Positions 1 through 32,866 of a stretch of 32,866 nucleotides of DNA are shown here, piece after piece; position 1 is the first letter of the stretch; every line of letters starts with the position of its first letter. Origin of the DNA: a virus; IMG/VR virus record IMGVR_UViG_3300025706_000016. One strand, written 5' to 3'. The notes beneath the pieces were generated by a model. The model was not told the DNA's origin. It saw only the letters and a list, made by a program, of their open reading frames with translations, and ran no database searches. Both the position numbers and the translations under genes were made by a program.

Positions 1-45
1 AGCCCTTACTAGATTCAATCCTGAGTTCATAAATAAAGAAGGAAA
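1..45. repeat. Terminal direct repeat, copy 1 (identical to 32822-32866); circular-closure overlap or terminal redundancy
   Basis: agcccttactagattcaatcctgagttcataaataaagaaggaaa occurs at both window ends, 45/45 identical. Confidence 0.95.
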
Positions 46-430
46 GAAAACTACTCTCTTCAACTATATCTCTCTTGTAGCTAAACGCTCAATCATGTTC
101 TATACATTAAAACAATCAGCTCACCATGCATCATCAATGCACGAAAACCAATCAATAGAAGATATAGACATCCCAACAGAAGATAACAACCATAAATCAA
201 TAACAAACATGATAATAAAAACTATCAAACAACAAAACCTATGTAAAAGATCAGAGAGTATAATGATAAACATGGCTCACGACTTCAACGACATTCTAAT
301 CACTAAAAGAGCTTACTCTAAAAGAGAAATGTTCTCTATCCTCAAACAAAAATATATACCAGGCAGAATACGACAGTTCATTGCTATTATTGAAAATATA
401 AAAAAAGAACTATATGATGCACTATCCTGA
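1..430 (+). CDS. Sigma-70-family-like (ECF/phage-type) transcription factor, C-terminal part of an ORF that wraps the circular junction (N-terminus at 32634)
   Basis: The frame starting at base 2 is open with no stop up to TGA 428-430. Through the 45-bp repeat it is in frame with ATG 32634. 188 + 430 = 618 nt gives 205 aa. EDIQGVAIEAVLSALTRFNP...LFNYISLVAKRSI resembles sigma region 2. Confidence 0.5.
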   Translation, partial: ALTRFNPEFINKEGKKTTLFNYISLVAKRSIMFYTLKQSAHHASSMHENQSIEDIDIPTEDNNHKSITNMIIKTIKQQNLCKRSESIMINMAHDFNDILITKRAYSKREMFSILKQKYIPGRIRQFIAIIENIKKELYDALS

Positions 431-463
431 GAAGATAAATATATCATCTTAGTGGAGGTCATT

Positions 464-676
464 ATGTGCTGTTTTCTTGATTCTCTCTCCCATAGAGTAT
501 GGCAACTAAAAAAAACTGCTCTATACATAAACCCAAAATGCTTCTTCTGCCACGCTAAAGCAACAGATATAATACATAAAAACAAACCAACTACACAAGA
601 TGAAATATATGATATACATAATATTTTATCAGTATGTGAAATATGTAAATCTAAGCACGATAAATGTCTAAGATAA
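464..676 (+). CDS. Small HNH (His-Me finger) endonuclease, terminase-associated
   Basis: GGAGG at 454-458 lies 5 nt before ATG 464. The pattern CFFC...DIIH...HNILSVCEICKSKH has two CxxC pairs plus His/Asn, as in HNH. It sits directly upstream of terS/terL. The track start GTG 452 is less likely. Confidence 0.6.
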   Translation: MCCFLDSLSHRVWQLKKTALYINPKCFFCHAKATDIIHKNKPTTQDEIYDIHNILSVCEICKSKHDKCLR

Positions 677-682
677 GTTGTT

Positions 683-1165
683 ATGAAACAGTTAAATAAT
701 GATAATCTACTTACTCATGCCAAGAAAGCTCTTGAGGATAAAGAGAGGAGAGAGTTTGAAATAGGTGTAAGACCTATGACTGATAAAGAAAGAGATTTTC
801 TTTATGAGTATTTCAAGACAGGTAGGTCTGGTGCTTCTTATTGTAAAGTATTTGGAACACAGAATAAGGGAGTAGCTTCAGTTTTAGCCAATCGTCTTAT
901 TAAATCATTCGGATTCAAATATGATGAAATATTAGCATTACATGGTCATAGCATGCAAGATGTATTTCAAGTTCTCAATAAGCTGAAAACAGATAATCCG
1001 TCGGATTATGTTAAGTATATGATAAAGTTCTTAGGCGTAGAAAAAGCACAAACTCAAATCAATATTCAGAATAACACAATCCAACCCCCTACAATCAATA
1101 TAGTAAATAATGAGCAACTATTATATTCCAACAATAATCCAGAAGCTATTTCAATCTCAGAATAG
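683..1165 (+). CDS. terS: Terminase small subunit
   Basis: MTDKERDFLYEYFKTGRSGASYCKVFG...VLANRLIK matches the N-terminal HTH pattern of Terminase_2-type small subunits. Position immediately before terL. Confidence 0.7.
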   Translation: MKQLNNDNLLTHAKKALEDKERREFEIGVRPMTDKERDFLYEYFKTGRSGASYCKVFGTQNKGVASVLANRLIKSFGFKYDEILALHGHSMQDVFQVLNKLKTDNPSDYVKYMIKFLGVEKAQTQINIQNNTIQPPTINIVNNEQLLYSNNNPEAISISE

Positions 1166-2372
1166 ATACAAAGTAGCTTATGGTGGAAGATCCTCAGGTA
1201 AGAGCTTTGCATTTGCAGCAGAAGCTATAATCTATGCACTTGAACACCCTAAATCAAGAATATTATGCTGTAGAGGTTATCAAAATAAAATAGAGGAAAG
1301 CTCATTACAAACTCTAAAAACCGTAATCATTCTAATGGAGTTAGAGGACTACTTTAATATAACAGAGAAAACCCTATCATGCAAAAACGGCAGTGAGTTT
1401 ATATTCTATGGCTTACAAAACTATATGACTTTGAAATCTCTACAATCTATTGATATCACTTGGGTAGATGAAGCTGCTGAAATAAAAGCTGAAGCTTGGA
1501 TATATCTCATCCCTACAGTTATTAGAAAACCAGGATCAGAGCTATGGATAAGCTTTAACCCTGATAAAGATGATGATTGGGTATATCAAAACTTTGTTCT
1601 ATCTAATCCATTTAATGCTGAAGTAGTTAAAATAAACTATTATGATAATGCTCTATGCCCACAAGAAAGTATTGATTTAGCTAACATATCCAAAGAGAAT
1701 GATTTATTGATGTATAACCATATATGGGAAGGTGATATTATAGTTGAAAATCCTCATGCTTTATGGAAGAGAGGATGGATAAAATATACAGATAGTTCTT
1801 TTAATATAAAAGATTTATCAAAGATAATAGTGAGTATAGACCCATCAGGGACTAATAATCCAGGTTCTGATGAAGTGGGTATAGTGGTAGCTGGAAGATT
1901 AGGTTTAGATCCAAGAAACTGTTTTTTTATAGTGTTAGGTGATTATTCAGGCAAGTATTCACCTGCATCTTGGGCTGAAAGAGGTGTTAGTTTATATGAG
2001 ATGTGGAATGCTGACTATATTGTTTATGAGAAAAACTATGGCGGTGATATAGTAAGGGACTTGTTTAGAAAAACAGCTCCGCTTATTCCACTTAGAGAAA
2101 CTTGGTCTTCAAAGGGTAAGCTGATAAGAGCAACTCCAGTTTCAACTTTATATGAGTTAGATAGAGTGAGACATATAAAAGCATTTCCACTTATGGAGAA
2201 AGAAATGCTTTTATATGATGGAACTGGAAGATCACCAAACAGATTAGATGCTTTAGTATTTGCTCTTACTGATTTATCAGCTGCAGCAAGAGCACCAAAT
2301 AATATGACTGCAGTTAAACCTACTTCTTTAGCAAGACCAAAGCTTCCACCTATTGGTCAAAGAGTTTATTAA
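1110..2372 (+). CDS. terL: Terminase large subunit (PBSX / Terminase_3-like)
   Basis: Walker A YKVAYGGRSSGKS and Walker B-like ITWVDEA. 420 aa. C-terminal nuclease-like half. Overlaps terS by 56 nt. Confidence 0.9.
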   Translation: MSNYYIPTIIQKLFQSQNRYKVAYGGRSSGKSFAFAAEAIIYALEHPKSRILCCRGYQNKIEESSLQTLKTVIILMELEDYFNITEKTLSCKNGSEFIFYGLQNYMTLKSLQSIDITWVDEAAEIKAEAWIYLIPTVIRKPGSELWISFNPDKDDDWVYQNFVLSNPFNAEVVKINYYDNALCPQESIDLANISKENDLLMYNHIWEGDIIVENPHALWKRGWIKYTDSSFNIKDLSKIIVSIDPSGTNNPGSDEVGIVVAGRLGLDPRNCFFIVLGDYSGKYSPASWAERGVSLYEMWNADYIVYEKNYGGDIVRDLFRKTAPLIPLRETWSSKGKLIRATPVSTLYELDRVRHIKAFPLMEKEMLLYDGTGRSPNRLDALVFALTDLSAAARAPNNMTAVKPTSLARPKLPPIGQRVY

Positions 2373-2381
2373 GGAGGATAC

Positions 2382-3737
2382 ATGGATAGTTCTAACTTAT
2401 CAATATATGAATCCAAGTTTATGCAAGGAAAAGGAGCTACCTTCAAAAAGTTTATTGACTATTATGATGGTAAATGCCCTATTTATTATAGGAAACCTCT
2501 TTCTCCACTTAAACAAGATTCACAGGTGAATATTCACAGTGATTTCTTTAACGACATTGTGAATCTTAAAACAGGGTATTTTGGTTCAGGCATAAACACT
2601 ATACTTACAGCCCCTGAAGAAAATAAACAAGCTTGGTATGACAGCTTTCTTAAAAGAAATAACATGCCAGCTAAAAACGCAGAAACAACTAAAATGACTT
2701 CAACATGTGGTCTATCTTCAAGATTATTATATGTCCATAATGGCGAAATCTATATCAGAAATCTACCAGCAACAGACGTAATCTATGAATATGAACACGA
2801 CATCCTTAACCCATCTAAAGCAATAGTTTATTATTCTACTCAAGATTTATTAGGACAAACTCATTGGTATTGCGATGTATATGACCAACAGATGGTTTAT
2901 TTCTTTGAGAAACTCCCTTCAGCAGATGCTAATAAATCAGGCGTTTATACACCAAGAGCTAATATAGAAGGTAAAACAGAAGCACCACACTTATTCAATG
3001 AAATCCCTGTAATAGCATTTCAAAATAATGCTGAGTTAAAGAGCAACTGTTATATGACATTAGATATGATGGATGCTTATGATGAAGTTATGTCTGATGC
3101 AGCTTCAGAGATTAAAGCTTCAAGAAATGCTTATCTAAAAATCTTTGGCGATTTATATACAGGTGTAGATTCAGATGGTCAGCCAATAAATCTTACTGAT
3201 GCATTAAGAGAAATGAACGCTTTAGTATTTGGACAATCAGATGATGGAACAAGACATGGTGATGCAGAGTTCTTACAGAAAACATTAGATCATCAAGCTA
3301 TATCTGCAATGCTTACTTTATTAAGAACCCAAATCTATGAACAATCTAACTCAATAGATATAAGGGATTTGATGTCTAATGCTAACCAAAGAGTATTCAC
3401 AACTAAAATAGCTATGATGAGATTTGAAGCAGATGCTCAACAAACAGAAACTTTCTTCAATGCTGCACTTAATAAACAAAATAGATTATTAGCTCAATAT
3501 GCTGCAAATGCTGATAATATAGATTTGAAAGAAGAGGACTTTAGAAACATCTTTACAAGAGTATTCCCACAAGATCTTCAAGCAGTAGCTTCTACTTTCA
3601 CATCCTTACTTGCTGCGTCTCTTCCAGTTAAAACAGCTTTAGAGTTATCTGAGATTGTTTCTTCAGATAAAGTTGATGAGATAGCTATGCAAATAGAAGA
3701 ACAAGGCAGTGCTCTCCCTGTTGAGGTTGAAGAATGA
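2382..3737 (+). CDS. Portal protein (SPP1 gp6-like)
   Basis: AAGGAGG RBS. 451 aa directly after terL. The N-terminal FIDYYDG...FFNDIVNLKTGYFGSGI pattern is typical of SPP1-family portals. Confidence 0.85.
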   Translation: MDSSNLSIYESKFMQGKGATFKKFIDYYDGKCPIYYRKPLSPLKQDSQVNIHSDFFNDIVNLKTGYFGSGINTILTAPEENKQAWYDSFLKRNNMPAKNAETTKMTSTCGLSSRLLYVHNGEIYIRNLPATDVIYEYEHDILNPSKAIVYYSTQDLLGQTHWYCDVYDQQMVYFFEKLPSADANKSGVYTPRANIEGKTEAPHLFNEIPVIAFQNNAELKSNCYMTLDMMDAYDEVMSDAASEIKASRNAYLKIFGDLYTGVDSDGQPINLTDALREMNALVFGQSDDGTRHGDAEFLQKTLDHQAISAMLTLLRTQIYEQSNSIDIRDLMSNANQRVFTTKIAMMRFEADAQQTETFFNAALNKQNRLLAQYAANADNIDLKEEDFRNIFTRVFPQDLQAVASTFTSLLAASLPVKTALELSEIVSSDKVDEIAMQIEEQGSALPVEVEE

Positions 3738-4435
3738 CATTATTAGAGAATGTAGCCAAGTTTATAAGAGCCCTATGGAAAGAAGTAAAACTCTTAACAG
3801 GAGTAGCTCTTCCATATGATAAAGCAACGATTGAATCGATTATCACTTCACAACTTGAACCTATATTCGCTGAAATGTTTAGATTAGGAAGAGAAATAGA
3901 TTATGATATAGTAGATAAAAACATATCTAATCTGATTAAGAGGTATAATGTTCCTGTAAAATATGATAGGTATTTATTGGATAGAGTAAATGGTAAGAGT
4001 ATATTTAGTGGATATTTTGATGAAGCTTATTATGATTTATACAGCAAGAGTGAGATTGATAAAATCAAAAGGACTATATTAAGAGCCAAGTATAGTGATA
4101 TGAGCGAGAAAGAGTTGAGGACTATATTGAAAGCTGATTTTCGTATGACAGAGAAGAGAGCTCAGATTATAGCAAGAGGTGAGTTGCAGAGATTAGATAT
4201 AGCGGCAGCTGAAATATATTATGAACAACCTGAAGTAAAACAAGGATATGATTTAGTATGGCAAACAGCAGGTGATGATAAAGTTCGTCCTGCACATGCT
4301 GAGATGGATGGTAAGAAGGCAGATAAAGATGGTTATTTTGATTCACCTACATGGGGCAAAATAAGAGGACCATCTGATATTCCTTATCCACAGAATATAA
4401 ACTGTAGATGTAAGGTTATTTTTGTTAAAAGATAA
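3734..4435 (+). CDS. Head morphogenesis protein (SPP1 gp7 / Mu F-like)
   Basis: ATGA overlap with the portal stop. C-terminal VRPAHAEMDGK...NCRC is the Phage_Mu_F signature. Confidence 0.85.
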   Translation: MTLLENVAKFIRALWKEVKLLTGVALPYDKATIESIITSQLEPIFAEMFRLGREIDYDIVDKNISNLIKRYNVPVKYDRYLLDRVNGKSIFSGYFDEAYYDLYSKSEIDKIKRTILRAKYSDMSEKELRTILKADFRMTEKRAQIIARGELQRLDIAAAEIYYEQPEVKQGYDLVWQTAGDDKVRPAHAEMDGKKADKDGYFDSPTWGKIRGPSDIPYPQNINCRCKVIFVKR

Positions 4436-4501
4436 ATATTATTAGAAAGATAATATACTGGTCATAGGGGTAAAACGCTATGAGCGGAAAGGAGATAACA
4501 A

Positions 4502-5140
4502 ATGACAATAGAAGAGATCAAAGTATTTTTGCAAGAGAATAAAGACAAAGAGGAGATTAAAACGTTTATTTCTTCCTTATCAGAAAAGGTGACGTATGAT
4601 AAGGTTATGGCTGATCCTGAAATAAAGAAAGCTATTATAGCAGATCAGGATAGGGCTATACAGAAAGCTGTTGAAAACTATAAGAATGAACATCTTCCTA
4701 AAAGAGTAGAAGAGGAAATAAAGAAGAGAGGTGAGAAACAACCTTGGGAGATAGAGATTGCTAAACTTCAAGAACAGTTAGCAGCAAGAGATAAAGAAGC
4801 AAAGCTTGCTCTTGTTAAATCCAAAGTATTGGAGAGAATAGGGAGTAAGAATCTTCCAGTTTCTATTGCTGATTATATTCTTGATGAGGATGAAGAAAAA
4901 GCTTATAGTAAGTTTGAAGAGCTTGCAAAACACTTTGAGGATTATGCTCTTAAAGTAAAGCAAGAAGCATTGAAGAGTTATTCTACAGCCCCAGCAGGTA
5001 ATCAGAATAAACTGGTTCCTAATGTAGGTAACACAAATGATATATTGCCAGATTTAGGAGATAACGCTTCCAAAGATGATTATAAAAATGCCCTTATAGC
5101 AAAGGGCGGTATTAAAGCTTTATTAAACGATAAAAAATAG
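4502..5140 (+). CDS. Scaffolding protein
   Basis: Highly charged, coiled-coil-like 212-aa ORF between the MuF-like and capsid genes. AAGGAG RBS. Confidence 0.65.
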   Translation: MTIEEIKVFLQENKDKEEIKTFISSLSEKVTYDKVMADPEIKKAIIADQDRAIQKAVENYKNEHLPKRVEEEIKKRGEKQPWEIEIAKLQEQLAARDKEAKLALVKSKVLERIGSKNLPVSIADYILDEDEEKAYSKFEELAKHFEDYALKVKQEALKSYSTAPAGNQNKLVPNVGNTNDILPDLGDNASKDDYKNALIAKGGIKALLNDKK

Positions 5141-5154
5141 GAGATTATTACAAT

Positions 5155-5994
5155 ATGGCAGGTATAACAAACTTAAACGAAAAATGGTCAAGTATTATTG
5201 AGCTTGCTGCACAAGAGCAATCAATAATCGGACAAGTTACTTCTGGACTTTATGCTCCAGACGCTACTGGAACAAAAGTAGTTCATATGAGAAGCATTGG
5301 TGCTCCATCTGTTACTACATATAACCCAGCTGGTGCTGATCTTACTTATTCTGATCTTACAGACGCAGTCATTGACTTAGATATGAACATCTACAAAGAG
5401 TTCCACTTCAAAGTTGAAGACATTCACGCCGCACAATACAATCTTTCATTAGATGTTCCAGCTCTTGCTCAAGCAGGTAATGCTTTAGCTATTGAAGCTG
5501 ACAAATCTGCATTTGCTCTTTATGGTAGTGCAGGAACAACCATTGCTGGTGCTCTTGGTGTGGTTTTTGAAATCAACTCTTCAAATGTTGAGGATTATCT
5601 TTTCGAAGCAAAAGAAACCCTTGATGAAAAGAATGCTGGAGCTGATAGAGTTATTGTAGTTCCATCTTGGATGACAACCAAAATGGTTCAAGCTAAACTC
5701 GTAGTTCCTTCTGTTGATGCTAATGGTGCTTATAATGATGGTTTCATTGGTAGAGTAGCAGGTTTCACTGTTTATCAATCCAACCAACTTGCTGGTGCAA
5801 AATCAACTGGTCATTACATTATGGCTTTCACACGCAGAGCTATTCCATTCGCTTCTCAAATCCAATCAACTGAAACTATTCGTCTTCAAGGTAAGTTTGC
5901 AACAGCTTATCGTGGCTTATATGTTTATGGTGTTGGTATTCGTCATGCTGATGAAGTAGTTTCCATCTTCGGAAAACCAGTAGCTAATGCTTAA
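5155..5994 (+). CDS. Major capsid protein (HK97-fold expected)
   Basis: 279 aa, position after the scaffold gene, highly biased codon use, followed by a strong hairpin terminator. Confidence 0.8.
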   Translation: MAGITNLNEKWSSIIELAAQEQSIIGQVTSGLYAPDATGTKVVHMRSIGAPSVTTYNPAGADLTYSDLTDAVIDLDMNIYKEFHFKVEDIHAAQYNLSLDVPALAQAGNALAIEADKSAFALYGSAGTTIAGALGVVFEINSSNVEDYLFEAKETLDEKNAGADRVIVVPSWMTTKMVQAKLVVPSVDANGAYNDGFIGRVAGFTVYQSNQLAGAKSTGHYIMAFTRRAIPFASQIQSTETIRLQGKFATAYRGLYVYGVGIRHADEVVSIFGKPVANA

Positions 5995-6001
5995 TCTAAT
6001 A

Positions 6002-6025
6002 ATGGGGGCGTTAAGCCCCCATTTA
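6002..6025 (+). terminator. Hairpin terminator after the capsid gene
   Basis: atgggggc-gttaa-gcccccat stem-loop followed by ttta. Near-identical to the hairpin at 25376-25396. Confidence 0.7.
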
Positions 6026-6062
6026 TCCAATCTTTTCTTTTCTTATCTTATAGGAGTATAAT

Positions 6063-7784
6063 ATGGATAATATAAACATTGTTCGTGGTTTAGCTATTGA
6101 TAGAAAACCATTTGAACTATCAGGAAGCGGAACTGCATCTTCATCTGGTGCAGTTATAGCAACAGTTGCAAACGCTGCAACTTATATGCCTACTGATATT
6201 GATACACTTACAAAACTTAAAGTAAATAGCACAGATACAGACGATGATTCTCATTATGACGGTGTCAAAGAAAAACTTGTTGAAGAATATTCTATTGGTG
6301 GAGATCCTGCTACTTCTGGAACTACTACATTCACTATCACATCTTCTGCATCAGATGCCACTGCAGCAAGCTTATCTATTCCATTTGAAGGAACATATAC
6401 AGCACCTATTGCAAGTGGTGATTCTGCTTCTGTCATTGCAGGTAAAATAAGAGCAATAGATATGTCTGAAAGTGATTTCACTCTTAGTGGCGAAGGCGCT
6501 GAAGTTATTGTAACAAGAACTGCTACAGGTAATAACATCCAGACTTATTTAGGTGTCGGATTAGAAATGGATGAAGGTGGTGGAACATTCTCTTTCGATG
6601 GTCCTGTTGTTGTTGATGGAACATATGAAGGTGGAGCAATGAGAGCTATTTATGCAGATATCCCAGGTGGTATTGAATCAAACACAGCAGGTGATATAAC
6701 TGTTTATTTCGGTAGTGCAACAGGAACCACCGTCACATTAGCAGAAAATGAAACTGTTCAAACATTAGCCACAAAGATAGCAGCACAAAAACCAACAGCA
6801 GATTGGTCAGTCTCAACTCCTGATATGGGTGGAGAAACTTATATTCTTCAAATCAGATATAACATACCAGAAGCAGTTGATGCTCCAATAAGTATTGATT
6901 ATGGAACTACTGGATTAAATGAAAGTGCTCAAAAAGTATATATCGCCGGTGTTGATGCAACTGGTGGAGAACTTGTTCCTGGTCCTATCAATGTTTATTT
7001 TAATAGCGCAACTGCTACAGTTATCCAAGCAGAAGAAGGTGATGAAGTAGCAGATATTTATACCAAGATTGCTGCAGCAGCTCCAACTGGATATACTGCT
7101 TCTTCAACAGGAAATATCACTATTGAGTGTGATGAAGATGGAGCACATGCAATCCACTTATCTGTTGATCTGTTAGACACTGGTATTACTAAATCTTCTT
7201 CAACTTTAACTGAAGGAACTGATTCTACTTCTGGAACTGGTGCAAGAACGGTTAAACTTTACTGTATTGGTAGTGGATCTACTCCATCAGCTTGTTATAA
7301 GACAGAGATTGTTTCATTAAATGGTCAATCTCAAGTAGAGACAACTGGTGAGTATTATTTCTGTTATCATTCAGAAGTTCTTACATCAGGTTCATCTAAA
7401 AAGAATGAAGGAGTAATCTATGTTGGAACTGGTGATCTTACTTCATATGTTCCTGATGTTGTTCATTCAGCCATAGCAGCAAACTCTTCTATATCAGAAG
7501 ATTATGCTATGCTTGTTCCAGTTGGACAAAAAGGATTTATTGAAAAGATTTCAGTTTCCAATCCATCTACTACTGAAATGCTTAAAATAGATATTGCTTA
7601 TAGAGGCAATGGTAAAGTTGGATTATTGAGAAAGGATTGGAATATTGTTCCTGGTAATACTGAAATAGAGTTTGAATATCCACTTTCTATTCCAGGTGGA
7701 ACATTAGTATATCCAATAGTCAAATCCACATCTGCAACTTCTCCAGTAAGTATTTCAACTTCTGGTTTGGTTGTTTATTCTTAA
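6063..7784 (+). CDS. Structural protein of unknown role with three internal ~70-90-aa repeats; candidate head decoration or fibre
   Basis: GGAG RBS. 573 aa. Repeats: SIPFEGTYTAPIASGDSASVIAGKIRA / ITVYFGSATGTTVTLAENETVQTLATKIAA / INVYFNSATATVIQAEEGDEVADIYTKIAA. Ala/Thr/Gly/Ser-rich. Confidence 0.8.
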   Translation: MDNINIVRGLAIDRKPFELSGSGTASSSGAVIATVANAATYMPTDIDTLTKLKVNSTDTDDDSHYDGVKEKLVEEYSIGGDPATSGTTTFTITSSASDATAASLSIPFEGTYTAPIASGDSASVIAGKIRAIDMSESDFTLSGEGAEVIVTRTATGNNIQTYLGVGLEMDEGGGTFSFDGPVVVDGTYEGGAMRAIYADIPGGIESNTAGDITVYFGSATGTTVTLAENETVQTLATKIAAQKPTADWSVSTPDMGGETYILQIRYNIPEAVDAPISIDYGTTGLNESAQKVYIAGVDATGGELVPGPINVYFNSATATVIQAEEGDEVADIYTKIAAAAPTGYTASSTGNITIECDEDGAHAIHLSVDLLDTGITKSSSTLTEGTDSTSGTGARTVKLYCIGSGSTPSACYKTEIVSLNGQSQVETTGEYYFCYHSEVLTSGSSKKNEGVIYVGTGDLTSYVPDVVHSAIAANSSISEDYAMLVPVGQKGFIEKISVSNPSTTEMLKIDIAYRGNGKVGLLRKDWNIVPGNTEIEFEYPLSIPGGTLVYPIVKSTSATSPVSISTSGLVVYS

Positions 7785-7796
7785 TAGGAGGGAATC

Positions 7797-8168
7797 ATGG
7801 CTGTAATAAAAATAAAAGAAGGAACCCGTGATGCTTTTGATGATGGATGGGACAGAACCTATTCTCTCAAGCTCTATAAAGCAACAACTCCATCAGCCGA
7901 TTCTGTTTTAACAGATTTCACTGAAGCAACAGCAACTGCTGGTTATTCTGCTAAAACACTATTATGGGCAGATGCATCTATCTCTTGGGATAGTGGATTA
8001 GGTAAATACAAAGCTGTATGGGCAGATCAAACTTGGAGTAGTGTTTCTGGATTAGTAGCAACAGGATGGTATATCGCTGATTCTACAAAAGCATTCGCAG
8101 CTGAAGCCAAGACACTTGGTTCAGATTATACCACATTGACAATCTCACCATCTATTATATTAGGATAA
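7797..8168 (+). CDS. Hypothetical structural protein
   Basis: AGGAGGG RBS. 123 aa. Followed by a hairpin. Confidence 0.7.
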   Translation: MAVIKIKEGTRDAFDDGWDRTYSLKLYKATTPSADSVLTDFTEATATAGYSAKTLLWADASISWDSGLGKYKAVWADQTWSSVSGLVATGWYIADSTKAFAAEAKTLGSDYTTLTISPSIILG

Positions 8169-8174
8169 ATCCAT

Positions 8175-8202
8175 AGGGGGAGTATAAGCTCCCCCTTATA
8201 TT
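8175..8202 (+). terminator. Hairpin terminator
   Basis: agggggag-tataag-ctccccct stem-loop followed by a T/A-rich tail. Confidence 0.6.
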
Positions 8203-8211
8203 GGAGGTTAT

Positions 8212-8454
8212 ATGATTCTCGTAGAAAAAAATACTAATCTAATCAAACATCAAGATTTGAACTATACTCTTGAAGACCATCAAGTTGTGGTTAAAGATTC
8301 CTATGACAATGTAAAGTTTATATTTGGTGATTTGAATAAGAATACTGCTTATACAGCCGATGTTTCACATATTGATTCTTTTATTGGTAATAAATATATT
8401 TATGAGAATGAAGAGGTTGTGTTGAATCCAGATTGGGTAGAGCCAGAGGTATAA
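8212..8454 (+). CDS. Hypothetical protein (80 aa)
   Basis: GGAGG RBS 5 nt upstream of the ATG. Confidence 0.65.
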   Translation: MILVEKNTNLIKHQDLNYTLEDHQVVVKDSYDNVKFIFGDLNKNTAYTADVSHIDSFIGNKYIYENEEVVLNPDWVEPEV

Positions 8455-8457
8455 GAT

Positions 8458-10200
8458 ATGGCTATTTCTTATGGAAGTGAATATGTATTTAATAGTGCTT
8501 CTACAAGTGTTCCCAGATCTGCTGCTATAGATTCAACTCATTTTGTAGTAGTTTATAGAGATGCTGGAAACTCTTATTATGGAGTTGCTATTATAGGAAC
8601 TGTTGCAACAGACGGTTCTATTACTTATGGAAGTGAGTATGTATTTAATAGTGCTTCTACAAATAATATTGATGTTACAGTTTTAGATTCAACACATATA
8701 GCTATTTCTTATATGGATATTGGAAACTCTAACTATGGAACTGCTATTATAGGAACTATATCAAATGATGATGAAATAAGCTTTGGAAGCGAATATGTTT
8801 ATCGAAGTGTTGAAACTACATTCAATAGAATATCAACCTTAAGTTCAACCAAGTTTGTTATTGCTTTTTTTGGACCACAATCTTATTCAAACTATGGTAA
8901 TGCTATTATAGGAACTGTTTCATCTGGTAATCAAATATCATATGGAACATTAAATGAGTTTTCAGGTGATGCCACAACAGCAGATATAAAATGTAAAACT
9001 TTATCATCTTCTAAGTTTGTGGTTTGTTATAGAAAACCATCTGGAACTACCTATGGCTATTGTCGTATAGGTTCTGTTTCATCTTCAACTATTACTTATG
9101 GAACTGAAGTTTCTATTATATCTGAAGATACGAGAATCTCAGATTTGAATGTTTTAGATTCTACACATTTTGCAGTTGCCTATTATAGACAAGCATCTAC
9201 TTCGACTGGTTATATTAAAATAGGTGTAGTTTCAGACACTACTATTACATTGGGTGATGCTTATTCATATTCTTCATCTATCAACTTTATTACTACTACA
9301 GCTACATTAAGTTCGACTGAGTTTGCTGTTCAATATGGTAGTTATGGTAAAACAAAAATAGGAACTATATCCAATGATGATGAAATAAGTTTTGGGAGTG
9401 AAAGCTCAGCAAGTATAAGCACGGTCTCTAAACCAAACATATGTGCTTTAGATTCAACACATGTTGTTCTTGTTTTTGAAGACACTGGAAACTCTAACTA
9501 TGGAACTGCAGTAGTTGGAGCAACTGAAATAATCCTAAGCTTTGCAGCAACAATCGATTATAGCTATGATATAACAGCAACAGTTTCTCCAGCTCTATCT
9601 CTCTCTTCTACTATAAACTATGATTATGATTTATTAGCTGATACTTCCCTTAATCTCAATATATCCTCTCCAATAGATTACAATATTGATTATATATCCC
9701 CTATAACTGGAACATCATCATTCTCTTCCACTATTGATTATGATTATTCTATATTTAGTTTATTGCAAAATATATTATTAAGTGATTTTGTTATAGATTA
9801 TGGTGTAGATTATTCGGCAGATATAGTTGGAGAAGGTTCTATATCGGCTGTTATAGATTATGATTATGATATTCTCTCCCCAGTAAATACACATTATTCA
9901 ATAGCTCCTGTTATAGATTATGATATTGATTATGTTATTACATCTGAAGGTTCAGCTGATTTAGATGCTATAGTAGATTATGATTATGATTGGGGTAGTT
10001 GGTATGATTATCCAGGAAGAATAAATCGTTCTTATAGTTTTATCAATAATAGAAATATATCTTATTCTATTGGAAATAAGCAAGATAATAGAAATAGTAA
10101 AGCACAAATAACATCTATTGGTTTTACTCCTACAGAAACAGAAAATATGGCAAATACTATTCCTACTCTTGAAAACAGCAAACAAAGTAGAGGTAAATAA
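8458..10200 (+). CDS. Repeat protein: predicted 7-bladed beta-propeller plus C-terminal 20-aa IDYDYD tandem repeats
   Basis: Seven ~50-aa repeats (I[ST][YF]GSEYVF.S....LDSTHF.V.Y.D.GNSNYGTAIIGT) span aa 1-355. Eight 20-aa repeats follow. Confidence 0.85.
   Translation: MAISYGSEYVFNSASTSVPRSAAIDSTHFVVVYRDAGNSYYGVAIIGTVATDGSITYGSEYVFNSASTNNIDVTVLDSTHIAISYMDIGNSNYGTAIIGTISNDDEISFGSEYVYRSVETTFNRISTLSSTKFVIAFFGPQSYSNYGNAIIGTVSSGNQISYGTLNEFSGDATTADIKCKTLSSSKFVVCYRKPSGTTYGYCRIGSVSSSTITYGTEVSIISEDTRISDLNVLDSTHFAVAYYRQASTSTGYIKIGVVSDTTITLGDAYSYSSSINFITTTATLSSTEFAVQYGSYGKTKIGTISNDDEISFGSESSASISTVSKPNICALDSTHVVLVFEDTGNSNYGTAVVGATEIILSFAATIDYSYDITATVSPALSLSSTINYDYDLLADTSLNLNISSPIDYNIDYISPITGTSSFSSTIDYDYSIFSLLQNILLSDFVIDYGVDYSADIVGEGSISAVIDYDYDILSPVNTHYSIAPVIDYDIDYVITSEGSADLDAIVDYDYDWGSWYDYPGRINRSYSFINNRNISYSIGNKQDNRNSKAQITSIGFTPTETENMANTIPTLENSKQSRGK
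9550..10010 (+). repeat. Coding tandem repeat, period 60 nt, about 7.7 copies
   Basis: Units start at 9550, 9610, 9670, 9730, 9790, 9850, 9910 and 9970. Each begins with the core (a/g)t(a/c)gattatgattatgat, encoding IDYDYD. Confidence 0.9.
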
Positions 10201-10202
10201 AT

Positions 10203-10820
10203 ATGATATACTTGAATCAGGCATTAAAACAATATTTCACAACTGGGATTGATAATGACAATGTCAAATCTATCAAGCTTAAGTGGATAAATCCAGACCA
10301 AGAAACTGGAGAAATAACAACTGGTATAGAAGTTGAATCATCAGCAGATGGTGAATATTATGTAGAGTTAGAAAATGATTTTCTTGATGTAGCTGGTGTT
10401 TGGACATTTTGGGCTGAAGTAACTGATGTAGATGATAATATATTCCCAGGCACTCCATTTCAAATAGTTGTAAGTGAAGAAGGAACTGGTCAAATCCCAG
10501 TTACATTAGAAGGAATAAAATCTTATTTGGGTATTACTACATCTGATAAAGATGAAGAGATTAAGGTTATGATACCAATGCTTATGCAAAAGTATTTAGA
10601 GATTAGAAATGCCCCTTATGAAACAGTAGGTGATGTTACTATTTATCCAGAAGGTATGGAATATGTAATAGCTCAAATGTATAAACATATCTCTTCAAAA
10701 GATGGTGATGCCTTATCAGAAAGCATAGGAAACTATTCTATAACTAAAAGAACTAACTATATGGGATTTCCAACATCCATTACTTGTTTAATAAAGAAAT
10801 ATCAAGGGAGAGTGATATGA
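10203..10820 (+). CDS. Head-tail connector/adaptor (gp6/gp15-like) with an N-terminal beta-sandwich extension
   Basis: The C-terminal half (LEGIKSYLGITTSDKDEEIKVMIPMLMQKYLEIRN) matches the Phage_connect_1 pattern. About 95 extra N-terminal residues (WTFWAEVTDVDDNIFPGTPFQIVV) look Ig/FN3-like. Confidence 0.55.
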   Translation: MIYLNQALKQYFTTGIDNDNVKSIKLKWINPDQETGEITTGIEVESSADGEYYVELENDFLDVAGVWTFWAEVTDVDDNIFPGTPFQIVVSEEGTGQIPVTLEGIKSYLGITTSDKDEEIKVMIPMLMQKYLEIRNAPYETVGDVTIYPEGMEYVIAQMYKHISSKDGDALSESIGNYSITKRTNYMGFPTSITCLIKKYQGRVI

Positions 10821-11128
10821 TTGAAAAGTATTTTACTACTCCATTTAGTGTGAGTATTTATACTGAAAGTAAGAGTAATGGGACTATGAAGGTTTCTTAT
10901 ACCTCTGGTTATAGTGGATTTTGTCATATAGATCCATTGTCTGTTGCTATCAAGTTTGAGAGTGATAAGATTAAAGCTCTTGCTACACATCGTCTTTTTA
11001 CTACTTATCTGCCAACACAAATGAAGCCATTAGATTTAGTAGTAGTTGGAACCAAGACATATAAAGTATTACAAGTATTGAATGCAGCTGGTATGGGTTA
11101 TCACACTGAAGCTATATTGGAGGGATAA
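10817..11128 (+). CDS. Head closure / head-tail joining protein (SPP1 gp16-like)
   Basis: GGGAG RBS and ATGA overlap with the upstream stop favour ATG 10817 over the track start 10784. About 103 aa, with the positional and length pattern of head-tail joining proteins. Confidence 0.55.
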   Translation: MIEKYFTTPFSVSIYTESKSNGTMKVSYTSGYSGFCHIDPLSVAIKFESDKIKALATHRLFTTYLPTQMKPLDLVVVGTKTYKVLQVLNAAGMGYHTEAILEG

Positions 11129-11454
11129 TGTTATTCAGAGAAAGACAGGAAAGGCATGAAAAAGAGTTTCTTAGAAAAGTAGGTAATGCTATTCAGTTGT
11201 CTTTGAATCAAGCAGGTAGAATAGTAATGTCTTACTTGCAAACAGAAACTCCTGTGAGAAAAGGTTTTCTTAAATCTCAAAATGGATATGAAGTAGAGCC
11301 ACCTTTTTTGATTATTTATAATAAAGCTCCATATGCTAAATGGGTAGAGTTTGGGACTTATAGAATGTATGCTAATCCATATATGAGGAGAAGTATAGAT
11401 ATGAGTAAAAGAGGTATTTTTGATTTAATAAAGAAAAACCTGGGAGCAAGATAA
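11128..11454 (+). CDS. Tail component, HK97 gp10-like
   Basis: NKAPYAKWVEFGTYRMYANPYMRRS matches the HK97-gp10-like motif (vEfGT....a.Pf). TAATG overlap with the upstream gene. Confidence 0.7.
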   Translation: MLFRERQERHEKEFLRKVGNAIQLSLNQAGRIVMSYLQTETPVRKGFLKSQNGYEVEPPFLIIYNKAPYAKWVEFGTYRMYANPYMRRSIDMSKRGIFDLIKKNLGAR

Positions 11455-11455
11455 T

Positions 11456-11818
11456 ATGGGAGTAGATAAAGGATTTTATGATTATTTAGATGCTGCTTTT
11501 ACTTATCCAGTTTATTGGGGAAGGATTAGCACAACTGAATCAGCAAAAGAGGTAATAAACTTTTTTAGAATATCTACAGCTCAAGATGATATGAATCCAA
11601 TAAGATTGATTACATATCAAGTGAGTGTGAGAGCAGGAGATTTAGAAACTGTTCAAGGTATGGCTAAAACAGTTTGTGATATATTAAGAGGATATACAGG
11701 AACTTGGGATAATATAGCAGTATATGTTCTTGGAGTAGAAGAGCTGGGAAATCTATTCGAAGAAGATGGACAGTTATATCACATACCAATCCAGTGTATT
11801 GTTAAAGTAGTCGATTAA
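11456..11818 (+). CDS. Tail completion / terminator-like protein (DUF3168-like)
   Basis: 120 aa, immediately before the major tail gene, with a sequence pattern typical of gp17-like proteins. Confidence 0.5.
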   Translation: MGVDKGFYDYLDAAFTYPVYWGRISTTESAKEVINFFRISTAQDDMNPIRLITYQVSVRAGDLETVQGMAKTVCDILRGYTGTWDNIAVYVLGVEELGNLFEEDGQLYHIPIQCIVKVVD

Positions 11819-11835
11819 AAATAGGAGAACAAAGC

Positions 11836-12648
11836 ATGGCATATAACACCTTTTCAAATGCAGATAAGCTAACCCAATCATACAAACCAGCAATAGTTTC
11901 TTATAGAGATTATGGCTCAACTGGTGCTTGGACAAAAGCTTTATTTGCCAATGCTGTTCAATACAACGCTACAAGAGAAGTTACAGATGTTGTTTATCAA
12001 GATGTTGGAACTGTAGAATCACTTGTCTCTGCAGAAACTGTAGAGATTAGTTGGGAGAGCGGTCGAGTATTCGATTTGAATGCTATTTCTGCTTTATCTG
12101 GTGGTCTTTATGCACTTTCTACAGTTGCAGGAACATTAGTTGAAAATGAAGAATATGTTGCATCTTCAGGAGCTTGGAACTATGGAAAGTTCATTCTTCT
12201 TCCAGGTCAAAACTCTTCTGGTGCAAAACAAACAATAGCATCTGTTGTAGGTTCTGTTGATGGCGCACTTGTATTAGACACAGATTATTTTCAAGTTCAG
12301 TTAGACGAAGTTGGTTGGGGTCTATATATCATAGATTCTACAACTGTTACTACAGAAGCTCAAAACATTACAATCACATATGATTATACACCTGCAGCTT
12401 CAACAGTATTAAAAACTGGTGGAGTTAAAACCATCAATCCAATCGAGCTCAAGTTTGAAACACTTGATGCTTCAAGTAATGAAGTAACTTTAATATTCTA
12501 CAAAGTAAATCCATCTGGAACTATCGGACATGGATTCACTGGTGAGAATGAAGCTACTCCAGCAACCATTCCATTTACATTTACAGCAGTTAAAGACACA
12601 TCAAGAGCTGAGGGTGATCAGCTTTATACAGAAGTTAGAGCAAGCTAA
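11836..12648 (+). CDS. Major tail protein
   Basis: 270 aa, located between the connector genes and the G/GT chaperone. Followed by a strong terminator. Confidence 0.7.
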   Translation: MAYNTFSNADKLTQSYKPAIVSYRDYGSTGAWTKALFANAVQYNATREVTDVVYQDVGTVESLVSAETVEISWESGRVFDLNAISALSGGLYALSTVAGTLVENEEYVASSGAWNYGKFILLPGQNSSGAKQTIASVVGSVDGALVLDTDYFQVQLDEVGWGLYIIDSTTVTTEAQNITITYDYTPAASTVLKTGGVKTINPIELKFETLDASSNEVTLIFYKVNPSGTIGHGFTGENEATPATIPFTFTAVKDTSRAEGDQLYTEVRAS

Positions 12649-12655
12649 TCTTAAT

Positions 12656-12683
12656 GGTGGGGAATATCTCCCCACCTATTTTT
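12656..12683 (+). terminator. Rho-independent terminator
   Basis: ggtgggga-atatc-tccccacc stem-loop followed by tattttt. Confidence 0.8.
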
Positions 12684-12706
12684 CATAATATAGAAAGGAG
12701 AAACTC

Positions 12707-13120
12707 ATGTTTGATGCAAGAGCAAAGCTGGAATCACAAAAGAGGATTTATAAAACTGTCAATGGTCAAGAGTTAGATGTTACATTTATGCCATTTGCTT
12801 TGAATAAGTTAGGTTTAGAATATACTACTGCCTATTTTGATAGCGTAAATGCTTTGAAAGAATATCAGAAAAAACCAGTAGATAAAATAACAGAGAAAGA
12901 TGTTGATGATCTTCAAAAGAAAATGAAGATTTATACAGATAAAGGTAAAGAGATTATTATAGCAGCACTTCATGCAAATGGTAAAGAAGTAGATGAAAAA
13001 TGGTTAGAAGAAAATCTTGTAGCTGATGAGTTTCATCTTTTTATAAACTACATCCAAAGAAGAGACGAAGATACAGAAGAAAAAAAAACAAACTCCTTGG
13101 ATGGAAACCAAACCCAATAA
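12707..13120 (+). CDS. Tail assembly chaperone (gpG-like)
   Basis: AAGGAG RBS. 137 aa, acidic. Lies directly upstream of the tape measure gene. Confidence 0.75.
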   Translation: MFDARAKLESQKRIYKTVNGQELDVTFMPFALNKLGLEYTTAYFDSVNALKEYQKKPVDKITEKDVDDLQKKMKIYTDKGKEIIIAALHANGKEVDEKWLEENLVADEFHLFINYIQRRDEDTEEKKTNSLDGNQTQ

Positions 13121-13380
13121 AAATACTAACCCTTATTCAAAGGGAATATAATATTCCAAGAGATGATTTATTATGGAAATATACTTGGGATGAGATACAA
13201 GATTATATCTATTCCATCCCCATTGACAGAGTTACTTTTATTGGACCAAATGATACACAAGAAACTTTGAATAAAAGATTTTTATCTGCATGGTGTGATA
13301 AAGTTGAAATAAAAGAGAGTGTTATCAATCAAGAGTTTGCAGATTTCTATAATAGATTTTATTCCAAAAAAGTGGGGTAA
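12707..13380 (+). CDS. Tail assembly chaperone frameshift fusion (gpGT-like), via a -1 shift near 13087
   Basis: The -1 frame reads KKNKLLGWKPNPIKILTLIQREYNIPRDDLLWKYTWDEIQDYIYSIP...FYSKKVG and ends 4 nt before the tape measure ATG. This is the conserved G/GT arrangement. Confidence 0.6.
13081..13087 (+). promoter_or_regulatory. -1 programmed frameshift slippery heptamer A_AAA_AAA
   Basis: The zero-frame codons are AAA (13082) and AAA (13085), inside a 9-A run at 13080-13088. The -1 frame is open from here to TAA 13378-13380 and has no start codon of its own. Confidence 0.65.
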
Positions 13381-13383
13381 TAT

Positions 13384-15981
13384 ATGATCGATTCAAATCT
13401 TGGAGAACTATTCTATAAACTTGTTTTAGACGAAAGTGACTTCAATAAATCAATAAACAAAGCAGAAGATCGTGTTGATCTATTCAATAAAAAACTTGAC
13501 CGTGTTGGTAAAGAACTAACCACTAAACTTACTCTTCCAATATTAGCAGCAGGAACAGCTGCTATTAAAATGGCTGCAGATGCAGAAGCTGCTGCTTCCA
13601 AGTTTGATAAAGCGTTTGCTGGTGCTGCTAAAGATGCACAAGCTGCAGTTAAAGCTTTAGGTGATAGTTATGGTTATTCAAATACAGAAGCAACAAAACT
13701 TCTTGCTAACACTGGAGATTTATTAAAAGGATTTAATGCAACATCTGATCAAGCATTAGAAATATCAACTCGTGTTCAAATGATGGCTAAAGATTTAGCT
13801 ATCTATAACAATGTTCAGGGTGGTGCTGCAGTAGCTTCTCAAAAGCTTACAAAAGCAATGTTAGGGGAAACTGAAGGATTAGTAGAGTTAGGTATTAAAC
13901 TATCTCAAGCAGATATACAACAAGAGTTAGTAAGAACTGGTCAGGATAAACTTACTGGTCAAGCTTTACTACTTGCAAAAGCTCAAGCTACATTAAATCT
14001 GGCATCACAACAATCAGTTGATGCTATGGGTGCTTATGCTCGTTCTGGTGGTAATGCAACTGTTATGATGGAAGAGTTTAAGAAAGAGATTGCTAACCTT
14101 GCAGTTGAATATGGTGAAGTTTTAATGCCTACTTTCAAAGCTCTATTAGGCGGATTGACTGATTTAGTTAAGGGTATGTCTGATGCTGGTCCTAATATGA
14201 AGGGCTTTGTTGTGACATTATTAGGAATAGCAGCTGGTGCAGGTCCTGCTATTAAAGGTATAAAAGGTATTTCTGTTGCAATAAAAGCATTGAATGCTTT
14301 AGCAAAGGGAAATCCTCTTGGTATTCTTGTAGCTGGTATAGTTGCCTTAGTGACAGCATATAATGGATTAAGAGCTGCTGCTGAAGACAGAGAAATAGAA
14401 AGAAAACAACTATGGTCTTTCATGCCTGGTATAGATTCAATAGAACAAGGCAAGAAGGATCTAAAAGAAATAACTGCTCTTACTCGTCAATATTTCAAAG
14501 AAAGAGATGCTCTCTCTAAGGGTAGTGCTGCATGGCAAGCTGCTGATTCTAAAGCTCAAGATGCTGCACAAAAAGTTAAACAATATGAAGCTGCTCTAAA
14601 TCTTGCTATACAACAAGAAAAAGTAATGGCTCAACTTCAAGAGGATAAAGAGAAAAAAGAACAAGCTGCAGTTGATTTAACAGAGGAATATAAGAAAGCT
14701 CGTGAAGATGTATTAAAAATACTTGAGGATGAAAAGAGTGAGTATGATAAAATACAAGAACAAATAGATGCTCTTTCCAAATATCCATGGGCTGGTGGTC
14801 AGTTAGAAGAAGAAAGATTAAAAGCAATCGAGATATTAAAAGCAAAACAAAAAGAACTAATAGACCAACAACTTGAAGATGAAAGAGATGCAGCCATTGA
14901 AAGAGCAGAAATAGAAGTTGCTACACTTGAAGCTATGCAAGCTGCTGAAGCTGCTTACTATGAAGAGCAAGCAAGATTAGCACAAGAAGCTCGTAATGAA
15001 AGAATGGGCAGTATTGATGATGTATTAAAACAATATTCTAACGCAGATGAGAGTGAGCTTGATAAACTTAAAGCAAAACTTGAAGATGTAATGGCTGTTG
15101 AAACAGAATGGTATGATGAAGTATTAGATAAAGAAAGAGCTATTGCTTTATTAAGAGAGCAGATAAATAAAGAAACAGAAAAAGCAGAGAAACAACAAGC
15201 TGAGGAAAGAAGAAAGAGATTCCAAGAAGAGTTTTCTTTTTATTCATCCCAAGCTCAGAATATAATGACTATATTCTCTTTAATGTCATCTTATCAATCT
15301 AATCTTGAACAAACAAGAATAAGTAATATTGAAGCTGAAACAGATGCTATGCTTACTAATCTTGATTTAAGATTAGCGGCTATCAAGCAACAAGCTGAAG
15401 CTGGTGAGATAACTCGTGAAGAAGAAGCTGAACATATTAAGGCATTAGAAAATGAGAAACTAAGAACTGAATATGAAGCAGAGTTAGCTAAATATGAAAT
15501 AGAAAAAGATGCATTTGAAAGAAAAAAGAAAATAGCCATAGCTGAAATAGCACTTAATACATCCATTGCAATCATCAAGGGATATGCAGAACTTGGTCCA
15601 ATAAAGGGAAGTATTGCAGCAATCTTATTAGCTGGTATTGCTGCTGGACAAATAGCCGTTGCTACATCTCAACAACCTCCACAACCTCCCATCCCTCCAA
15701 CTTATTTAGCTGATGGTGGTATAGTAACAGAACCAACTAATGCTATCATTGGAGAAGGTAGAGATGATGAAGCAGTCCTACCACTAAATGATATGACATT
15801 CAGAAAGTTAGGACAAGCTATTGTTGATAGTATGCAAGGTTCAGTAGTTGATAAAACTGGTCAAGAAATGAACTTGACTATTATATTAGAAGATTTAGGA
15901 CAAACAACACTGAAAGTAACACAAGATGCTCTTAACTCAGGAGTTATTCGTGTTCCATCAAGAGTTGTAGTAAGAGGATAA
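13384..15981 (+). CDS. Tail tape measure protein
   Basis: 865 aa. Ala-rich N-terminal domain, hydrophobic Gly/Ala segments, long coiled coil, and a C-terminal LADGGIVTEPT...GEGRDDEAVLPL motif. Confidence 0.9.
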   Translation: MIDSNLGELFYKLVLDESDFNKSINKAEDRVDLFNKKLDRVGKELTTKLTLPILAAGTAAIKMAADAEAAASKFDKAFAGAAKDAQAAVKALGDSYGYSNTEATKLLANTGDLLKGFNATSDQALEISTRVQMMAKDLAIYNNVQGGAAVASQKLTKAMLGETEGLVELGIKLSQADIQQELVRTGQDKLTGQALLLAKAQATLNLASQQSVDAMGAYARSGGNATVMMEEFKKEIANLAVEYGEVLMPTFKALLGGLTDLVKGMSDAGPNMKGFVVTLLGIAAGAGPAIKGIKGISVAIKALNALAKGNPLGILVAGIVALVTAYNGLRAAAEDREIERKQLWSFMPGIDSIEQGKKDLKEITALTRQYFKERDALSKGSAAWQAADSKAQDAAQKVKQYEAALNLAIQQEKVMAQLQEDKEKKEQAAVDLTEEYKKAREDVLKILEDEKSEYDKIQEQIDALSKYPWAGGQLEEERLKAIEILKAKQKELIDQQLEDERDAAIERAEIEVATLEAMQAAEAAYYEEQARLAQEARNERMGSIDDVLKQYSNADESELDKLKAKLEDVMAVETEWYDEVLDKERAIALLREQINKETEKAEKQQAEERRKRFQEEFSFYSSQAQNIMTIFSLMSSYQSNLEQTRISNIEAETDAMLTNLDLRLAAIKQQAEAGEITREEEAEHIKALENEKLRTEYEAELAKYEIEKDAFERKKKIAIAEIALNTSIAIIKGYAELGPIKGSIAAILLAGIAAGQIAVATSQQPPQPPIPPTYLADGGIVTEPTNAIIGEGRDDEAVLPLNDMTFRKLGQAIVDSMQGSVVDKTGQEMNLTIILEDLGQTTLKVTQDALNSGVIRVPSRVVVRG

Positions 15982-15982
15982 T

Positions 15983-16750
15983 ATGCAAATATTTTATAAC
16001 AACTATATTTCAACTTCAACTCTCACACCATTAAATACACCAGTTTTCCAAGATGTAGAAGTTTTGAAGATACCTCACTTGTCAAGAACATTTACACAGG
16101 ACAATAGTGGAGCAGACCCATATATCAAAATAGATTTAACGGAAGCAAAGCTTATTAAATCAGTAATCATTGATAAGGGAAGTTTATCCTCTTCATCTAC
16201 TGTATTGTTAGAGTGGAGTGATGATGATTTTTCTTCGGTTGAAGATTCTGCAGAGATGACATTTGCAGATACTTGTTTTTATTGGAAGGATGCTACTGGA
16301 TTAAGCTATAGATATTGGAGAGTGACTATGACTGATTCAGCTGATGATATTACTATTGGATATATTCATATTGGAGATTATATAACACTTCCTGGTATAG
16401 ATCCAAATGCAACATTAAAGTATGCTACATCTTCAACAAGACAACTATCTATTTCAATGCAAACATATGGAGATGAGGGATTAAACTATTTAGCAACTAC
16501 ATTCCGCTTTCCTGTTGTTCCAGAAGATACTATAGTATTAAATGGAGAAACATTAGCAACCAGAAAAGATATAATAAGCATGTTTCATACAGTTCAAAAT
16601 ATTCACCCTATTTGGTTATTCATATGGGAAGAAAGTTTAGATGCTTTTCCACCTGTCTTCTGTGTTATAGACCAATCAAGCATTGACTTTCAATCTTCAA
16701 TAAATAGAGGTTTATATTCAACTGATATATCGTTCTTAGAGGTGAAGTAA
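15983..16750 (+). CDS. Distal tail protein (Dit) candidate
   Basis: 255 aa immediately after the tape measure gene. The call rests on position and size only. Confidence 0.45.
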   Translation: MQIFYNNYISTSTLTPLNTPVFQDVEVLKIPHLSRTFTQDNSGADPYIKIDLTEAKLIKSVIIDKGSLSSSSTVLLEWSDDDFSSVEDSAEMTFADTCFYWKDATGLSYRYWRVTMTDSADDITIGYIHIGDYITLPGIDPNATLKYATSSTRQLSISMQTYGDEGLNYLATTFRFPVVPEDTIVLNGETLATRKDIISMFHTVQNIHPIWLFIWEESLDAFPPVFCVIDQSSIDFQSSINRGLYSTDISFLEVK

Positions 16751-16752
16751 AA

Positions 16753-18213
16753 ATGAAAATAACAAACGCTGCACTTATTCAAGAAGATTGGGGAAATGAA
16801 GTTGATATTAAAGCACTATTAAAATATGGTAGATATAATCTATCACTATCTAAAAGCGGAAATAATATAGTAGCTGCTGCTGGTTCTTTTGTAGATTACA
16901 ATGGAACATTATATACTTGCTCAACAGATGAAACACTATATTCTTCAGCATTATCTGATGGTAAGTATTTTCTTACATCAACAGGGACGCCTGCTTCCAC
17001 ATTATCATTCACAGTTTCAACTGATACATTTATGACAATAGATTACACAAAGAATAGAGTATTGAATAGTTCAAGTAATCAGGTATATGCAGAAATAACT
17101 GTAAAAGATGGGGTTTATACTTTTTCTGATATGACTGGGAGGAATCATAACACTGCAAGAAAGGCAACATATAAAGGAAGAGATTTGAGTGTTATGCTTG
17201 CTGATATTATTGCTTATGATAGATTATTTCCGTTAGAGGAGCTTACTTATCATGATGCAGTAAATGATTGGGTTTTATCTGATATGGGTATAGCATTGAA
17301 GTTGAGAAATGGATATATTAGATGGAGTAGTGATATGATGACTTGGACAAGTGGAACTTGTTCTGATATAACATTGACTGATTTTAACTTTACTGGTGGA
17401 GCTTATCATGATGGAAAGTTTGTTGTTGTAGGAACTTCATTATCTCGATGGAGTATATTATATTCTGAAGATGGCAAAATCTGGGAAGAGGTTTATTATT
17501 CTACAGCTGGTTCTCCACCTGATAAAGTAAGATGGGTAAATGATAGATTTTTAGTATGGGGAAATGGAAGATTAGTTTATTCTACAAATGGACAAAGTTG
17601 GACTTTAACTACTATTGATTCAGGAACAACTGATATAGTTTATGGAGCTGGAGTATGGGTTAGTGCTCGTCCAGCAGGAATATACTCCTCATCTAATCTT
17701 TCATCTTGGACTTTAAGATTGACTCACGCTAATAATGGAGTTGCTTGGAATGGAAGTGTGTTCTGTGATGCCCCATCTGGTTCATCTTCAGCCTGTGTTC
17801 AATATACATCAACAAATGGAACAGCTTGGACTGCACCTAATAACACAACTTGGAAGGCACAAATCCACTTCTTTGCTTCCTCAACTGAATATTTCCCTAT
17901 GAATAAAATAGTCGGTGGTGATGGTTATTTTATTGCCTCCATACAAGAGGATACAACTGCCGGTGCATATGATTATTATTTAATATCATCTACTGATGGA
18001 ATAAACTGGCAACATATCTGTGATAATGCTCAAGTAGCAGCTACAGCAGCTCCTAATGGACCACTTATTACTCATGGTATAGGAAGAGCTGCAAGTATAA
18101 GATTCAACGACCATATGTTTTATTCTTGGGGAGCAAATGCTTATGTTTCACCAATGCTTCCATTGGTTTATAGTCCATCTTTCTTTGTTCATAAATATAG
18201 GAGCTCAAAATGA
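16753..18213 (+). CDS. BNR/Asp-box repeat beta-propeller tail protein, paralog 1 (receptor-binding candidate)
   Basis: S-x-[DN]-x-G-x-[ST]-W-like motifs: YSEDGKIWEE, YSTNGQSWTL, TSTNGTAWTA, SSTDGINWQH. Its N-terminal module is shared with the next two ORFs. Confidence 0.7.
   Translation: MKITNAALIQEDWGNEVDIKALLKYGRYNLSLSKSGNNIVAAAGSFVDYNGTLYTCSTDETLYSSALSDGKYFLTSTGTPASTLSFTVSTDTFMTIDYTKNRVLNSSSNQVYAEITVKDGVYTFSDMTGRNHNTARKATYKGRDLSVMLADIIAYDRLFPLEELTYHDAVNDWVLSDMGIALKLRNGYIRWSSDMMTWTSGTCSDITLTDFNFTGGAYHDGKFVVVGTSLSRWSILYSEDGKIWEEVYYSTAGSPPDKVRWVNDRFLVWGNGRLVYSTNGQSWTLTTIDSGTTDIVYGAGVWVSARPAGIYSSSNLSSWTLRLTHANNGVAWNGSVFCDAPSGSSSACVQYTSTNGTAWTAPNNTTWKAQIHFFASSTEYFPMNKIVGGDGYFIASIQEDTTAGAYDYYLISSTDGINWQHICDNAQVAATAAPNGPLITHGIGRAASIRFNDHMFYSWGANAYVSPMLPLVYSPSFFVHKYRSSK
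17683..17723 (+). repeat. 41-bp block identical to 20681-20721 (paralog 1 copy)
   Basis: tactcctcatctaatctttcatcttggactttaagattgac, encoding YSSSNLSSWTLRLT. Confidence 0.9.
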
Positions 18214-19730
18214 GAGAAATAACATCACCTTCTTTACATGATGACTACTGGTTCAATGATGTTGAAATATTCAATAGATTAAAATATGGAATAGATAGAA
18301 TAGAGTTAGAAGTAGATAGTGGAAATCTTAAAATAAAAGAGAATAGTGTTTATGACTCAAACGGTATAGTTTATACTATTGATTCAGACACTACTATTGA
18401 TTCTATATCATATACTGCAGGGCATTATTATTTTGTTAGAACTGACGAAGATGATTTAACTCTATTGGATGTTACTTCTATTCCAGATTATGCATATGAC
18501 CCTGTAAGAAAAGGTATTTATTCTCCACTAAATGAAAAATATCTTGCACAGATTTATTATGATAATGGAACCTGGTTATTCTCTTATATGGCACCCGGTC
18601 AGATAAATCATATGCAAGATTATAAACTTAATGGAAAGAGTTTTACTACTGGATTAAAGGATTTTATAAGAGATAGCTCAAGATTAAACTTTAGACAGCT
18701 TGGTGTTTCATCAATGGTTAAATCTAAAATAGCAGTTGGTAATGGCTGGATTGTAACTGGTGGATATAGTCAGAATGCTTCTTCTGTAAATAAAGGAAGA
18801 ATATTTAGAACACAAACAGGATTTAGTTGGGAAGAAATAACTTCACCTACAGATGGAGCTTTAACTGGTGATGAAATGTGGAAACTTGCATATTATAAAT
18901 CTATAGGTGGAACACCTGCATTCTATTTAGTATGTGAAAACTTAGGTGGGACGGCAGGAACTATTGGTATTATTCGTTCAACTAATAATGGTTCAACTTG
19001 GTCATTAGTTTATTCTGGTGCATCTTTAGGAACAGCTGGTAATATAGGTTGGTTCAATAATAGATTGATATTATATGGACCATACAATGGCTCTTCTAAG
19101 CAGGTTGTTATTCATTCAACAAATGGAACAAGCTGGACAGCAACTGATACTGGTTTATCATCTGCTTATAGATTTCAAGGTTTAGCTTATGGTGCTGGTA
19201 AGTATGTAGCTTACTTGAAGAATAGTGCTTCTCCTTATCAACAATATAGTTATACATCAACTGATTTATCCACTTGGAGCAGTGCTAATCTTATAGTAAA
19301 TGGAAGAGCAGCTGGTTCATCTCAATATAACTTGTTAGATTATTATAATGGAACATTTGTAGCTGCTTGTGAAGGAACAACATCTTTATCCTATCTTGCA
19401 ACATCAACAAATGGAACATCTTGGACATTAAGAGGTTTCTATTCTACAGATATGGAAACAGCAAAGGTATATAACCTTGATGATTGTTTCTATATTACAA
19501 CTTATTATGGAAACTATACAAGCAAAGATGGAGTTATAGTAAGACCAGCTTCAGGCATGCCTTGGAGTAATACGGATTTATATTATTATGCAAACAAGTA
19601 TTATACTGATGATAAATGTTTTATTACATCATTGGAAAATACTGGTGTAAGTGGAACTCCTATTCAAGGAGCATATATCTCTTCATCTTTTTACACAATC
19701 AAATATATTGAAGCATATGAGGCACTATAA
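18210..19730 (+). CDS. BNR/Asp-box repeat beta-propeller tail protein, paralog 2
   Basis: RSTNNGSTWSL, HSTNGTSWTA, TSTDLSTWSS, TSTNGTSWTL. ATGA overlap with paralog 1. Confidence 0.7.
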   Translation: MREITSPSLHDDYWFNDVEIFNRLKYGIDRIELEVDSGNLKIKENSVYDSNGIVYTIDSDTTIDSISYTAGHYYFVRTDEDDLTLLDVTSIPDYAYDPVRKGIYSPLNEKYLAQIYYDNGTWLFSYMAPGQINHMQDYKLNGKSFTTGLKDFIRDSSRLNFRQLGVSSMVKSKIAVGNGWIVTGGYSQNASSVNKGRIFRTQTGFSWEEITSPTDGALTGDEMWKLAYYKSIGGTPAFYLVCENLGGTAGTIGIIRSTNNGSTWSLVYSGASLGTAGNIGWFNNRLILYGPYNGSSKQVVIHSTNGTSWTATDTGLSSAYRFQGLAYGAGKYVAYLKNSASPYQQYSYTSTDLSTWSSANLIVNGRAAGSSQYNLLDYYNGTFVAACEGTTSLSYLATSTNGTSWTLRGFYSTDMETAKVYNLDDCFYITTYYGNYTSKDGVIVRPASGMPWSNTDLYYYANKYYTDDKCFITSLENTGVSGTPIQGAYISSSFYTIKYIEAYEAL

Positions 19731-21178
19731 TGAATAGAATAGAAAATAAAACTTCTGGTGAATATACATCAGAAAAATCATCTCTCGATAAGCTTAAAAA
19801 TCTCCCCTATATAAACATAACAGTTGTTGATAATGCTGTTATTGTTTCACCAGGAAGTATGTTTAATATCGGTGCAAGTGTTTATGCTCAAGATACAGTT
19901 TATGCTGTTGGTGCTTATGATGAAGGAAAATATGTAGTTGTTTCATCATCAGGTTTTGCAATAGAAACAGCAACTCCAGTTTGGTCTGATATCTATTCTG
20001 GATTTTATTCCTCTGGTAAAAGAGTATTAGCCAAGTTAGTGGATGACCAAGCTTTATTACTTGATGAAAATAACTATACGAGCGGTGTTGGTATGAAGAT
20101 TTTCAATGATTCTATTTTTGATTATTGTAAAAATCTTTATGAGTATTATGATGTTATTCCTAAATGCACAAATCAGGATACAACTGCCCAAGGAGTATTT
20201 AGAACTGTTATATGGACAGGAACTTATTATGTTGGAGCTGGAAGCAAAGCAAAAACATCAACTGGTGCAACAACGGATTTAGAAGAGGGAATAGCATACT
20301 CAACAGATTTAATAAACTGGACTTGGTGCTCTATACCAAATAAATCTTCAACTTATGCATTTATTTATGCAATAGATACAGATGGAAATGGAAACCTGAT
20401 AGCAGCAAACAATAAAACATCAACAGACCATAGAGTTTGGAAATCAACTAATCATGGAGTTACTTGGTCAGATATAACATCAACTGTTGGAGCTGCAGCA
20501 ACTCAACAAGTAGATAATGTGACTTATGCTAATGGTTATTTCTTTATATTAGGTGGAGAATCAAGCTGTATTTTCTATTCATCTAATCTTACATCTTGGA
20601 CAAAAGTAGCTCCTGGTATGAGAGCACAAGGTATAGCTTATGGTGCTTCAACTTATGTTATATCTGGTTCAACTACTATTTACTCCTCATCTAATCTTTC
20701 ATCTTGGACTTTAAGATTGACAGTTACAAGTGGTTCATTAAACAATACAAGATTTATAAACAATACTTTTGTTACATTTGGTGCTACATCTACTGAAAGA
20801 GCAATATGGACATCAACTAATGGAACATCATTCACAGAAAATAGTGCATCTAATGCTCCAGTAGAGTTTGCAACTTGGTCTGCTTCAAGTCATGCATTTA
20901 GAGATGGAGTTTATTATGATGGTAAGTGGTGGATAATAGCAAGAGGACAAGAACTTAGAATATCAACAACAGTGACTGGAAACTATTGGTCTAAACCTTG
21001 GATTACACAAAACTGGAAAGCATATAACGATTCAAGCTATTGGCATAACTTTGATACTATAAATGAATGCAATGGAAATATAGTTATTGGATTCTATCCA
21101 CAATCATCAATGTTAAAATATGGTTATTCATATGCTGTGATTCCAAAAACAAGATTTGAAAATATCACTGATTTTTAA
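19730..21178 (+). CDS. BNR/Asp-box repeat beta-propeller tail protein, paralog 3
   Basis: YSTDLINWTW, KSTNHGVTWSD, YSSNLTSWTK, YSSSNLSSWTL, TSTNGTSFTE. TAATG overlap with paralog 2. Confidence 0.7.
   Translation: MNRIENKTSGEYTSEKSSLDKLKNLPYINITVVDNAVIVSPGSMFNIGASVYAQDTVYAVGAYDEGKYVVVSSSGFAIETATPVWSDIYSGFYSSGKRVLAKLVDDQALLLDENNYTSGVGMKIFNDSIFDYCKNLYEYYDVIPKCTNQDTTAQGVFRTVIWTGTYYVGAGSKAKTSTGATTDLEEGIAYSTDLINWTWCSIPNKSSTYAFIYAIDTDGNGNLIAANNKTSTDHRVWKSTNHGVTWSDITSTVGAAATQQVDNVTYANGYFFILGGESSCIFYSSNLTSWTKVAPGMRAQGIAYGASTYVISGSTTIYSSSNLSSWTLRLTVTSGSLNNTRFINNTFVTFGATSTERAIWTSTNGTSFTENSASNAPVEFATWSASSHAFRDGVYYDGKWWIIARGQELRISTTVTGNYWSKPWITQNWKAYNDSSYWHNFDTINECNGNIVIGFYPQSSMLKYGYSYAVIPKTRFENITDF
20681..20721 (+). 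repeat. 41-bp block identical to 17683-17723 (paralog 3 copy)
   Basis: The same 41-mer. Flanking DNA diverges immediately on both sides. Confidence 0.9.
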
Positions 21179-21187
21179 GAGGATAAT

Positions 21188-22999
21188 ATGGAAGTAATAA
21201 GCAGAAAACATGTTCTCGTAGAAATAGACAAAGGTATAACTTTCTTTCCAGGTTCAGTCACTTGGGTCTCTTATTCCTTAGGAACCTATATGATTACATA
21301 CTCCAACTACAAGGACTATCGCTCTTTTGAATATGGTTTAGGAGCATGGGGTGTTTATGATTATGGTTATACAGGAGCAGCTGAGTTAGTGGAAGCTTGT
21401 CAAGGCAGAGAACCAGTATTAAGAATAGGAACTGTCTTAGTTGATTTAATAAACTATACAAAGGTTGATTCAATAGCTGAATGCGAAGCATTAGAAAAAA
21501 CATTCTATTTCGATCCTTCAACACAAATCTTATATACTCACTTTGATGATAACAATCCACCATGGGTTTATGAATCAATAACAGTAGGTGCTACAAAGGG
21601 ATTTGCCAAATACGAAGGTTATTATGATGATATCTTTTATGAAGCAAAAATAGCATCTATCCCATCAGTTAAACTAACAAAAGACAGTCAATACTTTGGT
21701 GTTCTTTCTTATGATAAAGCAACAATCCAACTATTGAACAAGAATGGAGAGTTTGACCACTTTAATGAAGGAAACTATTATGGACAACAGCTAAAAATCC
21801 TTACTTCTGATTATCCAGAATATAATACTTTTGATGCTGTCTATTCTGGATTTATCGAATCATTCTCTATTGATGCTGACTTTATATCTATAACTGCAAG
21901 AGATATTCGTAAAACATTGGACCAAAAAATACCTTATTTGGTCTTTTCTAAAACTGATTATCCAAACTTGTCAGATGATTATGTTGGAAAGCCATTTCCA
22001 CTTTGTTATGGCTCTTGCAAGAAAGTTCCTTGCACACCATTAGATGGTAGAGATGGACAAGCAAACTATACATTCAAGATAGCAGATACTTCACGTTATT
22101 CATTGACTTCTTGTTCAGCTGTTTATGTAGAAAACAATCCCGTCACTTTTTCCTCTTTTAGTGCAGCTAATGGAACATTCTCTCTATCCTCTTCAGTTTA
22201 TAAAACAGGAAGTATTGTAACTGCTGATGTTGTTGGATATAACATAACTAATCCATTAGAGATACTTGAAGACATCTTTCTTGAATATTTTGATAAACCA
22301 TTAGATGATGTTTATTATGATTTAACTCAATGGGAGGCAGTAAGAGATTCGGGGCTTCCACCTATAAATCTATTCGTAAGTGATTTTACATCAACTTCCG
22401 ATTTAATAAACTTGATTGCAGCATCTATTCAAGGTTTGTTTATGATTGATAGCTATGGAAGATTTACATTCAAACTACAAGATAGAAGCGCTGCCTCAGT
22501 TAAAACTATCTATGCAAGTGAGCTGATAGAAAAACCAGCAGTAGATTACATATCTGATGAACTATTATCCTCCGTTCGTATTGGATATAATAAGAAATGG
22601 AGTCAAGAGTTAGGATATACTTGGTATTTGAATCGTGATGATGAAGTAGAAATAAGCGCTAACTATAGAAAGAAAGTAATCAAAGATTATGAAACATTAC
22701 TATCAACAGAAGAAGATGCTATTGCCCTATCAGAACAAGTTATGGAAAGCTTTGGAGGAATATTCGGAACCTATACCTTCAAAACTAAAATCCACCATTA
22801 TGATTTAGATATATTAGATAATATAGATATAGAGCTTTATATTTTTGATAATGGAACTTATGGAAAAGTAAAACTTGAAATCATTGGAATAGATTATGAC
22901 TATTTTAATAATGAAATAACCTTTCAGGGTAGATGGATAGAGGATGTGGATGCTAATATTTCTCAAGCTAAGCTTATTCGTTCATATAGAAAGCTGTAA
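21188..22999 (+). CDS. Tail tip / baseplate hub-like protein (gpJ/Tal-like)
   Basis: 603 aa, the last gene of the tail operon, followed by a strong terminator. The assignment is positional. Confidence 0.45.
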   Translation: MEVISRKHVLVEIDKGITFFPGSVTWVSYSLGTYMITYSNYKDYRSFEYGLGAWGVYDYGYTGAAELVEACQGREPVLRIGTVLVDLINYTKVDSIAECEALEKTFYFDPSTQILYTHFDDNNPPWVYESITVGATKGFAKYEGYYDDIFYEAKIASIPSVKLTKDSQYFGVLSYDKATIQLLNKNGEFDHFNEGNYYGQQLKILTSDYPEYNTFDAVYSGFIESFSIDADFISITARDIRKTLDQKIPYLVFSKTDYPNLSDDYVGKPFPLCYGSCKKVPCTPLDGRDGQANYTFKIADTSRYSLTSCSAVYVENNPVTFSSFSAANGTFSLSSSVYKTGSIVTADVVGYNITNPLEILEDIFLEYFDKPLDDVYYDLTQWEAVRDSGLPPINLFVSDFTSTSDLINLIAASIQGLFMIDSYGRFTFKLQDRSAASVKTIYASELIEKPAVDYISDELLSSVRIGYNKKWSQELGYTWYLNRDDEVEISANYRKKVIKDYETLLSTEEDAIALSEQVMESFGGIFGTYTFKTKIHHYDLDILDNIDIELYIFDNGTYGKVKLEIIGIDYDYFNNEITFQGRWIEDVDANISQAKLIRSYRKL

Positions 23000-23046
23000 G
23001 ATATAGTAGGTATTCTTGATCCATTGAATACCTCTCTAAAGTAGTA

Positions 23047-23078
23047 GGGCTCTTGCCGTTGGCAAGGGCTCTTTTTTT
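23047..23078 (+). terminator. Rho-independent terminator ending the structural operon
   Basis: gggctcttgcc-gtt-ggcaagggctc forms an 11-bp stem with 2 G-U pairs, followed by ttttttt. Confidence 0.85.
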
Positions 23079-23079
23079 A

Positions 23080-23107
23080 TTTAGAGGAGAGAAGAATAAC
23101 TTATAAT
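23080..23107 (+). promoter_or_regulatory. Sigma-70-type promoter, TTTAGA-N16-TATAAT
   Basis: -35 tttaga at 23080-23085 and -10 tataat at 23102-23107. The architecture is repeated at 23562 and 23777. Confidence 0.55.
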
Positions 23108-23135
23108 GTTTTCATACCAGATGAAGGAGTATTCA

Positions 23136-23348
23136 ATGACTACAAGAACTGATTTTGGTGATAGTTGCTCAGTCAAGCACATAGTCAAGAACATTCTGAT
23201 TTTGATTGCTATTATTGGTGGTGGAGCTTTTCTGATTGCTCATCCTATTTTCCTTGTTGCCCTTTCTTTGATTGGTGTTTTTATGTGGCTTAAGCCGTTC
23301 ATTCCCATTGCCATTATCGTTGGCATAGTTCTTGTTATTCTATTTTAA
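23136..23348 (+). CDS. Small membrane protein with 2-3 TM segments; holin candidate
   Basis: AAGGAG lies 6 nt before ATG 23136, preferred over the track start 23106. Hydrophobic segments: ILILIAIIGGGAFLIA, IFLVALSLIGVFMWL, IPIAIIVGIVLVILF. Confidence 0.6.
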   Translation: MTTRTDFGDSCSVKHIVKNILILIAIIGGGAFLIAHPIFLVALSLIGVFMWLKPFIPIAIIVGIVLVILF

Positions 23349-23357
23349 GGAGCAACT

Positions 23358-23558
23358 ATGATTACTAAAACTTATCGTGGCAAGTTTCATTCCAGGAGTT
23401 TGCGTTATCTTGAAATCAATCAGAATGTTCAGCGTGTTGTTCGCTATCCAGATAAAGTGACTATCATCTTTGATAACAGCTTTGAGCAAGAAGCTGATGG
23501 TATTATGGCTCGTGCAAAATATGTGGATAGCATAAAAAAAGTTGAAGAAGTTAGATAA
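23358..23558 (+). CDS. Hypothetical protein (66 aa)
   Basis: AAGGAG RBS. Confidence 0.6.
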   Translation: MITKTYRGKFHSRSLRYLEINQNVQRVVRYPDKVTIIFDNSFEQEADGIMARAKYVDSIKKVEEVR

Positions 23559-23561
23559 CAT

Positions 23562-23589
23562 TTTAGAGAGTAAAGTTTTGTGTTAGAAT
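23562..23589 (+). promoter_or_regulatory. Promoter TTTAGA-N16-TAGAAT with extended -10 (TGT)
   Basis: -35 at 23562-23567 and -10 at 23584-23589, preceded by tgt. The downstream leader caagatt.aatggagg is shared with the copy at 23777. Confidence 0.55.
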
Positions 23590-23610
23590 CAAGATTAAAT
23601 GGAGGTATGT

Positions 23611-23781
23611 ATGGATGATCATGTGTTTTCTTTTAAGATTACGAGAGAGAAGTATAACGCCATAACTGGTATGGAAATCTCTCAAGAGGATTGGGAGGAA
23701 CTTGTAGAAAATACCTCTAACTCAGTTTTGGATTATCTTGAAAGAGACATTTGTGAGTGGATTAGTGAAATAGAGTTTTAG
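23611..23781 (+). CDS. Small, highly acidic protein (56 aa)
   Basis: GGAGG at 23601-23605 lies 5 nt before ATG 23611; the track start 23599 lacks an RBS. 15 of 56 residues are Asp or Glu. Confidence 0.6.
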   Translation: MDDHVFSFKITREKYNAITGMEISQEDWEELVENTSNSVLDYLERDICEWISEIEF

Positions 23782-23804
23782 AGATTTTATTTGTATGTTA
23801 GAAT
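23777..23804 (+). promoter_or_regulatory. Promoter TTTAGA-N16-TAGAAT with extended -10 (TGT)
   Basis: -35 at 23777-23782 and -10 at 23799-23804. Confidence 0.55.
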
Positions 23805-23834
23805 GATCCTATCAAGATTTGATGGAGGGTGTAG

Positions 23835-24221
23835 ATGAGCAAAACAAAGATGATGAAAAGGGCTGCCAAGTTTAGCAACTGTAAGCAGGAATATAAGTTC
23901 GATCCTGAATATAATGCCCACATCTACACTGTTTCCAAAACAAACGAAACTTATGCATTTTATTTTGGTTTTCACAATGGTGGGTTTTTCTGCTCTTTGA
24001 CTGGTGTAAAAAACAAGCTTTGTGTTCCTCATATAGATTTTGTTGATAACCCCATGGGATACAGCATTGAGAATCGCACTTTTGTAAATGAAAAAGAGTG
24101 GGTTATCAAGATTTCAAATCATTATATAACTTCAGACACTGCTTATGCTGATATTCTTTCTCTTGGTTCAGAGATTTTTAATCTCTGCCAGAAAGCTATG
24201 GAGGAAAAGCGTGGTAAGTAA
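23835..24221 (+). CDS. Hypothetical protein (128 aa)
   Basis: GGAGGG RBS. Confidence 0.65.
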   Translation: MSKTKMMKRAAKFSNCKQEYKFDPEYNAHIYTVSKTNETYAFYFGFHNGGFFCSLTGVKNKLCVPHIDFVDNPMGYSIENRTFVNEKEWVIKISNHYITSDTAYADILSLGSEIFNLCQKAMEEKRGK

Positions 24222-24594
24222 AGAAACTCGGGATGCTCGCAAGAAACAAACTGCTGAGTTTTTCACACCTCCTATACTTGTAAATAAAATGTTAGACAAG
24301 TTTAATCCTGATTCTTGGCAAGAAGAAAAGACATTCTGCGATCCATCTGCGGGCAATGGAAACTTTCTTGTAGAAGTGTATCGGCGGAAAGTAGAGGTGT
24401 ATAAGCACTCTCCTATAAAAGCACTTACAACCATCTATGGTGTGGAACTTATGCCTGATAATGTTCAAGAAATGAAAGATCGTCTTCTTGAGATGGCAAT
24501 AAGTTATGGTGTAAATAAAAATATTGCTATGATGATTTTGAATAAGAACATTGTCTGTCATGACGCTCTCACATATGATTTTACTTTTTCATAA
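24211..24594 (+). CDS. N-terminal (AdoMet-binding) half of a gamma-class N6-adenine DNA methyltransferase, lacking catalytic motif IV
   Basis: GGAGGA at 24200-24205 lies 5 nt before GTG 24211. Motif X-like AEFFTPP, motif I DPSAGNGNFL, motif II/III-like IYGVELMPDNV. The ORF stops after IVCHDALTYDFTFS, where NPPY would normally follow. Confidence 0.6.
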   Translation: MVSKETRDARKKQTAEFFTPPILVNKMLDKFNPDSWQEEKTFCDPSAGNGNFLVEVYRRKVEVYKHSPIKALTTIYGVELMPDNVQEMKDRLLEMAISYGVNKNIAMMILNKNIVCHDALTYDFTFS

Positions 24595-24625
24595 CTTTTT
24601 TATTAAAATACAAGCATATTTAATA

Positions 24626-24750
24626 GTGGAAGGGGGTGAGGCAAGGTAAGGAACGGAGGTGTAAGGCATGGATTGGCAGTCACGGAGTGTTAAGTTTTGG
24701 AGAGGAGCTGGTGCGGAGTGGCAGTCGTGGATGGGAAGGGCAGGTTTGGG
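24626..24750 (+). other. G-rich, GGA-dense tract (upstream element)
   Basis: Hand count over 125 nt: G 61, A 28, T 25, C 11. Ten GGA triplets between 24628 and 24736. Shares the heptamers GGAAGGG, GGTGAGG and GGTAAGG with 25409-25470. Confidence 0.5.
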
Positions 24751-24779
24751 TTCTAAAAATCTTATACAAGGAGTTATTT

Positions 24780-25370
24780 ATGGCTAAAGAAATCACATTA
24801 AAGACACTTGACATTCAACGGCTTAGTTTTAAGATTGTGGGTGATTCACCACTTATTATGAATCGTTTTGATGAAAAAGCAAAACGGGAAATGCTTGAAA
24901 AGCAACAGAAGAAGGCAAAGGGAGCCAAGGAAATCAGAGATCCAGAAGCAGAAGTGCAGAAATCCCTTTATTTTCTTCCAAATGACCAAGTAGCTTTCCC
25001 AGCAGATGCAGTCAAGCTTTCAATGATTCGTGGTGCAAAATCACTGGGCATGGTCATGTCAGATGCTCGTGGTGCTTTCTTTGTTGAAGGGATTTATTCA
25101 GAGAAAGATGGACGAGACCTCATTCCAGTTGAAGGCGTCGTTCAAGCCCGGGAAGATGTAGTTAAAATCGGAATGGGGACAAGCATGCTTCGTTATCGTG
25201 GTCAAGTAGCCAACTGGAGTATGACCATCAACATCCGTTTCAATGCTTCTGTGATTTCTGCTGAACAACTTGCATCCATGTTGTCTGCCGCAGGTTTTGG
25301 ATGTGGCATTGGTGAATGGAGACCAGAACGAGACGGATCATTCGGCATGTTCCACATTGACACCAACTGA
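24780..25370 (+). CDS. Hypothetical 196-aa protein with foreign codon usage; weak RAMP/Cas7-like motif resemblance
   Basis: AAGGAG lies 6 nt before ATG 24780. 11 of 13 Arg codons are CGN, against AGA in the structural genes. Motifs: FPADAVKLSMIRGA and the C-terminal Gly-rich GFGCGIGEWRPERDGSFGMF. Confidence 0.75.
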   Translation: MAKEITLKTLDIQRLSFKIVGDSPLIMNRFDEKAKREMLEKQQKKAKGAKEIRDPEAEVQKSLYFLPNDQVAFPADAVKLSMIRGAKSLGMVMSDARGAFFVEGIYSEKDGRDLIPVEGVVQAREDVVKIGMGTSMLRYRGQVANWSMTINIRFNASVISAEQLASMLSAAGFGCGIGEWRPERDGSFGMFHIDTN

Positions 25371-25375
25371 TTTAT

Positions 25376-25401
25376 ATGGGGGCTTTAAGCCCCCATGTTT
25401 T
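25376..25401 (+). terminator. Hairpin terminator
   Basis: atgggggc-tttaa-gcccccat followed by gtttt. 20 of 21 positions are identical to the capsid-gene terminator at 6002-6022. Confidence 0.75.
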
Positions 25402-25408
25402 ATGATAT

Positions 25409-25470
25409 GGTATGGAAGGGCGCGGGCGGGGAAAGGAGCGGAAGGGACGGGTAAGGTATGGCAGGTGAGG
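25409..25470 (+). other. G-rich, GGA-dense tract (downstream element) containing a G-quadruplex-type motif
   Basis: Hand count over 62 nt: G 35, A 15, T 6, C 6. Contains GGGcgcGGGcGGGGaaaggagcggaaGGGacGGG at 25418-25451. Confidence 0.5.
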
Positions 25471-25492
25471 AAAAAAACATTTAGGAGGTATT

Positions 25493-25960
25493 ATGATTTA
25501 TTCATGGGCAAAAGGAGCATCTTTTACTGCAGATGCAAATAAAGTAGGACAAGAACTTGAAGAGTTAGACAAAGTTTCTATTGATTCAGTTTTGAATAAA
25601 GCAAGAAATCCAAACACAGAGTTAAACAAGTGTTTCATTTGGGATGATTCAGAAGCAGCAGAGAAATATCGAAGACATCAGGCATCAATGTTGATTTCCA
25701 CTATCAAAGTAGAAATACAACCAGTCAATCCATCAACAGAACCTGTTGTTGTTCGTAGCTATGAAAGTATAAAGACCAACAATGATCGACACTTTGTTTT
25801 CACACCAAAAGCTATTTCAAAACCAGACGAAACTGCAATGATTCTTAGTCGGATTATGAGAGATATAAAATCTCTCGAAAAGAACCTTCAAGATTACAAA
25901 TCTATTCTAACGCCAGAAATCAAAGCAAGAGTAGAAAATCTTTTAGGATTCTTTTCCTAA
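25493..25960 (+). CDS. Hypothetical protein (155 aa)
   Basis: AGGAGG RBS. The FIWDDSEAAEKYRRHQASMLI motif looks like a conserved phage family that I cannot name. Confidence 0.7.
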   Translation: MIYSWAKGASFTADANKVGQELEELDKVSIDSVLNKARNPNTELNKCFIWDDSEAAEKYRRHQASMLISTIKVEIQPVNPSTEPVVVRSYESIKTNNDRHFVFTPKAISKPDETAMILSRIMRDIKSLEKNLQDYKSILTPEIKARVENLLGFFS

Positions 25961-25966
25961 TCTAAT

Positions 25967-25992
25967 AAAAACTCCTGAATAAGGAGTTTTTT
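25967..25992 (+). terminator. Rho-independent terminator closing the accessory island
   Basis: aaaaactcct-gaata-aggagttttt followed by a T tail. Confidence 0.8.
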
Positions 25993-26078
25993 ATTTATTT
26001 TTCAGCAAAATAATGCATACTTTATATAAGATAGTATTATTTTAATAAATGCAAAAAAAATAAAAAGTGAGGTAAAAA

Positions 26079-26405
26079 ATGGAAAATGAAGAGTTGAGAG
26101 ATTGTGTTCAAGATGTATTAGAGGAGATGAGAAAAAAGCAAAAAGAGTATAATAAACGAGCTGCTGATTATCATAAGCAATATTACTTAGACAATAAAGA
26201 AAAAATCACACAAAGAAACAGAGAGTATTATCTAACTCATAGACAAGAGCTTATTGCAAGACAGCTTGAATATAATAAAGAGCATCGTGATAAGGCAGCT
26301 GAAAGAACTAAAAGGTGGTATCATAAAAATAAAGAAAGATTAAATCAGGAAAGAAGAGAAGAAAGAGCTAAAAAAAAGGAGGAGAAGGATGCCAACAAGT
26401 TATGA
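26079..26405 (+). CDS. Basic coiled-coil protein with degenerate EYY..NKE repeats
   Basis: GTGAGG RBS. 108 aa, Lys/Arg/Glu-rich. Repeats include DYHKQYYLDNKEKI, NREYYLTHRQELI, LEYNKEHRDKA and KRWYHKNKERL. Confidence 0.65.
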   Translation: MENEELRDCVQDVLEEMRKKQKEYNKRAADYHKQYYLDNKEKITQRNREYYLTHRQELIARQLEYNKEHRDKAAERTKRWYHKNKERLNQERREERAKKKEEKDANKL

Positions 26406-26781
26406 GAAAGGAAATAAGTTTAGGGAAGAAACCGTCCCAAACATTATATTTCAACTGAATAGTAATATTCATAAATGTGGTGTTTGGATAGAAGTGTTAG
26501 AAAAACAAGGTAGTCATTGGGCACAATCACCTTGGTTTAGTAATGAAGTAAAAGCATTGATAGTGGGAAATGAAAAGATGTTATTCTTTTTAGATACAAA
26601 TACTGTTTTACATTATTTAGATAAGCACAAAGATGAGTTTAAGTTTAATAGTGGCAAAACAAGTATTGGATTAAACATTCCATTGAATAGTTTGACTGCT
26701 TTTCCTTGCTATCATGTAAATAAGAAAATGATTGATAAAACAGATATTCTTCATGTTGCTTCTGAGTTATTGAAAGTATGA
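26389..26781 (+). CDS. Hypothetical protein (130 aa)
   Basis: AGGAGG lies 6 nt before the ATG. Confidence 0.65.
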   Translation: MPTSYEKGNKFREETVPNIIFQLNSNIHKCGVWIEVLEKQGSHWAQSPWFSNEVKALIVGNEKMLFFLDTNTVLHYLDKHKDEFKFNSGKTSIGLNIPLNSLTAFPCYHVNKKMIDKTDILHVASELLKV

Positions 26782-27026
26782 CGATAAGAGAAAATGCTAA
26801 AAGATTATTATTGAATCAATCTTGCTCAACTTGTTTTAATGGACAAAAAGTTGCTTTTAGTGATGGCAAAGTGGAGATTAGATGTTATCATAACTTGAAG
26901 CAAGTTGAGCCATATCATTATTGTAAAAAATATTATCCATATCCTAAGGAGTTAGAATGTCTAATAGAACAGCTTCAACCTGGTGGTATAAAAATGAAGA
27001 TGCAAAACAAAAGCTTTTGCAAGTAA
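26778..27026 (+). CDS. Small Cys-rich (zinc-ribbon-like) protein, paralog a
   Basis: ATGA overlap with the upstream stop. The N-terminus ENAKRLLLNQSCSTC is shared with the ORFs at 29572 and 29880. A later HYCKKY motif is also present. Confidence 0.6.
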   Translation: MTIRENAKRLLLNQSCSTCFNGQKVAFSDGKVEIRCYHNLKQVEPYHYCKKYYPYPKELECLIEQLQPGGIKMKMQNKSFCK

Positions 27027-27115
27027 TAACAAAATATAATGGTCCTGAGGAACCTGAGCCAGATCAAGAAAATAACTGTATTTTTCTTTGTGAAGACAGG
27101 TGGGTGGTCTGTTAG
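26957..27115 (+). CDS. Unlisted 52-aa ORF with a strong RBS
   Basis: AAGGAG lies 6 nt before ATG 26957. It reads MSNRTASTWWYKNEDAKQKLLQVITKYNGPEEPEPDQENNCIFLCEDRWVVC and overlaps both neighbouring track ORFs. Confidence 0.4.
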   Translation: MSNRTASTWWYKNEDAKQKLLQVITKYNGPEEPEPDQENNCIFLCEDRWVVC

Positions 27116-27299
27116 GTTTCAAAATGTGAATCCTAAAACAATAGGGGATGTTGATTTACAAATGCTTCTTTTTCATGGGAACAGCCCAGAGATAATAAAA
27201 GCAAGAATAGAAAAACTAAAAGAGATTGGTCTTGAGAAAGAAACAAATGATTTTCTATCCAAGTTTTCTTTTATATATGATAAAATATTGAAAGAGTAA
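27039..27299 (+). CDS. Hypothetical protein; start uncertain
   Basis: There is no RBS before ATG 27039. The C-terminal two thirds (GDVDLQMLLFHGNSPEIIKARIEKLKEIGLEKE...) look like real coding sequence. Confidence 0.45.
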   Translation: MVLRNLSQIKKITVFFFVKTGGWSVRFQNVNPKTIGDVDLQMLLFHGNSPEIIKARIEKLKEIGLEKETNDFLSKFSFIYDKILKE

Positions 27300-27374
27300 A
27301 GCATATTTAGAGTATAAATAAAATCGTTGCGGAGATTTTGTTTATCCATTTACGGGAGTGAGTGGAGGATATGA

Positions 27375-27412
27375 CCCTGAGATGCTACCGCAATAGCATT
27401 TCGGGGTTTTTT
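27375..27412 (+). terminator. Rho-independent terminator, 16 nt upstream of the next gene's ATG
   Basis: ccctgagatgct-accgcaat-agcatttcgggg forms a 12-bp stem with 2 G-U pairs, followed by tttttt. Confidence 0.75.
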
Positions 27413-27428
27413 ATTAAGGAGAAACATT

Positions 27429-27614
27429 ATGAATCAAGATTTATTAAAGATGATGAAAAACTATGTTTCAAACATGGACAATCAATATCTTCGTAGAGAT
27501 TTGATTGAATGCTTACAACCTGAAGAACTTGTAGAATATGAAACTGCAGCAAGAAAAGAACTTGGTTTAGACACATCAGCATATACTTTTCATAAAAACC
27601 CAAACTTTAACTAA
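27429..27614 (+). CDS. Hypothetical protein (61 aa)
   Basis: AAGGAG RBS. Confidence 0.6.
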   Translation: MNQDLLKMMKNYVSNMDNQYLRRDLIECLQPEELVEYETAARKELGLDTSAYTFHKNPNFN

Positions 27615-27646
27615 ACATCTTTCACATACACACATCCTTATACATT

Positions 27647-27674
27647 TAGACCTATTTAATATAGGTCTATTTTC
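27647..27674 (+). terminator. Hairpin terminator just upstream of the helicase gene
   Basis: tagacctat-ttaat-ataggtcta followed by ttttc. A TTTAGA -35-like hexamer at 27645-27650 overlaps the stem. Confidence 0.6.
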
Positions 27675-27690
27675 TTATTAAGGGGGAAGA

Positions 27691-28983
27691 ATGAAAGAAC
27701 TTATACCTGTTTTACTATCACATCCGAACGATATCCCACCATTTATTGAAAATGATTTCTTTGACAAGGATATTGCTCGGAAACTTGGACTTGTCTATGA
27801 ACAATATAAGAAGACAAATAAGATTATATCATTAGATTTAGCAAAATCAGTATTTGATATAAATACATTAGAAACAAATGAGGCAGATTTAGAATATGCC
27901 TATCAACAACTTGAACAATGGAATGTTTTACAGTTTTTAAACAAAGCAGTAGATAAACAAGAAACATCATGGCAAGAAATAGAAACATTACAAAATAAAT
28001 ATAAAAAAACATATGGTGATAAAACTAAATCATCTACATCATTCAGCAGTTATGAAGACATTGATAAAATATATAAAGATTTTCAACAAACAACCATTGA
28101 TACTATATCAACAGGTTATCCATCATTTGATACTATGTTAAATGAACAAAAAGGATGGATGAGAAAAGGTTTATATTCTGTAATGGGATTAAGTGGATAT
28201 GGAAAATCTATATTTTTAACCAACTTCGCTCGTTCATCATTTCAAAATAATCAAAAGGTATTATACATATCAACAGAAATGACAGAACCTGAAATAAATG
28301 AAAGGTTCTTTAAAAGTCTTACTAATAAAACTACATTTCAAGAAGCATTTCTACATATTCAAAAATACAAACTTAAATATGAAGGTTCATTTCAGGTTAT
28401 TAAAATAGACCCATACGATGCTACTGTAAATGATATCCAAAACATTATCGATAAAGTTGAAGTAAAACCAGACATTTTGTACATTGACTATGCTGATGAA
28501 CTTTTACCTGATGTAAAAGTAAATAGTGAATATGATGCTCAAGGAAACGTTTATTCAAGATTAAAGAAGTTAGCAAATGAAAATAATATACCTGTTATAA
28601 CAGCAACACAGACAAATAGAACTGCCGAAGCAGAAAACGGTGGAACAAAGACATATGTTGGATTTGGAGCCATTGCTGATTCTTCAAAGAAAATAAGATT
28701 AGTAGATGGTTTATTTAGTATTATACAACAAAACGGAGATAGAGAAGAGAATAAAATCTATCTTCAAATAGTGAAAAATAGAAAATCAAAATCAGGTGAA
28801 ATGTTAGAGTTCAATATTGATTATTCTACTATGAGAATAAATGAATCAGGTATAGTTCCACTTAAAGACATTATTAAGAAAAATAGGGATTCAAAAATAC
28901 AAGAAAAGAAAAGCACATTAAACATGATGACAACTCCACAAGAGTTTGATGAAAGATTGAAAGATAAAAGAGGTAAAATATGA
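27691..28983 (+). CDS. DnaB-like replicative DNA helicase (RecA-fold C-terminal domain)
   Basis: Walker A GLSGYGKS, Walker B ILYIDYADEL, and ITATQTNR. 430 aa. Confidence 0.8.
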   Translation: MKELIPVLLSHPNDIPPFIENDFFDKDIARKLGLVYEQYKKTNKIISLDLAKSVFDINTLETNEADLEYAYQQLEQWNVLQFLNKAVDKQETSWQEIETLQNKYKKTYGDKTKSSTSFSSYEDIDKIYKDFQQTTIDTISTGYPSFDTMLNEQKGWMRKGLYSVMGLSGYGKSIFLTNFARSSFQNNQKVLYISTEMTEPEINERFFKSLTNKTTFQEAFLHIQKYKLKYEGSFQVIKIDPYDATVNDIQNIIDKVEVKPDILYIDYADELLPDVKVNSEYDAQGNVYSRLKKLANENNIPVITATQTNRTAEAENGGTKTYVGFGAIADSSKKIRLVDGLFSIIQQNGDREENKIYLQIVKNRKSKSGEMLEFNIDYSTMRINESGIVPLKDIIKKNRDSKIQEKKSTLNMMTTPQEFDERLKDKRGKI

Positions 28984-29312
28984 AGTTTAATAATAAAAAT
29001 AGAGGTTATAGCCAGTTATATTGGGTTATTGCTGATAAAATGAATCCTTATACTTTAAGTGTTTATTATCTTATTAAGAGTTATGCAGGGTTTAAGAGTT
29101 TTGGACTATCAATAAGACAAATAGCACAAAGATGTGGTATGAGTTTTGGAAAGGCACAAGAAAGTTTTAAGAAAATAAAAGAAATAGGACTTATAAAACT
29201 ATCTAAACAAACAAGTTATTTTGAAGCAGACGAATATGATGTTTGTGATGATGAACTTGCTATGCAACTTGACCCTGATGGAACATATAATAATAACAGG
29301 TTTATTGAATAA
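28980..29312 (+). CDS. Winged-helix DNA-binding protein; replication initiator or helicase-loader candidate
   Basis: ATGA overlap with the helicase stop. HTH-like LSIRQIAQRCGMSFGKAQESFKKIKEIGLI. Confidence 0.5.
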   Translation: MKFNNKNRGYSQLYWVIADKMNPYTLSVYYLIKSYAGFKSFGLSIRQIAQRCGMSFGKAQESFKKIKEIGLIKLSKQTSYFEADEYDVCDDELAMQLDPDGTYNNNRFIE

Positions 29313-29327
29313 CCTTCTCGTGCGCTT

Positions 29328-29361
29328 TTGTATTGATCATATGGTGATCTATAATAGATCA
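29328..29361 (+). promoter_or_regulatory. Promoter TTGTAT-N16-TATAAT overlapped by nested palindromes and three GATC sites at 11-bp spacing
   Basis: -35 at 29328-29333 and -10 at 29350-29355. GATC at 29335, 29346 and 29357. Inverted repeat GATCA-N5-TGATC at 29335-29349. Perfect palindrome TGATCT-ATAAT-AGATCA at 29345-29361. Confidence 0.55.
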
Positions 29362-29571
29362 TGGGATGATATACTTATATATAATAGCACGCTCTTTTAT
29401 GGAGCGTGCATATGAAAGAACTGGTTGCAGTTATTGCATGTAATAAGTGCATCGTTCTTAAATAAAGGGGCTTCTTTAGGAAGCCCTTTAAATAGTAAAG
29501 AGCTGAAGTTTCTGTTCAGAAGAGAGAAGATTAAATCACCCCGCCGGGGCATAGTTTATTAAGGAGAAAGC

Positions 29572-29883
29572 ATGAAAATAGATGAACAAGCAAAATCACT
29601 TCTTCAAGGTCAAAGCTGTAAAACTTGTAAAAATCTCTTTTGTCCAGAAAACGGATTTATGAGAATAAAAGGTGAAACAGAGTGGGGAACTATGCAAATC
29701 TGTCAAATAAATAAAACAGAAACTAAACTTGATGATTGGTGTGATAAGTGGTCAGGTCGTCTAAACGACGATGATATAAGAGAAGTAGCAAAACTTTTAA
29801 ATAGTCGTTGTAGTAATCAATCCCGGCTTGCAACAAGAATACTCTTACAAATCCTGATTGAAAAAGAGAGAGAGAAACTATGA
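29572..29883 (+). CDS. Small Cys-rich (zinc-ribbon-like) protein, paralog b
   Basis: AAGGAG RBS. EQAKSLLQGQSCKTC...DWCDKW. Confidence 0.65.
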   Translation: MKIDEQAKSLLQGQSCKTCKNLFCPENGFMRIKGETEWGTMQICQINKTETKLDDWCDKWSGRLNDDDIREVAKLLNSRCSNQSRLATRILLQILIEKEREKL

Positions 29884-29972
29884 AAATAGAAGAGAAAGCA
29901 AAATACTTATTAGAGGGTAAATCTTGTGATAACTGTTTCTATATGACTTTTTGTTCAAAAACATCTTCATAA
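29880..29972 (+). CDS. Truncated third copy of the Cys-rich family (30 aa); possibly a pseudogene
   Basis: ATGA overlap with paralog b. MKIEEKAKYLLEGKSCDNCFYMTFCSKTSS, then a stop. Confidence 0.35.
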   Translation: MKIEEKAKYLLEGKSCDNCFYMTFCSKTSS

Positions 29973-30003
29973 TGTTTGGAAAACAATAACTGATCAGGTT
30001 GAA

Positions 30004-30324
30004 GTGAAATACCCTTATTTGTCATCATTTGTAAAGTTTGGTCTTGATACATATATGATGAATATGATAACCTTTTACGAATTAAAAGAGTATTCTAATA
30101 AGGCTCATATCATAAGAGATAATTGGGATCTCTTCCAAGAGATATTAAAAGAAAACCCTTCAGAAGGTTATATGTTTGAGTGGTCCGAATTAGGTGTGGA
30201 TATATGGAAGATAAATACTGATCCTGATCAACCTGGTTTGAGAGTAGCAATAACACCAGCAGATAAAAGAAAAATGATAGATAAATATGTTTTTGAATTA
30301 AACAAAGAGTTAATGAATGAATAA
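30004..30324 (+). CDS. Hypothetical protein; start uncertain (GTG 30004 or a downstream ATG)
   Basis: The frame is open from 29947. The RBS before the GTG is weak. Confidence 0.5.
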   Translation: MKYPYLSSFVKFGLDTYMMNMITFYELKEYSNKAHIIRDNWDLFQEILKENPSEGYMFEWSELGVDIWKINTDPDQPGLRVAITPADKRKMIDKYVFELNKELMNE

Positions 30325-30336
30325 TAAAGGAGTAAT

Positions 30337-31086
30337 ATGATAAACATCAGAAACAGTTTGCAACAATTCAACCCCCTTGTCATAGAAGATAAGGGTCTAA
30401 TTATCACTGGTTATGATAACTTAGAGGTATTAAAGAGTATGCCAGATGGGTGTGTGGATAACATATATATTGATCCGCCATTCCTCACGAACAAGACCTG
30501 GGAGAAGAACGGTTGGACTTTCCACGACCACTTTGATAATATGTGGGAATATCTTTATTTTTTAGGTGAGCGTCTTGTAGAAGCAAAAAGAGTTATGAGA
30601 GAGAGTATAATAACTTACGATGGAACTAACTTTTATAGAGATGGACTGGTTATATCTTATCAACCTCTCATAAATAAACTAACTACTGACTGGCTTTCCT
30701 CTAAGCAGAAGACAAAAGAGGTAAGTAAAGGTAAAAAGTTAGGTGCTTCCATCTTTGTCCATATTGACTATAGAACAAATAACGAAGTAAAGACATACCT
30801 TATGGACCCTTTGTTTGGTGAAGGTGCAGGTGCTCTTACCTTAGATGATGTTCAAACCTTGATGCAAAGTAAAATAGGTAAGCAACTACATACTCCAGTA
30901 TCTGTGCCTAAAGTAGATATAACAGATGGACCTTGTATTTGTATGGACTTCTTCGGAGGGTCACATAGTTATGCTGCTGCTGCCTGGAAAACAGGTAGGA
31001 GGTTTATATCGATAGAGTTAAATAAGTCAGAAGAGTTATTCTACAAACAGATAGGTGATACCAAGTTTGGTGAGGATAGAGAGTAA
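30337..31086 (+). CDS. Beta-class N6/N4 DNA methyltransferase core: motif IV plus motif I, without the usual middle region
   Basis: AAGGAG RBS. VDNIYIDPPF (motif IV), ASIFVHIDYR, and ICMDFFGGSHSYAAAAWKTGRRFISIELN (motifs I-II). I see no hE.ilw..K or HPTxKP segment. Confidence 0.75.
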   Translation: MINIRNSLQQFNPLVIEDKGLIITGYDNLEVLKSMPDGCVDNIYIDPPFLTNKTWEKNGWTFHDHFDNMWEYLYFLGERLVEAKRVMRESIITYDGTNFYRDGLVISYQPLINKLTTDWLSSKQKTKEVSKGKKLGASIFVHIDYRTNNEVKTYLMDPLFGEGAGALTLDDVQTLMQSKIGKQLHTPVSVPKVDITDGPCICMDFFGGSHSYAAAAWKTGRRFISIELNKSEELFYKQIGDTKFGEDRE

Positions 31087-31087
31087 T

Positions 31088-31501
31088 ATGTTCATAGGAC
31101 AATTCATCTGGAAGAATATAAAAGGTATAGGGTTTATTAAAAACCCCAAGAGTTTTACAATAGCAAACCATAACTATGACATCATATTGTGGTATGGAAA
31201 CCAATTTGTTTATGAAGAAGCAAAGTTTGACTTTCCTAAACAAGATGAAAAAGGTAAATATAGAATAACTACTTCTGGTGGCTGGAAATATAAAGATAAA
31301 GAAAGGTTGATAAAAAGATATGGTGATAGGTTGGTTTATACTAAAGCAGGTGAAATAGCAGGTACTAAAATATATGAAGGTAATAAGAGTTATATAGGTA
31401 TTAGATGTTTATTAGATGACTTGGGTGGGAATAATAAGATATACCCAACAGCAAAGCCATATAAATTATTAAGGAGGATAATATCTTTATCAACCAAATA
31501 G
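31088..31501 (+). CDS. Stand-alone middle (TRD / PTxKP) module of a beta-class methyltransferase, variant 1
   Basis: ATG 31088 lies 1 nt after the stop of the previous ORF. FIWKN, NHNYDIILWYGN, and a C-terminal YPTAKPYKLLRRIISLST. Confidence 0.65.
   Translation: MFIGQFIWKNIKGIGFIKNPKSFTIANHNYDIILWYGNQFVYEEAKFDFPKQDEKGKYRITTSGGWKYKDKERLIKRYGDRLVYTKAGEIAGTKIYEGNKSYIGIRCLLDDLGGNNKIYPTAKPYKLLRRIISLSTK
31441..31476 (+). repeat. 36-nt direct repeat, copy 1 (34/36 identical to 31869-31904)
   Basis: atacccaacagcaaagccatataaattattaaggag. Confidence 0.85.
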
Positions 31502-31503
31502 CA

Positions 31504-31929
31504 GTGAAAACAAGAGCACCTTGGGCATATGCCACATATCAAAAAAGAGCAAATGAAACTTGGATGGTTATATTATTTTACTCTCTTATTGATAACTATA
31601 TTTATGAGGCATATCATAGTAAGCATATAAAAAGAGAAATAGTATATAACTTGGAGACATCAGTAAAGTTAGGCAACTGTCCAGGTCATAATAAGAGAGA
31701 GTATTTAGGTATAACTCCTAAAACAAGATGGGGTTTTGGTGATGAGAAGATGACACAATATATTAAAGAAGGTAAAATATATAAACAAGGTAATAAGTTA
31801 AAGTTCAAAAACACAAGATATGGTTTTATAGAAACTGACTTATGGGAGTATGCCTCATCTAAACAAGGATACCCAACAGCAAAACCATATAAATTATTAA
31901 AGAGAGTAATTCAACTTTCTACAGTATAA
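31504..31929 (+). CDS. Stand-alone middle (TRD / PTxKP) module of a beta-class methyltransferase, variant 2
   Basis: GTG 31504 lies 2 nt after the upstream stop and has no SD. The C-terminus is YPTAKPYKLLKRVIQLST, while the rest of the body differs from variant 1. Confidence 0.55.
   Translation: MKTRAPWAYATYQKRANETWMVILFYSLIDNYIYEAYHSKHIKREIVYNLETSVKLGNCPGHNKREYLGITPKTRWGFGDEKMTQYIKEGKIYKQGNKLKFKNTRYGFIETDLWEYASSKQGYPTAKPYKLLKRVIQLSTV
31869..31904 (+). repeat. 36-nt direct repeat, copy 2
   Basis: atacccaacagcaaaaccatataaattattaaagag. Confidence 0.85.
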
Positions 31930-31939
31930 AGGAGTGGAT

Positions 31940-32536
31940 ATGGGAAAGAGAGGTTGTGCCATACCTCTCTTTTTTTATGCATATTTATTACCAAATATGA
32001 AATATAAAACCGTTTATGCAGATCCACCTTGGACATACAACAAATCTACAAAAAAAGCAGATGTTAGTTTAGTTTATGATACTATGTCTCTAAAAGATAT
32101 TTTAGATATGAAAGATTGGATAAATGAAATAACAGAGCAAGATTGTGTATTATTTTTATGGACTACATCACCAAAACTACCAGAAGGTTTAGAAACATTA
32201 AAAGCTTGGGGTTTTCAATATAAAACTTCTATTATTTGGAATAAGATAAAACCATATCTTGGTTATTATGTAAATCCGATTCACGAAATATGTTTGATTG
32301 GTGGTAAGGGTAAATCAACACCAGAAATATCAATGAAAGAAAGAAATCAAATACCAAGCATTATCACAGAAAGAAAAACATCTCATAGTAAAAAACCAGA
32401 TAAGATGTATGAAATAATAGAAACGCTTTATCCAACATATCCAAGAGTAGAACTTTTTGCAAGAAACACAAGACCAGGTTGGGATAGTTGGAACCCAACT
32501 GAAGGACTATATTTAAAGGAGGACACAAATGTTTAA
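31940..32536 (+). CDS. MT-A70-family N6-adenine DNA methyltransferase
   Basis: AAGGAG lies 5 nt before ATG 31940. The alternative in-frame ATG 31997 has no SD. YADPPW catalytic motif, HSKKPD, and ELFARNTRPGWDSWN. Confidence 0.8.
   Translation: MGKRGCAIPLFFYAYLLPNMKYKTVYADPPWTYNKSTKKADVSLVYDTMSLKDILDMKDWINEITEQDCVLFLWTTSPKLPEGLETLKAWGFQYKTSIIWNKIKPYLGYYVNPIHEICLIGGKGKSTPEISMKERNQIPSIITERKTSHSKKPDKMYEIIETLYPTYPRVELFARNTRPGWDSWNPTEGLYLKEDTNV
31945..31977 (+). terminator. Terminator-like hairpin plus T-run lying inside the first codons of the MT-A70 ORF
   Basis: agagaggt-tgtgccat-acctctct followed by tttttt. Confidence 0.45.
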
Positions 32537-32633
32537 ACTAAGAACATTCAATCATTCTGACTATACAGAATACTATCTACAACTTCGCATATTAAAACAT
32601 TGGATTACTCTACTCCATATCATAAAGGATTAA
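32529..32633 (+). CDS. Unlisted 34-aa ORF with a strong RBS, coupled to the sigma-like gene
   Basis: AAGGAGG lies 6 nt before ATG 32529. Its stop TAA 32631-32633 abuts ATG 32634. Confidence 0.4.
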   Translation: MFKLRTFNHSDYTEYYLQLRILKHWITLLHIIKD

Positions 32634-32866
32634 ATGTACTTTGATGAAAGAGAAATGTTCGAACTATGGTCTAGATACTCCTCTCTCAATAAACAAGAAA
32701 TAGAATACTTTTGGAGAAAAACTACAGAAGTAATAAACGGCGTCATCTACACCCATAGGTTCCAAAAATACGGTTGCCCATTCGAAGATATACAAGGCGT
32801 CGCTATCGAAGCAGTCTTATCAGCCCTTACTAGATTCAATCCTGAGTTCATAAATAAAGAAGGAAA
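32634..32866 (+). CDS. Sigma-factor-like protein, N-terminal part (continues at base 1 through the circular junction)
   Basis: The ORF is open to the window end. Its last 45 nt equal bases 1-45, and the frame continues to the stop at 428-430. Confidence 0.5.
   Translation, partial: MYFDEREMFELWSRYSSLNKQEIEYFWRKTTEVINGVIYTHRFQKYGCPFEDIQGVAIEAVLSALTRFNPEFINKEG
32822..32866. repeat. Terminal direct repeat, copy 2
   Basis: Identical to bases 1-45. Confidence 0.95.

What the first reader, a model, noticed from the sequence alone, without database searches (positions are those of the whole stretch)
24626..25470. Two related G-rich, GGA-dense tracts bracket a foreign gene: candidate protein-titrating or structured RNA elements
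In an AT-rich genome, 24626-24750 is 49% G and 9% C, and 25409-25470 is 56% G (hand counts). They contain 10 GGA triplets (24628-24736) and 7 (25414-25486). They share one word set: GGAAGGG (24628, 24734 / 25414, 25440), GGTGAGG (24635 / 25464), GGTAAGG (24645 / 25450) and GTAAGG[CT]ATGG..GCAG (24661-24679 / 25451-25464). Within the first tract, GGCAGTC and CGGAGTG each occur twice. With so few C residues the + strand RNA cannot pair internally, so the GGA motifs would be exposed. Arrays of exposed A/C-N-GGA motifs are the hallmark of CsrA/RsmA-sequestering RNAs. Other readings are Shine-Dalgarno mimics that titrate ribosomes, G-quadruplex elements, or recognition sites for the flanked protein. 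I know of no described phage element with this bracket arrangement.
Basis: partly seen in the sequence, partly recalled or inferred. Interest (0 to 1): 0.75.

Follow-up and report, generated by a model that had tools for sequence, protein, structure and literature searches.

The report
Phage VIPR locus: guide-RNA arrays
The two G-rich tracts are arrays of five-base GG-N-NN repeats that encode guide RNAs for the small Cas7-like protein between them, making this a new example of the recently described phage VIPR RNA-guided DNA-silencing system and not a CsrA sponge.

Summary
The two tracts are the only stretches of the 32.9-kb window with G >= 26/60, and the only two with a strong 5-nt periodicity of G. 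They are not GGA arrays as such; they are tandem pentamers G-G-N-N-N. The 196-aa gene between them (24780-25370) is a homologue of the founding SUSP1 Vipr protein (profile E 1.3e-11 against PDB 36pp; BLASTP E 1e-11). Its model matches Cas7 (Csm3, type VII Cas7). It keeps the residues that hold the GG of each repeat in the SUSP1 structure. Period-5 G tracts lie beside homologues of this gene in 71/80 viral loci and 66/72 genome loci across many phyla. In those tracts G1, G2 and Y3 are conserved and N4/N5 are near random. This matches VIPR systems (bioRxiv 10.64898/2026.04.26.720920 and .720927): one Vipr protomer binds each pentamer, and the NN dinucleotides read double-stranded DNA with a 1-nt skip to silence rival mobile elements. 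Local peculiarities:
- Arrays lie on both sides of vipr.
- GGCA|G junctions give a "staggered" array.
- Position 3 is A in about 48% of units.
- There are two 1-nt insertions.
- The accessory gene is unlike SUSP1 vap1.

No convincing target was found. Verdict: new member of a known kind. The CsrA reading is rejected.

The parts
24580..24609 (+). Sigma-70-like promoter candidate (TTTACT-18-TAAAAT). It would start transcription about 10-20 nt upstream of the first array.
   Evidence: Consensus scan only, 9/12 matches. The number of such sites in the region is not above shuffles, so this is weak evidence.
24626..24753 (+). Upstream vrRNA array. Pentamer units parse into v1 24635-24679 (9 units, ends GGCAG), v2 24679-24724 (9 units plus one inserted T at 24709, ends GGCAG), v3 24724-24743 (4 units, ends GGCAG) and a 2-unit stub 24743-24752.
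   Evidence: Register parse. Period-5 G power peak. GGCA|G junctions as in relatives. 48.8% G, 8.8% C. No significant RNA structure.
24768..24773 (+). Shine-Dalgarno AAGGAG, 6 nt before the ATG of vipr.
   Evidence: Read from the sequence. Supports ATG 24780 as the start, not GTG 24636.
24780..25370 (+). vipr gene: 196-aa minimal RAMP/Cas7-like protein (phrog_4652).
   Evidence: Profile hit to PDB 36pp 'SUSP1 Vipr protein', E 1.3e-11, full length. BLASTP to SUSP1 gp039, E 1e-11. AF2 model pLDDT 86.7. Foldseek top hits are type VII Cas7, Csm3 and Cmr4. No Pfam or NCBIfam family.
25374..25403 (+). Intrinsic-terminator-like hairpin (11 bp, 6 G-C) plus T run, between vipr and the downstream array.
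   Evidence: A hairpin sits in the same place in relatives L008, L009, L003 and L034.
25409..25473 (+). Downstream vrRNA array: v5 25409-25464 (11 units plus one inserted base near 25424-25434, ends GGCAG) and a 2-unit stub 25464-25473.
   Evidence: Parse. Period-5 G power peak 25366-25505. 56.5% G. No significant RNA structure.
25493..25960 (+). Candidate vipr-accessory (vap-like) gene: 155 aa, phrog_15946.
   Evidence: Homologues sit next to vipr in L002, L003, L007, L009 (42% id) and Mycobacterium phage Brocalys gp46 (27% id). The profile finds 1796 homologues. Not similar to SUSP1 vap1. The AF2 model is confident (pLDDT 89.8) but has no significant PDB fold match. Absent from the 72%-identical locus L008/L035.

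Best explanation
This is a VIPR (Viral Interference Programmable Repeat) locus of an uncultivated tailed phage. The 196-aa protein is a Vipr, a minimal Cas7-like RAMP. The two G-rich tracts are vrRNA arrays transcribed on the gene's strand. Each vrRNA is a run of 5-nt units G1-G2-(Y/A)3-N4-N5. By homology to the solved SUSP1 system, one Vipr protomer binds each unit and sequesters GG(Y). The resulting helical filament presents the N4N5 dinucleotides. These pair with double-stranded DNA in the pattern NNxNNx (one skipped base, usually a codon wobble position) and silence transcription of a competing phage, satellite or prophage. In this clade the vrRNAs are 'staggered': each ends in GGCAG, and that last G is also the first G of the next vrRNA. 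Shown here: homology of the protein, the pentamer register, its conservation beside homologues, and hypervariable NN positions. Inferred from the preprints: RNP filament formation, DNA targeting, and a silencing or inter-phage role.
For: Protein:
- Profile A1 hits PDB 36pp_D 'SUSP1 Vipr protein' at E 1.3e-11 over residues 18-190.
- Pairwise BLASTP to SUSP1 gp039 gives E 1e-11.
- The G-loop GIGEWRPERDGSFG aligns to SUSP1 GVGDWRPR--FG.
- E179/W180/R181/R140/K44 are invariant or nearly invariant in 57 homologues. They align to SUSP1 D177/W178/R179/R138/K33, the residues that bind G1/G2/Y3 and the target backbone (10.64898/2026.04.26.720927).
- Foldseek places the model in Cas7 (Csm3, type VII Cas7; E 2e-6, prob 1.0).

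RNA:
- These are the only two period-5 G peaks in the window.
- The units parse as GGNNN.
- The same kind of tract lies on the gene's strand beside homologues in 71/80 IMG/VR loci and 66/72 GTDB loci. Only 5 and 9 period-5 clusters lay outside those distance limits within the fetched flanks. Loci include Mycobacterium phage Brocalys and Gordonia phage Pipp.
- 246 parsed guides have 7-17 units (mode 11), with G1 96%, G2 81%, Y3 92% and N4/N5 near uniform.
- GGCAG-to-GGCAG spacing is 4 mod 5 in 522/818 cases.
- Close relatives (77%, 72% and 69% identical proteins) keep arrays in the same places with unrelated NN content.
- L036 and L037 differ by one base at an N5 position.
- No self-target is found under the 1-nt-skip rule (best 14/18 and 16/22), as the preprint reports for other systems.
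- The tracts have no RNA structure above shuffles.
- There is no CRISPR array in the window.
Against: - No expression or binding data exist for this locus.
- The arrays are short and imperfect. There are two 1-nt insertions (T24709; one base near 25424-25434), one 4-unit vrRNA and two 2-unit stubs.
- Position 3 is A in 48% of units, whereas the SUSP1 pocket excludes purines.
- There is no SUSP1-like structured 3' tail or pseudoknot.
- SUSP1 H17 is N28 here.
- An intrinsic terminator lies 10 nt before the downstream array, and no promoter was detected for that array.
- No convincing natural target was found. Exact 1-nt-skip patterns gave chance-level hits in IMG/VR, no IMG/VR hit for v2 and none for v5 in metagenomes.
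- The accessory gene is not SUSP1 vap1.
Confidence: 0.9

Rival explanations
1. A decaying or only partly functional VIPR locus. The protein is intact, but the arrays in this phage are eroded remnants (short vrRNAs, 1-nt indels, relaxed position 3) that no longer guide anything.
For: There are two register-breaking insertions, a 4-unit segment and two 2-unit stubs. Relatives have 3-5 clean vrRNAs of 8-14 units. No target was found.
Against: G1 97% and G2 86% are as well kept as in relatives. GGCA|G junctions are intact. The locus is 100% identical in contigs from at least four samples. Relaxed position 3 is shared with the nearest relatives, so it looks like a clade trait and not decay. The best matches of v2 stay in register across its inserted T.
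Confidence: 0.12
2. CsrA/RsmA-titrating RNA, or a Shine-Dalgarno mimic that titrates ribosomes, made of exposed GGA motifs.
For: There are 17 GGA triplets in C-poor, apparently unstructured RNA.
Against: GGA is not the conserved unit. Across 246 guides position 3 is C/T in 92% and A in 8%. Actinophage arrays are (GGCNN)n. A strict 5-nt register with hypervariable NN is not a feature of Csr/Rsm sponges, which present GGA in hairpin loops (established knowledge). No hairpins are predicted. No Rfam CsrB/RsmY-type hit was found. The element co-occurs with a Cas7-like protein across phyla.
Confidence: 0.02
3. A DNA-level element: a G-quadruplex or R-loop-prone G-rich non-template strand acting as a replication origin, recombination hotspot or Chi-like array.
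For: The tracts are G-rich and C-poor on the transcribed sense strand, near replication genes (DnaB-like helicase 27691-28983; RNase HII and primase genes near relatives). (GGNNN)n could form two-tetrad G4s.
Against: This does not explain conserved GGY with random NN, the GGCA|G punctuation at 5k-1 spacing, or the obligate linkage to a RAMP protein whose homologue was shown to bind exactly such RNA.
Confidence: 0.03
4. The upstream tract is coding: an N-terminal extension of the protein from GTG 24636. The metagenome gene caller made this call (244-aa P0001).
For: An open frame runs from 24636 into the gene. P0001 was called this way.
Against: A 5-nt periodicity is incompatible with coding. 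Most listed homologues are 187-217 aa and align from the ATG. SD AAGGAG sits 6 nt before ATG 24780. In relatives the tract lies downstream of the gene or is out of frame. Similar over-calls exist in GenBank: the Brocalys gp45 extension and Pipp gp43.
Confidence: 0.01

Closest known systems
VIPR type II system of Escherichia phage SUSP1 (Vipr gp039 + vap1 + four vrRNAs); bioRxiv 10.64898/2026.04.26.720920 and 10.64898/2026.04.26.720927; PDB 36pp
   Same: The protein is homologous to this ~195-aa Vipr (E 1e-11) and has the same G-loop (D/E)-W-R-P motif and thumb arginine. The pentamer GG-Y-NN repeat RNA is encoded in the intergenic regions flanking vipr, on the same strand. vrRNAs lie both upstream and downstream of the protein genes. 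There are no cas genes and no CRISPR array. The host element is a phage.
   Different: Only 24% identity. There is no ~40-nt structured 3' tail or pseudoknot and no repeated leader before each vrRNA (compare). Instead the vrRNAs abut through GGCA|G with a 1-nt overlap. Position 3 is A in about half the units. H17 is replaced by N28. The downstream array lies between vipr and the accessory gene, not after it. The accessory gene is unrelated to vap1.
VIPR 'staggered vrRNA arrays' (fig. S18 of 10.64898/2026.04.26.720920)
   Same: The legend describes arrays in which individual vrRNAs derive from 1-nt overlapping positions, so the end of one marks the start of the next. That matches the GGCA|G junctions and 5k-1 spacing seen here and in 177 related loci.
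   Different: The figure and type tables are not available in the held text. I could not check whether the published staggered arrays use the GGCAG junction or which of types I-VII this locus belongs to. According to the text, the staggered architecture was not among those confirmed by sRNA-seq.
Class 1 CRISPR-Cas backbone proteins Cas7 / Csm3 / Cmr4 / type VII Cas7 bound to crRNA
   Same: The fold matches (RRM core, glycine-rich loop, thumb). Foldseek gives E 2e-6 to 1e-4, prob 1.0, TM about 0.5. The logic is also shared: a protein filament measures out the guide RNA in fixed steps.
   Different: The step is 5 nt with three bases sequestered, not 6 nt with one base flipped. There is no repeat-spacer array, no Cas5, Cas6, Cas10 or Cas11 and no adaptation genes. 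The guide information is discontinuous.
CsrB/RsmY/RsmZ-type CsrA sponges
   Same: Many GGA triplets in a non-coding transcript.
   Different: No hairpin-presented A(N)GGA, no Rfam match, a strict 5-nt register, and GGA not conserved in relatives. This is a resemblance of words only.

Membership tests
VIPR system | Vipr protein homologous to the founding Vipr family | tested here: met
   hmmsearch of profile A1 against PDB: 36pp_D 'SUSP1 Vipr protein', E 1.3e-11, near full length. BLASTP against SUSP1 gp039, E 1e-11, 24% id.
VIPR system | Minimal RAMP fold: single RRM core, glycine-rich loop, thumb | tested here: met
   AF2 model pLDDT 86.7, pTM 0.81. The top 50 Foldseek PDB hits are almost all Cas7-family chains of type III, VII and I complexes. 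G-loop G172-G189. Long beta-hairpin 118-155.
VIPR system | Residues that read G1, G2, Y3 and the target backbone in SUSP1 (H17, D177, W178, R179, R138, K33) | tested here: met
   Aligned positions are N28, E179, W180, R181, R140 and K44. Five of six are conserved in kind and invariant or >=90% conserved in 57 homologues. H17 is N in this protein; the family consensus is H.
VIPR system | Flanking non-coding tandem YNNGG / GGY-NN repeats (>=4 units; 9-16 per vrRNA) on the gene's strand | tested here: met
   Units parse as 9, 9(+1 nt), 4 and 11(+1 nt). G1 97%, G2 86%. These are the only period-5 G peaks in the window. Variant: position 3 is A in 48% of units, i.e. the NNNGG form that the preprint lists as an alternative.
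VIPR system | GG(Y) conserved and NN hypervariable among related loci | tested here: met
   246 guides from 76 loci: G .96, G .81, Y .92, N4/N5 near uniform. Arrays of 69-77%-identical relatives are not alignable in NN.
VIPR system | Minimal locus without cas genes or CRISPR array, mostly in phages | tested here: met
   The window is a tailed-phage genome segment (TerS, TerL, DnaB-like helicase). There are no CRISPR-like repeats. The checked neighbours on both sides and the genes at 27691-32536 show no cas domains.
VIPR system | Adjacent vap accessory gene with predicted DNA-interaction function | tested here: inconclusive
   The 155-aa neighbour is syntenic with vipr in distant phages and belongs to a large family. 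It is not similar to SUSP1 vap1. It has no family annotation and no significant fold match; only weak winged-helix repressors at E>1.
VIPR system | vrRNAs expressed, processed and co-purifying with Vipr | not testable with these tools
   Needs sRNA-seq and pull-down.
VIPR system | Natural DNA targets under the 1-nt-skip rule (>=80% NN match), none in the own genome | tested here: inconclusive
   No self-target. v2 matches an in-frame site of rival vipr genes at 16/18 and 15/18 (permutation p about 0.01), but this was not significant in an independent set. v1 and v5 give chance-level or no exact hits. Only exact-match scans of the big collections were possible.
VIPR type II (SUSP1-like architecture) | Each vrRNA capped by a conserved ~40-nt structured 3' tail (pseudoknot) | tested here: not met
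   vrRNAs abut at GGCA|G with no spacer. The tracts fold no better than shuffles. The SUSP1 tails are visible for comparison.
CsrA/RsmA-sequestering sRNA | Multiple A(N)GGA motifs presented in hairpin loops, conserved as GGA among homologues | tested here: not met
   No structure above shuffles. No Rfam hit. Position 3 is C/T in 92% of units in relatives.
CRISPR-Cas class 1 effector | Repeat-spacer array plus Cas5/Cas6/large subunit partners | tested here: not met
   No such repeats. The checked neighbours on both sides and the genes at 27691-32536 have no cas domains.

The most novel reading that the evidence does not exclude
This sub-clade (the window, L034, L035/L008, L036) may represent a mechanistically distinct VIPR variant. 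Its features: vrRNAs are cut or measured at a GGCA|G junction with no structured tail; the position-3 pocket accepts adenine (GGH rather than GGY); single-base bulges in the guide are tolerated without shifting the target register; and at least one guide (v2, 24679-24724) is aimed at a conserved in-frame motif (T-V-K-F-N-A-A-V-I) of rival phages' own vipr genes, i.e. VIPR-against-VIPR warfare.
Probability: 0.2. Interest if true: 0.5.

Novelty: new member of a known kind. Interest (0 to 1): 0.3.

Why it matters
VIPR is a very recently described, still unreviewed class of RNA-guided DNA-binding systems, proposed to be ancestral to CRISPR RAMPs. This locus adds a low-GC, uncultivated-phage example. 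The analysis also makes three wider points:
- A simple period-5 G signal finds the arrays with few false positives.
- The GGCA|G staggered architecture predominates in a large, phylum-spanning clade. Spacing is 5k-1 in 64% of junction pairs, and guides have a mode of 11 units.
- Public annotations often mistake the arrays for coding sequence (metagenome P0001, Brocalys gp45 N-terminus, Pipp gp43).

For a genome scan, the practical lesson is that 'G-rich, C-poor tracts next to a small orphan gene' in phages should be checked for pentamer register before RNA sponges are invoked.

Tried and rejected
- Rfam at gathering and permissive thresholds over the window and six related loci: nothing but tRNAs elsewhere.
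- megablast and blastn of the region against 50,697 phage records: no match.
- Before the literature hit I considered a TRAP-like (NAG-NN)n binding site, a potexvirus-style 5-nt assembly origin, switch-region-like R-loop or origin elements, Chi arrays and telomere-like repeats. I dropped them once the protein proved to be a Vipr homologue.
- Host assignment failed. A close-relative scan of GTDB genomes found nothing. The profile scan found only <=47%-identical prophage copies scattered over many phyla.
- Looking for natural variants of this exact locus, to see NN turnover, failed. All four contigs carrying the 155-aa protein match the window at 100% wherever they overlap it; two of them span the whole locus.
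- Target searches:
  - The v1 18-base pattern gave 3 IMG/VR hits in unrelated genes: a primase-helicase in frame, a tail-like ORF out of frame, and a small ORF. This is about the chance expectation.
  - The v5 16-base suffix gave 16 hits; none extends upstream.
  - The v2 exact pattern gave 0 hits.
  - Both v5 22-base parses gave 0 hits in JGI metagenomes.
- The vap-like protein got no functional assignment from Pfam, PHROGs, NCBIfam, PDB sequence search or Foldseek.
- I could not assign a VIPR type (I-VII), because the preprint's figures and supplementary tables are not held.
Full report
**1. The observation**

The two tracts exist as described. 24626-24750 is 48.8% G and 8.8% C. 25409-25470 is 56.5% G. 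The window overall is 19.1% G and 14.7% C. All the shared words and the GGA counts (10 and 7) are at the stated coordinates. They are the only stretches of the 32,866-base window with at least 26 G in 60 nt; the median is 11 and the 99th percentile is 19. The gene between them runs from ATG 24780 to 25370 (196 aa). It is preceded by AAGGAG and followed by an 11-bp hairpin terminator at 25374-25398.

**2. What organises the tracts**

Homologues of the 196-aa protein were fetched from IMG/VR. L002 carries a roughly 360-nt G/T-rich tract just upstream of its homologue. L003 and L004 carry one just downstream. All of these tracts have a 5-nt register.

I computed the Fourier power of the G indicator at period 5 in 100-nt windows. 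In every locus the only strong peak lies next to the homologue, on its strand. In the window the only two peaks are 24636-24740 and 25366-25505. The same holds for Mycobacterium phage Brocalys, where the array is (GGCNN)n upstream of gp45, and for Gordonia phage Pipp, where it lies downstream of gp42.

On larger samples, 71 of 80 IMG/VR loci and 66 of 72 GTDB genome loci have such a tract within 700 nt upstream or 1500 nt downstream. Most of the IMG/VR misses, and two of the six GTDB misses, are contigs that end shortly after the gene. Only 5 and 9 period-5 clusters lay outside those distance limits.

**3. The protein**

There is no Pfam or NCBIfam family; the PHROGs hit is phrog_4652, function unknown. 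An AlphaFold2 model from 57 homologues is confident (pLDDT 86.7, pTM 0.81). Its best PDB matches are Cas7-family backbone subunits: type VII Cas7, Csm3 and Cmr4 (E 2e-6 and up, probability 1.0, TM about 0.5).

A profile of the family hits one PDB sequence significantly. This is 36pp, 'SUSP1 Vipr protein', at E 1.3e-11 over almost the whole length. Pairwise BLASTP to SUSP1 gp039 gives E 1e-11 at 24% identity.

**4. The literature**

[quoted passage not shown] Its structural companion is 10.64898/2026.04.26.720927. They describe the following:
- VIPR systems are phage-encoded.
- A system comprises a roughly 20-kDa Vipr RAMP, a vap accessory gene, and vrRNAs of 9-16 YNNGG repeats.
- The vrRNAs are encoded in the long intergenic regions flanking vipr.
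- One protomer binds each repeat and sequesters GGY.
- The NN dinucleotides pair with dsDNA under a 1-nt-skip rule (NNxNNx, with x usually a wobble base).
- The complex represses transcription of competing phages, satellites or prophages.
- Seven types exist. Variant repeats (NNNGG, YNNNG, NNNNG) and variant array architectures are reported, including 'staggered arrays' whose vrRNAs overlap by 1 nt.

In SUSP1, G1 is read by H17 and D177, G2 by R138 and W178, Y3 by R179 and others, and the target backbone by K33. In the alignment these correspond to N28, E179, R140, W180, R181 and K44 of the window protein. All but N28 are invariant or at least 90% conserved in the 57-sequence alignment.

**5. 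Anatomy of the arrays here**

A register parse gives these units for the upstream tract:
- GGTGA GGCAA GGTAA GGAAC GGAGG TGTAA GGCAT GGATT GGCA|G (v1, 24635-24679)
- GTCAC GGAGT GTTAA GTTTT GGAGA GGAGC(T) GGTGC GGAGT GGCA|G (v2, 24679-24724)
- GTCGT GGATG GGAAG GGCA|G (v3, 24724-24743)
- a 2-unit stub

The downstream tract parses as:
- GGTAT GGAAG GGCGC(G) GGCGG GGAAA GGAGC GGAAG GGACG GGTAA GGTAT GGCA|G (v5, 25409-25464)
- a 2-unit stub

The GGCA|G junction is general in this clade. Splitting relatives' arrays there gives segments of 5k-1 nt, for example 64, 64, 69, 69 in L004; 54, 64, 64, 69 in L002; and 39, 54, 64 in the 77%-identical L034. Over 177 loci, GGCAG-to-GGCAG spacing is 4 mod 5 in 522 of 818 cases, and the commonest spacings are 54, 49, 59 and 44. 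This is the behaviour the preprint's fig. S18 legend calls staggered.

246 guides parsed this way have 7-17 units (mode 11). Their composition is G .96, G .81, C/T .92, and near-uniform N4 and N5.

The window and its nearest relatives differ in one respect. Position 3 is A in 48% and 40% of units respectively, against 8% in the wider clade.

The tract RNAs fold no better than shuffles. This fits an RNA held extended by a protein filament. It also shows there is no SUSP1-type structured tail.

**6. Surroundings**

The window is a tailed-phage genome segment. It contains TerS 683-1165, TerL 1110-2372, structural genes, a DnaB-like helicase 27691-28983 and several DNA methyltransferases.

The 155-aa gene after the downstream array (25493-25960, phrog_15946) is syntenic with vipr in distant phages. 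It appears in L002, L003, L007, L009 (42% identity) and Brocalys gp46, and it belongs to a family of about 1800 detectable members. It is the obvious vap candidate. However:
- It is unrelated to SUSP1 vap1.
- It has no annotation.
- Its confident model has no significant PDB neighbour.
- The 72%-identical locus L008/L035 lacks it.

The usual gene order in the clade is vipr-vap-array. Arrays directly bracketing vipr, as here, recur in L008/L035 and L034.

**7. Targets**

Under the 1-nt-skip rule there is no self-target in the window, as expected. The results for each guide were:
- **v1.** Exact-match scan of IMG/VR: three hits in unrelated genes, about the chance expectation.
- **v5.** The 16-base part gave sixteen IMG/VR hits that do not extend. 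Both full parses gave nothing in JGI metagenomes.
- **v2.** Nothing in IMG/VR.
- **v2, one lead.** Among all fetched loci, v2's three best matches (16/18, 15/18, 15/18) and several 14/18 matches fall on the same in-frame site of other phages' vipr genes. The site encodes T-V-K-F-N-A-A-V-I, with the skipped bases at wobble positions, and the register is kept across the inserted T24709. Only 1% of permuted guides reach 16/18. In an independent set of GTDB loci the best hit is again that site, but at 15/18, which 27% of permutations reach. The invariant Asn codon also excludes a perfect match. [quoted passage not shown] It is not a finding.

**8. Verdict**

The finding is a real, conserved, functional-looking element, but it belongs to a kind already described in 2026: a VIPR locus. 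The CsrA-sponge, SD-mimic, G-quadruplex and N-terminal-extension readings are rejected or strongly disfavoured.

What is new is membership: a low-GC uncultivated phage seen in several metagenomes. The clade-level details are also new as far as I can tell. These are the GGCA|G staggered junctions, relaxed position 3, bracket layout and a different accessory gene. I cannot tell whether the preprint's inaccessible figures and tables already cover them.

Noticed in passing
window 24636-25370; L012 (Mycobacterium phage Brocalys NC_031262) 2839-3000; L013 (Gordonia phage Pipp MN234179) 3587-3856: Gene callers and GenBank annotations translate vrRNA arrays as protein. The metagenome call P0001 is a 244-aa ORF from GTG 24636. 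Brocalys gp45 carries an N-terminal extension that begins inside the array. Pipp gp43 ('hypothetical protein', 89 aa) lies entirely on the (GGCNN)n array.
   Followed up: partly
window 24679-24724 (guide v2) vs L072/L089/L050 position 2915, L127 2915: The NN code of v2 best matches one in-frame site (T-V-K-F-N-A-A-V-I) of other phages' vipr genes at 15-16 of 18 positions. This could be VIPR-against-VIPR targeting. It is significant in one set (p about 0.01) but not in an independent set (p about 0.27).
   Followed up: yes
L036 3104-3325 vs L037 672-895: Two contigs encoding an identical Vipr protein (P0008) carry arrays that differ by a single base, at an N5 (guide) position: GGAGA vs GGAGG.
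   Followed up: no
L009 5377-7034 (and L010): The VIPR locus of a 63%-identical relative is followed by an RNase HII gene and a Gad1 (anti-Gabija) gene, and is preceded by PTH2 and a sigma-70 gene. This looks like an accessory or counter-defence neighbourhood.
   Followed up: no
window 24145-24594, 30337-31086, 31055-31501, 31934-32536: The window has several DNA methyltransferase genes or fragments. There is a 149-aa N6_Mtase fragment immediately upstream of the VIPR locus. Two overlapping ORFs each match different parts of N6_N4_Mtase, which may be a split or frameshifted gene. There is also an MT-A70 methylase.
   Followed up: partly
window 15635-15721: This is the only markedly C-rich stretch of the window. 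It lies inside the 865-aa ORF 13384-15981 and encodes a proline-rich linker (QQPPQPPIPPT). It is ordinary coding sequence.
   Followed up: yes
window 9789-9990 and 8462-8662: Direct repeats with 60-nt spacing (three copies) and 156-nt spacing lie inside ORF 8458-10200. They are in-frame repeats of a structural protein, not a CRISPR-like array.
   Followed up: partly
window 24000-26000 vs L118, L119 (full 2 kb), L120, L121 (overlapping part only): Contigs from four independent samples (ENA ERZ761563, SRA SRR4244739, ENA ERZ795054, JGI 3300009776) match the window at 100% wherever they overlap it. L118 and L119 cover the whole VIPR region. L120 and L121 begin just upstream of the 155-aa gene and include none or almost none of the downstream array. 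Related VIPR phages (L035, L011) come from one of the same samples (ERZ761563).
   Followed up: partly
window 25374-25409: A strong terminator-like hairpin sits 10 nt upstream of the downstream array, and no promoter was detected for that array. A hairpin occupies the same position in L003, L008, L009 and L034. How the downstream array is transcribed is unexplained; possibilities are read-through, processing or an unrecognised promoter.
   Followed up: no
L002 2930-2960: A short (TTTTAA)5 tandem repeat lies between the end of the vrRNA array and the ribosome-binding site of vipr.
   Followed up: no

What the first reader, a model, noticed from the sequence alone, without database searches (positions are those of the whole stretch)
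30337..31929. Split, gene-level-permuted beta-class DNA methyltransferase with two alternative middle (TRD) modules
In beta-class N6/N4 enzymes the order within one polypeptide is: motif IV (DPPY), then the W.K / hE.ilw..K region, then the TRD, then HPTxKP..L...I, then motif I (D.F.GSG). Here ORF A (30337-31086) has DPPF (VDNIYIDPPF) and IFVHIDYR. After a short linker it jumps straight to ICMDFFGGSHSYAAAAWKTGRRFISIELN. The missing middle is found instead in the next two ORFs. B (31088-31501) has FIWKN, NHNYDIILWYGN and ...YPTAKPYKLLRRIISLST. C (31504-31929) has ...YPTAKPYKLLKRVIQLST. Both end exactly where motif I should follow. B and C differ throughout their bodies, the presumed target-recognition part, but share a 36-nt block (34/36 identical; 31441-31476 and 31869-31904). 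This suggests a core enzyme that assembles in trans with interchangeable specificity modules, analogous to HsdS logic but within a beta-class fold. Alternatively, recombination between the direct repeats could switch or delete modules. Split C5 enzymes such as M.AquI are known, but I am not aware of this arrangement being described.
Basis: partly seen in the sequence, partly recalled or inferred. Interest (0 to 1): 0.75.

Follow-up and report, generated by a model that had tools for sequence, protein, structure and literature searches.

The report
Phage methyltransferase split into core plus modules
An uncultivated phage encodes a DNA methyltransferase whose catalytic core and DNA-recognition part are separate genes, with two different recognition modules in tandem (one to four in relatives). 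This probably lets one enzyme core methylate several DNA motifs, and I found no description of it in the searchable literature.

Summary

- **Complementary pieces.** ORF A (30337-31086) carries motif IV (DPPF) and motif I (DFFGGS) of a beta-class N6/N4 DNA methyltransferase. It lacks strands beta6/beta7, the target-recognition domain (TRD) and motif X. ORFs B (31088-31501) and C supply exactly that missing piece.
- **Exact boundaries.** Against an HMM of 31 unsplit relatives, every core matches positions 7-115 and 264/270-301. Every module matches 116-265, with no overlap.
- **In-silico repair.** Re-inserting B or C into A turns two weak Pfam pieces into one contiguous PF01555 match (36 to 71 and 62 bits).
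- **Conservation.** Cores 45-91% identical occur in at least 10 distinct metagenomic phage loci and are followed by 1, 2 or 4 intact modules. Module ends are conserved and their middles are unrelated. Nine contigs (five sequence-compared) carry the window's layout, essentially identical.
- **The shared 36-nt block** is dual-coding: the C-terminal helix of one module, and in another frame the ribosome-binding site and MFIN start of the next.
- **Correction.** C's homologous start is at 31483 and is ATC, not ATG, so C may be weakly expressed or silent here.

Assembly in trans and distinct specificities are inferred, not shown.

The parts
30337..31086 (+). Core subunit A (249 aa): N-terminal half of a beta-class MTase through strand beta5 and helix alphaE, then a 37-residue private linker, then motif I, beta1 and beta2
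   Evidence: AF2 gives pLDDT 93.2 and pTM 0.89 with no beta6/beta7. The Foldseek top hits are all beta-class MTases, including CcrM, M.RsrI, M.PvuII and M.MboIIA.
30472..30483 (+). Motif IV DPPF (residues 46-49), the catalytic and target-base pocket
   Evidence: The motif is DPP[YF] in 21 of 24 aligned cores.
30826..30936 (+). Linker (residues 164-200, GALTLDDVQTLMQSKIGKQLHTPVSVPKVDITDG) that replaces the excised beta6-beta7-TRD-motif X segment
   Evidence: It has no counterpart in the canonical HMM, which jumps from position 113 to 270. It is conserved among cores and confidently modelled, with a helix at 169-180.
30946..30963 (+). Motif I DFFGGS (residues 204-209), the AdoMet-binding loop after beta1
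   Evidence: It aligns to motif I of M.PvuII, EcoP15I Mod and CcrM.
31070..31087 (+). Ribosome-binding region for B (GTGAGGATAGAGAGTAAT), lying in the last codons of A. A's stop TAA is 1 nt before B's ATG, which implies translational coupling.
31088..31501 (+). Module B (137 aa): beta6 (FIGQFIWKN), beta7 (YDIILWYG), TRD, then motif X (YPTAKP) and its helix, ending at ...ISLSTK
   Evidence: Matches canonical HMM positions 116-265 and M.RsrI residues 136-236 through the module profile. AF2 shows a confident TRD core at 51-96 and low-confidence terminal strands and helix.
31441..31482 (+). Junction block 1. It codes I-YPTAKPYKLLRRII of B and contains the SD AAGGAGG (31471-31477) for module C.
31483..31929 (+). 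Module C (148 codons from ATC at 31483; the first canonical start is GTG at 31504): beta6 (FINQIAV), beta7 (MVILFYS), a different TRD, YPTAKP and helix
   Evidence: Matches canonical HMM 116-265 only when read from 31483. Homologous to L142 module 4 and L001 module 2, which start with ATG. The ATC is present in all five sequence-compared loci.
31869..31910 (+). Junction block 2 (C-terminal YPTAKPYKLLKRVI of C). It is 90% identical to block 1 and has no start codon for a further module, as in other terminal modules.
31940..32536 (+). Neighbouring, independent MT-A70-family methyltransferase (DPPW). It is not part of the split enzyme.
   Evidence: Pfam PF05063, E 3e-30. Start as called in L149.

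Best explanation
This is a naturally split beta-class (PF01555) amino-DNA methyltransferase of a phage.

**The two kinds of subunit.** Gene A makes a catalytic and AdoMet-binding core with motifs IV-VI and I-II. The segment from beta6 to the motif X helix has been cut out of it and replaced by a short structured linker. That segment (beta6, beta7, TRD, YPTxKP and helix) is encoded downstream as one or more small, translationally coupled genes.

**Proposed assembly.** Each module is proposed to dock on the core by fragment complementation. Its N-terminal beta-hairpin would extend the exposed beta5 edge of the core sheet. Its C-terminal motif X helix would pack next to motif I. Together they would rebuild the seven-stranded fold. 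The TRD of the module would then set the DNA sequence that is methylated, probably at N6 of adenine given DPPF.

**Proposed use.** With several modules, one core would yield several specificities. This is a compact way for the phage to pre-empt several host restriction systems.

**The junction.** The conserved ~50-nt junction encodes both the end of one module and the SD and start of the next. It also gives a homology patch through which modules can be gained, lost or exchanged.

**Shown versus inferred.**
- Shown: the exact complementary anatomy, its conservation, the coupling signals and the module diversity.
- Inferred: physical assembly, activity, distinct specificities and the anti-restriction role.
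- In this window B should be fully expressed. C has an ATC start and may be weakly expressed or recently silenced.
For: - **Exact complementarity.** All 8 cores match canonical HMM positions 7-115 and 264/270-301. All 16 modules match 116-265 end to end.
- **In-silico re-insertion.** It gives a single PF01555 match over profile positions 1-214 of 221: 71.3 bits for A+B, 61.5 for A+C and 111.3 for the L005 pair. A alone gives 36.3 bits in two pieces.
- **An unsplit relative.** P0067 shows the same sequence blocks in the canonical order.
- **Solved structures.** A aligns to M.PvuII residues 18-67 and 249-283. The module profile aligns to M.RsrI residues 136-236.
- **Structure models.** The AF2 core (pLDDT 93) has beta4, beta5, beta1 and beta2 but no beta6/beta7. 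Its fold hits are all beta-class MTases. In the AF2 module, the TRD is confident and the docking elements are poorly determined on their own.
- **Conservation.** There are 23 core clusters of about 203-257 aa at 45-91% identity. Of 12 distinct loci, 10 carry an intact (or contig-end-truncated) module directly downstream, with 1, 2 or 4 per locus where the array is complete.
- **Module diversity.** About 45 stand-alone module clusters appear among the best 60 hits in 1.84 billion representatives. Module middles are 10-33% identical within one phage, while the last 20 residues are 60-80% identical.
- **Coupling signals.** Every internal junction carries an SD and ATG-TTT-ATC-AAC, overlapped with the codons R-I-I-C-L-S-T.
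- **Possible co-adaptation.** The module tail charge (LLER versus LL[KR]R) tracks charge changes in the core linker.
- **Not an artefact.** Nine contigs carry the layout; the five sequence-compared loci are essentially identical to the window.
Against: - No protein-protein prediction or experiment was available.
- The core alone is predicted as a compact, confident fold including the linker, so it might be stable and even active without a partner.
- C lacks an ATG.
- Three core lineages have DILY instead of DPPY and an altered motif I. The core may not always be catalytic.
- Two loci (L004, L064) keep an intact core next to a decayed or truncated module.
- B and C score below Pfam's gathering threshold on their own.
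- The host and methylation targets are unknown.
Confidence: 0.7

Rival explanations
1. The core is a self-sufficient methyltransferase, either non-specific like M.EcoGII or with its own specificity. The small ORFs are accessory proteins, such as regulators, DNA-binding adaptors or inhibitors, rather than obligatory parts of the fold.
For: The AF2 model of A alone is compact and confident, including the linker. L004 and L064 retain an intact core with a decayed module.
Against: A lacks beta6/beta7 and the motif X loop and helix that line the cofactor and target-base pocket in every solved beta-class enzyme it aligns to. The modules contain exactly these catalytic-fold elements, not just a DNA-binding domain. 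Their boundaries abut the core's breakpoints to the residue.
Confidence: 0.1
2. It is a cassette store. Only the first module, or only modules with an ATG, are used at any time. The downstream copies are silent spares that are moved or activated by recombination or point mutation at the conserved junctions, giving switching rather than simultaneous multispecificity.
For: Conserved ~42-53-nt direct repeats sit at every junction. Module number and order vary between relatives. In the window C has ATC where expressed modules have ATG, and a single G-to-C change (Cys TGT to Ser TCT in B) does this. L146 has a decayed ATC-started vestige.
Against: In L001, L142, L144 and L063 every internal module has its own SD and ATG in a coupled arrangement, so all should be translated. 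The repeats are direct, so recombination deletes or duplicates rather than switches. No recombinase gene was seen next to the locus. All five sequence-compared loci are identical at the B/C junction, with no variants.
Confidence: 0.1
3. It is a decaying methyltransferase locus. A is a deletion derivative, and B and C are leftover fragments of other methyltransferase genes with no function.
For: B and C are below Pfam's gathering score. C lacks an ATG. Some relatives show truncated modules (L004, L064, L154).
Against: The same breakpoints are conserved down to 45% core identity in at least 10 distinct loci. The module ORFs are intact in AT-rich DNA, where I estimate that a 148-codon open frame has a chance of roughly 1e-5. 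Their termini, SD and start signals are conserved while their middles diverge. There are dozens of distinct stand-alone module clusters.
Confidence: 0.05
4. The ORFs are joined during translation, by programmed -1 or +1 frameshifting at the overlaps. This would give a circularly permuted single-chain enzyme or a multi-TRD polyprotein.
For: Each successive module lies in the -1 frame relative to the previous one and overlaps it by 19 nt. An SD-like element sits just upstream.
Against: There is no slippery heptamer at the junctions. A conserved ATG lies exactly at the homologous N-terminus of every module with canonical SD spacing. A module-to-module fusion has no counterpart in the canonical chain order.
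Confidence: 0.03

Closest known systems
Canonical single-chain beta-class N6A/N4C DNA methyltransferases (Pfam PF01555; M.RsrI, M.MboIIA, M.PvuII, CcrM, M.BceJIV)
   Same: All sequence motifs are the same: IV DPP[YF], VIII-like (i)iW, 'dvW', motif X [HY]PTxKP plus helix, and motif I DxFxGS. These enzymes are the top fold hits for the core.
   Different: Here the beta6-to-motif X segment is removed from the catalytic chain, replaced by a private linker, and encoded as 1-4 separate genes downstream. No single polypeptide contains a complete fold.
Type I restriction-modification HsdM/HsdS, including one HsdM served by alternative HsdS subunits in H. pylori (PMC3936762)
   Same: The logic matches: a catalytic subunit without its own specificity plus exchangeable specificity subunits, coupled translation of adjacent genes, and conserved regions flanking variable TRDs that promote exchange.
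   Different: HsdM is gamma-class with a complete fold, and HsdS is an unrelated two-TRD coiled-coil protein. Here the 'specificity subunit' also carries two strands and a helix of the catalytic fold itself. B and C gave no Pfam hit other than PF01555, so no HsdS homology was seen.
Natural split C5-cytosine methyltransferases M.AquI and M.EcoHK31I (discussed in PMC2836561 and PMC3404938)
   Same: A DNA methyltransferase fold divided between two polypeptides that must associate.
   Different: They belong to a different family (C5, PF00145). They have one fixed partner each, no array of alternative TRD modules, and a different split topology.
Multispecific C5 methyltransferases of Bacillus phages SPR, phi3T and rho11s (from my own knowledge, not checked here)
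   Same: A phage enzyme with one catalytic core and several TRDs, each giving a different target, used against host restriction.
   Different: Their TRDs are in tandem inside one polypeptide of a C5 enzyme. Here they are separate polypeptides of a beta-class amino-methyltransferase.
Type III Mod and other beta-class enzymes with hypervariable, recombining central TRDs (PMC1557822, PMC3467074)
   Same: A variable TRD lies between conserved flanks in a beta-class fold, and the flanks serve as recombination sites for TRD exchange.
   Different: Those are allelic variants of one gene with one TRD per protein. Here several TRD-bearing modules coexist as separate genes.
Phages with several complete methyltransferase genes in a row (for example Flavobacterium phage tooticki6-1, MN812240)
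   Same: The presumed purpose is the same, multi-motif self-methylation. The TRD-region sequences are related.
   Different: Each gene there is a complete enzyme of about 245-280 aa. The split system reuses one core and adds about 100-150 aa per extra specificity.

Membership tests
Beta-class amino-DNA methyltransferase (PF01555 N6_N4_Mtase) | Motif IV (D/N/S)PP(Y/F/W) | tested here: met
   DPPF at A residues 46-49. It aligns to motif IV of EcoP15I Mod, M.PvuII and CcrM.
Beta-class amino-DNA methyltransferase (PF01555 N6_N4_Mtase) | Motif I (DxFxGSG) AdoMet loop C-terminal to motif IV | tested here: met
   DFFGGS at A residues 204-209 aligns to Pfam profile 184-214 and to motif I of solved enzymes. 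The third glycine is replaced (GGSHS).
Beta-class amino-DNA methyltransferase (PF01555 N6_N4_Mtase) | Motif X [HY]PTxKP plus helix and strands beta6/beta7 present | tested here: met
   They are present only in B and C (YPTAKP; FIWKN and ILWYG), that is, in trans.
Beta-class amino-DNA methyltransferase (PF01555 N6_N4_Mtase) | Order IV - TRD - X - I within one polypeptide, giving a complete seven-stranded fold in one chain | tested here: not met
   A skips HMM positions 116-263/269, and the modules cover only 116-265. The AF2 model of A has no beta6/beta7.
Beta-class amino-DNA methyltransferase (PF01555 N6_N4_Mtase) | Methyl transfer to N6-A or N4-C of DNA | not testable with these tools
   This needs expression plus SMRT or ONT sequencing, or an in vitro assay.
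Type I specificity subunit (HsdS, PF01420) | Two TRDs separated by conserved coiled-coil regions; Methylase_S homology | tested here: not met
   Pfam scans of B and C gave only PF01555. The module profile aligns to the interior of beta-class MTases.
Split C5 methyltransferases (M.AquI / M.EcoHK31I type) | C5-MTase motifs (PCQ, ENV; PF00145) | tested here: not met
   No PF00145 hit for A, B or C.
MT-A70 family | PF05063 domain with DPPW | tested here: not met
   Only the neighbouring gene D (31940-32536) matches PF05063. A, B and C do not.

The most novel reading that the evidence does not exclude
A natural plug-and-play DNA methyltransferase. One catalytic core is completed in trans by any of up to four co-encoded modules that carry both the TRD and the missing pieces of the catalytic fold, giving several sequence specificities from one active site. 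Beta-class enzymes are thought to work as dimers, in which one protomer reads and the other methylates (PMC7544214). Mixed core-module dimers could therefore add combinatorial specificities. The dual-coding junction would act as a built-in exchange site for modules between phages.
Probability: 0.55. Interest if true: 0.85.

Novelty: new variant of a known kind. Interest (0 to 1): 0.8.

Why it matters
- **New organisation.** It would be the first beta-class amino-methyltransferase known to separate catalysis from recognition into different polypeptides. It would also be the first case where the exchangeable subunit carries part of the Rossmann-like fold itself.
- **Annotation.** Many metagenomic 'fragment' methyltransferase ORFs of 80-150 aa are currently unannotated or called hypothetical. 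This architecture would explain them.
- **Phage biology.** It shows a compact phage answer to multiple host restriction systems, at about 100-150 aa per added specificity instead of a whole gene.
- **Engineering.** It offers a natural scaffold for programmable methyltransferases by module swapping.
- **Gene structure.** The overlapping junction is a neat example of dual coding that ties gene expression to modular recombination.

Tried and rejected
- **Fold search with module B alone.** No significant PDB match. This is expected for a fragment with pLDDT 72.6.
- **Single-sequence homology search with B.** It found only itself. A profile of 16 modules was needed.
- **INPHARED phages.** No near-DNA match and no protein match to A. 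Modules hit only the interior of ordinary methyltransferase genes.
- **IMG/VR.** Only one related contig was found, by protein search and by junction pattern; a looser junction pattern found none.
- **GTDB genomes.** Four junction-pattern hits were chance matches with no methyltransferase motifs. No prophage copy was found and no host could be inferred.
- **Human-gut contigs.** Many match A residues 29-228 at about 22% identity. The one inspected (L074) encodes an ordinary compact unsplit methyltransferase, so I judged them not relevant.
- **P0144 (1598 aa, three module matches).** It contains three complete methyltransferase units fused in tandem, not a multi-TRD protein.
- **BFVD viral structures.** None has the core-only architecture. 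The best TM-score is 0.40.
- **Other scans.** No tRNA or Rfam hits in the window.
- **Literature.** Six full-text searches found no description of this arrangement. The 'split DNA methyltransferases' mentioned in PMC4335053 cite the H. pylori methylome paper (PMC3936762), whose passages I read concern Type I and frameshifted systems; none was a beta-class split.
Full report
**1. What is in the sequence.**

The window is a phage genome segment with all long ORFs on the + strand. It includes a terminase, a DnaB-like helicase and a replication initiator. At 30337-32536 lie four tightly packed genes.
- A: 30337-31086, 249 aa.
- B: 31088-31501, 137 aa. Its ATG lies 1 nt after A's TAA and is preceded by GTGAGGA.
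- C: ends at 31929.
- D: 31940-32536, an ordinary MT-A70-family methyltransferase (Pfam E 3e-30).

**2. Complementarity.**

- **Pfam.** PF01555 hits A in two separated pieces, the C-terminal one at profile positions 184-214 of 221. It hits B at 92-180 and C at 85-179.
- **Solved structures.** A aligns to beta-class enzymes in two blocks. Examples are M.PvuII 18-67 and 249-283, EcoP15I Mod 96-162 and 431-469, and CcrM 20-92 and 217-247. A profile of 40 modules aligns to the interior of M.RsrI (136-236) and M.BceJIV.
- **Custom HMM.** I built an HMM from 31 unsplit relatives recovered in the searches (317 positions). All 8 cores examined match positions 7-115 and 264/270-301. All 16 modules match 116-265 from residue 2 to the penultimate residue. 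The pieces abut without overlap.
- **In-silico re-insertion.** Pasting B or C between A163 and A196 turns two weak pieces (36.3 bits) into one contiguous PF01555 match over profile 1-214. The scores are 71.3 bits with B, 61.5 with C, and 111.3 for the L005 pair. Concatenation in the natural gene order gives 51.2 bits in three pieces.
- **An unsplit relative.** P0067 shows the same blocks in canonical order...SLFVHLDWR..IFG..N-FINEIIW...YPTQKPLALLERII...-DIVADFF.

**3. Structure.**

- **Core.** AlphaFold2 on A with 24 homologues gives pLDDT 93.2 and pTM 0.89. The model has strands at 42-45 (before DPPF), 133-141 (beta5), 201-205 (beta1) and 222-227 (beta2). The linker is confidently modelled, with a helix at 169-180. 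There is no beta6/beta7 hairpin.
- **Core fold hits.** The PDB hits with E below 0.001 are all beta-class methyltransferases (CcrM, TTHA0409, M.RsrI, rotifer N4CMT, M.PvuII, M.MboIIA). TM-scores are only 0.32-0.41, as expected for an incomplete and rearranged fold. No BFVD viral structure shares the architecture.
- **Module.** B modelled with 40 modules gives pLDDT 72.6. The TRD core (51-96) is confident. The two N-terminal strands (4-9, 30-35) and the C-terminal helix (124-135) are poorly determined. This fits elements that need a partner.

**4. Comparative evidence.**

- **Cores.** A has 23 homologue clusters at 45-91% identity, nearly all 233-257 aa and two of 203 aa. All have the same breakpoints and a conserved linker.
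- **Module counts.** Four modules follow the core in L001 and L142. Two follow in the window and L144. One follows in L003, L005 and L146. L063 has at least two, the second running off the contig. L145 and L154/L155 have at least one, cut by the contig end.
- **Decay.** L004 and L064 show a decayed or truncated module.
- **Module shape.** Modules share MFINxI......IL.Y[GS]...W... and YPTQKPYKLLERIICLST. Their middles are 10-33% identical within a phage and fall into families shared between phages. Window C resembles L142 module 4 (48%) and L001 module 2. Window B resembles L001 module 4.
- **Breadth.** A profile search of 1.84 billion representatives returns about 45 stand-alone modules (79-154 aa) among the best 60 hits. 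Ordinary full-length enzymes follow.
- **Robustness.** Nine contigs carry the window's layout. In the five sequence-compared loci (ENA, JGI, Logan) A-B-C-D is identical to the window, apart from two substitutions in D in one locus and one divergent contig end.

**5. The junction.**

Every internal junction reads ...AAA CTA TTG GAG AGA ATA ATA TGT TTA TCA ACn... In one frame this is K-L-L-E-R-I-I-C-L-S-T. In the other it is GGAG, a spacer, then ATG-TTT-ATC-AAC (M-F-I-N).
- The Cys codon TGT supplies the ATG of the next module.
- Most terminal modules have S, N, L, K or Q at that position and so carry no ATG; L005's single module keeps Cys.
- The 'shared 36-nt block' is therefore a dual-coding junction. 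It is also the only long homology between modules, so it is a plausible site for module gain, loss and exchange.
- Junction sequences look homogenised within a genome: YPTAKP in both window modules, LLER throughout L001, LL[KR]R throughout L142.
- The core columns that separate E-type from K/R-type partners cluster in the linker. For example, position 197 is D/D/S/D versus Q/Q/Q/K. This is suggestive of co-adaptation, but it rests on only eight cores and is confounded by phylogeny.

**6. The status of C in this window.**

- B ends RRIISLSTK, with TCT rather than TGT. C's homologous start at 31483 is therefore ATC, behind a perfect AAGGAGG with 5-nt spacing.
- Read from 31483, C covers HMM position 116 onward. 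Read from the GTG at 31504 it would lack strand beta6.
- C is intact over 148 codons. I estimate the chance of such an open frame in DNA of this composition at about 1e-5.
- C is therefore either made at a low level from a near-cognate start or was silenced very recently. L146 shows what later decay looks like: an ATC followed by a 35-codon vestige.

**7. Interpretation.**

The best reading (confidence 0.7) is a split beta-class methyltransferase. One catalytic core is completed in trans by alternative modules. Each module carries beta6, beta7, a TRD and motif X, and each is expected to give a different target.
- The product is probably m6A, given DPPF.
- The role is probably phage self-protection. 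The cluster sits between the replication genes and the packaging genes, next to another methyltransferase. Cultured phages solve the same problem with several complete methyltransferase genes.
- Rivals: a self-sufficient core with accessory proteins (0.1), a silent-cassette switching system (0.1), a decaying locus (0.05), and frameshift fusion (0.03).

**8. Novelty.**

- Six full-text searches found no description of this arrangement.
- A recent review of beta-class enzymes contains none of my search terms for split or two-polypeptide enzymes.
- The nearest precedents are Type I HsdM with alternative HsdS subunits (PMC3936762), split C5 enzymes M.AquI and M.EcoHK31I (PMC2836561, PMC3404938), and, from my own knowledge, the multispecific C5 enzymes of Bacillus phages.
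- A has no match in GenBank phages. Its only NCBIfam hits are far-sub-threshold partial matches to generic adenine/DNA methyltransferase models.
- I rate it a new variant of a known kind. REBASE could not be consulted, so prior unpublished annotation cannot be excluded.

Noticed in passing
window 31940-32536: A complete MT-A70-family (DPPW) methyltransferase gene directly follows module C. The phage therefore carries two unrelated methyltransferase systems side by side.
   Followed up: partly
P0019, P0020, P0023; loci L003 4001-4738 and L154 1429-2178: Three core lineages have DILY instead of DPPY at motif IV and D[SCT][WF]xGS instead of DFFGGS at motif I. They still keep a downstream module. 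They may be catalytically dead or altered cores.
   Followed up: partly
L003 5123-6463: In one relative the split system is followed by a 446-aa ParB_N-PF01555 fusion methyltransferase with all motifs in the canonical order.
   Followed up: no
core alignment, window A residues 177, 182, 183, 194, 196, 197, 247: Core positions that separate partners of LLER-type modules from partners of LL[KR]R-type modules cluster in the linker and C-terminal tail. Position 197 is acidic with basic module tails and Q/K with acidic tails. This may be interface co-adaptation, but it rests on only 8 cores and is confounded by phylogeny.
   Followed up: partly
window 31517-31555 and 32025-32063: A 39-nt stretch in the N-terminus of C (APWAYATYQKRAN) is 74% identical to the DPPW region of the MT-A70 gene D (DPPWTYNKSTKKAD). 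This is probably chance in AT-rich DNA.
   Followed up: no
window 8462-8798: A 156-nt (52-codon) tandem repeat, about 2 copies at 74-78% identity, lies inside the 580-aa ORF 8458-10200, which I did not characterise.
   Followed up: no
L146 3201-3308: After the single module of this relative there is a 35-codon vestige beginning ATC-TTT-ATC-AAC (IFINS...). This shows that loss of the ATG precedes decay of a downstream module.
   Followed up: yes
L154 493-1086: An HNH/NUMOD homing-endonuclease-like gene lies just upstream of a DILY-type core in one relative.
   Followed up: no
L062 (= L152) 1-100: The first ~100 nt of this otherwise identical contig do not match the window. It is probably a chimeric or misassembled contig end.
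   Followed up: yes
L156 (Flavobacterium phage tooticki6-1, MN812240 1669-6192): Four complete methyltransferase genes (three PF01555, one PF00145) lie within about 4.5 kb, three of them adjacent. This is the conventional multi-gene route to multi-motif protection and a useful contrast.
   Followed up: partly
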